The notes beneath the pieces were generated by a model. It saw nothing but the letters and a program-made list of their open reading frames with translations, was not told where the DNA came from and did not search any database. Source: Vitrella brassicaformis CCMP3155 (taxonomy: Eukaryota > Protista > Chromerida). From it: 64,000 nt of DNA. Position 1 is the stretch's first letter. Every line of letters begins with the position of its first letter. The translations under genes and the position numbers were made by a program. The DNA lies in NCBI GenBank assembly GCA_001179505.1, contig CDMY01000791.1, positions 1 through 64,000 on the forward strand, in the 5' to 3' direction. This document shows positions 1 to 64,000 of this stretch, piece after piece.

Positions 1-134
1 GCGTGCCCGTACGTGTGGACTTCGCGCAACAGATGAAATCAAAGTTGTCTAAGTACATGCTACGACGTCAGGCCTTTTTCACAAGAGTTGATCACGGAAA
101 TATTGATTGGTTCATTCATTCAATCGTCCATCGT
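1..134 (+). repeat. Dispersed repeat copy; near-identical copy at 52115-52248
   Basis: gcgtgcccgtacgtgtggacttcgcgcaacagatgaaatcaaagttgtctaagtacatgctacgacgtcaggcc...tcacaagagttgatcacgga recurs in the same orientation at 52115, with few differences. Confidence 0.9.
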
Positions 135-587
135 CCATCAGATCGCTCCATGCATACATGAAGAGAACAGACACATAGCACCTCAGATGTTCCCCGTCCT
201 CCGTGGTGTGAGAGTCGTCACATACCAGACGCCCCCAGACACCCATAGCATAATACCTACTGAGGAGAAGAAAAAGACCAACCAGCCACCAGGACGCGGC
301 TGAACGGAGGGAGGGAAGAGAGGGCGCAGCTACTCAGTCGGTCATGCAGCATGCAGAATGACATGTATATAAGACAGACATACTCGTTGGCCCAACCAAC
401 AACAGCCAAACACACAGGGAGCCATGAGACGGGCCACAAGCAAGCAGAGACGAGCTACTCTGTGAACGGAACACGGCAGATCAGATCAGATCAGTAGGAC
501 GTCATGTGGCTAATCTCTCTCTCCCCCACCCGCCCATCGTTCGGCTGACTGACACTCAGACAGGCTCACATCGACATAGACAATGCG

Positions 588-1085
588 CTAATGATAGCAA
601 GTGCAGTCGCAGGGATGGATGTGATCCTCAAAGGGACGTTCAATGGGGTGATGGTCACACTTACAGTCACAACCCGTATGCCAGCGACCATGACACTCAC
701 ACGGACAGTTGTAGGTACGGCTGTGAAAGTAGTCACAAAATCCCGGCAACCCCCCACCGCACCAACAATCACAGCCATCCTCATGGGAGTGATTGAGGTT
801 GGGTAACACGTTCAACTTTAGAGCCCTCAGTTCCAGACTGTCACCACCCTCCTGCACACACACAGGACAGACACGACAGACACACACATACCCACACAAG
901 GGAGCGACAGGCGGACAGACGCATCCACATCCATCCATGTGACAGAGAGCAGCACAGGCCCATGCATTCCTTACCATCGACGGATCAGTGACGGCCGCGG
1001 CCTCCTGCAGCTTGCGCAGGGGTGTTGCGGCGCACAGAGCACCGGCCATCAGGAGGGCACCAACCAGGCACAGAGGCACCTTCAT
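588..1085 (-). CDS. Small secreted His/Cys-rich protein (family member A), about 124 aa, 2 exons (1085-975, 851-588)
   Basis: Exon 1 MKVPLCLVGALLMAGALCAATPLRKLQEAAAVTDPSM has a signal peptide and RKLQE. A phase-0 GT..AG intron follows. Exon 2 is EGGDSLELRALKLN...HSHEDGCDCWCGGGLPG...CPCEC...CDCKC...HPCDCTCYH, ending in TAG. It is paralogous to 49138-49716. Confidence 0.85.
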   Translation of the reverse strand: MKVPLCLVGALLMAGALCAATPLRKLQEAAAVTDPSMVRNAWACAALCHMDGCGCVCPPVAPLCGYVCVCRVCPVCVQEGGDSLELRALKLNVLPNLNHSHEDGCDCWCGGGLPGFCDYFHSRTYNCPCECHGRWHTGCDCKCDHHPIERPFEDHIHPCDCTCYH

Positions 1086-1363
1086 CGCGGGAGAACAGGC
1101 GAGAAAAGGACAAGGGAAAACAAACTGAGAAGGAAGGAAGGCGGAATGAAGAGTGGAGCTGGGACCTATTGGGATCTGTCCCTCTTCCCATTTCCCACTG
1201 GGAACGGGACACCCAACGTCCGAAACCGAAGGCACACCCAAACGCATGCTCCGTCCAAAATGGGCAATGGGAAGTTCCCAGCTCAGATTCTTCATTCCGC
1301 CTTCCTTCCTTCTCAGTTTGTTTTCCCTTGTCCTTTTCTCGCCTGTTCTCCCGCGATGAAGGT
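1078..1363. repeat. Inverted repeat spanning the divergent promoter: 75-bp identical arms at 1078-1152 and 1289-1363, 136-bp spacer
   Basis: The reverse complement of 1078-1152 equals 1289-1363 (tcttcattccgccttccttcc...gttctcccgcgATGAAGGT). Weaker similarity extends through both first exons (975-1478). Confidence 0.9.
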
Positions 1364-4227
1364 CCTTCTGTGCCTGTTTGGTGCCCTCCTGGTGGCCGGT
1401 GCTCTGTGCGCTGATGACGTGAAGCACCCATCCTCCCTGCGCAAGCTGAGTCCTCAGGGCGTCGCTGATCCGTCGACGGTAAGGACATGCAACATGGCCA
1501 CAACTTGCTCATGCTGCCTCTGCGTCACCGTGGGTTTGCATGCGTCTGTTTATCCGTCGGTCCCTATGTGTGTGTGTGTGTGTGTGTGTATGCATGCAGC
1601 AGGGTGATGAAGCTCCTGTGAGGGCGCTGCATGGACCTCACCGCGACCACGATGATGACCATCACCACGACCATGACTACACCGACCGCGTGGCCCTCGG
1701 TTTCGTCATGACCACCATCGCCGGTAGGTACGCACGTGTGTCGATATGACGCAGATGCCTGATGTGGCGCCGGTCACTCGCTGTTGATGTGCTGTTGTGC
1801 GCGTGCAGGTTTGTCCACTGCTGTGGGCAGTGCGCTCTCCTTCTGCCTTCCCAAGCACAATGGCAAGGTACGTGTGCTGCACGTGTGTTTGAATCCGCAC
1901 GTACTCCGCGATGAATACATGTATGTCTATATCCGCGTGCGGACGCATGCCCACATTATCGGTGTCTGCAGATGCTTGCGGTGTTGTGCATGTCTCTGTC
2001 TGCGGGCGTCATGCTCTACGTGTCGTTCGGGGAGATCCTCAGCAAAAGCATCGTACGATCGATCGACATGCACGCACACGCACTCCCAACAAACAGCGCG
2101 TGCGTGTTTGTACATAAATGCACATTTTGAATGTATTGTGCAATGAATAGGACGAGTTTCGTGAGGCGATTAGCGACGGGGGGGAGGCGTACGCCAACGC
2201 TACGCTGTGCTTTTTCGGCGGTACGCTCACACGCATCCACATGTGGCCACACAAACATACACCTGCACACAAAACAAACAACATACCTACGTGTGCATCA
2301 ATCGACAGGTATCCTTGCGGCGATGCTGCTCGATTACGCCCTGGATTCCATGTTCAAAGTACTTGAAGCCAACACTCACTCCATGGACACACAATGACAT
2401 GCACAAACATCGAATGATGCCGTGACGCGTGTGCTTGCAGTGGAGCCAGACCGAGCCCGAGGCGCCCAGCAACAGCAGCCCAGTGCCCGACACATCGCCC
2501 GATGTACGAAGTGCATAGAACACAGACAGACAGACAGACAGACACGATATGACATGCCACACATAACGATTGGCTGACGTGCATGTACACATATGTGGCT
2601 GCAGAGTGGGGCAGACCGACAGCAGCTTCAAGAGGAACATAACGACACTGAGCATGGTGCGCACACAACAACCAACATCACAACCTGTGTTCGTGTACGT
2701 GAACCCATGGATATGGGCGGATGGATGGATGGAATGGTGGCAGGCGGCCGCGGTGGAGGCCCTCTCGCGCGAGAAAAAGTACTGTGTGGAGAGACACTAG
2801 CTGTGGTGGGTGCGCACACCACATACAACACACGAAGAGACACGCATATGTACGCCCTACATGCGTGTACACGGACGTGCCTCTCTGTATGATGTCCGCA
2901 CACACATGTCATGGATGTACACAGGTGATTGAGCAGTCTCTCTGCGGCGATGATAAGACCAGGACGCCGCCAACCGACGGTGAGGGCGCGTCATTCATAC
3001 GTCCGTTCACACACTCACCCGGACACGTGCATGCGAGTCGATCAACAAATACGCACGTGGTGTGTGTGTGTGTGTGTGTGTACAGATGCTGGGATTCTGG
3101 ACCAGGAGAACAGCACATCAGAAGAGAACATAAAGGAGGTCCGTCCGTCCGTACACCTGACGTGCCGGCCACGTACATACATGTGCGCATGTCATCTGTA
3201 TGTGTTTTTGATTCATTCATACAGCCTCAGAAGGGTTCGTTGGAGAAGCAGCGGGCTGACAAAGCGGCCCTCAAAAACCTCGGGATATTCAGGTACGCAC
3301 ATGGGAACGAGACGCCGACACTGCAATATCGGTTCGGTTTATCACCGATCGACCAGCGGTCTTGCACTAGCCATGCACAACTTCCCCGAAGGTTTGGCCA
3401 CGTTCGCTGCGACACTGGCGGATCCAACCTTCGGACTCGGTACGTGCCACACTCTCGCATCGCACACACGCCAAGGATTTACATTTATTGGTGTGTGCGC
3501 ACAGGGGTGGCCGTTGCCATCGCCATCCACAATATTCCCGAGGGAATTGCCGTCAGGTATACACGAATACGCGACTGACACGCACAGATGGCTCCACGGA
3601 CGGGCACTCTGCTGCCATTGTGTACATTTGATCAGTGTGCCGATCTTCTACGCAACGGGCAGCAAGTGGAAGGCATTCGGTACGTCCGCACACACATGCA
3701 CACGTACAAATTTTATGCTTCTTGTGTGGGTGTGTGGTGTACAGGCTGGTCGCTGCTCAGTGGCATTGCCGAGCCAGTTGGGGCTCTACTAGGTCAGTGA
3801 GTCAAGTGATTGCATCCATCCATTTGTCTGTCCACGCGCTCTCACACATGAATGCCACTCAGGCTACCTGGTGCTGATTCACGTGATGTCGCCCACTGCA
3901 TTCGCCATTCTGTTCGGTACGTCTGTCTGCATGTTTGTGTATGCACCCGTGTGTGCCCACATGCACGCAGTGTTCTTGTGTCTCGATGGGGCTTGGCTTG
4001 CAGGTTTGGTGGGCGGTATCATGATTCATATATGCATCAAGAAGCTGATACCCACCGCACTCAAATACGACCCACAAGTACGCCATCCACACACAGATCC
4101 ATCCTTCCTTCCTCCCATCAACACACGTGTGTGCGTGCGTGGTGTTTAGGATCGTGTGACGTCCAACACGTGTCTGCTGGGCATGGCCGTCATGGCGCTT
4201 TCACTCGTGCTGTTCCAAGTCGTCTGA
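1356..4227 (+). CDS. ZIP-family (ZupT/GufA-like) divalent metal transporter with signal peptide and His-rich N-terminal ectodomain, about 19 exons
   Basis: Spliced reconstruction gives [134 protein letters not shown] and GMAVMALSLVLFQVV, ending in TGA at 4225-4227. HNFPEG/HNIPEG are the canonical ZIP TM4/TM5 motifs. Loop exons at 2441-3290 are less certain. Confidence 0.9.
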
Positions 4228-5849
4228 CTGATTGCTTCTGTATGTGTGAGACGTCAGACGTTCTTCGTACGATTTTAGGCCATGATCTGTCCCTCCATTC
4301 ACACGACAGTGATCCTGACTCTCGAAGTAGTTCGTGCCTCTGTGCGCTTCTTTTTCGGTTTGTCATGTGCGTGTGGGGGGTCCTGGGTGCCTTGGCAGCC
4401 GTCGGTGCCTGTCAGTCATTCGTGTGACGACTTATCTGATCTGCGTGTGACGACTGACTGCACACACCCTGATGAGTGTGCCTGTGCGTGACTGCATGTG
4501 TACGATTCCATGAGGGAAAGAGAGATACACGTTTTTGTGCGTCTGCACACGCGAGGTCGACAGATACCACATGCAAACAAATAAACAAAAGAGCGTTTCG
4601 AGTCTACGTCGTTTGAAGAAGTGGAGTTCAAGCACAGGAACGTCAAGAAGGGAGGGACGGGGGGAGATGAGTCGTCACATCCATCGGAGGGTACACACAC
4701 GGGATGGACACATGAGCTGTGGGATGGGGGGAGACAGAGACACCGACCTGACACTCAAACATATCGAAGTGAATGATCCAATAACGTTTGAGTCCATCTA
4801 TCTATCCATCTGTCGACTTACCCCTCAACATTGATACTGACTCGATCAAGCTTCAGCATCACCGGATCAGCACGACAGTTTTAAGAGGAATGCCCGTCAA
4901 CTGTCATCCATCTGCACATTTCGTTTTCATTTAATTAATGATCCATTGATGTTCGGGCGTCTCCTCATCGTGTCTGTGTGTGTCTCTGTCTACCCATCCC
5001 AACCCCATGTGTCTGTCTAGCCCCCACATAGCAGTCCGTACACTCTGCGCGTGTGACCACGGCTGCTGAGTGACGGCCAGTGTGTGTATGTGCCTGTACG
5101 TACAACATACAAACGCAACCATTGATCAATCACAAAAATGTCTGCCATAGCTATCTGGTGCCAGTGGTCGCGGCGGAGGTTGTGCAGGGTGGGGGAGCGA
5201 CACACTCTTGACCACTCTGTGGTGATCAGATAGACAAGGGCGGAGATGAAGGCAGCTGCGGCTGTGCACCACGTGGCCGATAGCCATATAAAACATACAT
5301 CAAATTTGTGACTCAGGGTGGGGTTTCGCGTATTATATGCCCAAGGTAGCCGTCTTACGTGATTAGCGTTTGGAGCAAGGCGATGAATGGACTGTTGATT
5401 CAGGAGTCGCGAAAACGGACTGACAGGCAGGAAGGTTCATTCAATGAGCATCTCGCTAATAACGAGGCATCTGAGCAGCCACTGACAAACGGCATCATAC
5501 GGCATCACCAAGTCATGACACACACAACCATCCATACCGACTCTCACTGAGGACACGACACACCACACCGCAGACAGAAACTCGTATACCTTTGGTTGGC
5601 CACAGTGAGTGAGTGAGCGAGCGAATGATTCGGTGAGTGAGTGAGCAAGCAGCACCACACTACACTCCTACACCCCACGCAGTTAGCACCATCCATCCAT
5701 CCATCCAGAACACCTCTCGAGAGACCTTCGTCCATCGTGGCCATAGGCACAGCCAGCATTCATCCACGACAACGCAAACAAAAAGAGAGAGAGTTAGGGA
5801 GGGAGGGACGGAGGGAGGGAGTTTCCTGTCTGTCTGGCTGCCTAGGTGG

Positions 5850-7045
5850 CTAGCAGAGTGTTCCATTGTCGCTGTGCACAGTCGTTGACGCGCTGCCATT
5901 CTCCTGCTGCAACAGCTCGTCACCCATTGCAGGCCTGTCACTCACACATGCAGATAGAACGTACACCCGCCGCAGAAATACACACAACACGCCCTCACCG
6001 TAATCCCTCACCCCCCGCCGACTGGCTCACTCACCTTGTGTTATCTGGGTTCTGCCCTCTGGCCGAGAGCACCACGCGCAGCAGCCTGACCTCATCTTCA
6101 CGCGCCCTCACCGTCGCCTGCAGCTCACCCACCATCTGCTCGTACCTACATCCCCCATCCATCCATCCATCAGTCCGTGCAGAACCAACCATACACATAC
6201 ACACACGTCCAGTCCATGAGTGTGCATCCGTGTGTGTGTGTGTGCGTTGCCTGTTTTTCTCGGCGGTGAGTGTGTCGACGGCGTGTCGGGCGTTCTCCTG
6301 GAGCTCGAGGATGCGGTGGCGGTAGGCCTCAAGCTCACCACGGTACTCCTTCTCGGCATGGGCAGCCGCTTCACGGTGCGTGTGCCTAACATACACATAC
6401 ACACATGCACAGGTGGACAGGTGCCACGGCATGTGCCATTGCTTCCATCCAGCCTGGGCCTAAATGCGGTGCCTGCCTCCCTACCCCTCTCCCAGCTTGA
6501 CTTACTGAGTGGCTTCGAGCTCACTCACACGTGCCCTCAGCTCCTTCATCTTCTCCTCGGACCTACACCACGGAAAGACCGACCAGCAGACAGATTGAAA
6601 ATACAGCCCGTCAATCACTCACCCAGCCAGCCACCAACGCACCTATTACCTTGTTTTGTCCTTGTTGGCTCTGCTGGCCTCCGTCTGCCGGTCTGTCACA
6701 CTCTGTTCGAGCACATGGACCTGCTGCTGAAGCCTGCACACACACACACACACACACACGCATCCATCATGTTCACTGATCGATCGTCCGGATGGGTACA
6801 TCAGTCACAGCGTCACAGCGTCATACTGCTGGAGCACATAGACTTACTGGTAGAGTTTGGCTTCCATGGGTTCGATTTTGGCCTGCAGTGCCTGTTTGTC
6901 TGCCCTGAGTGAGGTGACCTCGCTCTGCCTCAGCCGCAGCTCCTCGAGGGCCTCGTCCTTGTCCTTGACACGCTCCTCGAGCTGACTCCGTAGACGGCCC
7001 ACTGACCTAGAAGAACTGCACACGCCCACACACACACACACACAC
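5850..7045 (-). pseudogene. Duplicated 3' exons of the coiled-coil gene at 7887-9525 (no own 5' end)
   Basis: About 5687-7045 is a diverged direct copy of about 7706-9047. It has the same exons (QLEERVKDKDEALEELRLRQ, EKEYRGELEAYRHRILELQE, YEQMVGELQATVRARE) and the same terminal exon PAMGDELLQQENG...GTLC*. Confidence 0.65.
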
Positions 7046-7384
7046 ACCCGCACAAAAATGCACAGAGAGAGAGTGAAACACTGGGGGCCGGGGAGCAGTG
7101 TTAAGTTCAAGTAGAGAGAAGGTGCCTGCACCCACACAGAGGCTGAGCGCGTGAGGATTTTGTGTTCATAGTTTGCCTGTGTTGTGTGTGGAAGGACACC
7201 GGATGGGCGTGTGTGTGGAGGACGGCAGGTGCTGCTGAGGTGTTTCCCATGTCGGTCCACCTAGGGGAGCTCTAAGTAGAACACCTATGGTCTCCTTCCA
7301 AAGCGCAATCGCATCCTCATCAATGTCAAACATACGCTTTGCTTTGGCTTTGAGCAGCGTCGCCTGGTCGTTGAGAATGGGCAG

Positions 7385-7601
7385 CATCTTCCTGAAGACA
7401 GGCAGACAGAAACAGAGAGAGATCTCAGCTGGGGAGCCTTCTGGCTGCTTCTCGCTTCGTATGTGGCCTTTCTGTGCGGGAGCCTCTCTGCTGGCTCTCT
7501 GGGGTTCGGGGTTTGCCAACCCTGAACCCTAAACCCTAAGTTATGTGTAGGGTTTGCGAATTTCGTGAATATATGCGGTTGGTGTGCAGGAGTGCGCAGC
7601 A
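7385..7601 (-). repeat. Dispersed cassette with telomere-like AACCCTAAACCCTAA and hairpin, copy 1
   Basis: Aligns with 32511-32753 (ccttctggctgc...gtggcctt...gagcctctctg...accctaaaccctaa...gtgtagggtttgcgaatttcgtgaa...gtgtgcaggagtgc). Confidence 0.8.
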
Positions 7602-7886
7602 CGCACGCAGACACATTCACACACACGACTTCACACCATAACCAGCAGCAGGTCGGGCCGTGTCGAGAGCCACACACGCGCACACAGCGGATCGGCTCGG
7701 CACAGCACACATCCATCCATCCATCCATCCAGAACACCTCTCGAGAGACCTTCGTCCATCGCCATAGGCGCAGCCAGCATTCATCCACAACAACGCAAAC
7801 AAAAAGAGAGAGAGTTAGGGAGGGAGGGAGGGAGAAAGGGACTTTCCTGTCTGTCTGTCTGGCTGTCTGTCTGGCTGCTTAGGTGG

Positions 7887-8742
7887 CTAGCAGAGTGTTC
7901 CATTGTCGCTGTGCACAGTCGTTGACGCGCTGCCATTCTCCGGCTGCAACAGGTCGTCACCCATTGCAGGCCTGTCACTCACACACACACGCAGATAGAA
8001 CGTACACCCGCCGCAGAAATACACACAACACGCCCTCACCGTAATCCCTCACCCCCCACCGACTCACTCAGTCACTGACCTTGTGTTATCTGGGTTCTGC
8101 CCTCTGGCCGAGAGCACCACGCGCAGCAGCCTGACCTCATCTTCACGCGCCCTCACCGTCGCCTGCAGCTCACCCACCATCTGCTCGTACCTACATCCCC
8201 CATCCATCCATCAGTCCGTGCAGAACCAACCATACACATGCACACACGTCCAGTCCATGAGTGTGCATCCCTGTGTGTGTGTGTGCGTTGCCTGTTTTTC
8301 TCGGCGGTGAGTGTGTCGACGGCGTGTCGGGCGTTCTCCTGGAGCTCGAGGATGCGGTGGCGGTAGGCCTCAAGCTCACCACGGTACTCCTTCTCGGCAT
8401 GGGCAGCCGCCTCACGATGCGTGTGCCTAACATACACAACATGCACATACACATACACACAGATGGACAGGCGATTCCTTGCTGCCTCCCTACCCCTCTC
8501 CCAGCTTGACTTACTGAGTGGCTTCGAGCTCACTCACACGTGCCCTCAGCTCCTTCATCTTCTCCTCGGACCTACACCACGGAAAGACCGACCAGCAGAC
8601 AGATTGAAAATACAGCCCGTCAATCACTCACCCAGCCAGCCACCAACGCACCTATTACCTTGTTTTGTCCTTGTTGGCTCTGCTGGCCTCCGTCTGCCGG
8701 TCTGTCACACTCTGTTCGAGCACATGGACCTGCTGCTGAAGC

Positions 8743-8774
<32 letters not shown>

Positions 8775-9525
8775 CCATCATGTTCACTGATCGATCGTCC
8801 GGATGGGTACATCAGTCACAGCGTCACAGCGTCATACTGCTGGAGCACATAGACTTACTGGTAGAGTTTGGCTTCCATGGGTTCGATTTTGGCCTGCAGT
8901 GCCTGTTTGTCTGCCCTGAGTGAGGTGACCTCGCTCTGCCTCAGCCGCAGCTCCTCGTGGGCCTCGTCCTTGTCCTTGACACGCTCCTCGAGCTGACTCC
9001 GCAAACGGCCCACTGACCTAGAAGAACTGCACACGCACACACACACAGACCATTGAATGATGCGTTCCCTTCCTCCTTCTTCGCTGCTCTCTTGGTTGCT
9101 CTCTTGGTCGCTTACTCCTGGGCCCGCTTCTGTTCCTCCTTCAGTCGGCTGTCGGCAGCCGCCAGTGCTGCCGCCGCCTGGTCGTGAGCATCAACCATCT
9201 CGGACAGCCTGGTGGGGAATGCACACACGATCGCGATGCATAGATCTGCATCAGTGAAAGCAGTGACGCACGTCTGTCTGTCGTACATCAATCACCTGTC
9301 TTTCAGCCTTCCTTCCGCATCGATATGCTCCGCAAGATCTTTCTCAAGAGCCCTGGCGGCCTCGTTCGTGGCAGTCAGCTCATCTGCATGCCGCTGCGCC
9401 TCGGTCGCCTTGACCTTCTCCACTTGTCGTCTGTGCAGCACATACGCGGCTGTCCCGGCTGCGCAGGCGCCTACTGCAGCGCCCAGAGCGACGTGAAGCA
9501 GTGGAGGCATCGAAGATGGCTGCAT
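7887..9525 (-). CDS. Coiled-coil protein with N-terminal hydrophobic anchor, multi-exon, function unknown
   Basis: Starts MQPSSMPPLLHVALGAAVGACAAGTAAYVLHRRQVEKVKATEAQ and continues through heptad-rich exons with GT-AG boundaries. Stop TAG at 7889-7887. Confidence 0.6.
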
Positions 9526-9548
9526 CTCCTCAGATATTCTCCCGCAGA

Positions 9549-9663
9549 TGTAGAGGATGGGGGGTGCCTCAGAGGGAGAGAGGAGGACCAAACGACTTGA
9601 GGGGAAGGCACACACACGAGAGTCTCGACCCATGTACCGTGTAACACAACACTCGCTCCAACA
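9549..9663 (-). repeat. 3' LTR (115 bp, TG...CA on minus strand)
   Basis: Minus strand reads TGTTGGAGCG...CTCTACA and is preceded by the purine tract gaagacagaagaggggg. Confidence 0.9.
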
Positions 9664-10006
9664 CCCCCTCTTCTGTCTTCGCGAAAGCAACTGGGCAACG
9701 TGTGCCTGACGAAAGCATACAACACCTGCTGCTCGGTCCTCTTGAAGCCCAGCTGACAAGTGCCCCCTTCCTTGTCATTCAGGCTGGCTGCCACCATCAG
9801 CCATTGATGAGCCTTGCTGAGATCAGAGAGGACTGCCACACAGTGTGCATCATCGTGCAGTGCACTTTGCAATGCTACAATCATCCTCGTCTTTGTTTTT
9901 GTCTTTCTTGCCCAGGTACTTCATACATACGTGTGCCCATTCAGGTCAGTCAAAGGCTCATAGCGACGCTTCAGCAAGCCTTAGTTCAGTGCAAACGTTT
10001 TGTGTA

Positions 10007-13000
10007 TCAGTCTGTTGGTGTGGGATTCCACCCTGCTGGCTTGTTCTGAAGGTATGTACTCACCAGCCTCCTGTGTTTGTCCGTTGTCAGTGGTTTTGTG
10101 AAGATATCAGCAATGTTCAGTTCTGTTCTGACATGCGAGGCCTTCACTTCGCCTTTGCAGACCATGGTCCTCACATTGTGGTAGGCAGAGCGTATCGCCT
10201 TTGTCTTGTCATTGACGACATAGTTGCTTGCTGTGTGTCTTGCGCTGTCAGCGTCTGTGCGAATGTGTACGCTCGCAACGTGCCCAAACTCACTCGCTAG
10301 TCCGCATATGTGCACCAATTCGTCACAGCATCGACTCATCTCAACGTATTCAGCATCATGTGTGCTTCCTGTGACACAGCGCTGGTTTTTGCATCGCCAT
10401 GTGACCGGATTGCCATTGAGGAATATGATGTATCCACCTGTCGATTTGCCATTCTCTTGATCGAGATGGCTGGCATCGGTCATTGCGAGGAGGTGCAGAT
10501 CATCATGTTGGTCTTTGCGGAAAGTGATGCCTTGTTGTTTTGTGCCTTCCAGGTACTTGAGTATGTGCTTGACGGCATTCCAGTGTGCTGGCCCTGGATT
10601 TTGGCTGTGCATTGCGACTTCTTTCGTCGCATACGCAATGTCGGGTCTCAAGCATTGTCGACAGATACATCAGATTGCCAACTGCATTTCGGTAAGGTAC
10701 GTTGGTCATCGCAGCTTTTTCTCTGTCTGTCCTTGGCTGCATGGAGCTCCTGAGTTTGATGCTTGTTCTGGCAGGTGTGTCAGTCGCATTGGCTTGATCG
10801 ATGTGGTATTTTGAGAGTATCTGACTGACATACTCACTCTGCGACAGGTTCAGTGTGCCAGCGACCATGTCTCGCCATTCCGATGAAGCGCTTTGCGAAA
10901 CCAAGGTCTTTGATTTCAAACTTCTCTTTCATTATTGCTTTGAACCAACTTGCCGATTCATCGTGCCCTTTTGCAGGTGCATAGAGGATGTCATCGACAA
11001 TCACGCCAACCCAGAGTTGCTTCTCGTCATGGAAGTAGAGACAGGGATCAACCTTTGATCGACGGAAGCCGTGTTCTGTCAGGTGTTTGTGCAGCGTGTC
11101 ATTCCATGCTCTTGGCGCTTCTTTGAGTCCATACAGGGCTTTCTTGAGGCGAATGCATTTGCCTGGTCGCTCGTAGCCCTTTGGACATTCCATGTATATC
11201 TCGTTGTCGAGCGGTGAGTATAGGAAGGCCGTGTTGACGTCCATCTGATAGATGTCTCTGTCTTGTTTGTTCGCCATGGCCAGGAAAACTTTGACCGCTG
11301 CCTGAGACATAACAGGAGAGAAAGTTTCGCCAACGTCAAAGGGGTCTTGTGCGAATCCTGATCACGAGTCGCGATTTGAACCGTCCATCCGATTTGATGC
11401 GGTACACCCATTTGTTGGGCATGATTTGCTTTCTGACCGTCTCGATATCAACGAATTCGAATACATCCAGGTCTGCCATCGATTGCATTTCTTTGTCCAT
11501 CGATAATCGCCAACGTGGGTCTCTCTGTGCCTGCCCGTAGGTCTGTGGTTCGTCTTTTTCTGCACAGGCACCGCAATAGATGGCGTCTTCGAGCAATTCG
11601 TCGAACATTTGTTCGTCTTGTTCGGTAGGAAAGAATTCCTTGCGCAATGCATCGAAGAACGAGTTGTCTTCTGGTTGTGTGTCCTCCATGTATTCTTCAG
11701 TGCATGTTGCTGCTATTCGCGTGTCTCTGTGTGTCGTCTTTGCTGTGGGTATACGACCGACTCTCGGTTCGTCAGTTTGGAAGTGTTTCTTGCAGACATC
11801 ACAGATGTGGTTGCTGTGAGGTTGCCACAAATCGATGGTCCACGTGCCCTTGCGTACGAATCGCTTGTCGTTTTCTGACTCGAAGTGGATCGATCGGCAA
11901 TGAGGACAAATGATATCGGTAACGTAGAATTGATCAACGTTGAACGCATTTCTTGTCGCTTCGTTTGTCGTTGCGTATGTTTGTGTCTCTGCTTCATTCG
12001 GATCATCGACGACTGATAGTGCCCAATAGTCTTGGAATCGACTTGGGTATTTCTTCTCGCGTGTGGATCGGCGCAAAACAGGTATTGGCGCATTGTCTGG
12101 CATTGGCACTGCATCGCCGCCATGTATGTGCGCTCCATTGTGACCATTTGCGTTGTTCTCACCCCCTCCAATCAGGTTGTTCGTTGGGTCAACATCCATC
12201 TGATCGTTGTCTTCCTGCATGGATTGATCATCGTCACCCATCGCATCATTCTCTTCCTCTTCTTCCTCGTCTGACGAGTCGGAAGGGAAGGCGTCCGGTG
12301 GTGGAATCGGTTTGATCGGTACGCCCACTTGAGGCATCAACTCATCGTTGTCGACAGATGTTCCTTTGCTTTGACAGCCAATGTCGTCGAGTGTGAGTTG
12401 TTGTGATGGATGTAGGAACTCATGTTCGAAGAAACGGACGTCATTGCTGACAATGATGCGCCAACCTTGCGTCTTGTGTTTGACGCGTATGATATATCCA
12501 TTCTTCATATTCGGGTGGTACCCAACGAAGATGCCTCTCACTCCTGGTCCTGACAACTTGCTGATGCGTTGGCTCTTCGGTAGGTAGACAACTGCTTTGC
12601 ATCCAAACACACGAAGATGACTGAGGTCGGGCTTCTGTTTGTATCTCATTTGGAATGGTGTCTTCTGCTGGGGATTGGCCCTTGTGGGCAGCCGATTGTG
12701 TAGGTACACTGCGGTGTCGATTGCATATTGCCAATAGGCGAGCGGCAAGTTCGCATGTGCCATCATGGCTGTGCCCATTTCTCTGAGAGTCCGATTCATC
12801 CTCTCGGCTTTGCCATTTTGACGGGGATCGCGAGGTGCTGAGATCTCATGTTTTATGTTGTGTCTCGCCAGCTGACTGACGACTTTACACCAATTAGCTC
12901 TCCTCCGCCGTCTGTGCGTATGATTTCAGGTACGCCGACCGTGTTGAGGAACGATTCCAGCGCTTTTGGAGCGTCTGATTTCTTGTGGAGGAAGGCAAGG

Positions 13001-15956
13001 TACGTGTAGTTTGTGTACTCATCGACGAATGTCATGAAGTACTTCTTCCTCTGCTGGACGCTTTCAGGAAAGGGCTCTCCACATATATCTGAGTGGATGC
13101 GACCCAGCCATTTGATGGCTCTATTGGCAGTATCATCGTCTTTGTCTTTCCGAGCTCCGTGTGGCCGCTTGGTTATCTTTGCGATTGCACAATCCTCGCA
13201 GTCACACTTATGTATCGGAAACCGCAGTTTGCCTTGCAGTGTTTTCTCGAAGTTGCAAAAGCACCGAGTCAAACGCATTACGGACTTTGCGCTGCGATGC
13301 GCAGTTCTGTAATGAGCAAGCCAGTATGCCGCATTCTGACTGCTCGACCGGACTTCTGTCGGTTTCGACAGGAATGCACTGGGAATATCACCATCACATG
13401 TCTCCATTGTGTGTGGCTCCTTGTCCACTTGTAGGTTATCTTGTGGATCGAACGACATTGTGTGATGTCCCGAATGCTGCCCACGACCAAGACATTTCCG
13501 TTTGGCATCCGATGCATCAGTTGGTGGGTGGAATGAAGGTAGCTGTGCATCCATGCATTCGTTTCTGTTGAATCTGCCTGTCCCTTGACTCTTTACGTCA
13601 GCTGTGCCCTGTTTGTTTGTCTTCCTGCGTTTCGGTCCGTGTGTCTCAGATGCACCCAGCCGATCATGCGTATTGCACCAGTGTGTGTGCGCATGGGATT
13701 CTTGTTGGCTTGTATATGTTCGTATCAACTCATCCCAGCACTCATCATTCGCTCTTTGATCGTAGTAGTCTTGTAGGTCTTTGTCGGTCAAATTCCCTCC
13801 GACTGGCTCAAAATCAATTATATATAGGTCCTTTTTGGACTCAGCAACATAGGTCCTATTCGGACTTAGAATCAAACATTTCTCATCGTCAAATACTGCC
13901 TTGCAACCCAGTTTGGTGAGTGCTTTGACTCCCATGAGGTTGACTCGAAACTGCGGGACTAGTAGCGAATTGGGTAGTAGCACGTGATGCCCCTGCAGTC
14001 TGACTCGGGCCGTTCCCGTTGCTGTTACTGGGAGGATGTGTCCACTGGCCACCATGAGTCTGGGGGGTATTCTTGACCGAATCCAACCTGCAGAAACACT
14101 CAACAGAGTTGAAGATGATACCATGCAACCAGAGTCAATCAGTGCTTCGTGCGGTCGCAACACGGAGCTGACTAAGTCAACCAACTCTATGGTGACTAGA
14201 CACTGGCTGAATGAGCTTGTCTCTGGCTCAATCAGGGGCTCAACAGGAAGTTTCGTCCAGTTGAGTGGGTAAGATTCATCTGAGATGTAACCTCTCTCTG
14301 TGACAGATTCGTGTGTCTTGTCTGCAACTCTCATCGCCAGCCTTGCTTTTGCTGTGTTTGCTTCTGTTCTTTTGGCTGTTGCAGCTGTCGCAGCTACCAG
14401 GGCAAGTAAGTTGAAGAGAAGCAGCAAGTACAGGCAGATGACTTCAAGTATGCTTGCTGTACTGCCTGCTGCTTTCTTCCCTGTTCTGTCTATGCAGCCC
14501 TGAGACATGGTAGCTATCCGGCCTTGCTTGCTGTTGCTCTCATGCAACTTACGTACCGTGGGCATGCCGTACTGTACGGTCATGGCGTTGAAACCTCTTC
14601 CTCTTCCTCTTCCGCGACCTCGGCTGCGAGGAAGAGAAGCAGCAAGTACAGGCAGATGACTTCAAGTATGCTTGCTGTACTGCCTGCTGCTTTCTTCCCT
14701 GTTCTGTCTATGCAGCCCTGAGACATGGTAGCTATCCGGCCTCGCTTGCTGTTGCTCTCATGCAACTTACGTACCGTGGGCATGCCGTACTGTACGGTCA
14801 TGGCGTTGAAACCTCATCCTCTTCCTCTTCCGCGACCTCGGCCGCGACCTCTGCCTCCTCGACTGTAACCGCGACCGCGTCCTCTCTGGACGTCGTCAGT
14901 GATTCCGAGTGCTTGTTGTTCCTGTCTCATTGCAATCTGTATTGAGTCAAAGTGCTGTCCATTGTCATTCAGGCCACTTTGCTGTCTTATGTGTACCTGG
15001 ACCGGACAGCACCACCAGCCTTTCCTGTGGCCGTATCGCCCACGGTCGAAGCAGTATCCTTGGAAGTTTCGCTTTTGGCTCGGTCCTTCCTGCTGGTACT
15101 CACCCTGACTGCCAAACGTGGTACTCGGCTAGCCACCAAGTGTGCTGTTCGGTTGACTGCCACCGTATGCATTGCTGGGTTGGCTGCCGCCGTACATACT
15201 GCTCGGTTGGCTGCCGCCGTACATGTTGTTGGGCTGGCCGAGCTGCATTTTCTTCATGTAGGTGTTGCCACCATTGCCGAACACCGACGCGCCCGCAAGA
15301 CCGAAGGCCTCGCTCGTTTTGTTGTTCTGCGAGGCTTCCCAGCGGATGACTTGTTGGCGTACTGCACCAAACGTCGCAGGTGGGTGTAGGGCAAGGTCTT
15401 GGTACAGAGTGAAGTATTGGAGGCCGGCCTGCTGCAGGGCCTGTTGGAATCTTAGGATCTTGTCCTATTCCTTGAGCTCCCCTCTATCTCCACTAGCTTG
15501 TTTTGACGACTCGTTCGCCTGATCCACAACCCGATCGAGGTATTCCATATTCCTGCCAAGTGGCAGATCTTTTCTGATCGTGAAGTCGTCGAATTGTCGC
15601 CGTGTGTCGGTGGAGATCGCCTCGATCTGCTGTTGGTATTTGGCTTTGCACGCCCACCACATGGGCAGCCCGTCGCCTCTGCCCTCGTTTTCGTCGTCAG
15701 CCGTTTGGCACGCCATCATTATCGCGGAACACTTGCCGAAAGTGCGGCTGAGGGCTTGTGCGAAGATGTTCCCCTTCTTCTTCTCGGCCGGAGTCAAGTT
15801 ATTTCAGTCCTTGTCGCGCTCCTCCTCCTTGAGAAGTGCCGTGAGGTTCTCGCCCTGATAGTTGATGAGGGCATTCTTCAGCTGGAACTCATGTTGGTTG
15901 AAGAGCGTGATGCTGCTATCGAAGACGGGTATGTAGTCGGACTTGTGCGCTGCCAT
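10007..15956 (-). pseudogene. Disrupted gag-pol of the copia element
   Basis: Split over ORFs 15465-15797, 12853-14583, 11336-12799, 10834-11310 and 10007-10651 by in-frame stops and frameshifts. Contains a degenerate zinc knuckle, RG-rich and YGGSQP repeats in gag, and a 218-bp tandem duplication near 14413-14842. Confidence 0.88.
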
Positions 15957-16122
15957 TTGTGGTCCTTGGTGCCTTCAGTGGGTGGTGTGGTGTATGGGGC
16001 TGTGTGGGCCACTTGAATTCTCCGACTTCTCGTTGCGGACAGGGAGGGAACCGAAGGGAAAACAAGCCGAAAAACTGCAGTGGGGCCTCAGTTTCCGGAC
16101 TTGGGAACGCTTGCTGCGCCCA

Positions 16123-16239
16123 TGTAGAGGATGGGGGGTGCCTCAGAGGGAGAGAGGAGGACCAAACGACTTGAGGGGAAGGCACACACACGAGAGTCTC
16201 GACCCATGTACCGTGTTTTACACAAAACTCGCTCCAATA
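16123..16239 (-). repeat. 5' LTR (117 bp; begins TA rather than TG)
   Basis: 16123-16215 is identical to 9549-9641. Differences are confined to the last 22-24 bp. Confidence 0.9.
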
Positions 16240-16311
16240 GCAGAGAGGAGAGAGAAACAGATGTGCTCAGCTAAGCTCGCGATCGTGAGCTTTAAAAGGG
16301 GGCTGGGAGAA

Positions 16312-16606
16312 ATGGCCACGACAGCCAGAGCAGAGGCTCCTCAGGGCACGACACCTTCATCGTTTGTGTACTCCCCCGAGTTCAACCAATATCTTTCAAC
16401 CGGGTAAGCGGCACAGAGGAAGTAGACCGCTTTCTCTCTGTCACTGCTTCCTTCCTCTCTGAAGGTTGCCGACGTATGGGGCCTACTTCAGCCAGCCCAA
16501 CCTGCCCCACGACAACACGCTGGACATCCTGCTGTCGACCCCCACGGAGACAATCAAACAGGACCATGACAAGAAGAAGAAGAGATGTTTCTGCTGCCTC
16601 TGGTGA
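16312..16606 (+). CDS. Small 77-aa protein with C-terminal polybasic and Cys cluster, 2 exons (16312-16403, 16465-16606)
   Basis: A phase-2 gtaagc..gaag intron joins the frames to give MATTARAEAP...YLSTGLPTYGAYFSQPNLPHDNTLDILLSTPTETIKQDHDKKKKRCFCCLW*. Confidence 0.6.
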
Positions 16607-16762
16607 CTGACTGACCACCATCCCGACCACCATGTGCAGACGTGAGATGGATTTGCTGCTGGATTTTGTAAGTCGGTGTTTGCTATGACGATTGGTGAAG
16701 GGGGGATGAGTGTGGGGCTGCGCACTGGCAATGACAATGACACTCGTGGCTTGATCGATCGA

Positions 16763-18871
16763 TCACGCTGTCTGGAATATGTTCTGCAGCGTCTTTGCCT
16801 TTACCGCAGACGACACGTCATCCAGCGCCCTCACTTCTGCCTCGCTGAGACGCCAACCAAGTGCCCCTAGATTCTCCTCTGCCTGCAAACAACATACAAC
16901 ACACGCATGACCCCATTCCTAAGTCTGTACGCGTGGAGACATTGGACGTCGATCTATAGAGTACACCTGTTTTGCTGTCTTGACACCCACGAGCGGCACC
17001 GCGCCTTTCGCAAGACACCAATTCAACGCCACCTGCACTCACACACACAGGGACGCACACGGCAATAAACGCACACAGACGTGTGATTGATGGATTGCTT
17101 GACGAATTGATGCGTGTCTCCCTCCCTCCCTCCCTCCCCACCTGCCCGACTGTTTTGCTCCTCTCGTTGGCCACTTCCCTCAGCGTCTGTATCAGGGGGC
17201 CCACCTTGGGCAGCAGCTGACGAAACAACACTCCACGGGCACCCCTGAACAATACCAAACAGCCAAACGACCAACCAACACGACACAAGGGAGGACATCG
17301 TCCACGTCTGTCTCTGTAGTCTTCAGCGTGTTGTTTTGCTCACTTGGGCATGTTGTCAGCGTCGTATTTGCCCGATAGCAGCCCGAGACAGAGCGGGGAG
17401 TAGCCGATGAGCACCACGCCGTTCTCACGGCAGGTGTCCAGCAGGCCGCTCTCCAGTGGGACACGACTCAGCAAAGACAACTGCACCTGCACGTATACAG
17501 CCAGCCAGCCAGCCAGCCAGACAGACAGGAGGGAGGCAGGGAGGCGCAAGCGTGAGCGCGATACTGTGCGGCGAGGTTACTGTGTGGTGGGACTGCGCCC
17601 ACTTGGTTCGATGCGAGAGTCAGTCCTCTTGCCTTGAGCTGCCGCACCACTCCTTGGAGCTTCACCGGCCCATAGTTGCTCACACCAATCGCCCGCGCCT
17701 GCCAGGCACGGAAGTTCAATCACATGGACGCTCAGATGCACTCTGTCTGTGTGTCGGAACGTACCATGCCCCTGTCGACGCAGTCTGCGAGGCCATCGAT
17801 GTAGGCGTCCTCCTGCCAGCCTAGCGGGGGAGACCAGTGCAGCTGGGCAACATCCAGACACGGCTGATGATACCAACACAAAACACATTGCATGTCCGTA
17901 AAATACCATCCGTGCTCCCACCGGCGGCCTCACCCACTCACCCGCTGGAGCCTCTCGAGGGTCTCTCTGCACGCCTGCACGATGGAGCCACGGCCAACGC
18001 GCCAGGGGTAGGGGGCGAACTTCGTCGCCACACGAATGTCATCTCTCGGACCCCCCTTGTAAGACCTGACCACACACCACACTCACACAGACCACAGGAA
18101 GCACACGTGAGATGCATCCAGCACGTGTAATTGTGCGAGTGTGGCCGCTGGCAGTACTGGATAAACTTCCCCAAGAGGATCTCGCTTCGCCCAGCCAGCT
18201 CTCCCGTGCCGTAGCTATCGGCAGAATCGAACCAGTTCAGGCCATGTTCCACGCAGTAGTTGAACGCCGCTTGGAGCTCAGCATCTCTCGCCGGGTCGTA
18301 ATCCCACAGAAACTTGTTGCCCCATGCCCACGTGCCAATGCCCATCGGAGCGACAGACAGGCCTCCCAAAGTGACGTAGTCGCCCTGTGGAATCCTCTCA
18401 GGACCAAGACCGGCAGCATCAGCAGGAGGTGGCCTTCCAACCGCCTGTGCAGATGGCACAGCGGCCGTGCACGCGGCGACCAAAGCCGCTGATGGAAGCA
18501 GCAGTGACTCGCCGATGTGGTCACGCCTCGACGGTGAAAGGGACAATGGACCGTTGTGGTCAGATGGCGTTGCGGCTGCCGCAGTCAGGTGTCGTCGTCT
18601 CTTCGTGTGCAGACCATTGATGCAGGGGTGGCGTTGAGTTATGAATTGAAGGCGACCTGAAACATCACACGCACAGCAAAGTAGAAGTGCGGATGAGTGT
18701 GGGAAACGGCACCATTCATCCATCCCAATGCTCACCTGAGCAGATGCTGCGGAGAGGCGTCGACGCAGGTGGAGGGAAGATCCTCGCCTCTGGAGCAGGT
18801 GCAGCGTCACTCCCAGGACAGACGAAGGCCAGCAGCCACTCACACACAACGCCGATGAGTGCAGGCATCAT
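16763..18871 (-). CDS. Aldo-keto reductase (pyridoxal reductase-like), probably plastid-targeted
   Basis: Motifs MGIGTWAWGN, WFDSADSYGTG, KFAPYPWR, AIGVSNYG, NQVQLSLL, IGYSPLCLGLLSGKY and LGWRLS, ending NIFQTA*. The long N-terminal extension resembles a signal plus transit peptide. Confidence 0.85.
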
Positions 18872-18887
18872 TCATGAGCAGTAATGA

Positions 18888-19709
<822 letters not shown>

Positions 19710-21263
19710 GGCGGGTGGGAGAGGGACAGACTGACGGCGGACAGACAAAGAGAGAGAGAGAGGCCGACTGGTTGGGTTGGGTTGGTTGGTTCTTTGCTTG
19801 TTAGGCCGTGTGGATGAGTGCGTGGCGTGGCGTGCATCGGTTTTGGTGCGGGGTGGGTGGGTGGGTGGGTGAGGGATGGGCTGGTGAGTGGGGGTGAGTG
19901 GGTGTCGTGTCAGCCGCTATGTAAGAAAGAGGGACAGTACAGTGAGAGCGTTGGTTGGCATTTTTGCACCACCATTCGTGTGTACGGGACGGGCCACTTG
20001 GAGGGGGGTGGTGTGGGTGCTGATGATAGATGTTTGTTGTTCTTTTCAGTCAGTCATTATGTGTAAGTGTATTGCGTATGTATACATACATATCACTGGC
20101 ATACACATCACTGGCGAGAGAGAGACATGCCCTGCCCACATTGCATGGCGTTGCACGTGAGTGACTGGCTGCATGCCACAAATTGGACATTGACTGCCAC
20201 GGTTGGTTGGTTGAAGACACGTGCCATTTGATGAATCCACAGGACCGTGCCGTCCGTCGATCCGTTCGTTTGTGCGTCCCTCACTAACGCAGGCAGGCAG
20301 GCAGGCAACCATGCCCTCACTTGGCAAATACGCATACGCATACAAGCACACGAGAGACACTCGCACAGACAAGGAGGCTCGAAGGAAAGAGGGAGAGACA
20401 CAGCGAGCGGCACACCGCCACCACACAGCACACACCCACACAGCGCCATGTATCAGAATCAGCACACAGGCAGGCCGGCAGGTCGTGTGCACGGGGAAGG
20501 GCGAAGTGGTACGGTCCTACGGAGGCCGGGATGCGGGCAATCTTGACGTTAAAGGCCTGCACGACCAGACAGACAGACAGATCGATCCACACCCTGGTGT
20601 GTGTATGACTGAATGTAATGTTGGTCTCAGTAATTAATTTGCCCCTCAGGCGTTCCTGTATGTCATGGTTGAGGTTGTTCCACGCCTCGGCTTCCTCGGT
20701 ATGTATGGTAAGTGTATTCCTCGCCACGCAGTCAGTGATGATGGGAGGCGATGAGAAGAGCCCCGGCAGTGAGAAGGAGGAGGGCACTCGAGACTCTCCT
20801 GCAATATTCACCCCACGCTGCCCGAACCATTCACAAGACCTACATGGGCAGGAAGACAGACATCGAGAGAGACACGTGTGGCCAGCGTGTTGTGTATGCG
20901 CCGCGTTTGATTGTACGCACACCCACTCGGTGCACCCATCCACTATGTGTGCGTGCGATGCCACACGCGTAGGGTTGTGACTAAGCCAAGGTGCGGTATG
21001 TGCCGCAAGAGTGTCAGGAGGCGTGTGTCGCCGCCCCTTGCTTGTGAAGAGACAGACAGACAGACCAGGACTGAACGAATGGATGCGCATGCATCATGTG
21101 TGGGTATGTGTGGTTACCGTGTGTGGCGGATGGGTGGAATCTTACGTACACGGATGCAGTTTTTGTATAGTATAGAGCGACAAGTATTGACTTTTATGTA
21201 TCAACGAGCGTCTCATTGTCGCTGTCGATGGATGCTAGTAATACTTGCTTTTGGGCTATGAGG

Positions 21264-22165
21264 CTATGACGAGCTTTCCGGCTGGTGTTCGGCGCAGACG
21301 ACATAATCAAACCCAAACGAGTGCTTCTGGTCGTTGCTGTAAAGCTCTCGTGTCTCTTGGGACAATTGGTCGAGATACTTCGCCATTTTATCGGCCAGTT
21401 GCGTATCGAGAAAGAAGGGCAATTTGTCCCTCAGCACTTGGATCTACAACCAAAGTCAAGAAGAAAGTGGAGAATTTGCCATGAGCTAACTTGAAGACGA
21501 ACCTGACGCTCGACTTGTCGAGCCGAATAGAAATTGGGCCATTGTTTGCTCGCGTCAATACGACATTTGACCTTTTGTAGTTGCCGATGAACCCAATCCT
21601 GCGGATACTCACGGTAGCATCGATGGCCAGCGAGAAGAATACACGCATCTCGGACTCTCGCAACTTGTTGGAGGAGCTCGGTCGCCTTGGATGTCGCCTC
21701 GCTGTTCGAGAACGGTTCAAGTCCGACAATGTACAGCCATCCGCGCGGCTTGAGGTGCTGAACGAGGCGAGATAAGATTCGATCTTGAAAATAAGGTGCG
21801 AATCCGTCGCCGTCGATTGCCCCGATGAGGTAGTCGGCGACAATGACATCGGCTTGAAAGTTGCTGAGAAATGTCGAATCGGCCCAATTCCCAGTGAGTA
21901 TCTCATCTTGGGGCCGCAGCTTATCCTTGAATTGTTGCCGTAAGGGCTCGGCCTCACTGTCACTCCCTGTGACGGCGACAAGCTTCGTAGTTTTCTTCTG
22001 CTGCGCCACAAGCCACGTCAGAGATTGCAGCCCAGTGCCAGCGTCAAGAACTACTCCCCAGCTTGCTGCATCCGAGCGGCCGCGTTGTTTAAGTGACGTG
22101 TCTAGATGCTGAGCAATGAATTGGAGCAAGAGATCCCCCGGCTCTTGTGAAGACGATGCTGTGTT
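21264..22165 (-). CDS. Class I SAM-dependent methyltransferase; further 5' exons probably extend to about 22400-23450
   Basis: VVLDAGTG motif I, ADVIVADYLIGAIDG, LKPRGWLYIVGLEP and HRCYREYP. The final exon is IQVLRDKLP...FGFDYVVCAEHQPESSS*. Confidence 0.8.
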
Positions 22166-23859
22166 GCCTGCCGTCTCCCCTTTGTGACAAAACGCAGACA
22201 TGCAACATGAAGGCGTGGCTGATGTTGGTAGCTGACTGTGCTGGCATACCATCCTGCGTGTATCCGCCGGCCTCTTTCGAAGGCTTCTCTGCTGCGGTAT
22301 ACACACACACATACATATACAGATATACATACAGACAGACAGACAGACATTCACAAGAGGGTGGGAAGTGTCTTTGACCGTTTTCAAGTTGAGTGGTGTT
22401 CATGTGAGCCATGGCGGCTTCAGCGAAGGAATAAGGAATGTCGCAGACTGCCAGGCACATGAATAACATTGGTCTCTATCAGAGGAGCATATGTATGTGC
22501 GTGTGGACTTGATCACCCACCATTCTGGTCGGCGCACAGCTTATCAAAACTGGTTGCGGCTGTGCGGATCAGCCGGGCGGCGGCAGTGTTCAGTTCGTGG
22601 GCCGCAGTAAGGGTGGCCATGGTGTGGTTGAGCTGCAGCTGCACCGATGAAATCTGCTGGGCACCTGCCGACACACATGTACCACATCAATTGAATGTGG
22701 GATGAAAGGGTAGTCTAAGATGTGGGGGCGGTCACCTACCGAGCTCATGAGCGGCCATCGACATCTCTACGGCCATACATCACAGAAAACAGCCATACAA
22801 ATGCACACAATGTAGGCAGATTTGCCATGATGCATGGTCGGCTCGGTGTGTGTGCCCCGCTGTGGCTTACGTCGGTCATAGTTGCGCTGGGCCGCCAGGA
22901 GGGGCTGCCCGATGGCGGAGAGGCCACCCAACAGGACGGCAGCGAAGTTGAAGCGACGCATCGAACGTCGAAAACGATGTGTGCGTGCACTCGGGCCACT
23001 TGGAGCTGTTGGACAGACGCAGAGACTACAGATGGGGATGACTCGGGCTCGCGTTTCGGCGAGACGCCCGCGTCTTGCCCACACATTAGGCCTGCATCGA
23101 GCTAGCATCGAGGGGACCAGTGGTGCAGCTGACGCAGCGAGTGTGGAAGCTGCCGAATGGATAAACGGATGAAGACAATCAAGTGGCCTGCCATGCTCAA
23201 AAGACAAGCTTGAGTCGATAGCTTTCTTGAAGACAAAAGTCTGACCCACACGCAGACATGACATGCATGCTTCATGGTCAATGTGATGAATCTTAAAAAC
23301 ACGCTCATTGATGCGCACAGAAGCAGGTAAGAGACAGCGCATCCGTCACCCGATTCTCTCCTGTTTGTCCTCGCTGCGGGGCAAAAATCGATCTTGCCGC
23401 AGCGGTGAACCGAGAAGAGACATAGCGAAGCAGTCGAGTGAGTGCATGCACAGCAGACGGACTCATTTGTTTACGCGTACATGCAGAGAGAGGAGTACGT
23501 GAGGATACGTACACATAGCTGATGCGTACACCCGTGACACATACGACATGTCGCGCATGCGCGTACTCATTCGTCCACTCGATCACACACAGCAACCTTA
23601 TCGTAGCCCGTCTGCCTGTCTGTCTGTCTGTCTGTCTGCTCGTCTGTCTATCAGCCAGCCAGCCAGCCACCCACCCACCCAATGCTTGTATGACCTGCCC
23701 AGCAGCTGGTCAGCATCTTCACGATGCGCCCGCGAAACCTGACACAACCAACAGAAAACCGAGCAATCCACTCGCCGCAGTACGTACCGCTCTTCCCTCT
23801 CTGCCTTCCTCTCTCTCTTTCTCCCTCTCATTCCTTCATTCGTTCGTTCATTCGTTCAT

Positions 23860-26800
23860 TCACGCACAGGTACCTGCGGGCTGGGCGGCCGGTGGGGCAC
23901 CGAATGACTGCTCGATCTCCTGATTGGCCATCTGCACGTCCACCTCCGTCGCATGCGGCCCGTTCTGATCGACCGCCATGCCGTTGCTGCTGCTGGTGCC
24001 GCCCTCACCACCCCTGGAAGATGACGGCCTGCTGGGCCACTGACTCCTCGGCGGCACCCGGACGGGCGGGGGCGACTGGGGCGGGGGTGATGTGGGCGTG
24101 GTGGTGGTGGTGGTCTTGGTGCGGCCGCGCATGGCACTTGGTGGAGGGGGGATGCCGCCAGCGAGGCGCGAATCGCCATCCTGGTTCATCAAAAGGAGGG
24201 AGAGAGGGAGAGGCTTAAAGGCTTCTAACATGTCTGTTGTGTACGGGTCTGTCCCTGAGTGGATCGATATCTCACCTCTGCTGCCGATGTCTGCGTGGCC
24301 CCCTGGTAGGTGAAGCCCCCCTGCTGTTGCTGTTGCTGTTGTTGCTGTGCCTGCGTGGTGAGTGGCGCGCCGCCGAGTGTGGGCTGTGTGGTCTGTGCGG
24401 GTGTGGCAGTGGTGTTTTGCGTGGTGTTGTTGCTGTAGGGGTAGTATGTGTTGGACGAGGTGTAGTAGCGGTAATCAGGGTCCTGATGGCATATGGATGG
24501 AAGAAAACACACATAGTATTGAGAGGCGTGGAGGGGCAAGGGTGATGACTGACCTTTAGGTCGATGTCAGGTGTGTCGGATACGATGTCTGTGCCGGCGA
24601 TGGTCATGCGGAGGTGCATGGTGTACGACTGCTGCGCGTTGGCCTCCATGGAGAGACTGCCCTCCAGCAGCTGACCTGCACACACCATGACAACAAAACA
24701 AATCACACCGCACCCCAGACCAGGGTTGTTGTGCATACCAGGGTTGACGGCAAGCGGCGTCCTCAGCAGGAAACGAATCTGATACCTGCAAGCAACCGAA
24801 CGGTAAACGAACAGTAAACATGTGCATGGGTGCATTGACGGCTTCTACGCCACACGAGATCACACCTTACCAGTGCGTGGGTGTGCACCAGGGAGATGTC
24901 GAGAAGCCCAGCTCCTGCTCGCTGCCCTCGAAGATAATGTCAAACCAGCCTGACACGGACAAACACACGAGCGGCGTCCATCCATCCATCCATCCATCTG
25001 TGTATACGTGTCCATCATCCGCCCACGCGCACCTGCGAGCCCATGCACGAGGCACGGAGCGCCGACACGAAACTGGAAGTTGATGGTCATCTGCTCACAG
25101 ACACAAAGACGGACACAAAAACAGCGGGAATGCCTCTGCGCCTTCGAGAGTGCATACACACACGAGTGAGTGCTGTACCGCGAGCAGCGATGACTTGGGC
25201 ATGGTGGTGAAGTCGTATTCCTCGACGTGTGGCGGGCACAGCAGACACGCGGGGTCGATGTAGTCTGCGCACACAGCAAATGCATAGATGGATGTGATCG
25301 ATGGCCATGTCTGCCTGCATCTGCGTGCAATGCTGGCTGTGGGTGTGCTCGTGTTCGCGTATAGCTGACCGACGACAGGTTGCCTGAACTGCTCAGCCGT
25401 GGCCCTGTCAGCAACGGGCGACAAGTCCACACCTGACAGACACACAGAAAGTCACTAGTGACACTGGCGTGCGCCGCGCCACGCACCACCTTGTCTCTCT
25501 GTCACCTACCGAAGAAGTTTTGGTTCTTCCAGAAGGTGTTGCGACCACACATCTCATTAAACAACACCTGTACACACGCGTGCCACCACATGGCAGGCGT
25601 CATATAACTAGTGAGCACGCCCACTCACACCTCACTTGGTCGCTGAATGGCGTCACGCAGAGCTTGCACTTGTTAGGAAACATCTTGCCTGAGCACACAA
25701 ACACACACAGGCACGACACCATCCCACATACATACAATACAGAACTTCGAGTGTGTGGTTCTCAAGGCTGGGTTGCTCACCTCCCGGCTTGAGGAACCGG
25801 TCCCTGGCCTCCAGGTAGGTCTCAATCATCCTCTCGTTGAACAGGAACGTCCCGATCGGCTCAGACACCAACACGTCCACCTTGCCATCCACGAAACAGT
25901 CATCTGCTGCCGGCGCAGCGCTGTTCGCCGCCACCACACCGTTCTGCTGCTGTTGTTGCTGCTGCTGTTGTTGCTGCTGCTGTTGTTGGTCGGGTGTGTG
26001 GGCCTGGGTGTTGTGTTTGAGATGGATTCTCTCGAGCGGCCTGCCCAGCACCTTGATGCGCGAGCCGATGGCGGGGTTGCCGTCACACAGCGCCTGCGCC
26101 ACATCAGCCATGCGCGACGCCTCAACCGCATACCTACAACACACACACATCCACACATCCACACATCCATGTGCATAGCTGTCCCGCCTCTCTCTCTCTG
26201 TGGGCGTGTATGCAATGCAGCTTACACTCTCCTAGCCCCGGCCATGGCAGCGAAGAAGGAGAGGATGCCGGTGCCGGCCCCGACGTCCATGACGGCCTTG
26301 TTGGCGAAGTCGCGGATGTTCTCAGTGATGGCGCGGTAGTAGAGCGTGGTGCGGACGTTGTCCTGTAGCATGTTCATCTGGTTGGACAGCTTGCCGTAGT
26401 AGAGGAAGTACGACTGCACCGTATTGGCGTCCATCCCCTCCAGCGACGACGACTCCATCGGCACCCCCGCAAGCACGCTGCTGCTGCTCGGGAGCTGGGA
26501 AACACCTGAGCGATCCGCAGATGGACACGCAGACAGCTCAACGGGTGAATGGATGGATGGATGGATGGATGGGTGACACACAGGGTCATTCGGTGCGTAC
26601 CCTTGCACCGCTGGTATTCGTTGAGGAATGCGCTTGCGTCCTCCTGTGTGCCGAACTGCATGGCGAAGGTGCGGCTGGTAGCCGCCGACTGCGATGCCCC
26701 TCCCCCTCCNNNNNNNNNNNNNNNNNNNNNNNNNNNNNNNNNNNNNNNNNNNNNNNNNNNNNNNNNNNNNNNNNNNNNNNNNNNNNNNNNNNNNNNNNNN

Positions 26801-27481
26801 NNNNNNNNNNNNNNNNNNNNNNNNNNNNNNNNNNNNNNNNNNNNNNNNNNNNNNNNNNNNNNNNNNNNNNNNNNNNNNNNNNNNNNNNNNNNNNNNNNNN
26901 NNNNNNNNNNNNNNNNNNNNNNNNNNNNNNNNNNNNNNNNNNNNNNNNNNNNNNNNNNNNNNNNNNNNNNNNNNNNNNNNNNNNNNNNNNNNNNNNNNNN
27001 NNNNNNNNNCCCGCTAGCCGCCGCTGCCGGCGACGGCTCCACACAGCACAGCACCAGCTGAGGCATCATGCGAACACACTGAATCTGCACGACACACAGA
27101 GCGAACCGCAGGAGAGAAGAGGACATGGCGTCATCGCATGCACCATCAGAGTCCGGGTGCGGATGCTGGTCTGATCAGACTGCAGACCCCCCATCACACC
27201 ACTCACTGCCCGCCCACATCCGTGTGTACCGTGCTGAGAGCCAGCTGCGACCTGCCGTTGCTCGAGTCGACGACGAGGCACGGGGAACCGCCCAGCCCAC
27301 TGCTGATCTGCACGTACTGCTCCTCAACGCTGCCGCTGCTGGCGGTGCTGTTGATAGTGTGGGTGGTGGTGCTGCCACCCTCTCCGCCGGAGGTCTTCGC
27401 AGCCTGGCCCACCCATCTGTCGAACTTGAGCAAGTTGCTGTCCAAGATCAGCAGACGAACCGAACGCCTCACGCACTGCAT
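23860..27481 (-). CDS. CARM1: Protein arginine methyltransferase, CARM1/PRMT4-like (spans an assembly gap; 3' end approximate)
   Basis: YFLYYGKLSNQMNMLQDNVRT, VMDVGAGTGILSFFAAMAGA, YAVEAS, VDVLVSEPIGTFLFNERMIETYLEARDRFLKPGG, WFDIIF, TPTHWYQIRFLL. It also has an N-terminal PH-like segment (FAMQFGTQEDASAF) and a low-complexity C-terminal tail. Confidence 0.85.
26710..27009. other. Assembly gap (300 N)
   Basis: Run of N. Confidence 1.
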
Positions 27482-27727
27482 GGCTTTCCTATTGTCCCTG
27501 CGACTGGCCAGCCTCTGATACCACGCGGAGAGATCAGGGTTCGGGTTACGGGGTTTGGCTAAGCGCGCACTCATCGTCCGTCCGCTACGCGACTTCCCCT
27601 TACGAGATACGGGCTCCGTTCCTCCAGATCCCGCCTTTGTGTGTGTGTGAGATGAGCGTCAAGGGTCTGTCGGGGTGGCACGCGACCAACGCCAAGCAAT
27701 TCGGGCAGGATAGATGGAGATCTCTCT

Positions 27728-29372
27728 ATGCTGGTACGCACCTACGCCACATCACGTCCAATCACTCTGTTTCCTGTTGGCGGTGCAGCTCTGTGGAGTC
27801 CCAAGAGCCACGCGGCCTTGGTAAGCCCCTTCGAGAGGCATGCAGATGAGCTCGTGAGGAGGAGAGGCATGCAGCCCATCGAAGGCGTTCCTTTCTGCTG
27901 GGTGGAGCACGGCCAGAGCAATGGTGCTGAGGGCGCAGAAGCCGCCGGCAGCCGACAAGACGAACAAGGGGTCATCTACTGGCTGGGTACGTGCGTGGGA
28001 GAGTTGGAGGGAGGGCGGAGTGAGGGTACTCATATGTGCGTGTGTTGTGTGTAGACGCTGCTTCGGCGGCATCGTTGTTCTTCCTTCCCCTCCCTGCCGG
28101 CCCGTCAACTGTCCTCGATATGTGCGCGGTAGCAGACGCACAGACAGACAGACAGACAGACAGGCAGACAGCGAGGGAGAGAGAAATGAACTCTCATATA
28201 ATTCTCTCATTTGCGTGATGCATGGATGGGTGGATGTGCGTATGTGTGCTGTAAGTGTGTGTAGGCCCCCGGTGGGAAGTCATTGGTTCTCGCCAGCCGC
28301 ATCTTCGCTTCTGCTGCTCCTGCCATGGCTGGTGCTGATGCAGAGGGCACCCCAGATGCCCATGATCATGGTCATGGCCACAGGACAGCAACAACAGGTC
28401 GGCTGGTGTGCAATGAGCACAGCCGCCCGCGACTGGACCGCTTGGCCGCTACCTTGAGGGCATTCCTGCCGGCGGAACTGCTCGACCACGGCCAATGCGT
28501 CACATTCACCAATGATGACGCCGCAAACCCACGGCAAGTCGGTAAGCCCAACACACACAGGAAGGAAGCACACACAGAGCACACAGAAAGAGGGGGGGGG
28601 TGTAATGCTAATGCAGCGTTGCTAGCTCCTTTTGACGGTGTGCTGCTGGACGCGCCATGCACATCTGACCGACATCTGCTGCACAGCGGACCAAGCGGAC
28701 TCGCCAAATGGGCCTCAGGTCAGTCAGTGGCAGCACACGCACATTGATGGATGACCCACATCACATCAGACGTGTGCGTTTGTGTGTCTGTCAGGGACGC
28801 CCAAGGGCCATGCCGATCGTCAGCTGCGGCTTGCCACGGCGGCACTCGGCATGCTCAAACCGGTCAGCCAGCCAGCCAGCCAGCCAGTCAGTCAGGGCAC
28901 ACGAATGGGTCAGTAGTGGACGGCTCGATGGATGGATGGATGGATGTGTGATGTGTGTGTGTCAGGGGGGCCATCTGCTGTACTCCACATGCGCCCTCTC
29001 TGAGGTGGAGAACGACCAAGTGAGCGACGCCCCTCTCCTTCTCCTCCTGTGTATGTGTATGTGTACGCGTGTGCGTGACGGTCGATCTATCAGGTGATAG
29101 AGAGGTTGCTGTCGCGTGCCGCCAGGGACCCCTCGTGTGTGCAGTGCGAGGCCGTCACCCCCACACAGATGATGGACATGTACAAGGCACACATAAGTCC
29201 ACATACACGTCCACCAGATGGAGACGCACAAGGGGGAGATTGCATGAGTAGTACAAAGAGTGTGGGAGTGCGGGTGTGTTGGGAGGCCACGCGTGTGGGT
29301 GTCGTGTGCCTGCCGGACAGATCTATGGGGTGTGGGCCGCTCTATGTGGCACTCGTCAAAAGGGCCAAGTAG
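27728..29372 (+). CDS. NOL1/NOP2/Sun-family RNA m5C methyltransferase (NSUN3/4-like)
   Basis: YWLDAASA, VLDMCAAPGGKSL, FDGVLLDAPCTSDRH, GGHLLYSTCALSEVEN and GPLYVALVKR*. Head-to-head with the PRMT gene. Confidence 0.85.
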
Positions 29373-29597
29373 CACAGACAGACATTCAATGGATCGATCG
29401 CTGGATGGATGAGTCCATGAGGTAGGTGTCGCAGCGCGCAGCGTCTGCCCGGACCACACACAGTATGTCCATCCATCCATCCATCCAGTGATTCAATCAG
29501 ACAGCACATTCGTAGGTGCGCTGGATGTCTGCGGCACGCACTGCCACATACGCACACACACATCCACATGCATCCACCAACTCCTCCTCCATTCTAT

Positions 29598-30349
29598 CTA
29601 CTCTCCGTCGCCAGCCGCGGCCCCCCCACCCCCAGGCCCCCTCTCTCCCCCTTCCTCCCCATCCGCCCCTCCATGCAGCTGTGCCTCCGCCCCGCTGCCA
29701 CCACCAGCGGCGGCAGCGTTGAGCAGCCACACGCGTACCGTCTTGTCGTGGGAGGCCGAGAAGAGGAACCCGTTGAACGCACACAGAGACGACACCGCAC
29801 CCTGATAGATAGACAGACAGAGTGAGTGATACACAGACAGACAGACAGATTGGCTGGCATGGACAGATTTCCATGTCTGTCTGTCTGTTTAGTTTATTTC
29901 TCTGTGTGTGTGTCTGACGGTGTGTCCCTGCAGGTCGCCCTTGTGCCGCAGGTTGTAGTCCCATACCTGCAATGCCATGGCATTGATTGGGTATGTTCGT
30001 TCGGTTGAGTGAGTCAAGTCAGAGAGAGACACATTGTCTCTCCACTCGACTCACTCACCTTCACGGTAGTGTCCTTGGAACCCGAGAAGAGCAGCCGCTC
30101 GGCAGGCGCTGCGACCAGGCTCTGCAGACAGGACCCATATCCACACATACATGGAAAACACCACGCAAAGCGGTGGTGGTGGTGGTGGTGGTGTGTGTGA
30201 GAGTATACGTACGAAGATCCAGTCGTCGTGTGCGTGCAGCATGTGCGAGGACGCCTGCAGGTCAGCCGTCTCCCACGACTGCAGACCAGACAGACAGACA
30301 GACAGACAGACAGATGCGCACATTTCTCTCCCCCGTCCCTCTCTCTCTT

Positions 30350-30381
<32 letters not shown>

Positions 30382-31467
30382 TGAGTGCCTTGATAGATTT
30401 GTCTCTGCTGGCGGAGAAGAACCTCTGCCCCTCATCGATGACCGCAAAGGCCGTCACGCTGTCGTAGTGGGGCGGGTGGAGCGTACGCACACTGCCCCAG
30501 GAGCTAGTCGTCCACACCTGCACACACACACAAGGACACAGAGCCCTTCTATAGATAGGGCTGGGTGGGGTGAAAAGNNNNNNNNNNNNNNNNNNNNNNN
30601 NNNNNNNNNNNNNNNNNNNNNNNNNNNNNNNNNNNNNNNNNNNNNNNNNNNNNNNNNNNNNNNNNNNNNNNNNNNNNNNNNNNNNNNNNNNNNNNNNNNN
30701 NNNNNNNNNNNNNNNNNNNNNNNNNNNNNNNNNNNNNNNNNNNNNNNNNNNNNNNNNNNNNNNNNNNNNNNNNNNNNNNNNNNNNNNNNNNNNNNNNNNN
30801 NNNNNNNNNNNNNNNNNNNNNNNNNNNNNNNNNNNNNNNNNNNNNNNNNNNNNNNNNNNNNNNNNNNNNNNNNNNNNCGTACCGTCTTGTCGTGGGAGGC
30901 CGAGAAGAGGAACCCGTTGAACGCACACAGAGACGACACCGCACCCTGATAGATAGACAGAGTGAGTGATACACAGACAGACAGACAGATTGGCTGGCAT
31001 GGACAGATTGGCATGTCTGTCTGTCTGTCTGTTTAGTTTAATTCTCTGTGTGTGTGTCTGACGGTGTGTCCCTGCAGGTCGCCCTTGTGCCGCAGGTTGT
31101 AGTCCCATACCTGCAATGCCATGGCATTGATTGGGTATGTTCGTTCGGTTGAGTGAGTCAAGTCAGAGAGAGACACATTGTCTCTCCACTCGACTCACTC
31201 ACCTTCACGGTAGTGTCCTTGGAACCCGAGAAGAGCAGCCGCTCGGCAGGCGCTGCGACCAGGCTCTGCAGACAGGACCCATATCCACACATACATGGAA
31301 AACACCACGCAAAGCGGTGGTGGTGGTGGTGTGTGTGTGAGAGTATACGTACGAAGATCCAGTCGTCGTGTGCGTGCAGCATGTGCGAGGACGCCTGCAG
31401 GTCAGCCGTCTCCCACGACTGCAGACCAGACAGACAGACAGACAGATGCGCACATTTCTCTCCCCCG

Positions 31468-31515
<48 letters not shown>

Positions 31516-31660
31516 TGAGTGCCTTGATAGATTTGTCTCTGCTGGCGGAGAAGAACCTCTGCCCCTCATCGATGACCGCAAAGGCCGTCACGCTGTCGTA
31601 GTGGGGCGGGTGGAGCGTACGCACACTGCCCCAGGAGCTAGTCGTCCACACCTGCACACA
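29598..31660 (-). pseudogene. Duplicated 3' exons of the WD40 gene (two overlapping copies either side of a gap)
   Basis: Exons VWTTSSWGSVRTL..SASRDKSIK, LLFSGSKDTTVK, VWDYNLRHKGDLQ and LFSASHDKTVRVW recur at 29735-30510, 30878-31655 and 33487-34080. Confidence 0.6.
30578..30877. other. Assembly gap (300 N)
   Basis: Run of N. Confidence 1.
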
Positions 31661-32510
31661 CACACACACACACACGGAGAGAGGGAGAGAGAGAGAGAGA
31701 GAGGGTGTAAACCAGTGTGTGTGTGTGGGCGGCTCACGCGGTCAAGTGAGGAGGTGAAATTTTCTCGACTACGGTATATTGGTCCATAGTTCATGCGCAC
31801 CAAGCCCACAAAGGTCTTGGTTCCTGTCTATCAGTCGCATGTCGGCCTACAGGGGGCCGTCAAGAGTCATCCTACGGTCAAAAATGGCAAAATGGTGACA
31901 TTTTTCTGCGCCTGCGTAGCGGTGTGAGTTTTGCTGACCTGCCCCTCTCCTTGTGCACGTGTTTTGCCAGCTGAAGGGTGCACCTGACTCATGCGTCGGA
32001 TGGGCCGGGCCGTACACACAGATGGTGTGGCGTGCCTGCAGAGATGACACTCACACATAGAGAAAAGTTCCGCTGCGCGTCAGAAAAGTTCCGCTCGACG
32101 GCTGTGTGTGCCCTGTGCGGTCAATCTGGATGCCCTGGTCAATCAATCTGCCGCCCCGAAATCGCCTGCACACGCACTGGTCGCTACGCTGCAGATGGGT
32201 CGCAACACCCCCCACACACTTGGGTGTCTGTGAGCCCACCCAAACGCACCGAGCGCAGGGGCCAGCTGCAGCATAGCAAAGCCCTCATCGAGAGCAGGCC
32301 TCTGGCGCCCGAATGAGCCTCCGATGCATCCACCTCCCACACACACTGGGCGGCCACCTGCGCATCCACACACAATTACGGCCCTACGAAACGAAGAAGA
32401 CCATTCCAGGAGACCGTCTGTTAACGAATAGTGACCTTTTCGTAATGAAGTCGATGGTAAGTCTGTTGTGGGGCACCAGGACGGAGGCACTCCCCTTGGC
32501 GCAATGCGGC

Positions 32511-32753
32511 CATCTTTGACACAGACAGACACAAAGGAACGTCAGCAGCAGAGATTTCACCTTCTGGCTGCTCCTGGCTGCGCGTGTGGCCTTCCTGTGA
32601 GCCTCTCTGTGGAGATCTGATCTGCCTGCGCGGTTTGTCCAACGTGCCTTTCCTCCCAGCGCTTCTAAGCTCGCAAACCCTGCACCCTAAACCCTAATTA
32701 CGCTGTGTAGGGTTTGCGAATTTCGTGAAGGCGCGTGTGCAGGAGTGCCCAGC
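32511..32753 (-). repeat. Dispersed cassette with telomere-like hairpin, copy 2
   Basis: Homologous to 7385-7601. Contains aaaccctgcaccctaaaccctaattacgctgtgtagggtttgcgaatttcgtgaa. Confidence 0.8.
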
Positions 32754-32914
32754 AGACAGACAGGCACCTTCCCACACACGGATGTGCGCAGGGGTGGGCT
32801 GTGTGTGCAGAGAGGGAGGGAGGGAGGGGGCGTGCACTGCGCATGTGCCCCTCTCTCTCTCGCTCTCTCTGTGTGTGTGTGTGTGTGGCAGCTGGATGCA
32901 CTCAGACAACAGGC

Positions 32915-32945
<31 letters not shown>

Positions 32946-33087
32946 GCGCACAGCGTCTGCCCGGACCACACACACCAGTGATTCAATCAGCCAGCACATT
33001 CGTAGGTGCGCTGGATGTCTGCCGCACGCACTGCCACATACTCACACACACATCCACATGCATCCACCAGTCACTCCTCCATTCTAT

Positions 33088-33905
33088 CTACTCTCCGTCG
33101 CCAGCCGCGGCCCCCCCACCCCCAGGCCCCCTCTCTCCCCCTTCCTCCCCATCCGCCCCTCCATGCAGCTGTGCCTCCGCCCCGCTNNNNNNNNNNNNNN
33201 NNNNNNNNNNNNNNNNNNNNNNNNNNNNNNNNNNNNNNNNNNNNNNNNNNNNNNNNNNNNNNNNNNNNNNNNNNNNNNNNNNNNNNNNNNNNNNNNNNNN
33301 NNNNNNNNNNNNNNNNNNNNNNNNNNNNNNNNNNNNNNNNNNNNNNNNNNNNNNNNNNNNNNNNNNNNNNNNNNNNNNNNNNNNNNNNNNNNNNNNNNNN
33401 NNNNNNNNNNNNNNNNNNNNNNNNNNNNNNNNNNNNNNNNNNNNNNNNNNNNNNNNNNNNNNNNNNNNNNNNNNNNNNNNNNNNNNCCTGCAGGTCGCCC
33501 TTGTGCCGCAGGTTGTAGTCCCATACCTGCAATGCCATGGCATTGATTGGGTATGTTCGTTCGGTTGAGTGAGTCAAGTCAGAGAGAGACACATTGTCTC
33601 TCCACTCGACTCACTCACCTTCACGGTAGTGTCCTTGGAACCCGAGAAGAGCAGCCGCTCGGCAGGCGCTGCGACCAGGCTCTGCAGACAGGACCCATAT
33701 CCACACATACATGGAAAACACCACGCAAAGCGGTGGTGGTGGTGGTGTGTGTGTGAGAGTATACGTACGAAGATCCAGTCGTCGTGTGCGTGCAGCATGT
33801 GCGAGGACGCCTGCAGGTCAGCCGTCTCCCACGACTGCAGACCAGACAGACAGACAGACAGACAGACAGATGCGCACATTTCTCTCCCCCGTCCCTCTCT
33901 CTCTT

Positions 33906-33937
<32 letters not shown>

Positions 33938-36651
33938 TGAGTGCCTTGATAGATTTGTCTCTGCTGGCGGAGAAGAACCTCTGCCCCTCATCGATGACCG
34001 CAAAGGCCGTCACGCTGTCGTAGTGGGGCGGGTGGAGCGTACGCACACTGCCCCAGGAGCTAGTCGTCCACACCTGCACACACACACAAGGACACAGAGC
34101 CCTTCTATAGATAGGGCTGGGTGGGGTGAAAAGTGGTGTGGCGGGCATGTTGCTGGTTGCTCGCCTTGATAGAGCGATCTCTGCTGCCGCTGACCACATT
34201 GTCACCCGGCAAGGCGTCCAAACAAAAAATACCTGGCCGTCCACAATACACACGCGCACACGCACACTAAGGTTCTGGTGGGTTCGGTTAGGTTCGGGTG
34301 GCATGTGGGTGAAGTTCCCTTCCTACCCGAGTTGTGTGCGGTGTCGAGCACGACGAGGGGCAGTAGTTTGTTCATGCACCACACCCGGATGGTCTTGTCG
34401 TCCCCGCCGCTGATGATCAGGGCCGCCGCCTCGCACAGGACGATGGCGTGCACCTCTCGGCTGTGGCCGCGCAGGGTCTTGCTGCAGCTGAACGACTCAA
34501 GGCTCCACACCTTCCACACATCCAGCCATCCAGCCATCCATCCAAGTGTCCACACCTATCACACACAGAGTGTGTGTGTGTCACAAGGCGTACCTTGACC
34601 GTCTTGTCCTGGGAGCCGCTGCAGAGCATCTTGCGCGCATAAGAGGCCTTCAGGCACCTACCCATACGGACGGCAGAGATCGACAATCAGTGTCATGACG
34701 ACATCACAGCAGGGCCGAGCAGAGTGCATTGGACCTGACGAATCCCTTGTGTCCGGGTAGAGTCCCGATGTACTGCAAGTTGTTGAGGTCCCAGATGAGG
34801 ACGCTGCCGTCCTGCCCGCCGGTGAAGAGCACGTCGCCCACTATGCACAGACTCAACACGTAACCGCTATGGCCCGTCAATATGTGCGCACAACTCTGAC
34901 ACACACACATACACACACACACTCACACAGAGAGAGAGAGAGGGGGGAGGGGGAGAGACATAGCATGCCCATGCATCCCACCACTCGACCATTCCACCCC
35001 TCTAAACGCGCCACTTACCGCGTCTATGGCACTGGGTGAGGCCCCATCAGCGGCCCCCCCGATGCCCCCCCTCCCCACTCCTCCCTTGTCCCTGGCGGCC
35101 CGTCCTGCCTGCCCATGCCGCAGCATGGCGCCGCCGCCCCCAGCTGCGACCGCTGCCTTGCTGGTGCGGCTGGGCGGGGCCGGGAAGGAGGAGAACGGCA
35201 CGGACGATGTCGAAAACTGAGGGGGCGAGGTGGGGGGGCACACCGATGGCTGCAGCACAGCACACAGGGGAAGAGACAGAGGGGTGGTCGAGTCCCGTGT
35301 GTGTCGCCCACCCACCCAGGTGCCCCACCTGTGTGTGTCTCAGTCGTGAGGTTGCGTGTGTGCTCTGTGCGCGTGCCCCGGTCTGCCTCAGTGCGTCCCG
35401 GATGTGATCACGGCCATACACAGCCCCGCGGACACCAGACCTGCAATGAAATGGAATACAATACAATACAATACAACCAACCTTAATTGTCTTCCTTTCT
35501 CTCTGCCTGCGAATCAGCGTCTCCCACTCACCGACCGACCTGTTGATGGGCTGCCTGACTCTGAGATTAGGTGTGGATGGCGCGGTGTTGCTCTGGCCGG
35601 GCTGCTGCCATTCGAGAGGCAGAGGCACGGCGGGCGGCACATCGGGGCCTTTGACGCCCGCCGCTGCTGTGCTGGGAGCGGCCCTGCTCCACGAAGCAGC
35701 ACTGGGCCCTGGCAGATAACGACAACACGACGACATCAGCATACGTGCCTTCATGAATGCACTTATGGATGTTTTGACACTTGTTCTGCTCACTTGTGAG
35801 TGCGATTTCCTGCAGGACGACGTGGGTGTCGTTGGGTATCTGCAGAAGGCAGGAGAGAATGCAGGCACACAGCACGGCACGGCACGGCACGGCACGCTTT
35901 TCGCCGCCCGCCAGCCATGTGTGCATGCATGCATGTCTGCCCTGCACCCACCCACCGTATCAGAGAGGACGAGCCCCTCCCCGTCTGTGGTCTTAAAGTC
36001 CACTGGCCCGTTGATCTGCCATCCCCGCAGAATCGCCGCCTCTATCTGTTCCACTGACGAGCCGGGGTACCAACACACTACCTGATGAAAAGACAGTAAG
36101 TACAAATGCATTCTCTTATTACTTTTCAGTGATCATGTCTGTCGCCATCCGTGGACGCGTTGAGTCACCCTTTTGTCGCCATGGGGCGTGTCCTTGGTGA
36201 CGATGAGCCGCCGCTTCGGTACGACGACCTACAAAGTATCCCGTAGGTGTGGTACATTTAACATCGTCACTGGACAACGTCACTCGGTTACGACTGACCC
36301 GCAAAGTCGCGCCGTCGAACAGCTGGTCCATCCTCTCCAGCAAGAAGAACGTGTCGCGATGCGTCGCATGGTTGACCAACAGCCTGCAGCCATCGACACA
36401 CAAGTGTAACAGTTGCCATTGCAATCAATGCCATGAAGCCAGCCACGAGTCTCAGGATTGTATAATGGTCTTGCCGCATATATCATGCTTGTGCATCCTT
36501 ACTGCTGGTCGTCCTGTATCCTGAAGATGATCCGAAGCTCCCTCAAGGCGAGGGAGGGGTCTATTTCTCTGTGGACCGCCTCCTGGTTGGGATACCGGAT
36601 GAACAGCGATAGCGAACTGCCGTCATCTGCCTTCAAATTGGCGTCCGCCAT
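33088..36651 (-). CDS. WD40-repeat protein with non-WD N-terminal region (spans a gap)
   Basis: Repeats GHSGYVLSLCIVGDVLFTGGQDGSVLIWD, GHKGFVRS, LCSGSQDKTVKVW, GHSREVHAIV..IISGGDDKTIRVW and SASRDKSIK. Probable start is MADANLKADDG at 36651. Confidence 0.8.
33187..33486. other. Assembly gap (300 N)
   Basis: Run of N. Confidence 1.
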
Positions 36652-37594
36652 TTGCACCGCACGACGAACGAACGATGACTACGTGCTCAACAACTATACC
36701 AACGCAGCAATCACCCTTGCGCGCCTCTTTCTGGGGCCTTCGTTTTGGGGCCATCCTGAGAGAGATCAAACCACTTGCCCTTCATTCAAAGGTCACCGAA
36801 ACGGTCGTCCTGTACTGATACCATTGCCCAATACACTTGTACACACCTGGCGCATTGGCTAGTCTTGCCTGCCTGCACAGGACCACGCATGTGTCGCATG
36901 TGTGTGGCGCGACAGAACGAAGGAAAGGAGCACACACCAGGAAAGGCAAAGGCGTGACGGCACCACAGGTGGCCGGGCAGGCAGGCAGTCGAGAGGAGCA
37001 CCACACAGTCGATTCTGACGTGCTGAGGTGTCGCATGCTGGAAAAACAGCAGGCAGCTGGCCACAGTCAGTGGATCATCAATGCAAGGCTGGCCTCCGAT
37101 GCACCCGGCCCATCCACCCATCCATACACTCATGCTACCTGTTAGAAAATGACCCTGCACACGTGCGGCAGTCAGCGTTCACACCAGAAAGCCCTCTCGC
37201 CGCGTTCTTGTCGGACGCGGGCAGGTCTTAGTGACAAAGAATGAGGAACAAATCTAACATAAAAAACCGTAACAAGCCCTTTCTCTCTTTCCTCCTCGGT
37301 GCACACTACATGCACCACACTGCACCCAGCACGCACAAATCACTCGGCTCGGTACGAATGGACAGCAGCAAGGTTTGTGAAGGAGTGAGTGGAATGGATA
37401 AAGAGCGTAAACAGTAATGCCTACGACCAAGAGGAAGACGACGACACAAAGAAGAAGAGCAAGAAGAAGAACAAACAACAGTGTACACCACGCCAGCCAT
37501 ACGCGTGTATGTATGCGTGTACGACGAGTGTATGTGTGTATGGCCCTGAATGCCTAGCTATCTATCTATCCACAGACTGCACAGGAAAAAATAC

Positions 37595-37700
37595 TCGTGT
37601 ACGTATACATATGTAATGTATATGTATATACATATATATGTACACATATATGTATGTATGCATGCATGTATGTATGTACGTATACGTAGTATGGGTACAC
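37595..37700. repeat. AT-rich (TATG/TA/CA) mosaic microsatellite
   Basis: atacatatgtaatgtatatgtatatacatatatatgtacacatatatgtatgtatgcatgcatgtatgtatg. Confidence 0.8.
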
Positions 37701-37899
37701 AATATCGAAAAATGATCGTCCACGGACTATTGATCATCGATCATCGAACCCACCGTGTCTTCTGTGTGTCACACGAACGACGACATCGGCTGCTGTGTCG
37801 TCTGCGTGAGGCACTGGTAGACCAGTGGAAGTGACTCTAGCGAACAGCACCGCACACGCCACGTCACGCCACCACGAGTAGATATCACCTGCACCCATC

Positions 37900-38820
37900 C
37901 ATTCACCAACCACTCACGCACAAACTATGTATAGATGCCGTGGGCTGTGTGTTGTGTTGGTGGGGTGACGTACGATTTCGAGTTTCTTGTCTCCTTTCAG
38001 AGAGGCCTCGAAGATGTCCCGCCCGTTGAGGTGCTCGCGGACTCGCCTTTCTCTCTTCGGCGAGGGGAAAGAAACCATACGACCAGACCGGCACGATACC
38101 TGCACACACACACACACACACACAAATGAGAGTGTGCAGTGAAGGAACGGGCCACGCATGCCAAGCCGACACCCATCCATCGATTCCTCGCCCATATAGA
38201 TGCATACATACCATTTGCAGGCATGAAGCGAGAACTTCGGTGGGGTGGGGGTCAAACAGCAACACGTCCCCTCGGCTGCACACGCAAAGCGTCCTCCTCA
38301 CCCACCCGCCATGCCATTTCTTGAGCATCACCTGTCAAGACAGACATGCAACACCCGCCCTCCTGTCTGTCTGTCTGTCCGTCTGTCCGTCTGTCTGTCC
38401 ATTCCATTAAGAATATATTGAGCATACCTGCGCGCGGCACTGACACATCAGGCTGGAATCACTGCTGCTGACGCTCCCGGGTGTCGTATCCTCAGCCAAC
38501 AGACCGCCCTCGCCTGGCGACCATGACGCTCTCAGGGGGGACTCGCATGTTCTCGTTGAGGCGCTCTCGATCCCGGACAGCAGAAGGGGCTTGGTCAGCC
38601 GGTGTGCAAATCTGTCCTCCGCCTCTTCCCCGCCCGCCTCCGCGTCAGGATGCGTGAAGAGGCTGCCGGCCGAGGTGTGTCCCGCTGGCGAAAGCAGCAA
38701 GGGCGAAGTGGGGTGGTCGACGTGCAGAGGGTGGTCGGACAGCAGCAGCTGTGACTGGGACAGGGGCGGTGGCTCACTCCACGCCTCTTCAGACTGCTGA
38801 ACTGGAGAGAAAGACGCCAT
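37900..38820 (-). CDS. Hypothetical Ser/Pro-rich protein (3' end approximate)
   Basis: Long first exon MASFSPVQQSEEAWSEPPPL..., then exon-like segments such as RVREHLNGRDIFEASLKGDKKLEI bounded by microsatellite introns. Confidence 0.4.
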
Positions 38821-39104
38821 GCGGCCGAGTGGTGCGGGTCGGGTAGCAGCACTTATCAGATATGCCGGGACTGACTGTTCTCGGGTTGTCCTTGGTCCGC
38901 GATGAAACCGAGCTGCAGCAGTTGGCGGAAGTCACCGAAGCGGGAAAAATTGCGGGACACAGCAGTTGGCGGAAGTTCCCAATACGCATCGCGCCTCGTG
39001 CGTATCGGCAGATCCACAAGTGATCCTGGGGAACGCGGACCCAATCCGGAACCCTAAACCCCAAGATCGCGACAAAGCTCGCGTTCATGCCTGAACTCAG
39101 AAAT

Positions 39105-40270
39105 GGAGGAGCATTTTCACTTCGGCCTCAGCATCTGCATCCTCCAGGTGCCGTCCACGTTCAACTTGCATGACTGATGCCCACCACCTCGTGTTCACGC
39201 AATGGATGCTCTCTGCTCATTGCAGCCCCACGGGGACGGTGCTGGAGCAGCAGCGGCGGCGGTTGAGTGGCTGGAGGAGTTCCTGGACCTGTCCGACTGC
39301 GAACCGCGGGAGGTGGTGGAGAGCACTGACTCCATCCTGTACATCCGGCTGCTCTATAGGATGGACGGCCTTGTGCACCGGGTGGGTCGCGGGGGGGAAC
39401 GCTGTAATTAATGCATGTGACAAAGGTCTGTCTGTCTGTCTGTCTGTCTGCAGGTTGAGCTTTTGGTCTGTCCCCCTTTGGCGCGCTACATGCGCACCGC
39501 CTCTCACCTGGCTGTGAACAGCCTGGGAGTCATCTTCTTTCTCGATGGTGCGTACCTATAGGTCATGGTGGAAGGGAAGGGGCATCCACATTTTCTACCC
39601 TCTGTGTGCCACTGTGCCGCACAGCTACCGACCAGCCGTGTCTCGATCACTTGGACGAGTGGGTGGCGGCGGCAAACCGATTCGCCCCCCCGACGGGACC
39701 GAAGCCGTCCATTGTCGCCTACCATGACGTATGCCCGCATAGGGTGCACCGCTCACACATACTTACAAGATGACATTGATGCGGCCATCCTTTGCGCGTT
39801 TTGGGTGCAGGGGACGGGCAGGTCGGGAGCAGGTGCGATGGAGCGTCCCGCCGGCAATCTCCGTGAGCAGGACATCTGGCAGAAGACAGCGCAGCTGCAG
39901 CTGCCCGTTGTGAAGCTGCAGAGACCGCGGTGGACACCCGACACATAAGGAGAGACAGAAATGGGACAACAGGGTGAAGGGAAGAGACGTTTCTTTGTCC
40001 ATTCCTTGGTCTGTCATGACAGGTCCCAGCCGTCCCAGCCGTCCGACTTGGAGTTCGAGTCGCATGGTGTGATGGTGCTGCAGAGCTTTGAGGGATTGCT
40101 GCGCTACGTGCTGCACAAATGGGTGGCGGAGAGGCTTCCAAGTCCACCGGAGCCGTCAGCCCTGCTGCTTTCAGACATCAGTATTGGTAAACACATGTGC
40201 CGATGCAATGTCCATAAAGCTAGGCGTTGTTGCTGGACTGTCGTGAGCAGGTCCAACCGTGTTGACGGAT
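39105..40270 (+). CDS. Hypothetical multi-exon protein (boundaries approximate)
   Basis: Exon-like segments AVEWLEEFLDLSDCEPREVVESTDSILYIRLLYRMDGLVHR and DLEFESHGVMVLQSFEGLLRYVLHKWVAERLP, flanked by AG/GT. Confidence 0.4.
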
Positions 40271-40972
40271 GAAGGCTACATAAAGGTGCGCACAAGACAG
40301 TGGCGGAGACACAGCCACACACTCATGGTCCCTCCCTCATGTCTCCACTGTCTTTCCCTCTCGAAACCCGTGAATGCATCGCATCGCAGGCTCTGTTTTC
40401 ATCCCACGGCATTCAATCGGATCCACCAGCCCACCCGCCCCAGCCCCACCCCAATCCCAGCATGCCCCCCGCCCCTCCAGGAACATCGGCATATTCCCCG
40501 CCATATAATGCTGTTCCCACCGACCATGGCTCATACCCGCCATCCCATCCACCACCAGCCGCCGCCGCCATGGCCATGGATGGGCTGTTCGCATCCCAGC
40601 CGTGGGAGCCGGGACAGCAGAGTTGATTTGGTGGTGGAGGAGGCAACAAGGCGACGAGGCATGCGGCTAGGGGCTGAGACAGACAGACAGACAGACGGGC
40701 GGGCTGGCGTCGGTGTGTTGGTCTCTGCATTCCTTTGGCGCCTCTCTCACATGTGTGTAGGTCGGGGTGAGACGACCGAGTGTCTGGGTGAGTGAGGGAC
40801 CCCGCGGTGATTTGTTGGTTGCTTGCTTGATGATGTGTCTGGTTGCAACGTTCTCTGCGCCTATGAGTGAGGACCATTCCCGGCAACTTTGCAATCAATC
40901 ATTGTCCTGTCCTGTAAGCGATTCGTCTACTCTTCCTCCTGTCTGCCTGTCTGTATCTGCCCGCCCATCTAT

Positions 40973-43900
40973 CTATCTCTTCCTGGCGGCTTGTGCATCG
41001 CCCCTCTTGTCCCCACCACCCCTTCCCACACGCACGCCCCCTCTCCCGAGTGCACCAAAGGGGGGCCCACCAGCACCGCCACCGCCACCCCCTCCCCCTC
41101 CCCGGCCCATCCCCCTGCCACTCACCAAGCCACCCTGCTGCAGCGGCTGCACATGACCACCACCACCACTGCCAAACTTCTTGGCCACTCCCACAGCCAC
41201 GGGCACAGGCATATGCACCGCACCGTCTCCCGCCAACTTGTCCGTCTTGAGCTCTGCGCCAGGGTCATAGTGCCGGATGAAGGGGTCTTGGTCTTGTCGT
41301 TCTTGGAGGTGGATGCGGGCATGTGGGTAGTCGTCATCGTCTTTGGGTGGGTCGTCAGGTCGGATGACGATGAGCCCGCCGTGGCCTGTGGACTTGGGGG
41401 TGCGATGATGACGGGAGGGGGGAGGCAGCGCAATCACACCTGCACGGGGGGCGGGTGGGTGCTCTGGCTGCTGCTGCTGCTGCTGCTGTGGGTGGGTGGC
41501 TTGGGTGCTGTGGGTGGCGGGGGCGGCTGGCTGGGCTCGAACAGCCTCCTGTGGGTAAGACATGACAAGAGACGGAAACAACGATATGTGTGTGTGGGGC
41601 GACAGTTGTATGTCTATTCAGTCAGTTTTGGGGGTGGGCTGTCTTGTGTTGTGCCGTGTTGTGTGCGTGTGTGTACCTGCAGCCACTTTTCCACGACCTT
41701 CTTGCCGCTCTGCAGCACCTCAACGGCCTCCTGCACACACAGACACAGCAGAAGAGACAAACACACCACACATGCCATCGGTGCGTGTGCGCATTCCCTA
41801 CAAGCACACACACACACACACACACACGTACAAATGCGTGTTGGAGCTCTTCCTGCAGCCCCGTGACGGCCTCGCGCAACTCGAGCACCTCTGTCTCACG
41901 CTGACATCACCCACACGACACGACCCAGTCGATGGCAGACAGACAGACAGACAGACGGCAAACCGATGGAGGGCATGGAATGGACGGATGTCAGATATCT
42001 CTCGCTTGGCTTGCCTGTCTGAGTGCGTTGGTGAGGAATGCGGTGGGCTTGTCCTTGACGTTCAGCGTCTTGACCGCCGCCGCCAGCTGCCGATCCACAC
42101 GAGACCGGCCCGCACGCTCACCATCCAACTCAACCTGATTGATGCATGCACGTGCGTGACACACATGACCCACCCACCGAGTGTGTGTGTGTGTTGCTTG
42201 GGTGGTTTGGGTACCCATCCCACCTGCAGCCTCTGGCATCTGTCCTGCAGCCTCCTGCACTGCAGCTTGAGCCGAGCCGCTACGGGCAGGGTCCGCAGGT
42301 CGCGCAGCGCAGGGCCAGTGGCGTCATGGCCATCGTCCACTCCTACACCCACACAGGCGACAGCCCCAGTTTCAGCGCCTTGATTGTGTGGCGCGGGTGG
42401 CAGCTGTAGCGGGGCGTCCCAGAGGTCCTCTGCGTCCTCGTAGTGCCGAATGCGCTCGCTGCACACACAACACACAAACACCAGTCAGTGGTGCACAGAC
42501 AGAGGAGATCAGATGAGATGGGTGTGGGTTTCGGTGGGTGTGGTGACCGGAGAAGGGCAAGCTCGGCCTTCTCCTGCATGTTGTCTTCGCGCAGGCTCTT
42601 CTCTGTCTTGAGATTCTCCTGAGACAGCGAGCCAGTGAGATGAGAGAGTGGATGGATAGGTGAAGTGAAGTGGGGGCACAGTGCAGTGCACCAGACACAC
42701 ACATACAATAACGAGGGCACTTGGCCACTGTTTGGGCGCGGCGCACACAAACACACCAACCTACCTGTCTGAGTAGGTCGACTTTCTGTTTGTTGAGGTC
42801 TGCGTCCATCTGGCTCTTCTGCAGCAGCCGCAGGGTCTCCTCGTGAGCCACACCCAGACGATCCAACTCGAAGCTCTTCACCTTCAGCTGCGCACACACA
42901 CACACACACATCACACACGTCCACTCACAATGTGTCTGGGGTGGAGAGGGAGGGAGGGAGGGAGGGTGTGTGTTTGCCCACCTGTGCCCTGAGGTCTACT
43001 ATCTCCTGCTGCAGCTTGAGCTGCTGAGTGCGGTTCTCCTCTGACAACACCTGATGAACGCACACACAGACATTAATCACATCAGTCTCTGTATGTGTCT
43101 CTATGGATGGATGGATGGATGGACGGCCGTCGTGATGACCCACTCAATCACCTTGTACGCGGCGTCAGCGTCGTCCTTGCCGCGACGATACTCTTCCACA
43201 CGCCGCTCTGCAGAATCTCGCTGCATTAAGACGCACACACACACACACACACACGTAGGTGGGTTGCCTCAGGGGCTGGGGCGTGGTGTGTTTTAATGCC
43301 TGCCTGTTCGATGAGCAGTTTGGTCTCCCTGTCGTGGATGCTGTCCCACTGGCGGCGGACCTCCTCGAGATGGGCGTCGGCAGACGCACGCGCCTTGGAT
43401 ATCTCACACTCTACCTGACAGACACGTGAGGCATGTCGGCATGACACAGAGGGAGTCTCTGTCTGTCTGTCTGTCTGTCTGTCTGTGCATTCTGTGCGCT
43501 GGTGGCTCACCCGCTCCCTCATCTCCTGTGCGTGCGATGTCTTGAGAGTGTCCAGCTTAAACACCAGCTCCTGCTCCCGGCCGCGGAGCTGATTGGATTG
43601 ATGCACAGCACAGACACAAACGATATATGAGTCTGTTGAGTCTGAGTGGCGCGTGTGGTGGGGTGTGCGGTGTGTGGAGTCCATGCCTGCTGCAGCTGGT
43701 CCTCGGCCACCTCTAGCTGGTCCTTCTTGCGGCTCACGGCATCCTCCAACGAGGTCACCTGCCCCCACCCAGATACACACACACACATCTATCCACCCAC
43801 CGATCCAGCCGTGCTGCGTCTGTCCTTTTGCACCTGCGCGGTGAGGTGTATTTTGTCCGTCTTGAGTGAGTGGTTCTGCGCCTCCAAGTTGGCTGCCCGC

Positions 43901-46042
43901 CCCACATAGAGCTCCTTCTCGCGAGAGAGGGCCTCCATCGCAGCAGCCTGCCGACGCAACCCCCCATCCATCCATCCATCCATCCATTTATCGCACACGG
44001 AGACTACACACATATATATAAGTCAGATGGCTTGCTTACCTGTTTAGTGACGGTTTGCCTGAGGTCGGTGGCCTCGGCCTCCAGCTGCACGAGGCGGCGC
44101 TGGTTGTCGTCGTAGCGCAGCATCTTGTCGCGGGTCTCCTCGAGGGCCTCCTTCTTATGCCGGCACTCGTCAGCCAACGCCGCACAACGATGCCTGCACC
44201 CATGGCATGCATCAACAGCCAGGTCGGTCAGAAACGCGACGCCGTACACAGGTCTGTCTGTCTGTCTCTTTGTGGGTTACTGACGATAGCTCTTCGATCT
44301 GCCGGGAGCTGTCCTCCTTCACACCCTCCAGGGACACCTGCACACCACCAGCCGGGTATGCACTTACTACGTCTCAACTCAACTCAGCCGCCTAGCGGAC
44401 GCCCCCAGAAGCGTAGGTACCTGTGCGTGTGTGAGCTGCCGCTTGCACTGGTCGAGTCGGTCCTGTGCGAGTGCGGTGTTCTCGCGTAGCATCTCGAGCT
44501 CCCTGCTCTGGCTGGCCACCCGCTCCTTGTACCCCCGCACCGTCTCGTACACTCGAACCAGCACCCACTCACGCAGTGACAGCTCATCCTCACCGCGACC
44601 CCGCAACTCGAAGTACAGGTCCTCCGACAGACTCAGGTCGCGCAGCTGGTCCCGCAACACAGAGAGGTCCGCTGCCGCCTGGGAAAAAGACAGAGATGGG
44701 GATGGATGAGGTGGGTATGGGTATGTATGTGTCTGTGTGTGTGTGCTAACCCGTATGAAGGGCCCCATGCGCCTCTCCTGCTCTGTCTTGAGCTGAGAGT
44801 GTGGGAGGAGGGAGGGCGCACGGGAGGTAAAACACATGTGGCATCATATCTATCCGTGTGTGGTGCATTGCATTGCTGTTGTGCAGTTTTGTGGGTGGTG
44901 CCACTCACTCACACACCTTTGTGACTTCCTCTGCATTGAGGTCCATCTGGTTCTTCAACGTACGCTCGAACCTGCAGCCATCGACACAGATTGTACCTTC
45001 CGCTGGCCGACTGACTGACTGCACGTACGCCGCGTTTTGTGTGGCGAGTTTGAGCCTGAGGTCCAGGACTTCACGCTGCAGCGACGAGAGGTCCGACGAG
45101 GGGGGAGGCAACACCGGCTGCATGGCATGCACGACGAGACAGACAACCGGACACACAGAAGACGGACATGTGCATGCGAGGGGGCGGGCGGAATGTGTCG
45201 AGCTTCCTTACCGCTGTGGACTGTTTGGGCGGCAGCAGCATCTGCGGAGCCGGCAGATTACCACTGACCACAGACACCCGGGGAGGGAGGGAGGGAGGGA
45301 GGGAGTGTGAAGTGCGTCGATTGTTCCTTCCGCTACCCTGTGTGTGTACCTGTGCAGGTCAATCGGTATGGGCGGGATGGGGTGCGTGAAGGGCGGGCCG
45401 CCAGGCGCATCACGCGGACCACCGGGACCCAGCAAATGATCTGCTGACACACACACAACACAAAAGACAAGACAAGACAAGACACAACACAACACAACAC
45501 AACACACACATGTACAGGGCATGGCATGCACATTCATCAGTCAGCTGGGGCCAGTGCAGTGCGGTGACGAAGCGCAAGAGCTGTGCGTTGTGTACCGATA
45601 TTGAATGAGTCTGACTCAGAAATGGGCGACTGGTCCGTCACAGAGCCCTGCAGTGAGTGCATGACATGACCAAAGTCCGAGTCCGTGTGTATGTTGTGTT
45701 GTGTGTACGACGGACGATATGCAATAATACATGTGCTGGCTGACTCACATGTTCAGAGTGCTGCCGCCTGCCGACGTGTGCCGCGGCATCGTCCTCCTCG
45801 TCAAGCCCCTCGTTCTGACCCAAATCCACAGAACTCTCGGACCCCTGAATAGAATGAGCAGAGGCATGCAATTCACAAGTGAACAAACAGCAAGGCAAAC
45901 ACCAACACACAAACAACCGAATGAGTAGACAAGGTGCATGCACACGCGGTGCATCGTCCCGTGCGGTGGTAAGGTAGGTAGATGGATGGATGGTGGAGGC
46001 CCAGGCCTCTGCTGGTGTCCCTCTTACCGCGAGTGTGTCCAT
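40973..46042 (-). CDS. PIBF1: PIBF1/CEP90-like centriolar coiled-coil protein (many exons; ends approximate)
   Basis: LSLSEDLYFELRGRGEDELSLREWVLVRVYE, LKVKSFELDRLGVAHEETLRLLQKSQMD and DKPTAFLTNALR resemble conserved PIBF1 blocks as I recall them. This was not database-checked. Confidence 0.6.
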
Positions 46043-46464
46043 TCCCGCGACTTTCGGGCTCTTCCGGATGTCGGGCCGCAGAGGTCGGCTATAGTCTAAT
46101 TGGTTTTCTCCCAATACAAAAACGGGGAGAGCCGAGCCGGCGCGAGCTTTGCGAGGGAGGCAAAGCGCATCAAATTCACAGATGACAAACACACATACTC
46201 ACTCTCTACTCTATGTACCTCAGGTTGCCCCTCGTCGCTCCATTTGCCGCACGCGGAGTGTTCGTTCGTTCCCGGAATGCGAAGTGGAGTGTTCCGAGAC
46301 CGGCTGGATAGAGAGGAGAGCTGTCTTGTGCGTCTTCGCATTCATTCTGTCTTGCATCAGACTCCGACCGCTTGCAGCCTGCTTGATTCGTCAACCATCT
46401 GTCGGCATTCCAGTGCTATATCTGTGCGTTCAGTCCATTCCGAACCCTGGATTGTTCTCCCGCG

Positions 46465-47532
46465 ATGAAGCTGTTTCTGTGCCTTGTCGGCGCCCTCCTG
46501 GTGGCCGGTGCTGCTGCTGACGTGAAGCACCCACCCTCCCTGCGCAAGCTGCAGGAGTCTACGGCCGTCACTGATCCGTCGACCGTAAGAAATTCACGGC
46601 CACCCACCTGTGGTCTCTCTGCACTATGCATGTGCACGCATTTGTCTGTCTGTCTGTCTGTCGCTGCTTCGTGTGTGTCTGTCATGTGTTTGCAGGAGGT
46701 GACTGTCCCCGAGGAGCCTGAGATCCCTCCTGAGGACTCCGAAGGTGGCGACGAAGATGACGACGATCTTGAGGTGGGTGCGGGAGCACTCAGCCACACA
46801 CACACATACTTAGCGCTCGCAGACCAGCCATGTGCCTGTGTGCGGGTGTTTGTTTGTCTGAGTACAGGAAGGTGATGACGCCTTTACCCCAAAGGTGGGC
46901 GAACAGCACTTTGCACATAACACATACAGACTGTGAACGTCTGTCTGTCTGTATCGATGTGTGTATCATGTACTACGTGTGCAGGAGGGTGACGGCGAGG
47001 AGCGGAGGGCGCTGGGGACCTGGTGCGGGCACCACTGTCACCACCCCTGGTGGTGGTACCATCATCACCACCCCTGGTGGTGGCACCCTCACCATCACGG
47101 CCACCATGGACACCACCACCACGACCATGGACACCACCGGATGCTCTCCGAGGTGGGCAAGCGAACAACATAACACATATAGACAGCGGCACTCACGCCA
47201 GACACAGAACCATGTACGTACGTATGTCTGTCTGTCCGTCTGTCTGTCTGTCTATCTGCATGGCTGTGTGTGCAGGAGGGTGATGAACCTCCTGTGAGAG
47301 AGCTGCATCCCCACTATCACTGTCACTGGGTCTGGTCGTGCCACCGGATGCTCTCCGCAGAGGTGGACGAACACGACACCACACACACAGGCAGCGACCC
47401 TCACCCCAGACACAGAGCCTTGCACGTCTGTCTGTCTGCCTGCGTGTGTGTGTGCAGGAGGCTGCTGAAGTTCCTGTAAGAGAGCTGCATCCCCACCCTC
47501 ACTGTCACTGGGTCTGGTCGTGCCACCGCTGA
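46465..47532 (+). CDS. Secreted multi-module His/Trp/Cys-rich peptide precursor (family member C), about 184 aa, 6 exons
   Basis: Exons 46465-46584, 46696-46773, 46868-46894, 46985-47152, 47276-47362 and 47458-47532 are all phase 0 with canonical GT/AG. Same leader as members A, D and the ZIP gene. Confidence 0.82.
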
Positions 47533-47612
47533 CATCACCTCCACAACTGTATGTCACATTTTTGTAATCGCATGATCCCTGAGTCGCGCTTTAGTGTGGT
47601 GTGGATGACTGT

Positions 47613-48375
47613 GTGACTGCTGGCTGGGCTGTGGGTGTGGGAGAGTGAGATTAGCCACATGACGTCTGAGATGGCTTGCGTCCCTACTGATGTGTCTGTC
47701 ACACAGTAGCTCGTCTCTGCCTGCCTGTGGCTCGTCTCATGGCTCCCTGTGTGTCTGGCTGGTGTTGGTTGGGCGAGAGTATGTCTTTATGCGTTTTATG
47801 TGTTTTATGTGTACCCGTATGAATGCCCCCCCCCATCCATCCATCCAGCCGCGGCCTGTTGGCTGGTCAATCTCTTTCTGCAATGTTATTGAAGATGTTT
47901 CTTCAATGCACATAGTGTAGTGCATGAAAGATTCGTGTCACTCGTGGACTGGTCGGTGCCTGGGTTTTTGTTTTTGCTTTTGCCTTTTTTGTTTGTGTTT
48001 ATTTTTTTGGTGTGTGGGAGCCAGGGTGTATGGAGGCGCTCTCAGCACCAGTCGGTGTGTGGCAGTCGTTTATTCTTGAAGAGTGCTCGTTCATCGGGCT
48101 CTGATCTATATTTGTCACTCTGGCGGGCTCGGTGTATATGGGTGCATGTACTGCATGTGGGAGGTGGAGGGGCAGCCACAGAGAGGGGAGGGGAGGGAGG
48201 GGGAGATGAGTCGTCACAATCCATCTTGGGGGTACACACATGGATGGGATGGACACGGATGGGCTGGACAGAGACACCGACAAGACACTCAAACATATCA
48301 ACGCATCGAGTGGATGATCCATCGCGGCCATTCATCCATCCACCCACCATGGTCATGAACCCTCAACGAATGTCA
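47613..48375 (+). repeat. Direct repeat of about 760 bp, copy 1 (3' flank of member C); copy 2 at about 50196-50965
   Basis: gtgactgctggctgggctgtgggtgtgggagagtgagattagccacatgac... continues collinearly in both copies. Sub-blocks also occur at 376-525 (inverted), 49790-49930 and 4655-4790. Confidence 0.85.
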
Positions 48376-49137
48376 AACAGCCACATCCACCGACATCCAC
48401 CTACCTTTACACCTCACGCACTTAAAGAACGTCTTTGCGCACGAATGCTGTCTCACCATGACGATAGCCCGTGTCTCTGCCATGCCTGTGTATCTCTACG
48501 CACATGCACAAATACTGCACGACCGAGTGCACTTGATTTGTGCGTATACGTTTATTTCGTGGGTCTCTTGTCCAACCGATGCCTACGTGCATGTGTTAAG
48601 TCATTGAGCTACTTCATCCCGCCTCCACAGTGACCGTGTGAATGAGTCTGACTGACACTACGGATTGAAAGCGAGACAGAGACACGTGGTACGTCGGTCA
48701 GACGCATCCATCAGTGGATACACACCACATCGAGGAAGACAAACACTTCCTGCTCATAGACATACACATCGGCTCTACACATATGCGAGAAACAGCAACC
48801 TGATACGTCCGTGCCTTCGAGCACTCATCTGCACCATTAAAGGTCATCGCATCCTCTCTCTGACCCATCGCGACGTTCAGGCGCAGCTGCTATCGCAACT
48901 TCACGCTCTGGTGCCGTGGCTGTGCATGGAGTTAGTGACTAAGTCGCTAAACATATTATCGCGTTTCTGCTCACGTTCCCTCTTCTCGCCTGTCCCGGTC
49001 CAAACGGGTGGGAAGAGAGAGAGAGGACAGATTCCAGCTCCAGATTCGTCCGACTCGTTCCGCTCCAGATCTTCATTCCGCCTTCCTCCCTCAGGTGACT
49101 GTTGTCCTTTGTCGTTTCTCTCACTTGTTCTCCCCCG

Positions 49138-49716
49138 ATGAAGCCGCTTCTGTGCCTGGTTGGTGCCCTCCTGGTGGCCGGTGCTGCTGATGACGTGAAG
49201 CACCCATCCTCCCTGCGCAAGCTGCAGGAGTCGACGGTAAGCAATGCATGACCGCTTGCGCTGCTCTCTAGGCCGCTATGCATGTGCATTCGTGTGTCTG
49301 TCTGTCGCTGTCTTGTCATGTGTGTCTGTCTGCATGTGTCTGTGCAGGAGGGTGATGACGATCCTGAAGTGAGGGCTCTACAACCCGGCCACCACGACCA
49401 CCACCATCCCCCCCCAAGCATCAAACCCGGCCAACACGACCGCCACCATCACCCCCCAAGCATCAAACCCAAACCCGGCCACCACGACCACCACCATCCC
49501 CCCCCAAGAATCAACTTCCACTCCCATGAGGATGACTGTGATTGCTGGTGCGGTGGGGGGTTGCCGGGAAAAGATACCCACGGTAGCCAGCGCACCTACA
49601 ACTGTCCGTGCGAGTGTCGTCATCACTGGCGTATGGGTTGTGACTGCAAGTGTGGCCATCACCACCACGAGGGTCCTTACACCCTCTATCATCCCTGCGA
49701 CTGCACCTGCTACTAG
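49138..49716 (+). CDS. Small secreted His/Pro/Cys-rich protein (family member D), about 155 aa, 2 exons (49138-49236, 49348-49716)
   Basis: MKPLLCLVGALLVAGAADDVKHPSSLRKLQEST, a phase-0 intron, then EGDDDPEVRALQ, three imperfect PGHHDHHHPP repeats and the 12-Cys domain shared with member A. Confidence 0.85.
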
Positions 49717-50195
49717 TGTGTTGTGTACGTCGATGGCAGTCAGGCGATGTCAATCAGGCGTTGCCAGTCAGTCAGTCGAGCTATGGAGGGGAGAGAGAGA
49801 GATAAGCCACATGACGTCTGAGATCCTACTGATCTGATCTGATCTGATCTGATCTGCGGTGGTGTTCCATTCACACAAGTACCTCGTCTCTGTTTGCCTG
49901 TGGCTCGTTTTGTTGCTGTTTGTGTTTCTGGCTGTTGTTGATTGGGTCAAGGGTCATGTGTGTATGTGTATTTGTGTACACCTTATTTTGCCAGTGCCCC
50001 CCTCCCCTGGTGGCTGGCTGCTCTTTGCCTTCAATGTACATCGCCTGTTTCATGACGTATTTGTGTTGCGAAGTGGCAAGCGTCCGTATGGGTGCTTTGT
50101 CCACCGAGCTCTGATCTGATTTGCTGTGCATGACTGGCTGAGTGGATGTGCACATACATACCTGCATGTATTTCATGTGTTACGTATGTGAGTCA

Positions 50196-50965
50196 GTGAC
50201 TGCTGGCTGGGCTGTGGGTGTGGGAGAGTGAGATTAGCCACATGACCTCTGAGATAGCTTGCGTCCCTACTGATGTGTCTGTCACACAGTAGCTCGTCTC
50301 TGCCTGCTTGTGGCTCGTCTCATGGCTCCCTGTGTGTCTGGCTGGTGTTGGTTGGGAGAGAGTATGTCTTTTTGTGTTTTATGTGTACACATATGAATGC
50401 CCCCCCCGGTCCATCCATCCATCCATCCAGCCGCGGCCTCGTGGCTGGTCAATCTCTTTCTGCAATGTTATTGAAGATGTTTCTTCAATGCACATAGTGT
50501 AGTGCATGAAAGATTCGTGTCACTCATGGACTGGTCGGTGCCTGGTTTTTTGTTTTTGCTTTTGCCTTTTTTGTTTGTTTATTTTTTGGGGGTGTGAGAG
50601 CCAGGGTGTATGGAGGCGCTCTCAACACCCGTCGGTGTGTGTCAGTCGTTTATTTCTTGAAAAGTGCTCGTTCATCGGGCTCTGGTCTATATTTGTCACT
50701 CTGGCGGTCTCGGTGTATATAGTTTCATGTACTGCATGTGGGAGGGGGTGGGGCAGCCACGGACAGGGGAGGGGAGAGACGGGGGGAGATGAGTCGCCAC
50801 AATCCATCTGGGGTACACACATGGGATGGACACATGGATGGACACGCATGGGATGAGATAGACAGAGACACCGATGAGACACTCAAATGCATCGAGTGAA
50901 CGATCCATGTGGTCCACATGTATGCATCCATCTACCACGGTCATGAACATTCAACGAACGTCAAC
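50196..50965 (+). repeat. Direct repeat of about 760 bp, copy 2
   Basis: Collinear with 47613-48375. Confidence 0.85.
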
Positions 50966-52091
50966 ATCCCCACTGTGGACACAGAGGCACCTCATGAGGA
51001 AGAAACTGACGACCAGGAGAGACAGAAAGCCATTAACGCGACTGAATGTGGCTACGAGGCGCCGTCTGTCAAGACTCCGGGCTGGTTTGCAATCTCGTCT
51101 CTCAAGGCGCGGGTGCAGCTGAGCGGGGGGACGTGTGGGAGCAAACAGGAGAGGGCCTACACGCATCAGCAGCACGGCCGGAAGGAGCGTCACTCAGGCC
51201 CCGAAGACGTCATTAAATCCGCAGAAGGGATTATGTCTCGTCCACAGAATGTGCCCTCATCGCTGGCTGCGGACGCCCGCTCACTCGCAGCATCGAAGAC
51301 GTTCCTCCAACAAACAGACACCGCCCTTCAGCAGCGCCTCACAGCGACATTTTTGGCGTCACAAGGCAGCACACTCCCCTCCCTTGCTGCTGTAGTGGCA
51401 GACCAAGTCCCCAAGAAGGCCGAGCAGAAGCCACCGTCAAGTCGCCGACTGCCGCCAGGAGTTGGCAGAATCGACGACACGCCCTCACCGGAGGTGCAGC
51501 CGTCGGCAAAGGCGCCAGGCGATGCTTGGCCGGGCACAGCCAGTGAGACAGGAGTTCTCCCGCCTGGCCGTCACCATCCACCGTCGACTGGTGTTGGTGT
51601 TGGGAGTGTTGGGGGTGGCTGGGGGGCAGACTTTCTGAGCCCTCTCCACAGCCACAGTGACGACCTTACCAACTTCTTGTCTGACTCATCGGACGATGGG
51701 AGAGAGGGACGAATGGACAAGGCAACATCCGAACAGACAGACAGCGGCGAGAGCAAGGTACGTACGGTTGAAGTGGCACCAGCAGGCAGGACCTTCGCTC
51801 TTCCTTCCTCCCATCGCGTTTGTGCAGGTCTCCGGCTTGATCAACCGCACGTTGAGTCAGCCTGACCCAGCCACGGCCACCAACAGCAACAGCTCCTCCC
51901 TCGCAGTACCAGCGCTTGACCTTTCATCGATCATCCGGGAGAGGGAGAGGAGCGACGGTTCGGTCCAGCCACCACAGATTCCCGTGCTGCCGCAGACGGA
52001 TGATGACCTGACGCTGAGCGAAAGTGACTGTGCGGACCAGCAGCACGAGTGCTTCACCAGCCGACTCTGCGAGACACACACCGCTGACTGA
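50909..52091 (+). CDS. Hypothetical low-complexity Ser/Pro/acidic protein, possibly 5'-truncated
   Basis: Long open frame 50909-51757, a GT-AG intron, then exon VSGLINRTLSQPDP...ETHTAD*. It begins abruptly inside the end of the duplicated block. Confidence 0.4.
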
Positions 52092-53107
52092 CTCACGTAT
52101 GAGCGAATGGTGGCGCGTGCCCGTACGTGTGGACTTCGCGCAACAGATGAAATCAAAGTTGTCTAAGTACATGCTACGACGTCAGGCCACTTTCACAAGA
52201 GTTGATCACGGATATATTCATTGCTTCATTCATTCAATCGTCCATCGTGTCTCATTAAACTTTTTGTCTCGTTGCTCCCCAGTGTGTTGGTACGGACCCT
52301 CCATCCCTGCATTCAATTGATAGTTCTCGTCAGGGCACGCCTATCGCCAGCACCAGTCAGTCTTTCCGTTCGTTCGTCCCCCGCCCCTTTCGCCACACAC
52401 TGAACAGACACGCGGACAGACATACAGACAGACACATGTACACAGGCAGCCACAGTCGCTCATTCAGTGCAGTGCATGCAGTTCAGCCACCGCACACACA
52501 CTCACCGATCAACAGACAGGCACACACACAAAGGCACCAGCAGTGTGCCGGCAGGTCAGCTAACTTAGATGATAGGAAAAAAAGGCAGACACACAGACAC
52601 ACAGACACACAGACACACAGACAGACAGACAGACAGGGGCGCACCCAGGGCGGCACAGAGGGTCTCTCTCGCTCCCTCCCTCCATCCCTCACTACTGCAC
52701 CACACGCAGCACCTCTATCTCATCCGCCATAGACAGGAATGACCCGCCCAGATAATCAACACAAATCACCCATGGTTCACATCATGCGACAGAAATTGGA
52801 AAACAGGAACACACACACATCCGCCTGGCTGATGATGTTGGCTTAATGGCCAGCTGCTGGATGGGACGATTTGTGGATTGCCGTCAGGTGTAAGTTGGCC
52901 TTTTGTCCGTGCACTGATTCAACCCAAATCACCATGTTGAATTGGTTAAAGCGTCACTCATGCGTACGTTACATGGATGGACAAGCGTCAACGCATGATC
53001 GAACGGGCTGGCAAGACAGACACAAAACACGATATGCGCTTAAATTCACACCATTCCTGCCAACGGCTCGGCCCGTCACCCCACGCATATACCGATACTC
53101 TCATCAA

Positions 53108-54561
53108 TCACAGGATGCGCCTGTCGCTGAGCAGGCTCTTGATGTAGTAGACCTGGAAGGCTGAGACGCCCATCAGCACGATGAACTGGACGGCTGCAAA
53201 CCAGAGGACCCTCTGCTTGGTGCCCTCGACGGCCTTCATGTGAGACCGCTGGCGCACCCACAGGTAGGTCGACTCGGCCTGGATGTCCCGCAGCTGCCGG
53301 TCGATGGTCGACAGGTGGTCCTCCATCGGATTCAGGTGCGTCGGCTGCAAGGCCGTGTCGTTGCCCATCCCCACTGCAAACGTGACCAGCTTCGACTCGA
53401 CCCAGCGGTGGTTGGACACGATGAACGAATAGACACCTGCAATACACGGCAGATACAGAGAGAGCACTCATCTGTCTGTCTGTCTGCCCAACACACATGT
53501 CTGCTCATGTTCTTACCGGCCATTTTGGTTTCGAAGTAGAAGAGTCCCTCCGCCTGCGACTTGTGGTAGATGACGTCGCCTGCGGGGTCGGTGATCTGGA
53601 ACTCCACGTCGGCCTGGTCCTCATCGGCCGACACAAAGTAGCCCCCCCGGATCAACACAGGCTTCTCGCCCACCTCCTCATAGAAATACTCGTCCGACCG
53701 CCCCGCCAGCTGGAAGGTCACCAGCATCTCCGGCACGAAGTTCTGCATCTGGGTCTCCCACTCCTCAATCAAGCTGTCCTCGTGGATGCCCTCGCCCTTG
53801 CCCCCCTCCCCACCGGCGCCCCCCTCGTGCAGGTGCACCTCGTCGTAGTCGTCATGCTTCAGCTCGTCGTCCTCCACAAACGCCGCTGGCTTTGGCTCCT
53901 GCGGTGCCGGGTGGTGTGGTGGCGGCGGCTGTGGTGGCACCTGCTGCTGCGGTTGGTGCTGCTGATAGTAAGAGGCCGGGTCATAGGCCTGCTGTGGTGG
54001 TTGCTGCTGATAGGCATAAGGAGGCTGCTGTGGCGAGCCTGGAGGGACAGGCCGCTGGGGCAGAGGGGGAGGGGGTGGGGGAGGGGGCTTGGCTTGACCA
54101 TAGGGCACCTGCTGCTGTGCAGGTGGTGCAGGGGGAGGTTGGCCTTGCTGCTGCTGCCCTGGCTGTGGCGGCTGTTGATACACCTGCTGCTGACCGGGTG
54201 GGGGAGGGGGAGGGGGAGGCGGTGGTGGCTGGCCGACGCCACCAGGTCCCCCCTGTGGCGGCATGCCGCCCGCCTGCTGACCCTGGGGCGGCATCTGATA
54301 GGCATACTGATACGGATAGCCGCCACCCGGTGCTGGAGGTACCCCTCCTGGAACACCTTGAGGCGGCTGTGGCGGCTGCTGCTGCGCATAATTGACGCCT
54401 CCCATGTCTGGCGCACCATATGGTGGCTGCTGCTGCCCTGGCTGTGGCGGGGGAGGCGGGGGAGGGGCTCGTGGAGGCGGCGGCCCGCGTGGGACTTGCG
54501 CTGTTGAATGCAACACGAGAGTGAGACTCAAGACGAAAGTAAGAGCCACATGCTTCGTCAT
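53108..54561 (-). CDS. p24/emp24/gp25L (GOLD-domain) cargo receptor with long Pro/Gln-rich N-terminal insert
   Basis: Signal MTKHVALTFVLSLTLVLHSTA. GOLD-like VEFQITDPAGDVIY..GLFYF..GVYSFIVSN..KLVTF, a coiled coil, TM VLWFAAVQFIVLMGVSAFQVYYI and tail KSLLSDRRIL*. Confidence 0.88.
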
Positions 54562-54921
54562 AGATGCCTCCCTCGGCGGCCTTCTCGAAGCTTGACAAGG
54601 ACCGTCGGGATCACTTCCTGGTCTCCACATCATCTCAATGCTTGGATCCAATACGCCATAATGACCATGGAACGCGCTGTTCTCTGCCACCGCTTTTGTT
54701 GCTCGAGATCTCCCGCTTCTACCTCTGCGAGCTTAGCGGCGAAGGCGTCAGATCTCGCGCCCAAATTGAACATTCCCCTACACGCGAGGTACGCCTCTGT
54801 GTGTGGCACTGTGTTTATGGTCACCAGACGCATGTTCATTCTCCTGTCTGCAGGCATCTGGGTGAGTTCCTCTGCTGAAGAGCAGACTGAGTGCCATCGG
54901 GTTTCTGCTGTTATCTGCCAA

Positions 54922-55395
54922 ATGAAGAGCCCGAATCCATCACCAGCATCGTATCTCGCGGCCCTTGCGGCAGCCCTGTGCCTCATAGCCCTCTCCCTCC
55001 CCTCAGCCCACTCATTCACCCTGCCCGCACACAAACCCCTTCTGCTTTCAAGACAGCGCATGCCAGCCCGGCATCTACCGACAGTGGTCTTTCAGGAGCC
55101 GCCATCATCACCGGGCTCAGGCGAGGGCAAGCCGAAGGAGATGATAGGGCGCGAGCAGATAACGCGGGAGAACGACCCTGATGACTTCTACCTGACGCGG
55201 GTGGACCAGATGAGTGACAAGGACCGTGCACGTGACCCGGGCATCATCGGTACGCAGTGACTTGGACCTGATAGATCAAGCTGCATGGTTGCGCGGTTGC
55301 TTGCAGGTGTGGCTGTTTTGATAGCGGCGCCGTTCATCTTTGTTCTGTGGGGACTGGCCAGCGGGTTCTTCTTGCAGTTCGGTTCGGGGCCGTAG
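54922..55395 (+). CDS. Small putative plastid-targeted membrane protein, 2 exons (54922-55249, 55307-55395)
   Basis: Signal peptide ending SAHS-F, then a basic transit-like stretch, an acidic segment ITRENDPDDFY and a C-terminal TM IIGVAVLIAAPFIFVLWGLA. Confidence 0.6.
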
Positions 55396-55935
55396 GGGAG
55401 GAGACGAATGGCCTTGGTTATATGTACAGAGAGAGAGAGAGAGGTAACGGGGGTGCGTGTCATCGTGTGGGGAGTGGCGATCTTGTTCTGAGGTCCCATG
55501 AGCAGCTGGCTCGCGATGCGACCCATTTTTGACCAACCACTCGCTCATCTGGATGTATGTGTGTGTCCACAAGTGTTGGGGATGGGTGGTTCGCTGGCTG
55601 CATGGATGTACGTGTGCGCGTTTGTGGGTATACATGATGGTCGACATTGGACTCATGGGCGCATCGACAGATTCCATTAACAGCCGTGCAGGACAGATGC
55701 ACAAATCCCCTGGGCATCCAGCAACCACATAGCACAGTAGGCATGTATGTAATCAGACAGGCGAACGAACAGAACCCACACACTCGGCTTTCGTCTAGCA
55801 CCTAGCTCTCTGTTGTTATTGAGATTGTCTGGAAGTTAGTTACCCCCTCACAGCTTAGCTTGGGAGATGCTCATACCCACAGTGCCCGCCCTCCCCATGT
55901 GAGTCGGTCGGTCAGTCAGTCAGTCAGTCGGTCAG

Positions 55936-58900
55936 TCAGTCATGAAAGTGCAGGAAGGTGCCGTCCTTCATCCATGCGCTGTCTTGACTCCTCAGCAGCT
56001 GAGACGCGCGTCTCTTGGCCTCGGTCTTCATCGAGCTGCTCCGCATCAACTGAGACAGCTTCATCTGGTGCAAATCCTTGTAGCTAGAAGCTGCCAAATA
56101 GACACACGAACACACGCAGAGAGCAGCCCGGCATCCACGCGACGAAAGACAGAGAGGGGGAACCACTGCGTATGTGTCTGTCTGTCTGTCTGTCTCTGTG
56201 TGTGCCCTGACCCTGCATGAGTGGTGGCGACAGTGGCCCAGGCAAGGAGGGGAGGCTCCCTGCCCTTGTGAGCATTCTGTCAACACCAAGGCGCTGCTGA
56301 GCCGCTCTGGCCTTGCCCACTCCTCCCCCATGTGCCGTCAGGTCTACTTTTCTCGACCCCCTCAGGCCAGCCAGGTTGCTATAAACAGACGATGTGCGAA
56401 GGGAGAGGCCGCGCGAAGGGGGCCTGGGGCATGCAGACAGCCGTTGCGAGTGTGTCTCAGGGGTGTGTGTGTGTGTGATTGGTTGACCTGAGTGAGGCCG
56501 AGAGAGGGAGGACGGCAGGCATGTCAATCTTGCCGGGTGGCCCGGGTGGCAGAAGCGGCGCGGGGGCGAAGTGGACACGGCCTGTTAGTCGTGTAGGAAA
56601 GCAACGAAAGAAGCTTTCTTTCCCACATTGGTTGCTTCATGTGAAGACCGTCCTTCGCGACCTTGCTTTGTCTGTTTCTGCTGCTCCTGCTCCATCAGCC
56701 ACTCCCTCTCGTGTCGCCCCTCGCTCGTCTGCGCAGAGCCCGGCCGGCGGGCAACAAGGTTGCTGCGCACGCAGAAAGGGTGCAGTAATGTGATTGACCA
56801 CATGTAGGGCACACCCATTCGGTCTGTCGGTAACCTTGTTGACGTCGGGTCAATGTGCTCTATGGTCCTGCGAAGGCCTGACGTGACATCTGAACAAAGC
56901 CCACGATATGTGTGCGCGTCATGTGTGTCCTCTACTTGCTCTCTCTGCTTACCGTGCACGCCTTTCTTCTGGAACGGTGAGGGCGCGTGCATGGGCAGCT
57001 GCTCTGCGCGCGGGTGGGTCCCGGGCATCACCGTCCGCAGATAGATCGGAACACCCACACGCTCTGCAAACAACATCGGCCCCACACATCCATGTGGGCG
57101 CATGTGTATGTGTATGTGCCGTGTCAATGAGTGCTGACCCCAGTCGCCTCTGGCCGTGATGGCATCGATGGAGATGAAACCCAGCCACTCCCCGCAGCAC
57201 GTGGGCTCGCTGTCGACCATCACCTGCACTGTCGCACCAGGAGCTGCAGACGAGGGGAGGAAACCAGGATACTGATGCATGGAGAGTGGTGCGCATGTGT
57301 GTCTGTATGCCGTGCTTACGCAGCGGTGTGGTCTTGTATGTGACTCTCACGGGGTCGCAGTGCTCCACAGACACATTCAGGTAGCACGAATGGAAGCTGA
57401 TACAATTTCCAAGGAAACGCTTCCTTGCTGCATCATGTTTGGTTACTTGAGGTTGGTGATGTCCATGCGATAGCTCTTTCGCACGTTCCACTGCAGCAGC
57501 AAGCAGCACCACAGACGGACAGATATGCGAAAGGCGTGCTGCTGAGGAGACACGATCATTCAGTCCGTGGTGGCAGACAACGGACCTGTTGGACGCCCAT
57601 GTCTATCCAGGGCCCCTCAAATGCCTCCCATATGGTCCGTTGGTCAAGCCACACGAACCGCCGCTCGATGAACCTCTTCAAAGCGTCGTCGCGCAACACG
57701 TTCAGACGCTTCTCCTCCGGGACCATCAACACAACGCCTGACACACACACATACGGCAAGGCAGGACGAATGTATGTAAGGTGAAGCAGCGTCGATCGAT
57801 GAGTGCATGCCTTTGGGCATTGCGAGGAGGAATGCCCGTTTGGGCATCTCCAAAGGGTTGAATGGGAAGGCTTTGAAGCGGTGGATGTGCGTGTCCCTGT
57901 AGGCATCGAGGAGACGTGCCTTGACAGCCTTGACGTTGTACAGACCCTGACACACATGAGAAGGACAACGAAGGCACCGACGAATAGAGCGAATGCGCCT
58001 GTCCCTTTTTGTCTGAAGGGTCCTGCCTTCGTGCACACCAGCTGTTTGAAGAACATGAGCACCCTGGCGGACCGTTTGTAGTGCTGGAGGTTCCACCTCG
58101 GGTGGCTCATGGCCACGTCCCCAAGCACTGTCAGGTAGTCCACGAACTCATCAAAGGTCACCTTGGCCTTGAACCGGTGGTTCTCATACTCAGGCAGCAC
58201 CGGAGCGATCGTTTGCCACGCCTGACACAGACAGAAGAACACCGTGACGTGAAAGAAGACTCGTGGTGTCTGCTCACTCGTTCCAGCTGCACTTTGGTAA
58301 GCCCGACGGACGGCCCGAACATGTCAAAGTCCCTGGCAAAGTCCAGTATCTCCCTGAAGCACACGTGCCGCTCGTCCAGGTCAATTGGGGCGAAGAAGGT
58401 CCCAGACGCGTGGCCCAGAGCTTCCTCGATTAACTTGGTGTACAAGCGGCTGTAGAACATCCATATCTGCACATAACATTGACAGGCAATCACATACTCA
58501 CATACACACACACGACGACGGCATTGATTATTTGCTCTGGCGGACCAGGAGGAGGCTGCCCGGTTGTGACTGAAACTGCTCCTTCTGCATGATATTCTTG
58601 AAGTCGAAACTACTCAGGTCGAAAAATGTCTTGACGCGCAGGATGGGGCTCGTTCCGTCAGGCGCACTGGCAGACAAACAAAACGGCCTGGCCCTGGAGA
58701 GACACAAATGCAGAAAGAGGGCATATATAATACAGTGAAAGCAGCACAATGCATGCTTTGCAAGTGTGGTGTGTGGGCAAACCGATTTCGCCTGAGGACA
58801 GCGACGTGCTCCGAGAACCTCTGAAAGACGTCGGTGCGATACACGTCAGCCAGGGACGCCAGCATGGCGCTCGTCCTCAAATTCTGTGTGTGACAGTTAG

Positions 58901-59240
58901 ACAAGAGGCAATAAGGACGCAGGGCATTCGATGATCAACTCACCAAGTCATTGTCGGGATCATACGGCTCCCCTCCCTCCCCACAGTACACATCTGTCAA
59001 CTGTGTGGGTCCGGCCTGAAAGCTCTCCCTCCTCGCAGCCACGGTGAGCTGACCATCCAAGAGAGGAAAGGGCTGAGGGGGGGCGGTGGTTTCGTGCTGC
59101 TGTGACGCGCGGAGGTCCACGAGAGTCCGCACACCTTGTGGGAGGGTGGGTATGTCGCCTTCCTCCTCCACTGACTCATCCGCAGCCGCAGCTGAATCTG
59201 ACCCTTGCTGCTGCGATTCGTCATACAGGTCAGTCCCCAT
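55936..59240 (-). CDS. Large multi-exon hypothetical protein (helical EF-hand/p25-like segments; ends approximate)
   Basis: Coherent exons such as REILDFARDFDMFG, KVTFDEFVDYLTVLG, VWLDQRTIWEAFEGPWIDMG and VQVMVDSEPTCCGEWLGFISI, separated by typical introns. Confidence 0.6.
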
Positions 59241-59600
59241 GGATCGAAAGTACGTGTTCAAGAGTGCGTTCGAGTGAGGGCCGCCTTCGACAGCTGCCAG
59301 ACTGGGGGCGACCCGAATTTGTAAACGAACGAGTCAATTCATAACCGAACGACTGACCTCGGTGCCCTCCGCATTGGATGGAATCGCTGTCTAGTCATTG
59401 CTCGGCTCGGCCGTCGCCATGTGCATGTCCTTTGAATCCCGCGGGTTTAGCTCGGGTGCACAGGCCCCCGAGGGGACAATTTTCGTTGCGATCTCGCCAC
59501 ACTCAAAAAGATGGAGCGGCAGACGAGGGCGTCCTCAAAGAGGCCGACGGCATCCAGTGGCGTGACCATTTGCGAGGGGCACAGATCCAAGCCGTGCCGG

Positions 59601-61481
59601 ATGCGGCTCCATCTTCTGCCGATCTTGCTGGCCTTGACGGCATTTGGTGGCTGCAGATCTTTCTTGCTGCAAAGGCCCAATGGCGATCCCCAAGCAGCTT
59701 GTGAGGATATCCTTCCGCAGATCCTGTCAGCCCGTGAGCCCGATAGAGTGTACTCGTGTATGACCCTCTGCAGAATTCACCACCCCCGGCGAGGCTTCGT
59801 CCATGAGAAGGTGGGAGATCTGAGAGGTCACAGAAGAATGAATCGGATGTCCTGAATTGGCCTATCTGTGGTGCAGGATACAGAAGAGGAGGACTGCAAA
59901 TCGTTCTGTCAGCTTGTGGTGACAACCTCCCATTTCATCGGGCGCAACATCAGCGCTCATGAGTTTTGTGAACAAGTGGAGAGGAACCGGCACATGAATT
60001 CGAGCCAGCTGCAAGATCCGATGGTGAGCCACCATCTTGCCTGCCAGAAAACAATCAAACAGCTAATTGACGCGCCTGAAGTCCAACATACACTTCAAGC
60101 AGCCTGCGAGAAGCTCCGTCCGAGTCAGCTCGCCAGCGATGGTCGGCGATGTTCCTTTGGCACTGGTCACTTCGATTCACTCTGTGTCTCAATGCCTCTT
60201 ACGTGCAGAAGAGTCGACATGTACACTTGTTGAAGAGGAATTGGTTGACTCCCTACAGGAAGGTAAGTGTAATGGGCTTCGGCATCTGCATGGCATTGCC
60301 ATGTCTCTGTCTTTGTGTGTCAGGCTTTCTGGACGCGGACGGAGTCTGTGACGAGCTCGTCACTCAGGGCAAAGGTGTCCGACTGACAGCCTGCCTCGTC
60401 TTTCGGCATACATGGTCTCGTGTTGATTGGCTGGTGCAGGCACACATGGCATCGACCCGAAGCACTTTCACTACAGCTGCGTTCAGTTTGCATCTCAAGC
60501 GTTCAAGAGGTTGCGAGGAGATGTCCTTTCAAAGCAGCTCCAGGAGAAGTGCTCTCATACAATGGTCGGCGGCGCATTGCATGCACCGAAGGCCCTTGAG
60601 TCTACGTGTCTCTCTTCTGACTGATGTCAGGACGTGTCGTTTTGTGATCGTTATGCGGACATCGCGAAGAGGGCCGATGAAGCGAGTAAGTACTACGCTG
60701 TGGGTCAATGATACCTCTGGCCATCCGCCGTGCTATCCTAGGTGGCCCCGAAGGTGATTTGGCCTCGTTTCGAAGGGAAATGTCAGCTTTCTGTGACTCC
60801 GAATACGAGCAAACCTTCCAAAAGGACACACCGACGGCGAATGCCAGACCAACGAGCCCGGCCCCAACACATGCCCCGAATGACGACAGACCTAGCAGCA
60901 CATCGCCATCCCCGCATCCCCTGCACTTCGACGTCCCTTCTCATGTACGATCGATCGATATCTATACTGTCCGGCTTGACGGATGCCTTTTTTTGTTCAG
61001 GCTGGTTTTGCATCCTTTGATGAATGTCAGCATGTGACGCATGACGTGCTCAATATGGGAAAGACCACAGCGCCAGGAAGCGAAGATTATGTGTCCCCGT
61101 TGAGAGTCAGGCCTTTCGAAGGGCTACGCGATGGCAGTCGCCAGAGATTCGTGCACGAAGAGGCACTCGCCGGAGAAGGCTGCAAACGGTCCATCTTTCT
61201 TCGAGAAGGCGTCTCGCATCGCGCAGGGGGCCCCAGGTGCCGAAGAGCCGTGTGTGCAGTACGCCGAAATCGTCGGCTCAGCTGTGAATGCCTCATCGAA
61301 GGAGGAGAAAAATACACTCACTGGCCAGGTAAGAAACAGAAGAGAGAATATCATCACCGTGTCTGCTCTGCACCATAAGCAGGCGTGTGAGCGTGTGAGC
61401 GGCCGATTAAGTCCGTTGGACATGCAGGAAATGTGCCACGAGATCGTTGAGGAAGTCCGACAAGCACACCTCACAAGTTAG
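59601..61481 (+). CDS. Secreted Cys-patterned protein, saposin-like repeats (prosaposin-like)
   Basis: Signal MRLHLLPILLALTAFGGCRS. Repeated helical Cys pairs (CKSFCQLV, ACQKTIKQL..QAACEKL, CVQFASQA..EKC, CQHVTHDV, CVQYAEIV..ACE..EMCHEI). The family call is from pattern only. Confidence 0.55.
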
Positions 61482-63908
61482 AAGGTTGATACACCGCCTC
61501 ACCTTCTGCGAACACCCGTATTCCATCACTCAGGCGCTCAATTGGAGGCCGAGGCCAAGGACGTGTGTGCAGACAGGCTAAAGGGAGCTCTTCAGGGCTA
61601 TGGTGTCGCCCCTCCGGCCGACCGCATCGAAGAAGGCTGCGCGTATCTTGCGCACCAACTGGCACAGGGGTCAGCCCGTCTGCCATGAGCTGAAACACCC
61701 GTATTCCTCGCTCGAAATTGCAGCCTTGGATGACACTCGAGAGCGCCTGGGGGCTGGGTGTGACGCCATAGTCGTCTTTCATGCGCTTCAGGACCAGCTC
61801 AAAGGCCTTGTCCATGAGTCCGCACTGCTTGCCCAACAGCGAGACACATATGGACGCCGTGACGTTGGTCGGTGCGACCTTTTTGGTGAGCATGTGCTCG
61901 ACCAGGCTGAGGGCGAGTGAGGGCCGCGGGGGAGCGCAGGAGCAGCAGGCACGGAGGAGAGTGTTGTAGACGGCCTCGTCTGCCTCGACGCAGCCATCCG
62001 CCGTCAGCTCCTCGAACACGCCCATGGCTCTTTCCAAGTGTCCACTCTCGCAATAAGCCTTCACGACAATGGCCAGGGTGATGAGGTTGGGCGGGGCGCC
62101 GTCCTCGGTAATGCCACTCAGCACCCTGTCCATCCAACGCATGTTGCCCGCCCGGGCAGATGCCTCGAGCAGGCTGTTGTAGGTGGCGGTGTTGCAAAGT
62201 AGGTAGCTCGCCCCGTCTCTGCGCATCTCATGGATGAGATTCATGGCGCGATCGACTTGGTGATGCTTGGCGAAGCCCCGAATGAGGCTGCTGTAGCCGG
62301 CTGCGTCGGGTTTGATGCCGAAATCATCCATTAGATCGCACAGGCGGTCGATATGGTAGGCCTCACGAGCAACACCGAGCAACGCATTGAACAAGGCCTG
62401 CAGATTGAAGACACAGGACACTGTCTGCAGTCTGTCTCTCTGTCTCCTTGCGGGTGTCGGTGCTGGTGTGTGCCCGCCTACCGCCGTTGTGGCCATTGGC
62501 CTTTCGTCAGTACCTGAACATCCCCCGCCACCACCCGTCACGGACGGCCCAGCCGCTCGGCGCCTCTCCCGAATGCACACCTGGCGCAGCACTGTCAGTG
62601 CCCAGTGCATCCTCTGCTCATCGATCCTCTCGACAGACAGCTGAAGCGTCTTGGCGAGGGCCGAGCAGGTGTAGCTGTCGGGCTGCAGGCGGCTGCTGAG
62701 CATCTCCCCAACCAGCCGCCACACCAGGTCGCACTCGTGGCATTTGGCTGCCGTCGTGCACAAGGTGTTGTACGTGATGGTCGTGGGCTGCATCCCCAGG
62801 GCCTTGAGCGCCTCGAACGCGTCCAGGGCGCTCGGGAGATCGTCCTGGATGGCGTGGCCTTTGATCAGTGTGTTGACGCTAATGGTGTCAAGAATGTCCG
62901 GCTGGTGCTGCAGACACAGGTCAATGATGTCGCGGGCGAGTGAGACGCGCTTGGCGTTGACACAGATCGACAGCAGCTGGTTCAGCACGAGGGTGTCGGG
63001 CTCCACCCCACTCTCGCACATCATCTGCAGGCAGGCAGGCAGGCAAAATAAATCAGTGCCGACGGGAGGTACGGTGCCAATGTGCTTGCCCGGAAGAGCC
63101 TGATTGAGCTGCGGAAGTCGTTGTCCTTTGCGTGGATGCGCAGGACGGTCATGTATGCCTTGACAGACGGGCGGGCCATGCAGCACAGCTGATCGAAGAA
63201 CTCCAGGGCACGGGCCGGCTGGCCGCAGTCCACCGCGAAATGCAGCAGACAATTGAGCATCACACTGTCGGCCTCGAGGCCGTCAGACACCAACGTGTCA
63301 TACAGAGCCAACGCCTACATGGACACACACACACACACACACACACACCAGTACCTTCACCCGCTCTGTTGTCCTCCTCGCACCTTGCTGAAGTGCTGTT
63401 TGGCGGCATGAATCTTCATGACGGCGGCATAGAAGTGCAGTGACCGGGGGACCCCCAGCTCCCTCATGGCCTCCATGACCTCATCGGCCTGCCCGTCGCG
63501 GCCCCAGTGCACACAGCAGCTGATAAGCCCCAGAAACATCTTCTCAGACAAGGACCCAAAACAAGCGAGAGGCGCGTGCCGGTGGCGGCTCAGCGCCTCG
63601 CGAAAGAGGCGGCATGCGGCCAGATTTCTGTCGCCGCTGAGGCGGATGATGGTGGATGACAAACGGGACGGGTTTTCGGCGGTGATGAGGGCATCGATAT
63701 CGGGGATGTTTGGACTGCCTCGACGGCAGGATGGGGCGGAGGAGGGCGGCATGATGGCAGTCGACTGCAATGGATGGATGGATGGATGGATGGATGGATA
63801 GACTGGCAATAGCCGAACGGATGGGCGTATAGAGGGCTGCCGAGGATGGGAAAAGGAATTCTGGCAGAGCCCCGTTCCTTTTGCAATGCTGAGAATGAAG
63901 GATGGCAC
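61471..63908 (-). CDS. Pentatricopeptide-repeat (PPR) protein; 5' end uncertain and may run beyond the window
   Basis: Tandem 35-aa motifs: PDTLVLNQLLSIC, DTISVNTLIKGHA, PTTITYNTLCTTAAK, PDAAGYSSLIRGFAK, NTATYNSLLEASAR, PNLITLAIVVKAYC and ADEAVYNTLLRAC. Confidence 0.92.
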
Positions 63909-64000
63909 ACTCGACGTCCTATCAAGGCCTATTTCTTATCGGCGTGCATGCATGCAGAGGGTGGGGGCAATGAATCGCTGCCCCCACTCTAAGCTCGCCA

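What the first reader, a model, noticed from the sequence alone, without database searches (positions are those of the whole stretch)
588..4227. Candidate zincophore-importer system: secreted His/Cys-rich protein divergently paired with a ZIP transporter
Seen: a 124-aa secreted His/Cys-rich protein (minus strand) and a ZupT-type ZIP transporter (plus strand) have start codons only 270 bp apart, share a promoter and share a homologous first exon. Two more secreted members lie at 46465-47532 and 49138-49716. Established: Candida albicans PRA1 (secreted zincophore) and ZRT1 (ZIP) are a divergently transcribed pair. Inference: this is an independently evolved scavenging system in an alveolate, in which secreted peptides bind Zn or another metal and the linked ZIP imports it. 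I do not recognise the secreted family as described.
Basis: partly seen in the sequence, partly recalled or inferred. Interest (0 to 1): 0.92.

Follow-up and report, generated by a model that had tools for sequence, protein, structure and literature searches.

The report
ZIP transporter sharing leader with secreted peptides
In the coral-associated alga Vitrella brassicaformis, a metal transporter gene has taken over the promoter region, signal-peptide exon and histidine-rich first module of a neighbouring family of small secreted His/Cys-rich proteins found only in this alga, which suggests, but does not show, a shared role in handling metals.

Summary
The window is Vitrella brassicaformis CCMP3155 contig CDMY01000791.1:1-64000. 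A 124-aa secreted Cys/His-rich protein gene (g1, minus strand) and a 19-exon, 430-aa ZupT-type ZIP gene (ZIP1, plus strand) lie head to head with 270 nt between their ATGs. A 123-nt, 97% inverted repeat covers the 5'UTR (100% identical) and the signal-peptide codons of both genes. g1, ZIP1, g2 and g3 are all transcribed and spliced.

New here:
- The secreted family is an orphan. A profile of its 12-Cys domain finds only one further Vitrella protein among 1.84 billion representative proteins.
- The ZIP consists of a ZupT core plus a 68-aa N-terminal extension, which is the family's leader exon plus one His/Asp module.
- A second, paralogous locus on contig CDMY01000844.1 has ZIP2 with the same extension, again head to head with a family gene. 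The scan's first readers had already noted this locus on another piece of the genome.
- I found nine leader copies: seven small genes and two ZIPs. None sits on an unrelated gene.

Against the zincophore reading:
- One family member has no ZIP nearby.
- ZIP2's partner looks decayed.
- Characterised eukaryotic ZupT-type relatives work in organelles.
- No data on metal regulation or metal binding exist.

Verdict: this is a real, unusual exon-capture locus. A metal-handling role is plausible, and the zincophore function is untested.

The parts
588..851 (-). g1 exon 2: pro-region (EGGD..LRAL) plus the 12/13-Cys domain with four CxCxC triplets, and the stop codon
   Evidence: Gene model; RNA junction 850/974; domain alignments
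300..587 (-). g1 3'UTR (at least to 300), homologous to the 3'UTRs of g2 and g3
   Evidence: A 693-nt RNA contig covers 300-850; blastn matches to 47633-47786, 49767-49963 and 50216-50369
975..1085 (-). g1 exon 1: leader, made of a signal peptide, LRKL(QE) and TDPS
1030..1152 (.). Left arm of the inverted repeat (g1 5'UTR plus signal-peptide codons)
   Evidence: 123 nt, 97% complementary; the 67-nt 5'UTR is 100% identical
1153..1288 (.). Centre of the palindrome and probable bidirectional promoter core. It contains a weaker inner inverted repeat (1184-1207 / 1251-1274) and the GGGACAGATCCC motif at 1171-1182
   Evidence: By analogy, the transcript L008 at the second locus starts on the same motif, 89 nt upstream of its ATG
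1289..1411 (.). Right arm of the inverted repeat (ZIP1 5'UTR plus signal-peptide codons)
   Evidence: an RNA contig covers 1289-1448 with 0 mismatches
1356..1478 (+). ZIP1 exon 1: the family's leader exon (41 codons, phase 0)
1600..1680 (+). His/Asp module of the family (QGDEAPVRAL followed by a His/Asp-rich stretch), fused in-frame within exon 2 to transmembrane helix 1
   Evidence: 96% identical in ZIP2; the ZupT profile begins only after it
1356..4227 (+). ZIP1 gene: 19 exons, 430 aa. Signal peptide plus 68-aa extension, ZupT core, and a 123-aa loop between TM3 and TM4
4647..4786 (.). About 135-nt element downstream of ZIP1 that also lies downstream of g2 and g3 and occurs at the second locus
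46465..47532 (+). g2: leader, an acidic exon, and three His/Trp/Cys-rich modules each preceded by EGD..R(A/E)L. Six phase-0 exons, 184 aa
49138..49716 (+). g3: leader, His/Pro-rich repeats and the 12-Cys domain, 155 aa (P0003)

Best explanation
SHOWN.
Vitrella brassicaformis has a lineage-restricted family of small secretory-pathway proteins. Each is built from one conserved leader exon followed by phase-0 exons. The leader carries a signal peptide, an invariant LRKL and TDPS. Each later module opens with an acidic EGD..(V/L)R(A/E)L motif and continues as a His-, His/Trp- or 12-Cys (4 x CxCxC) segment.

An inverted duplication of the 5' end of such a gene is fused in-frame to the first transmembrane helix of a ZupT-type ZIP. 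The duplicated piece comprises the proximal promoter, 5'UTR, leader exon, intron 1 and the first module. The ZIP therefore starts with a cleavable-looking signal peptide and a His/Asp-rich tail that must face the extracytoplasmic side.

The result is a head-to-head pair around a palindromic promoter of roughly 100 bp. The fused ZIP was later duplicated, giving ZIP1 here and ZIP2 on another contig. Both ZIPs are intact and under purifying selection. In this locus, gene conversion keeps the two 5'UTRs identical.

INFERRED (about 45%).
The mirrored promoters and 5'UTRs co-express the ZIP and the peptides, and the shared leader sends them along the same secretory route. The peptides are released by cleavage at the RxL sites. 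They bind divalent metal (Zn, possibly Ni, Co, Cu or Mn) in the same extracytoplasmic space that the ZIP's His/Asp tail faces, and so buffer or collect metal that the ZIP moves into the cytosol.

Whether that space is the cell exterior or wall (a zincophore-like arrangement) or the lumen of a storage organelle cannot be told from sequence.
For: - Gene models and splicing.
- ZIP identity: Pfam Zip 41.2 bits (cut-off 35.1) on a 59-aa piece; ZupT 99 bits on the same piece. Exons 4, 13, 18 and 19 map colinearly to ZupT profile positions 39-60, 128-153, 221-243 and 247-266 of 266. Residues 1 to about 68 are therefore an add-on. The nearest solved structure is BbZIP, 5tsa. Hydropathy shows a signal peptide plus seven clear TM peaks; helix 4, which carries HNFPEG, falls below the threshold.
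- Inverted repeat and mirror profile.
- Gene conversion: the g1 and ZIP1 5'UTRs are 100% identical, against 87% for ZIP1 versus ZIP2.
- Orphan family: one hit (E 3e-21) in 1.84 billion representatives, and it is from Vitrella.
- All 12 Cys are invariant in three paralogues at 61-68% identity, and 12 Cys are kept in a fourth member on L007.
- Second locus: ZIP2 is 81% identical in DNA over 3.1 kb including introns. Its leader is 95% and its module 96% identical in protein. It lies head to head with P0005, 287 bp from ATG to ATG.
- ZIP1 versus ZIP2: dN/dS is 0.05 for TM4-8 and 0.30 for TM1-3. The N-terminal extension differs at only 4 of 204 nt.
- His content: 8 His in the 68-aa extension against 2 His in the 123-aa cytosolic loop.
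- A transcript start 89 nt upstream of the ATG at the second locus implies divergent start sites about 100 bp apart.
Against: - There are no data on metal binding, metal-dependent expression, localisation or processing.
- In the oxidising secretory pathway the 12 Cys may form six disulfides rather than bind metal.
- CEM21844.1 lies with no ZIP within 10 kb.
- g2 and g3 are 45 kb from ZIP1.
- P0005, the partner of ZIP2, reads its module out of frame in its mRNA, so the pairing is not obligatory.
- The adjacency follows from the duplication mechanism itself.
- The exon 1/exon 2 junction of ZIP1 was not among the RNA junctions displayed. Use of the leader in the mature ZIP1 mRNA rests on frame, GT-AG boundaries and conservation in ZIP2.
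- My leader search of the proteome was limited to products of 85-271 aa.
Confidence: 0.55

Rival explanations
1. Strict zincophore-receptor system. The peptides are released into the medium, capture Zn, and dock back on the ZIP at the plasma membrane, as Pra1 does on Zrt1.
For: - Secreted His/Cys-rich proteins sit in a divergent pair with a ZIP, and the 5'UTRs are identical.
- The arrangement is kept at two paralogous loci.
- The ZIP's outward-facing tail is a module of the same family, which could allow metal-bridged contact.
- The fungal precedent is synteny, co-expression and docking of Pra1 and Zrt1 (PMC5751234).
Against: - There is no homology to Pra1/AspF2 or to the Zrt1 clade.
- Characterised eukaryotic ZupT-group members are organellar.
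- A diffusible protein scavenger is costly for a free-living marine alga.
- One family member is unlinked to any ZIP and one partner is decayed.
- No regulation or binding data exist.
Confidence: 0.2
2. The small proteins do something unrelated to metal supply. They could be disulfide-rich or His/Trp-rich defence peptides, wall proteins or signalling peptides made from RxL-processed precursors. In this reading the ZIP merely picked up a convenient signal peptide and tail from its neighbour, and the linkage is a by-product of local inverted duplication.
For: - Head-to-head pairs with mirrored leaders also occur between two small genes, with no ZIP involved (L007 13562 and 14008).
- A family member lies away from any ZIP.
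- g2 encodes His/Trp-rich peptides behind RxL sites, in a polyprotein layout.
- The protein-language-model neighbours of the Cys domain are small disulfide-rich peptides, but all scores are below noise level.
- RXL processing of secreted precursors is known in diatoms (PMC5647440 and PMC5525289, found).
Against: - The captured module is kept almost unchanged in two ZIP paralogues that are themselves under purifying selection.
- It places the His-rich segment exactly at the extracytoplasmic mouth of a metal transporter.
- His and Cys together make up 20-25% of the residues, which is typical of metal ligands.
Confidence: 0.22
3. The small genes are non-functional by-products: pseudogenes or annotation and assembly artefacts of a repeated leader.
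For: - g1 is not in the annotated proteome.
- P0005 appears frame-disrupted.
- A CDS-less copy resembling the 3'UTR lies at 50216-50369.
Against: - g1, g2 and g3 are spliced and expressed in two RNA runs.
- Their open frames are intact.
- All 12 Cys are conserved across paralogues at 50-68% identity.
- Independent DNA runs carry the locus.
Confidence: 0.03

Closest known systems
Fungal zincophore locus: Candida albicans PRA1/ZRT1 and Aspergillus fumigatus aspf2/zrfC
   Same: A secreted His/Cys-bearing protein gene and a ZIP gene are adjacent. In the fungi they are co-expressed under zinc limitation, and the ZIP acts as the docking site (PMC5751234).
   Different: - The components are not homologous. 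The small proteins have no Pra1/HRXXH domain, and the ZIP is ZupT-type rather than from the fungal Zrt1 clade.
- Here the two genes share a homologous 5'UTR, leader exon and first module through inverted duplication. I do not know of this being described for the fungal pair.
- Regulation and docking are untested here.
ZupT / GufA group of ZIP transporters (E. coli ZupT, BbZIP, yeast Zrt3, human ZIP11)
   Same: - The TM4 and TM5 motifs HNFPEG and HNIPEG are present.
- Matches run colinearly to the end of the ZupT profile.
- The nearest solved structure is BbZIP.
   Different: - It carries a 68-aa N-terminal signal peptide plus His/Asp tail that lies outside the ZupT profile.
- It has a 123-aa, His-poor loop between TM3 and TM4.
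- It has 19 exons.
- Characterised eukaryotic members act at the vacuole or Golgi, and ZupT has a broad metal range.
LIV-1-type ZIPs with a signal peptide and His-rich ectodomain (for example ZIP4); this comparison is from my own knowledge
   Same: A cleavable signal peptide followed by an extracytoplasmic His-rich N-terminal region in front of TM1.
   Different: It belongs to a different ZIP subfamily. Here the ectodomain is short, recently acquired, and homologous to free secreted peptides encoded next door.
RXL-processed secreted precursors of diatoms (silaffins, SAPs, Sin1) and PEXEL/TEXEL maturation in Apicomplexa
   Same: A signal peptide is followed by RxL motifs. The leader carries LRKL in all nine copies and RKLQE in five, and an acidic stretch plus R(A/E)L precedes nearly every module. 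g2 has a polyprotein layout (literature found).
   Different: Cleavage is not shown. The organism makes no silica. No export function is implied. The motif match is my reading, not the result of a test.
Metallothioneins and histatin-like His-rich peptides
   Same: Very high Cys and/or His content with CxC-type spacing.
   Different: These proteins have signal peptides and so enter the oxidising secretory pathway. They match no metallothionein Pfam family. The 4 x CxCxC layout within a domain of about 68 aa has no match in Pfam, NCBIfam or the PDB.

Membership tests
ZIP (Pfam PF02535), ZupT-type | Zip domain score above Pfam's gathering threshold | tested here: met
   The 59-aa stretch from exons 13-15 scores 41.2 bits against a cut-off of 35.1. 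The annotated paralogue ZIP2 carries PF02535.
ZIP (Pfam PF02535), ZupT-type | Metal-site motifs HNxPEG in both TM4 and TM5 | tested here: met
   HNFPEG in exon 13 and HNIPEG in exon 14 are read directly from the model.
ZIP (Pfam PF02535), ZupT-type | Full-length match to the ZupT equivalog NF003243 (cut-off 252 bits) | tested here: inconclusive
   Only exon pieces could be submitted. They score 99 bits (59 aa), 32, 20, 19.4 and 14.6 bits, and are colinear from profile position 39 to 266 of 266. A whole-protein score was not obtainable.
ZIP (Pfam PF02535), ZupT-type | Eight transmembrane helices with both termini on the extracytoplasmic side | tested here: inconclusive
   Hydropathy gives a signal peptide plus seven clear peaks. 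The amphipathic HNFPEG helix falls below the threshold. Topology was not tested.
Fungal zincophore system (Pra1/Zrt1) | The secreted partner is a Pra1/AspF2 homologue | tested here: not met
   g1, g2 and g3 pieces, P0002 and P0003 match no Pfam or NCBIfam family. The profile search finds only Vitrella proteins.
Fungal zincophore system (Pra1/Zrt1) | The ZIP belongs to the fungal Zrt1/ZrfC cluster | tested here: not met
   The best family is ZupT. PMC5751234 places ZupT, ZIP11 and Zrt3 in a different supercluster.
Fungal zincophore system (Pra1/Zrt1) | The two genes are adjacent and divergently arranged | tested here: met
   270 nt between the ATGs here and 287 bp at the second locus.
Fungal zincophore system (Pra1/Zrt1) | Co-induction under zinc limitation, zinc binding, and docking on the ZIP | not testable with these tools
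   Only two RNA runs from standard cultures were available, stored as contigs.
Metallothionein | Small cytosolic Cys-rich protein without a signal peptide that matches a metallothionein family | tested here: not met
   A hydrophobic N-terminal leader is present on all members. There is no Pfam match.
RxL-processed secretory precursors (diatom RXL / apicomplexan PEXEL-like) | A signal peptide followed by RxL motifs at module boundaries | tested here: met
   LRKL is present in nine of nine leaders, and R(A/E)L precedes nine of ten modules.
RxL-processed secretory precursors (diatom RXL / apicomplexan PEXEL-like) | Proteolytic cleavage at the RxL sites | not testable with these tools
   This needs N-terminal mapping of the mature peptides.

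The most novel reading that the evidence does not exclude
An alveolate metal-acquisition system that arose independently of the fungal zincophore locus. The transporter and its secreted metal-collecting peptides are paralogous at their N-termini. They share one promoter, 5'UTR, leader and module cassette that is spread by inverted duplication. That cassette co-expresses them, routes them together, and gives the ZIP a His/Asp tail that receives metal from, or bridges through metal to, the free peptides.
Probability: 0.2. Interest if true: 0.85.

Novelty: new variant of a known kind. Interest (0 to 1): 0.62.

Why it matters
If the functional link holds, this would be the first protein-based metal scavenger plus ZIP pair outside fungi. 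It would sit in a photosynthetic relative of apicomplexan parasites and would have arisen in a way that can be followed base by base. That would make testable the question of how eukaryotic algae get trace metals from sea water or coral tissue.

Even without the functional link, the locus is a clean natural example of exon capture by inverted duplication. A prokaryote-like ZupT core gained a signal peptide and a metal-ligand tail in one step, together with a bidirectional promoter whose two arms are kept identical by gene conversion. It also defines an orphan 12-Cys (4 x CxCxC) domain and a candidate RxL-processed prepropeptide family in a chromerid. That is relevant to the origin of PEXEL/TEXEL-type maturation.

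Tried and rejected
- Word-indexed search with g1 exon 2: no candidates at all. g1 is not annotated, and the length filter excluded g3.
- AlphaFold2 on the three-sequence alignment of the Cys domain: mean pLDDT 46.7, pTM 0.25. This is unusable, so I ran no fold search. The ESM Atlas model of P0002 is equally poor, and the feature neighbours score 0.5-0.66, below noise level.
- PDB profile search with the Cys domain: nothing below E 0.5.
- Pfam and NCBIfam on the small proteins: nothing. UniRef's name for CEM21844.1, 'C2H2-type domain-containing', looks like a spurious pattern hit.
- Codon-degenerate leader pattern against JGI metagenome contigs, meant to fetch Vitrella transcripts including the spliced ZIP mRNA: only two unrelated hits.
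- Full-length ZIP searches were not possible. The exons encode 14-41 aa, references cannot span introns, and I did not type the 430-aa sequence. I therefore could not fetch ZIP orthologues from other alveolates to date the capture.
- Allelic copy versus paralogue for the second locus: I rejected 'allele' because DNA identity is only 81% over 3.1 kb and the partner gene differs.
- A recent whole-arm duplication as the source of the 97% repeat: rejected, because intron 1 and the distal part of exon 1 are only about 65-75% alike. A short gene-conversion tract or strong selection on the 5'UTR and signal peptide fits better.
- Plastid targeting of the leader: rejected by eye. The region after the signal peptide is acidic and does not look like a transit peptide.
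- Expression ratios from contig word depth: not interpretable.
Full report
**Identity of the DNA.** The annotated protein P0003 (155 aa) is encoded at record position 49138 of contig CDMY01000791.1 of Vitrella brassicaformis CCMP3155 (GCA_001179505.1). That is the same coordinate as g3 in the window, so the window is bases 1-64000 of that contig. The genes have many short GT-AG introns.

- On the minus strand, g1 has two exons (1085-975 and 851-588) that give a 124-aa protein. It has a hydrophobic signal peptide, a pro-region, and a C-terminal domain with 13 Cys and many His.
- Two RNA runs (X1, X2) contain contigs that join 850 to 974 and extend through a 3'UTR to at least position 300.
- On the plus strand I built a 19-exon model (1356...4227, 430 aa, every intron GT-AG) from the RNA junctions. 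At least 15 of the 18 junctions are listed. The exon 1/exon 2 junction was not among the rows displayed, although a contig covers the 5'UTR and leader exon (1289-1448) without a mismatch.
- The two ATGs are separated by 270 nt.
- The repeat finder reports an inverted repeat 1030-1152 / 1289-1411, 123 nt, 97% complementary. It covers 67 nt of 5'UTR and the first 56 nt of coding sequence of both genes.
- The leader occurs four times in the window (1085 minus, 1356 plus, 46465 plus, 49138 plus) and nowhere else. None is expected by chance.
One RNA contig joins g2 exons 4, 5 and 6.
- The intergenic stretch 48456-49019 has no RNA depth but normal DNA depth.

**The transporter.**
- A 59-aa stretch spanning exons 13-15 scores above Pfam's threshold for Zip (41.2 against 35.1 bits). 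It scores 99 bits against NCBIfam's ZupT equivalog. Its nearest solved relative is BbZIP.
- Single exons map colinearly on the ZupT profile: exon 4 to 39-60, exon 13 to 128-153, exon 18 to 221-243, and exon 19 to 247-266 of 266.
- Exon 4 starts at residue 103, so about 68 residues precede the ZupT core. These are the 41-codon leader exon and a 27-residue His/Asp module that runs, within exon 2, straight into TM1.
- Hydropathy shows the signal peptide and the expected helices.
- The long loop between TM3 and TM4, which is His-rich in many ZIPs, has only 2 His in 123 residues. The N-terminal extension has 8 His in 68.
- ZIP N-termini are extracytoplasmic (general knowledge), so a signal peptide followed by a His/Asp tail is topologically sensible.

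**The secreted family.**
- The Cys domain aligns between g1 and g3 at 68% identity. It has four CxCxC triplets.
- A profile of it, searched against 1.84 billion representative proteins, finds one protein (E 3e-21). This is CEM21844.1 of the same alga, 136 aa, with the same leader.
- All 12 Cys are invariant among the three.
- A fourth, more diverged member with 12 Cys lies on a third contig.
- Nothing matches in Pfam, NCBIfam or the PDB. AlphaFold2 and the Atlas give no usable model.
- All leaders contain LRKL, and five of nine read RKLQE. Nearly every following module opens with an acidic stretch and R(A/E)L. g2 looks like a polyprotein of three His/Trp/Cys-rich peptides.
- This is the layout of RxL-processed precursors known from diatoms and recalls PEXEL maturation (papers found). 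Cleavage itself is an inference.

**How the pair arose.**
- A mirror alignment around position 1220 shows homology from about 84 nt upstream of each ATG, through exon 1 and intron 1, into the first codons of exon 2.
- Identity is 100% over the 5'UTR, about 91% over the signal-peptide codons, and only about 65-75% in the rest of exon 1 and the intron.
- ZIP1's 5'UTR is identical to g1's but only 87% identical to that of its own paralogue ZIP2.
- The simplest reading is an old inverted duplication, followed by short-tract gene conversion between the arms or very strong selection on that segment.
- The family has many members with this 5' cassette, and the ZupT profile has no counterpart of it. 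I therefore infer that the ZIP was the recipient. Proof needs ZIP orthologues from other alveolates, which I could not fetch.

**A second locus.**
- Searching the proteome with the leader alone found two more proteins on contig CDMY01000844.1. That contig (L007) carries ZIP2, annotated with PF02535.
- ZIP2 is 81% identical to ZIP1 in DNA over 3.1 kb including introns, so it is a paralogue and not an allele. Its leader is 95% identical and its module 96% identical in protein.
- ZIP2 is again head to head with a leader-bearing gene, P0005, 287 bp from ATG to ATG, with mirrored arms of 82-93%.
- The MMETSP transcript of P0005 starts 89 nt upstream of its ATG, on a GGGCAGATCC motif that recurs upstream of g1, ZIP2 and g3. 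The divergent start sites are thus only about 100 bp apart, which makes this a compact bidirectional promoter.
- Between ZIP1 and ZIP2, dS is about 0.10-0.12 in the membrane core. dN/dS is 0.05 for TM4-8 and 0.30 for TM1-3. The N-terminal extension differs at only 4 of 204 nt. Both ZIPs are therefore maintained with the extension intact.
- The same contig also holds a head-to-head pair of two small family genes (ATGs at 13562 and 14008). Inverted duplication of the 5' cassette is thus a habit of this family and not something special to the ZIP.
- First readers of this scan had flagged this second locus on another piece of the genome. I reached it independently through the protein search.

**What speaks against a dedicated zincophore-importer pair.**
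- CEM21844.1 lies on a third contig among housekeeping genes, with no ZIP within 10 kb.
- g2 and g3 are 45 kb from ZIP1.
- The mRNA of P0005 reads its EGD..RAL module out of frame, so ZIP2's partner may be decaying.
- The linkage is a direct product of the duplication, so it is weak evidence for selection.
- The ZupT/ZIP11/Zrt3 group includes vacuolar and Golgi transporters in eukaryotes, and ZupT moves several metals (PMC5751234).
- Cys in the secretory pathway are usually oxidised (general knowledge).
- No expression data under metal stress are available. The two RNA runs are contigs from standard cultures of a slightly different strain.

**Conclusion.**
- The structural and evolutionary account is well supported: an orphan modular prepropeptide family, capture of its promoter, leader and module cassette by a ZupT-type ZIP, a bidirectional promoter, gene conversion, and later duplication.
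- The functional account is that the peptides and the ZIP's tail bind the same metal in the same extracytoplasmic compartment, with the ZIP importing it into the cytosol. It is the most likely single mechanism, but I put it at roughly 45%.
- The strict diffusible-zincophore version stands at about 20%. A function unrelated to metals, with only incidental linkage, stands at about 22%.
- Compared with the fungal PRA1/ZRT1 locus, the system-level logic may be the same. Neither component is homologous, and the sharing of an N-terminal cassette between the transporter and the secreted proteins is new.

**Context.** The rest of the window holds a Ty1/copia-type retroelement, an aldo-keto reductase, a methyltransferase, and WD40, PPR and p24-family genes. 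None of them is metal-related.

Noticed in passing
window 10000-15000, minus strand: Long ORFs of a Ty1/copia-type retroelement: an integrase core at 12856-14583 and a retroviral SH3-like domain at 11339-12799. They coincide with a stretch of strongly negative AT skew and lower GC.
   Followed up: partly
window 4647-4786; 48188-48321; 50769-50907; L007 12230-12366: An element of about 135 nt recurs a few hundred bases downstream of ZIP1, g2 and g3, and also at the second locus. The ZIP is therefore flanked on its 3' side too by sequence typical of the small-gene family. Its nature is unknown.
   Followed up: partly
window 50216-50369: An extra copy of the family's 3'UTR-like sequence with no coding region in front of it. 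It is possibly the remnant of a further family gene downstream of g3.
   Followed up: no
L007 10001-11295 (contig CDMY01000844.1): P0005, the divergent partner of ZIP2, is transcribed (MMETSP transcript L008). Its Trp/Arg-rich EGD..RAL module lies in a different frame from the leader, because exon 3 is 61 nt long. It is either a decaying copy or a new ORF.
   Followed up: partly
L007 12938-13562 (minus) and 14008-14591 (plus): A head-to-head pair of two small family genes with mirrored leaders, 446 bp from ATG to ATG. The minus-strand gene is not in the annotation and carries a diverged 12-Cys domain whose first triplet is CxxCxC.
   Followed up: partly
window 1171-1182; L007 9912: The motif GGGACAGATCC(C) lies about 80-110 nt upstream of the ATG of g1, ZIP2, P0005 and g3. 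The assembled P0005 transcript begins exactly on it, so it is a candidate initiator or cis-element of the family.
   Followed up: partly
window 1604-2445: RNA runs X1 and X2 differ from the genome at several ZIP1 exon positions, for example two amino-acid changes at the start of exon 4. This indicates another strain or allele. X4, a DNA run, also carries many intron variants.
   Followed up: no
window 30087-30173, 31231-31317, 33647-33733: Three near-identical copies of a short coding-like segment within about 3.6 kb, next to a WD40-like ORF. This is a local tandem duplication.
   Followed up: no
window 588-1085: g1 is expressed and spliced but is absent from the annotated proteome of GCA_001179505.1 and from the 5.8-billion-cluster protein collection. 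Small family members can therefore be missed by proteome-based searches.
   Followed up: yes

Follow-up and report, generated by a model that had tools for sequence, protein, structure and literature searches.

An in-frame 5' fusion probably gave a ZupT-type ZIP transporter gene of Vitrella brassicaformis the leader of a secreted peptide gene

Results

Gene organization of the locus

We analyzed positions 1 to 64,000 of contig CDMY01000791.1 of Vitrella brassicaformis CCMP3155 (64,000 nt, referred to as the window). Close to its start, on the plus strand, lies a ZupT-type ZIP gene of 19 exons and 421 codons (ZIP791), whose reading frame is open throughout and whose introns are GT-AG in 18 of 18 cases. 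Translations of exon 1 (1356-1478) and exon 2 (1600-1723) agree to the letter with those quoted in the original prediction for this locus. The 5'UTR has a minimum extent of 1289-1355, is common to the peptide genes described below and is covered with 0 differences by an RNA contig (X1 record 2, 1289-1448). Exon 1 opens with a putative signal peptide MKVLLCLFGALLVAGALC (1356-1412), in which n-region, h-region and small residues at -3 and -1 can be read by eye and for which cleavage is predicted after Cys19 (A-x-C). It closes in phase 0 with a pro-segment ADDVKHPSSLRKLSPQGVADPST (1413-1478), homologous to ADDVKHPSSLRKLQEST in peptide family member D and to A(A)DVKHPPSLRKLQESTAVTDPST in members C, F and G. 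Intron 1 (1479-1599, GT-AG) shares its position with the peptide genes and is supported by an RNA joint (1478/1600, X8 record 24). Exon 2 begins with the peptide-family module QGDEAPVRALH (1600-1632), continues with a His/Asp-rich, low-complexity interval GPHRDHDDDHHHDH of ambiguous origin (1633-1674), flanked by the last stretch of clear homology to the peptide family and the first to ZIP paralogues, and ends with a likely remnant of the ancestral ZIP first exon containing the start of TM1 (1675-1723). Intron 2 (1724-1808, phase 1) is equivalent to the intron that comes first in the coding region of the leaderless ZIP paralogues, with the same GCCG/GT donor (RNA joint 1724/1811, X2 record 10). 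Exons 3 to 19 (1809-4227, stop codon 4225-4227) encode the rest of TM1 to TM8, including HNFPEG, HNIPEG and a long TM3-TM4 loop (exons 7-12).

ZIP791 (ATG 1356, plus strand) is arranged head-to-head with member A (588-1085, ATG 1085, minus strand), a two-exon gene for a secreted CxCxC/His-rich peptide with an intron at 852-974 (joined at 850/974 in RNA contig X8 record 22). A corresponding divergent pair of secreted peptide and ZIP, F/ZIP844, is found on contig C844. The signal-peptide coding start of member A (1030-1085) and its 5'UTR (1086-1152) form the left arm of an inverted repeat (1030-1152, minus strand, translation MKVPLCLVGALLMAGALCAATPLRKLQEAAAVTDPSM); this 123-nt segment (repeat I1) is 97% complementary to 1289-1411. 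The intergenic core between the two genes (1153-1288) is quasi-palindromic (repeat I12, 1184-1207 / 1251-1274), carries AATGGGAAG on both strands and shows a depth of about zero in RNA runs X1 and X2. We presume that it is a bidirectional promoter. Within the window, AATGGGAAG is weakly enriched and GGGACAGATC no commoner than chance; neither is claimed as a regulatory element.

Two further peptide genes are located on the plus strand of the window. Member C (46465-47530) is a multi-exon gene with the same leader as ZIP791, followed by three repeated EGD..VR(A/E)L plus H/W/C-rich exons, while the two-exon member D (49138-49716, P0001) encodes a secreted His/Cys-rich peptide of 155 aa that is a 100% match to an annotated protein of this strain. 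No Pfam family was found for the leader exons or the peptides, A and D included. Word searches with exon 2 of member A returned no candidates, exon 2 of D returned D itself only, and full-length D found as relatives only the Vitrella-type records P0002-P0004, of which P0004 was traced to a 1.1-kb transcript of peptide F. An ESM Atlas search with D gave no usable look-alike. The secreted His/Cys-rich peptides of Vitrella (P0001-P0004) are treated here as an orphan family.

A leader shared with secreted peptide genes

According to the original prediction, the N-terminus of the ZIP is a leader module of this peptide family, with an exon 1 homologous to that of members A, C and D. This is borne out. 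Full-length copies of exon 1 occur nine times in the genome, in ZIP791, A, C and D (window), ZIP844, E, F and G (C844) and H (C543), with E-values of 1e-75 to 1e-21 for DNA and 1e-20 to 5e-3 for protein, and a pattern search of the window gave 4 matches where 0.03 were expected. The family exon (MK.LLCL.GALL.AG... LRKL ... DPST, ending in phase 0) is present in ZIP791. The stretch that ZIP791 has in common with seven secreted His/Cys-rich peptide genes runs from the 5'UTR through exon 1 to codon 11 of exon 2. The resemblance of the exon 2 opening to member C, likewise foreseen, extends to the DNA: QGDEAPVRALH and EGDEPPVRELH of C exon 5 agree in 29 of 33 nt when the alignment is counted by hand, and exon 2 of D, A and E as well as exons 4-6 of C all begin with the module [EQ]G[DG]xxx[VL]R[AE]L. 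ZIP844, a second ZIP copy, located on contig C844, has the same leader. The peptide-family hallmark of a small soluble Cys/His/Trp-rich payload followed by a stop is missing from ZIP791, where the frame runs into a putative 8-TM ZIP core. ZIP791 is a chimera rather than a peptide-family member proper.

Profile searches were run exon by exon. Single exons matched the ZupT profile NF003243 colinearly at positions 39-60, 128-153, 221-243 and 247-266 of 266 (E 7e-8 to 0.015; the whole-protein cut-off of 252 bits applies to the joined protein) and also, weakly, PF02535. From these colinear matches it follows that TM1 lies at the very start of the ZupT profile and that ca. 66 residues are extra. The metal-binding HNxPEG motifs are present as HNFPEG in exon 13 (TM4) and HNIPEG in exon 14 (TM5) and align to HNLPEG and QDVPEG of BbZIP, which was also the top, albeit weak, PDB match of the TM4 exon (E 0.15). 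Eight hydrophobic segments can be read by eye in the exon translations and, unlike the expectation for the ZIP family, the N-terminus is not short. TM5 reads HNIPEG in place of the LIV-1 motif HEXPHEXGD. A LIV-1-type feature, analogous and not homologous, is seen in residues 1-19, which form a signal-like n/h/c region, and residues 20-68, which precede TM1.

Leaderless paralogues and the direction of capture

Comparison of ZIP paralogues, suggested along with the original prediction, found the leader at only C791 and C844 among about 10 ZupT-like loci, paralogue N-termini being read at C595, C289 and C374, with C698, C555 and C282 left out. A tree and identity table based on 223 core residues joins ZIP791 and ZIP844 (97%), followed by C595 (86%), C289 (69%) and C374 (54%). 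Both C595, which starts MMDDYGDRV (reads ATGATGGACGACTAC), and C289, which starts MDDEDDYRV (reads MDDEDDYRVGVGLGLSALAG), are leaderless, begin at DY-TM1 and then have the same intron as ZIP791. C289 has an in-frame TGA 18 nt upstream of its ATG. The upstream sequence of C595 stops 580 nt before the ATG at the contig end, and a possible acceptor 32 nt ahead of the start codon leaves a small chance that this gene has a different upstream exon. In a local alignment, the DNA of ZIP791 and C595 is homologous from 1675 onward, where the ancestral start codon was situated. A likeness of GATGATGAC (1654-1662) to ATGATGGAC of C595 was considered as a one-base-shifted relic of the start codon and rejected as too short and compositionally too biased.

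The original prediction had left two directions open, capture of a peptide-gene leader by the transporter or budding of the soluble peptides from a ZIP ectodomain. Leaderless C595 and C289, together with the homology start at 1675, favor the former over the prion-like reverse. The reverse would have the ZIP evolve a signal peptide and His-rich ectodomain first, with the soluble peptides arising by partial duplication of its 5' end. Such a duplication ending within exon 2 could found a new gene, the shared module looks identical under either direction, and a precedent exists in the descent of prion proteins from ZIPs (PMC2745754, PMC3203146). We nevertheless regard it as unlikely. The two ZIPs with the leader form a young pair (97% identical) and nest within leaderless C595 and C289, which start where ZIP791 loses homology; given this nesting, the reverse direction requires an extra loss that also created a start codon anew at exactly this position. 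Further, diversity is far greater among the peptide leaders, which include two types of 5'UTR, two of pro-segment and DNA identities of 43-89%, and three times over the module independently opens an exon of member C in phase 0. The premise that ZupT-type ZIPs lack signal peptides and ectodomains held for the bacterial ZupT profile and for C595 and C289 and failed for C374, a third ZupT-like paralogue with an unrelated, signal-like and His-rich first exon.

Gene conversion among leaders

Since C374 is a ZupT-like ZIP of the same alga with another leader, ZIP791 might also have had its own unrelated signal/His-rich leader, later overwritten by the neighboring peptide gene, in which case the likeness to the peptides would be secondary. 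Conversion is indeed active at this locus. The ZIP791 5'UTR is 100% identical to that of member A compared with 82% to ZIP844, 76% to D and 75% to F, and mosaic gene conversion among leaders blurs their phylogeny. Between ZIP791 and ZIP844, leader exons are 98%, intron 1 95% and loop exons 75-87% identical. Since conservation of intron 1 matches that of the two leader exons, the leader similarity of the two ZIPs may reflect recent conversion and not selection. As the origin of the leader, however, conversion alone is highly improbable: the process needs prior homology and the C374 leader is unrelated, the sister C595 and then C289 are without any leader, and the whole exon 1-intron 1-exon 2 architecture, including intron phase, is that of the peptide genes.

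Transcripts across the junction

RNA contigs of public runs splice 1378-1478 onto 1604-1724, connecting exon 1 to exon 2, and further joints (1724/1811, 1869/1976, 2052/2151 and others downstream) connect exon 2 to exons 3, 4 and 5. For the ZIP, 13 GT..AG joints were listed, and DNA-run contigs contain none of these. The exon 2 letters in the spliced RNA contigs (1664G, 1681G, 1689T) are those of the C844 paralogue and thus the exon 1-2-3 joints, including the predicted splicing of exon 2 (1723) to exon 3 (1809), are demonstrated for the twin copy ZIP844, whose exon/intron boundaries are identical to those of ZIP791. Transcript specific to the window copy covers 1289-1448, and at the exon 11-12-13 joints the exon sequence is that of this copy: the exon 12 piece of the RNA contig has 0 letters differing from the window copy, while exons 11 and 12 are only 75-87% identical to the twin. 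Metagenome contigs, among which records of this genome may be absent, yielded no ZIP cDNA to a 29-mer from exon 2 or a 24-mer from exon 18, and exon 2 had 0 matches among 1.84 billion representative proteins, a set without even the alga's own protein.

These joints bear on the outcome that would have undone the original prediction, namely a ZIP translated from its own start farther downstream, with 1356-1749 left as an independent small peptide gene. In favor of such a gene, a short ORF ending ...TTIAGRYARVSI* would result from reading through intron 2. In contrast, RNA contigs connect exon 1 to exon 2 and exon 2 to the following ZIP exons, the coding sequence of TM1 is divided between exons 2 and 3, and the gene model has no in-frame ATG between leader ATG and TM1. 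The downstream in-frame ATGs lie only inside TM1 or after it (1972), so a separate start would give a ZIP without TM1, and the standalone gene is hardly credible. Very improbable, too, is an assembly or contig artefact linking a peptide-gene 5' end to the ZIP gene: although De Bruijn contigs form chimeras among paralogues, with one RNA contig passing from ZIP791 5'UTR and exon 1 into member D exon 1-2 via a common 39-mer (loose end 1448), the same arrangement occurs at two independent genomic loci (C791 and C844), the region is covered by DNA-run contigs, and a spliced RNA contig joins ZIP-specific exon 1 (SPQGVADPST) to ZIP-specific exon 2.

Discussion

Our results are best explained by an in-frame 5' gene fusion, in which a ZupT-type ZIP gene took over the 5' portion of a lineage-specific gene for a secreted His/Cys-rich peptide after the split from C595 and before the duplication that gave ZIP791 and ZIP844. 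We put the probability of this reading, with the roles proposed below for tail and co-expression included, at roughly 80%. The ancestral ZIP would have begun with M(M)DD..DY-TM1. The captured piece would have consisted of the promoter, the 5'UTR, the exon for signal peptide and pro-segment, intron 1 and at least the first 11 codons of exon 2, and it would have been joined at the old start codon, within present exon 2 (1633-1674). The most likely route may be a deletion or recombination joining the plus-strand member of a head-to-head peptide pair to a downstream ZIP gene. The original prediction spoke of an exon-shuffled ectodomain. Because the junction appears to lie inside exon 2 at the ancestral start codon and not at an intron, and the captured piece apparently includes promoter and 5'UTR, the event is, judging from sequence, an in-frame 5' gene fusion rather than classical exon shuffling.

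The locus offers a base-resolved and dated case of a polytopic transporter gaining a signal peptide and ectodomain when the 5' end of a neighboring secreted-peptide gene was fused to its own start codon, with leaderless sister copies surviving in the same genome for comparison. The outcome is a LIV-1-like architecture, reached independently from a ZupT-type core. The fusion appears to be young and confined to one lineage, and its functional role is put forward as a proposal.

ZIPs of the BbZIP type have an N-out topology. This, together with a positive-inside pattern (acidic N-flank, PKHNGK after TM1), points to the same orientation for ZIP791, and a cleavable signal peptide (residues 1-19) would let an acidic, His-rich N-tail of ca. 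49 residues cross the membrane. Plastid targeting by a signal plus transit peptide was rejected, the post-signal segment being acidic. Directly before TM1, the tail HGPHRDHDDDHHHDHDY contains 7 His and 6 Asp in 17 residues, and on the outer or lumenal face it would serve as a low-affinity Zn2+ collector. The common promoter and 5'UTR would co-express transporter and secreted metal-binding peptides. With a promoter and 5'UTR in common, the transporter and the family of secreted His/Cys-rich peptides are a concrete candidate for extracellular metal scavenging in an alga that is a free-living relative of the apicomplexan parasites. Going further, and tentatively, importer and secreted His/Cys-rich peptides on one promoter and prepro-leader might be co-expressed, co-sorted and perhaps co-processed at RxL motifs (LRKLQE, VRAL) for zincophore-type metal acquisition, with the tail as metal relay or docking site; we consider this rather doubtful.

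Comparison with known systems

ZIP791 resembles bacterial ZupT and eukaryotic GufA (ZIP11)-type transporters (NF003243; BbZIP 5TSA and related) in the colinear profile matches of its core exons and in the HNFPEG/HNIPEG motifs, and probably in its eight hydrophobic segments. ZIP791 differs by its extra N-terminal residues, composed of a cleavable-looking signal peptide, pro-segment and His/Asp tail, and by a TM3-TM4 loop of ca. 110 residues from six small exons. ZupT, C595 and C289 begin a few residues ahead of TM1, unlike ZIP791. In LIV-1 ZIPs (e.g. ZIP4, ZIP5, ZIP6, ZIP10), a signal peptide is followed by a His-rich extracellular domain (PMC4915132). ZIP791 has the same order of signal peptide, His-containing N-terminal ectodomain and ZIP core, an analogous arrangement that probably aids metal capture. 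In contrast to LIV-1 members, its ectodomain is short (ca. 49 residues) and of low complexity, with no folded HRD or PAL domain, and its architecture would have arisen independently, by capture of a peptide-gene leader, so that ZIP791 is not a LIV-1 member.

Prion proteins have been proposed to descend from a LIV-1 ZIP ectodomain (PMC2745754, PMC3203146), and there too a soluble or secreted family and a ZIP transporter have an N-terminal ectodomain module in common. Here, the direction appears to be opposite, with the ZIP as recipient, and the event would be a genomic 5' fusion that kept its introns, not retroposition, young and restricted to one alga. In the fungal PRA1-ZRT1 zincophore locus, the genes for a ZIP importer and a secreted metal-binding protein diverge from one common intergenic region (PMC5751234). 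Importer and secreted protein form a divergent pair in Vitrella as well, with modular co-expression as the suggested purpose. However, Pra1 and Zrt1 have no sequence in common, whereas importer and peptides here share promoter-proximal DNA, 5'UTR, signal peptide and pro-segment. The Vitrella peptides are without Pra1 homology or a Pfam match, ZIP791 is of the ZupT and not the Zrt1 type, and zinc regulation and docking are hypothetical in Vitrella. A further parallel is found in streptococcal PhtD-AdcAII, where genetic coupling links a zinc uptake component to a His-rich surface protein that has been proposed to hand Zn2+ over to it (PMC3842936). In that bacterial operon the importer is of the ABC type and leader sequences are not shared, and the analogy to the Vitrella locus is functional only.

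Results

A ZupT-type transporter with a secreted-peptide leader

The ZIP gene of the window (ZIP791), as built from sequence, comprises 19 exons and 421 codons, with a stop at 4225-4227 and exclusively GT-AG introns; many short GT-AG introns are the rule for genes of the V. brassicaformis genome. Single exons match the NCBIfam ZupT model NF003243 (266 positions) colinearly: exon 4 at model positions 39-60, exon 13 at 128-153, exon 18 at 221-243 and exon 19 at 247-266. Together with the motifs HNFPEG and HNIPEG and the best PDB matches, which are weak and to BbZIP chains, this indicates that ZIP791 is a ZIP of the ZupT/GufA type, carrying about 66 extra residues ahead of TM1. Its TM3-TM4 loop is long. 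Exon 1 (1356-1478, plus strand; MKVLLCLFGALLVAGALCADDVKHPSSLRKLSPQGVADPST) and exon 2 (1600-1723, plus strand; opening QGDEAPVRALHGPHRDHDDDHHHDHDY and running into TM1) translate exactly as quoted in the original prediction.

Using 1289-1480 as DNA query against the genome (72.7 Mb, 1064 contigs), ten places were found, nine of which carry the full leader exon: ZIP791; the secreted His/Cys-rich peptide genes A (ATG 1085, minus strand), C (46465) and D (49138) of the window; a second leader-bearing transporter (ZIP844) and peptide genes E, F and G on contig C844; and peptide gene H on contig C543. For the tenth match (contig C908) and three weaker protein matches, likeness is limited to the signal peptide. 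The C908 gene (about 24864-25059; excerpt L020:2365-2560; MNTQGLLCLLGALLLAAAVCAEPSS...) is secreted-looking and unrelated, having only a signal-peptide core in common with the family (55 nt at 88%); the three signal-only matches lie on C286, C799 and C392. Homology among the leaders spans 5'UTR, signal peptide, pro-segment (...LRKL...DPST) and donor site, bearing out the proposed homology of ZIP exon 1 to exon 1 of A, C and D. The following exon opens with a module, [EQ]G[DG]xxx[VL]R[AE]L, in ZIP791, ZIP844, A, D and E and in three successive exons of C. The predicted resemblance to member C was likewise found, the first 33 nt of ZIP791 exon 2 agreeing with C exon 5 at 29 of 33 positions by hand count on the alignment.

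Direction of transfer

About ten ZupT-like loci exist in the genome, and the leader occurs only at the window locus and on C844. In an exon-wise comparison over 223 core residues, identity was 97% for ZIP791-ZIP844 and 86%, 69% and 54% for the paralogues on contigs C595, C289 and C374, giving the tree ((ZIP791,ZIP844),C595,(C289,C374)). C595, whose intron positions are all common with ZIP791, starts with ATGATGGACGACTAC... (20 residues) followed by an intron; a contig end lies nearby, together with an assembly gap. A run of N (excerpt L024:1700-2000) just upstream of its TM4 exon hides the first HNxPEG motif. C289 starts with MDDEDDYRVGVGLGLSALAG, followed by an intron at the same GCCG/GT donor, and has an in-frame TGA 18 nt upstream of its ATG. 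The assumption that ZupT-type ZIPs have neither signal peptide nor ectodomain thus applies to C595 and C289 and fails for C374, which has a signal-like, His-rich first exon.

The local DNA alignment of ZIP791 with C595 starts at 1675 (codons D67-Y68) and continues across exon 3. Based on this start and the module match, peptide-family homology stops at about 1632 and ZIP homology sets in at 1675, no more than three codons from the C595 start codon. The 42 nt in between encode GPHRDHDDDHHHDH, whose source, peptide or ZIP, is ambiguous. Positions 1654-1662 read GATGATGAC (codons D-D-D), and the C595 start codons (L024:3578-3587, minus strand) read G-ATG-ATG-GAC; the stretch is too brief, and its composition too biased, for a relic of an old start shifted by one base to be claimed.

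The original prediction had allowed for either capture of a peptide leader by the transporter or budding of the peptide family off a ZIP ectodomain. With C595 and C289 leaderless, the sequence comparison makes one gain on the ZIP791/ZIP844 stem, and thus capture by the transporter, the most parsimonious reading, and argues against budding. Peptide leaders also vary far more, with 5'UTRs and pro-segments of two types each, and in member C the module recurs as the phase-0 start of exons, which fits an older peptide family as donor.

Probable mode of fusion, and gene conversion

The leader was originally described as an exon-shuffled ectodomain. This does not hold: the two sequences join within exon 2, and promoter and 5'UTR belong to the captured piece, which points to a fusion at the 5' end of the gene and not to exon shuffling through introns. 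Family members typically form head-to-head pairs about a quasi-palindromic spacer (G/E and F/ZIP844 on C844, A/ZIP791 in the window, the latter spacer flanked by a 123 nt inverted repeat of 97% identity, 1030-1152 and 1289-1411). In such a pair the ZIP sits where the peptide gene of the plus strand would be expected, fitting a deletion or recombination that may have joined peptide-gene exon 2 in frame to a downstream ZIP start codon.

Gene conversion is still active among the leaders. The ZIP791 5'UTR, converted to that of member A, is 100% identical to it and only 82% identical to that of ZIP844. From exon 1 through intron 1 to exon 2, ZIP791 (1356-1723) and ZIP844 (excerpt L019:4878-5247) agree at 95-98%, against 43-89% for many other introns, suggesting a recent conversion tract over the leader. 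The leader is intact in both copies (98% identity versus 75-87% for loop exons); since intron 1 is also 95% identical, conversion is inseparable from selection in its retention.

Transcript evidence

Four public runs were compared with 500-4400. GT..AG joints are present in X1, X2 and X8 and absent from the DNA run X3; X1, X2 and X8 therefore contain cDNA. X8 record 24 joins 1378-1478, including the ZIP-specific SPQGVADPST, to 1604-1724, and X2 record 10 runs from exon 2 through exons 3, 4 and 5 (1724 to 1811, 1869 to 1976, 2052 to 2151), so that the predicted splicing of exon 2 to exon 3 is seen in RNA, with ZIP844 letters in exon 2. With further joints downstream, the listed GT..AG joints number 13. 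As the differing exon 2 letters in the RNA contigs (1664, 1681, 1689) are exactly those of ZIP844, the 5' joints derive from this twin, whose splice boundaries are those of ZIP791. The window copy is itself transcribed: one contig spans 1289-1448 with zero differences, position 3372 shows both letters, and the joints of exons 11, 12 and 13 sit on exon sequence of the window copy (no letter differs in the exon 12 piece, and over exons 11-12 identity to the twin is only 75-87%).

An X1/X2 RNA contig matches the ZIP791 5'UTR and exon 1 exactly (1289-1448), has a loose end at 1448 and continues into spliced exon 1-2 of member D. A de Bruijn chimera, formed through a 39-mer that both genes contain, is its most likely origin, ahead of a genuine hybrid transcript. 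X8, despite its spliced transcripts, has a contig across the intergenic core (1123-1318), where X1 and X2 have zero depth; either transcription across a bidirectional promoter or genomic DNA in the run would account for it. A standalone peptide gene at the ZIP leader is refuted by the exon 1-2-3 joints and by the lack of any in-frame ATG from the leader ATG up to TM1 (those that follow are within TM1 and, past it, at 1972).

The secreted peptides

Past the module, the peptide genes encode small products rich in His, Cys and Trp, for which neither a Pfam family nor relatives outside Vitrella-type records were found. Member D is a 100% match to an annotated protein of V. brassicaformis CCMP3155. 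In member C (46985-47530), phase-0 exons are repeated in each of which an acidic EGD..VR(A/E)L spacer precedes a stretch rich in His, Trp and Cys, for instance HPHYHCHWVWSCHRMLSAE; the layout resembles that of a polyprotein precursor for several small peptides. The pro-segments of A, C, D, F and G contain LRKLQE (46540-46554; 49213-49227; 1013-1027, minus strand), in place of which the ZIPs read LRKLSP (1434-1448 in ZIP791). RxLxE/Q/D is an apicomplexan export and processing motif, which LRKLQE fits; a second RxL (VRAL, VREL or LRAL) lies inside the exon 2 module. Speculatively, both may be protease processing sites. A JGI transcript contig (L025:1-1115) carries spliced peptide F (P0004) with a 5'UTR of 89 nt starting at GGGCAGATCC. 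Similar motifs recur about 90-130 nt ahead of the ATG in several genes of the family, including GGGACAGATC upstream of member A (1173-1182, minus strand), and may mark transcription starts; in the window as a whole they are not above chance.

Discussion

Residues 1-19 form a putative cleavable signal peptide (n/h/c layout, A at -3, C at -1), which the charged N-tail of about 49 residues would need for translocation. An N-out topology is established for ZIPs, and the acidic flank before TM1 and basic loop after it (PKHNGK) fit this. Immediately ahead of TM1, the tail finishes with HGPHRDHDDDHHHDHDY (7 His, 6 Asp), plausibly a Zn2+ collector. The common promoter and 5'UTR would predict co-expression of the ZIP with the secreted His/Cys peptides.

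In a third ZupT-like paralogue, C374 (about 74543-74877; excerpt L023:3044-3378), the first exon is unrelated: it opens like a signal peptide (MSLVRLSAAVFCLTAW...) and contains a long run rich in His (HSHTHDHGHTHSHDHDHTHSHDHGHEHAHE) ahead of TM1. A His-rich N-tail seems to have originated there independently, which would make at least two such origins on ZupT-like ZIPs in the V. brassicaformis genome. Such repetition lowers the surprise of the leader fusion and supports the idea that these tails are useful.

The architecture of ZIP791 converges on that of LIV-1 ZIPs. The LIV-1 TM5 motif is HEXPHEXGD; ZIP791 reads HNIPEG in TM5 and is therefore not a LIV-1 member. Fungal PRA1-ZRT1 (PMC5751234) is similar in its head-to-head pairing with a secreted metal-binding protein; the Vitrella peptides have no Pra1 homology, however, and the Vitrella partners, unlike PRA1 and ZRT1, share sequence. 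In the proposed descent of prion proteins from ZIPs (PMC2745754, PMC3203146), the direction is opposite to the Vitrella case.

What the first reader, a model, noticed from the sequence alone, without database searches (positions are those of the whole stretch)
46465..47532. Multi-core peptide precursor: RxL-flanked His/Trp/Cys cores, one module per phase-0 exon
Seen: the spliced product reads signal-DVKHPPSL[RKLQE]...acidic spacer...EGDGEER[RAL]GTWCGHHCHHPWWWYHHHHPWWWHPHHHGHHGHHHHDHGHH[RMLSE]EGDEPPV[REL]HPHYHCHWVWSCH[RMLSAE]EAAEVPV[REL]HPHPHCHWVWSCHR*. Each core is bracketed by RxL and preceded by an acidic spacer, and exons 5 and 6 are near-duplicates. Established: neuropeptide, antimicrobial and RiPP-type precursors use spacer/site/core repeats. 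Inference: proteolysis releases several short His-rich peptides, two with a possible C-HWVWS-C disulfide loop, acting as metal chelators or antimicrobials.
Basis: partly seen in the sequence, partly recalled or inferred. Interest (0 to 1): 0.88.

Follow-up and report, generated by a model that had tools for sequence, protein, structure and literature searches.

The report
RxL-fenced secreted His/Trp peptide precursor
The alga Vitrella brassicaformis, a relative of malaria parasites, expresses a small gene for an exported protein in which three histidine/tryptophan/cysteine-rich segments are each fenced by Arg-x-Leu sites. It has the layout of a cleaved precursor of metal-binding peptides, but neither cutting nor metal binding has been shown.

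Summary
Window 46465-47532 (+) is a six-exon, all-phase-0, GT-AG gene. It is already annotated as a 184-aa product in Vitrella brassicaformis CCMP3155, and spliced RNA contigs support it.

The product has a signal peptide, LRKLQE, a roughly 57-aa acidic pro-region and three modules. Each module is an acidic spacer, then [VR]R[AE]L, then a His/Trp/Cys core. All Trp, all non-signal-peptide Cys and 31 of 32 His lie in the cores. Six of 8 Arg sit in RxL; 0 of 200,000 shuffles reach that.

It belongs to a tiny Vitrella-only family. The family shares one leader cassette: a signal-peptide exon with LRKL, plus a "GD..R[AE]L" module. Payloads after the cassette differ. One payload is the His-rich N-terminus of two ZIP metal transporters, and a 92.6 % copy of this gene lies about 4 kb from one of them.

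Best reading (0.45): a secreted pre-pro-polyprotein of metal-binding peptides, cut at RxL as diatom silaffin precursors are. Cleavage, metal binding and any antimicrobial role are untested. A RiPP reading has no support.

Earlier notes of this scan already describe the leader/ZIP family and at least 10 other RxL-punctuated secreted precursors elsewhere in this genome.

The parts
46169..46464 (+). 5' UTR / leader of the transcript, about 296 nt, with three upstream ATGs at 46182, 46213 and 46277
   Evidence: The paralog transcript L002 is 94 % identical over 46169-46582. RNA contig X1 record 1 covers 46264-46481. Upstream ATGs.
46465..46584 (+). Exon 1: signal peptide (residues 1-18, the only hydrophobic stretch), then DVKHPPS-LRKLQE and AVTDPST. 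This is the family's shared leader exon.
   Evidence: Kyte-Doolittle maximum 2.6 at residues 3-17; no other segment exceeds 1.0. Copies of the exon start at 49138 (+), 1356 (+) and 1085 (-).
46696..46773 (+). Exon 2: acidic pro-region. Reads show an extra GGT (Gly) behind 46743.
46868..46894 (+). Exon 3: a 9-aa EGD-headed acidic mini-exon with no payload
   Evidence: Introns 2-5 all start GTGG(G/A)..GAAC and are mutually similar.
46985..47152 (+). Exon 4: module 1. It reads EGDGEER-RAL, then a 41-aa core (21 His, 7 Trp, 2 Cys, with an internal 27-nt repeat encoding PWWWHHHH), then RMLSE.
   Evidence: The splice to exon 5 is seen in RNA contigs.
47276..47362 (+). Exon 5: module 2. It reads EGDEPPV-REL, then a 13-aa core (HPHYHCHWVWSCH), then RMLSAE.
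47458..47532 (+). Exon 6: module 3. It reads EAAEVPV-REL, then a 13-aa core (HPHPHCHWVWSCH), then R and the stop codon.
47533..47955 (+). 3' UTR, with an 18-nt element (47653-47670) conserved in paralog 3' UTRs
   Evidence: RNA contigs reach 47637 and cover 47665-47955. The 18-mer recurs at 49805 and at 50236 with 1 mismatch, where 0 are expected by chance. It is also in L002.
49138..49716 (+). Tandem paralog (P0001, 155 aa): same leader exon, then EGDDDPEV-RAL, a His/Pro-rich stretch and a Cys-rich CxC domain
591..1085 (-). Paralog: leader exon (978-1085), then an exon (591-851) reading EGGDSLEL-RAL followed by a Cys/His-rich domain. It lies head-to-head with the ZIP gene.
1356..4235 (+). ZIP metal transporter. 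Its exon 1 is the family leader, and its exon 2 (from 1600) starts QGDEAPV-RAL, then HGPHRDHDDDHHHDHDY, then the first transmembrane segment.
   Evidence: The region is 85-88 % nt identical to the 453-aa PF02535 ZIP gene of contig CDMY01000844.

Best explanation
This is a real, expressed Vitrella brassicaformis gene for a secreted pre-pro-polyprotein.

Shown:
- It has an N-terminal signal peptide and no other hydrophobic segment.
- A leader exon carrying LRKL is shared with a small Vitrella-only gene family and with two ZIP metal transporters.
- A strongly acidic pro-region follows (net charge about -20).
- Three exon-encoded modules follow, each with a short acidic spacer ending in [V/R]-R-[A/E]-L directly before a core made almost only of His, Trp, Pro, Gly and two Cys.
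- Cores 1 and 2 are followed by RML. Core 3 ends at the equivalent Arg.

Inferred:
- In the secretory pathway an RxL-specific endoprotease cuts after the Leu. A plasmepsin V/ASP5-like aspartyl protease is the obvious candidate in this apicomplexan relative. It would act as at the diatom RXL domain, the oomycete RXLR motif or the apicomplexan PEXEL/TEXEL motif.
- This removes the acidic pro-region and spacers and frees one peptide of about 41 aa and two of 13 aa.
- The C-terminal R(ML) tails may be trimmed, as the RRIL/RRNL tails of silaffins are.
- The released His-rich peptides bind divalent metals (Zn, Cu or Ni) outside the cell or in a secretory compartment. They would work in the same physiological context as the ZIP importers that carry the same leader and a His-rich ectodomain, making this a peptide-type zincophore.
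- The acidic spacers would neutralise the cores, or keep them metal-free, during transit.
For: - Gene model and expression.
- Organism: (P0001 is named as a Vitrella brassicaformis CCMP3155 protein).
- Secretory signal: a single N-terminal hydrophobic stretch. What follows is acidic, so it does not look like a plastid transit peptide.
- RxL non-randomness: 6 of 8 Arg in RxL, p < 5e-6 by shuffling.
- Cassette conservation: a '[EQV]G[DG]x2-6 [VLR]R[AE]L' module lies directly before the payload at 1600, 851(-), 46985, 47276, 47458 and 49348 in the window. It is also in P0002 and in the ZIP gene of L003, although the payloads are unrelated.
- Segregation of residues: 31 of 32 His, 11 of 11 Trp and 6 of 6 non-signal-peptide Cys are in cores, with 2 Cys per core. 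Of the 34 Asp/Glu, 32 are in the pro-region and spacers.
- Metal context: both ZIP genes start with the leader, RAL and a His-rich stretch. On contig CDMY01000844 the order is ZIP (PF02535), P0004, an inverted paralog, then a 92.6 % copy of this gene about 4 kb from the ZIP gene.
- Precedent for RXL processing of multi-unit secreted precursors: diatom Sil1p, silacidins and cingulins (PMC4557024) and the Sin1 RXL domain (PMC5525289). Cleavage after the Leu of RXLR before secretion is shown in PMC11754927, and PEXEL is cleaved by plasmepsin V in the endoplasmic reticulum (PMC4740378).
- Precedent for a secreted metal binder linked to a ZIP gene: PRA1-ZRT1 (PMC3386192).
Against: - No protein-level data of any kind exist for cleavage, secretion or metal binding.
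- The RxL is not invariant in the family. The inverted paralog on L003 has RAT at the junction, and P0005 has lost the RKL in the leader.
- Much of the RxL count comes from recent duplication of one exon-intron unit, so it reflects about 4 independent motifs rather than 6.
- The comparison with the 92.6 % copy shows no clear purifying selection: exons 98.1 % identical against introns 96.5 %.
- The window gene itself lies 42 kb from the window's ZIP gene.
- The two ZIP clusters are paralogous, so the ZIP linkage may reflect a single ancestral event.
- His-rich stretches also arise by slippage; exon 4 contains a 27-nt repeat.
- A Vitrella plasmepsin V/ASP5 orthologue was not verified here. It rests only on an unchecked scan note, s1-201876.
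- SignalP or an equivalent predictor was not available. The signal peptide is judged from hydrophobicity and an AxA-type cleavage region.
Confidence: 0.45

Rival explanations
1. This is an intact secreted, or wall- or membrane-associated, His-rich metal-binding protein. At most the N-terminal pro-region is removed. The internal RxL are only part of a duplicated module and are not cut, so the whole chain acts as one multivalent metal binder or buffer.
For: The family cassette needs only one junction site, and every other member has a single RAL before its payload. The internal sites arose by duplication of exon-intron units. In oomycetes a second RXLR further inside a protein is not cleaved (PMC11754927). 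The ZIP genes keep the same module as part of a membrane protein.
Against: The internal spacers keep the full acidic-spacer plus R-x-L design on both sides of each core. Each core has its own Cys pair. The chain ends precisely at the Arg of the RML position. Diatom precursors are cut at every repeat (PMC4557024).
Confidence: 0.3
2. This is a precursor of antimicrobial or allelopathic peptides. The His/Trp-rich cores become cationic at low pH and insert into membranes, and the acidic spacers mask them until cleavage. Metal binding is secondary or potentiating, as in histatin-type peptides.
For: The cores go from about 0 net charge at pH 7 to +3.8 (13-mers) and about +15 (core 1) at pH 5.5, and they are Trp-rich. 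The acidic pro-pieces have a balancing negative charge. Two unverified family payloads would be strongly cationic and rich in Arg/Trp/Cys: an alternative exon at L006 8413-8631, and frame 1 of L004.
Against: The cores are near neutral at seawater pH. The cationic paralog payloads are out of frame with, or not part of, the annotated models, and they could not be confirmed in transcripts. The only functional context actually seen is metal transport. No similarity to any known antimicrobial-peptide family was found.
Confidence: 0.13
3. This is a structural or wall-building precursor. The released or intact His/Trp/Cys segments are cross-linked into the thick Vitrella cyst or sporangium wall, or they template a mineral or polymer, by analogy with diatom cingulins and silaffins.
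For: The architecture of signal peptide, acidic RXL domain and repeated RXL-ended units matches diatom wall proteins, some of which are Trp- or Tyr-rich (PMC4557024, PMC9650480 title and abstract). The scan has notes on other Vitrella RxL polyproteins with Tyr/His- or Gly/Tyr/His-rich cores (s1-080120, s1-218462; unchecked).
Against: The gene has only three short cores rather than a long repetitive scaffold. It lacks the Lys/Ser-rich or KXXK-type regions. Its family partners are ZIP transporters and CxC-rich metal-binding-like domains, not wall proteins.
Confidence: 0.07
4. This is a young, rapidly turning-over orphan gene with no settled function. It would be a by-product of leader-exon shuffling and slippage that is transcribed but not under selection.
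For: The family is found in Vitrella only: 4 representatives among 1.84 billion proteins. Copies are very similar and show no clear exon-over-intron conservation. Some members look decayed or frame-shifted (P0004/L004). The 5' UTR carries three upstream ATGs.
Against: All six exons keep frame and phase. The cores are kept nearly identical (49/51 nt) while the spacers diverge (15/21). The design is repeated consistently across paralogs and in functional ZIP genes. The gene is expressed.
Confidence: 0.05

Closest known systems
Diatom RXL-processed precursors (silaffin Sil1p of Cylindrotheca fusiformis, silacidins, cingulins; the 'RXL domain' of Sin1)
   Same: A signal peptide is followed by an acidic stretch ending in R-x-L. 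Repeated payload units each carry a C-terminal R-x-L. In diatoms the units are released and the RRIL/RRNL tails are removed by a still-unknown protease (PMC4557024, PMC5525289). The layout here is the same: RKL after the signal peptide, RAL or REL before each core, and RML after it.
   Different: There is no sequence homology. The payloads are His/Trp/Cys-rich rather than Lys/Ser-rich. Vitrella is an alveolate and, from my own knowledge, makes no silica. Each unit here also has its own acidic spacer and its own exon. Cleavage is unproven.
PEXEL (Plasmodium, plasmepsin V) and TEXEL (Toxoplasma, ASP5) motifs; oomycete RXLR
   Same: These are R-x-L motifs in a disordered region soon after a signal peptide, cut after the Leu in the endoplasmic reticulum or Golgi before secretion (PMC4740378, PMC8540915, PMC11754927). 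RKLQE and RMLSE fit RxLxE. Vitrella is a close free-living relative of Apicomplexa (PMC4501334).
   Different: There is no host cell to export into. The sites are multiple and internal. Four of the six do not have E/Q/D at the fifth position, and none is RRL. The protease was not identified here.
Fungal zincophore-transporter pair PRA1-ZRT1 (Aspf2-ZrfC)
   Same: A secreted metal binder is genetically linked, often head-to-head, with a ZIP importer (PMC3386192). Here, family members sit head-to-head with ZIP genes on two contigs, and a near-copy of this gene lies about 4 kb from one.
   Different: The gene is unrelated in sequence to Pra1 (no Pfam match). The payload is short peptides rather than a folded protein of roughly 300 aa. 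The binder and the transporter even share a leader exon, which is not a feature of PRA1-ZRT1. The window gene itself is 42 kb from its ZIP gene.
Pre-pro-peptide families with a conserved leader and hypervariable mature part (amphibian skin peptides, conotoxins); multi-copy His-rich peptide precursors such as plant shepherins. Recalled from my own knowledge, not tested.
   Same: A conserved signal and acidic pro cassette is joined to very different payloads. Several cores sit in one precursor, separated by acidic spacers.
   Different: Those precursors are cut at dibasic (KR/RR) sites by subtilisin-like convertases, not at R-x-L. There is no homology.

Membership tests
Diatom-type RXL-processed secreted precursor (works-like class, not a homology family) | N-terminal ER signal peptide | tested here: met
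   The only hydrophobic stretch is residues 1-22 (Kyte-Doolittle maximum 2.6), with Lys at position 2 and an AAA cleavage region. SignalP was not available.
Diatom-type RXL-processed secreted precursor (works-like class, not a homology family) | Acidic stretch after the signal peptide ending in R-x-L | tested here: met
   RKL lies 9-11 residues after the predicted signal-peptide end. A 57-aa stretch of net charge about -20 then ends in RAL.
Diatom-type RXL-processed secreted precursor (works-like class, not a homology family) | Repeated payload units each delimited by R-x-L | tested here: met
   RAL-core1-RML, REL-core2-RML and REL-core3-R. No shuffle in 200,000 reaches 6 RxL.
Diatom-type RXL-processed secreted precursor (works-like class, not a homology family) | Demonstrated endoproteolysis at the R-x-L sites | not testable with these tools
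   This needs peptidomics or N-terminomics. No Vitrella protein-level study was found.
Silaffin/cingulin/silacidin proteins proper | Sequence relationship or Lys/Ser-rich (or KXXK-type) silica-associated payload | tested here: not met
   There is no Pfam hit for any exon. The profile search finds only Vitrella family members. The payload is His/Trp/Cys-rich.
PEXEL/TEXEL substrates | RxLxE/Q/D (or RRLxx) in the disordered region downstream of the signal peptide | tested here: inconclusive
   RKLQE and RMLSE fit RxLxE. RALGT, RELHP (twice) and RMLSA do not, and none is RRL. The leader motif varies between RKLQE and RKLSPQ/RKLAPQ in paralogs and is absent in P0005.
PEXEL/TEXEL substrates | Cleavage by a clade-D aspartyl protease (plasmepsin V/ASP5) present in the organism | not tested
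   No tool-derived query for the protease was available. The only pointer is an unchecked scan note (s1-201876).
Zincophore + ZIP acquisition locus (PRA1-ZRT1 type) | Secreted metal binder genetically linked to a ZIP importer | tested here: inconclusive
   Family members are head-to-head with ZIP genes: window 591-1085(-) against 1356(+), and on L003 the ZIP gene against P0004. The near-copy P0003 is about 4 kb from a ZIP gene. The window gene itself is 42 kb away, and metal binding is only inferred.
Zincophore + ZIP acquisition locus (PRA1-ZRT1 type) | Homology to Pra1/Aspf2 | tested here: not met
   There is no Pfam family for any exon or paralog.
RiPP precursor | Dedicated modifying or maturation enzymes encoded with the precursor, or a recognised leader/core family | tested here: not met
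   Genes called within about 6 kb are a 905-aa protein without a Pfam family, the paralog, a 262-aa protein without a Pfam family, and an EMP24/GP25L protein. The Atlas and Pfam give nothing.

The most novel reading that the evidence does not exclude
Vitrella uses a general R-x-L maturation code in its secretory pathway. This code would be homologous to the one behind apicomplexan PEXEL/TEXEL, oomycete RXLR and the diatom RXL domain, making it an ancestral trait of this group of eukaryotes that parasites later co-opted for host-targeted export. Under this reading the gene is a polyprotein that releases short His/Trp/Cys peptides acting as peptide zincophores (metal shuttles) for ZIP importers, which carry the same leader and a matching His-rich ectodomain.
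Probability: 0.25. Interest if true: 0.8.

Novelty: new variant of a known kind. Interest (0 to 1): 0.55.

Why it matters
Three things would follow if the RxL sites are cut.

- A free-living photosynthetic cousin of malaria parasites would have many natural RxL substrates unrelated to host-cell export. That would make the origin of the PEXEL/TEXEL pathway, and its link to the unexplained diatom RXL protease, directly testable in a culturable alga.
- If the cores bind metal, this would be a peptide-type zincophore system whose binder and ZIP importer were built from the same leader and ectodomain module. As far as my searches went, that design has not been described.
- The 13-residue cores are short enough to synthesise and test at once.

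Tried and rejected
- Pfam on every exon and on the paralogs gave no family.
- The ESM Atlas search on exon 4 gave only compositional look-alikes at 0.63, so it is not evidence.
- Three word-index protein searches and one exhaustive profile search of 1.84 billion representatives found only Vitrella sequences, P0001-P0005. The 184-aa product itself was never returned, so I had no reference for the whole protein. I therefore ran no structure prediction and no whole-protein search, and I did not type the sequence.
- Two exact-pattern scans of the metagenome/metatranscriptome contigs both found 0 hits. One used the CHWVWSCH-coding 24-mer. The other used a 24-mer of the alternative L006 exon.
- Comparison of exons against introns with the 92.6 % copy on CDMY01000844 gave no usable selection signal.
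- A plastid-targeting reading was rejected, because the region after the signal peptide is strongly acidic.
- An allelic-haplotig explanation for contig CDMY01000844 was rejected, because its gene order differs and its ZIP gene is only 85-88 % identical.
- The literature searches found no study of RxL processing, or of this family, in chromerids.
- A RiPP reading was rejected for lack of any nearby enzyme.
- Exon skipping: none was seen in the listed RNA contigs. Contigs cannot exclude rare isoforms.

Full report
**What is there.** The window is positions 1-64000 of contig CDMY01000791.1 of the Vitrella brassicaformis CCMP3155 assembly GCA_001179505.1. Vitrella is a chromerid alga, a free-living photosynthetic relative of Apicomplexa (PMC4501334).

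It is 184 aa. All exon lengths are multiples of three, and all introns are GT..AG and 90-123 nt long. The public annotation calls the same span with a 184-aa product.

**RNA evidence.** I laid Logan contigs of two RNA-type and two DNA-type runs on 46000-50000.
- X2 record 9 (574 nt) lies without interruption on 46983-47150, 47274-47360 and 47456-47637. These are the exon 4-5-6 joins.
- Its first 137 nt equal 29 nt of exon 1, exon 2 with an extra GGT, and exon 3.
- X1 record 3 shows the same joins.
- The DNA runs read through the introns.
- All four runs carry GGT behind 46743, so the true product probably has one more Gly.

**Anatomy of the product.** The only hydrophobic stretch is residues 1-22. 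After it come DVKHPPS-LRKLQE, a 57-aa stretch of net charge about -20, and then three modules.

The segregation of residues is complete:
- 31 of 32 His, all 11 Trp and all 6 Cys outside the signal peptide lie in the three cores, with exactly two Cys per core.
- 32 of 34 Asp/Glu lie in the pro-region and spacers.

Six of 8 Arg and 6 of the 8 Leu outside the signal peptide form R-x-L. None of 200,000 shuffles reaches six, and even four (the independent count) occurs in only about 1.5e-4 of shuffles.

Core 3 ends in Arg-stop exactly where core 2 continues R-M-L. This fits a boundary at that Arg.

Exon 5 and exon 6 differ by 2 of 51 nt over REL-core-R (both in one codon, Tyr to Pro) and by 6 of 21 nt in the spacer. 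Introns 4 and 5 are 84 % alike. Introns 2-5 share their 5' ends, so the array grew by tandem duplication of exon-plus-intron units. Core 1 also contains a 27-nt internal repeat.

**The family.** The leader exon recurs at 49138 (+), 1356 (+) and 1085 (-) in the window.
- The gene at 49138-49716 (P0001) and the one at 591-1085 (-) join the leader to "EG[DG]..[VL]RAL", then to a His-rich stretch and a Cys-rich CxC domain.
- The gene at 1356 is a ZIP transporter. Its second exon starts QGDEAPV-RAL, followed by a 17-aa His/Asp-rich stretch and the first membrane segment.

A second contig, CDMY01000844, has this order:
- a ZIP gene (453 aa, PF02535);
- head-to-head with it, P0004;
- an inverted paralog whose junction reads RAT rather than RAL;
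- P0003, a 92.6 %-identical copy of the present gene, cut off by the contig end in exon 4.

A transcript contig (L002, P0002) has a 5' UTR and leader exon 94 % identical to 46169-46582 but carries the Cys-rich payload. The leader and promoter cassette has therefore been recombined with different payloads.

A regular-expression scan of all six frames of the window finds the module at six real places, always directly before the payload. An exhaustive profile search of 1.84 billion representative proteins returns only P0002-P0005. P0003, P0004 and P0005 lie on contigs of the Vitrella assembly. P0002 is held only in the JGI sample that also holds a P0004 transcript 100 % identical to the Vitrella contig. 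The family is therefore an orphan of this alga. P0005 has lost the RKL in its leader.

**Mechanism.** The design is a signal peptide, an acidic stretch ending in R-x-L, and payload units each delimited by R-x-L. This is the design of diatom silaffin, silacidin and cingulin precursors. There the units are released and the RRIL/RRNL tails removed by a still-unidentified protease (PMC4557024, PMC5525289).

R-x-L cleavage after the Leu, before secretion, is also established for two other groups:
- oomycete RXLR effectors (PMC11754927);
- apicomplexan PEXEL, cleaved by plasmepsin V (PMC4740378), and TEXEL, processed by ASP5 (PMC8540915).

I therefore take RxL-directed processing as the most likely mechanism. 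It would yield one core of about 41 aa and two of 13 aa. This step is inference; no protein-level data exist.

For function, the only context actually observed is metal transport. The same leader and RAL module introduce the His-rich ectodomain of two ZIP importers. Family genes sit head-to-head with the ZIP genes, as fungal PRA1 does with ZRT1 (PMC3386192). Metal capture by the His/Cys cores is the best-supported role.

A pH-switched antimicrobial role is possible, since core charge goes from about 0 at pH 7 to +4 and about +15 at pH 5.5. It rests on composition alone. Two family payloads that would be Arg/Trp/Cys-rich are not in frame with annotated models and could not be confirmed.

**Against and limits.**
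- The RxL is not invariant: one paralog has RAT and P0005 has no RKL.
- Duplication inflates the motif count.
- The comparison with the near-copy shows no clear constraint: exons 98.1 % identical, introns 96.5 %.
- The window gene is 42 kb from its ZIP gene.
- The two ZIP clusters are paralogous, so the linkage may be one event.
- I could not obtain a reference for the whole 184-aa product. It was never returned. I therefore ran no structure prediction and no whole-protein search.
- A Vitrella plasmepsin V/ASP5 orthologue was not verified.

**Relation to earlier notes of this scan.** The scan has noted this kind of thing before, on other DNA of this genome. All of these are AI notes, used as leads only.
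- The family and its ZIP link were already noted for 588-4227 and 1356-1723 of this window (s1-226916, s1-226986). I re-derived both independently.
- They were also noted on another piece of the genome, which reads like the CDMY01000844 cluster I examined (s1-233248).
- At least ten other RxL-punctuated secreted precursors have been noted in this genome, two of them followed up (s1-080120, s1-205483; also s1-201672), along with a candidate plasmepsin V/ASP5-type protease (s1-201876). I could not check these.

**Verdict.** It is a new variant of the RXL-delimited multi-unit secreted precursor. It occurs in a new lineage, carries a new His/Trp/Cys payload, and shares its leader with ZIP transporters. 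The precursor and metal readings are well motivated but unproven, and the RiPP reading is unsupported. I score interest at 0.55.

Noticed in passing
window 47653-47670, 49805-49822, 50236-50253; L002 about 753-770: An 18-nt element, AGCCACATGACGTCTGAG, contains the near-palindrome TGACGTC. It sits about 90-120 nt after the stop codon in the 3' UTRs of this gene, of P0001 and of the P0002 transcript. It has 3 matches in the window where 0 are expected by chance. It may be a shared post-transcriptional control element of the family.
   Followed up: partly
window 46182, 46213, 46277: The roughly 296-nt 5' UTR carries three upstream ATGs. The first opens a frame of at least 100 codons that runs past the main start codon, which suggests translational control or a transcription start further downstream than the paralog transcript implies.
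   Followed up: partly
L006 8001-8782 (CDMY01000400.1; P0005): The annotated third exon starts at 8559. An upstream acceptor at 8413, in the family-typical phase, would instead give an acidic stretch ending in RML followed by a strongly cationic 49-aa Arg/Cys/Trp-rich peptide with 6 Cys. The annotation may have picked the wrong acceptor. No transcript was found to decide.
   Followed up: partly
L004 (P0004 mRNA) and L003 10001-10621: The P0004 transcript holds, out of frame with its annotated 116-aa ORF, a family-type module (EGDGRAEL-RAL) followed by a Trp/Arg/His-rich stretch. The exons are not all phase 0 here, so this is either a decayed paralog or an alternative splice.
   Followed up: partly
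window 47600-48060 versus 50180-50640: The 3' flank of this gene is repeated downstream of the paralog P0001 at about 80-89 % identity. This was seen through the L002 and L003 alignments. The two genes therefore lie in a larger tandem duplication with an extra 3'-UTR remnant.
   Followed up: no
window 46743; also 46511 and 46522: All four sequencing runs have GGT inserted behind 46743. In the DNA run X3, the only contigs laid at 46511 and 46522 carry the variants found in the CDMY01000844 copy (Ala16Val, Val20Met). This points to a reference error, a strain difference or collapse between the two copies.
   Followed up: partly
window 11336-14583 (-): Two long ORFs (487 and 576 aa) have integrase-like and Gag/protease-like content typical of a Ty1/copia-type retrotransposon.
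   Followed up: no
window 30014-31108 versus 33621-34304, with N-runs near 26.5, 30.5 and 33.2 kb: Minus-strand ORFs on both sides of assembly gaps share a long identical stretch. This is either a local duplication or an assembly artefact around the gaps.
   Followed up: no
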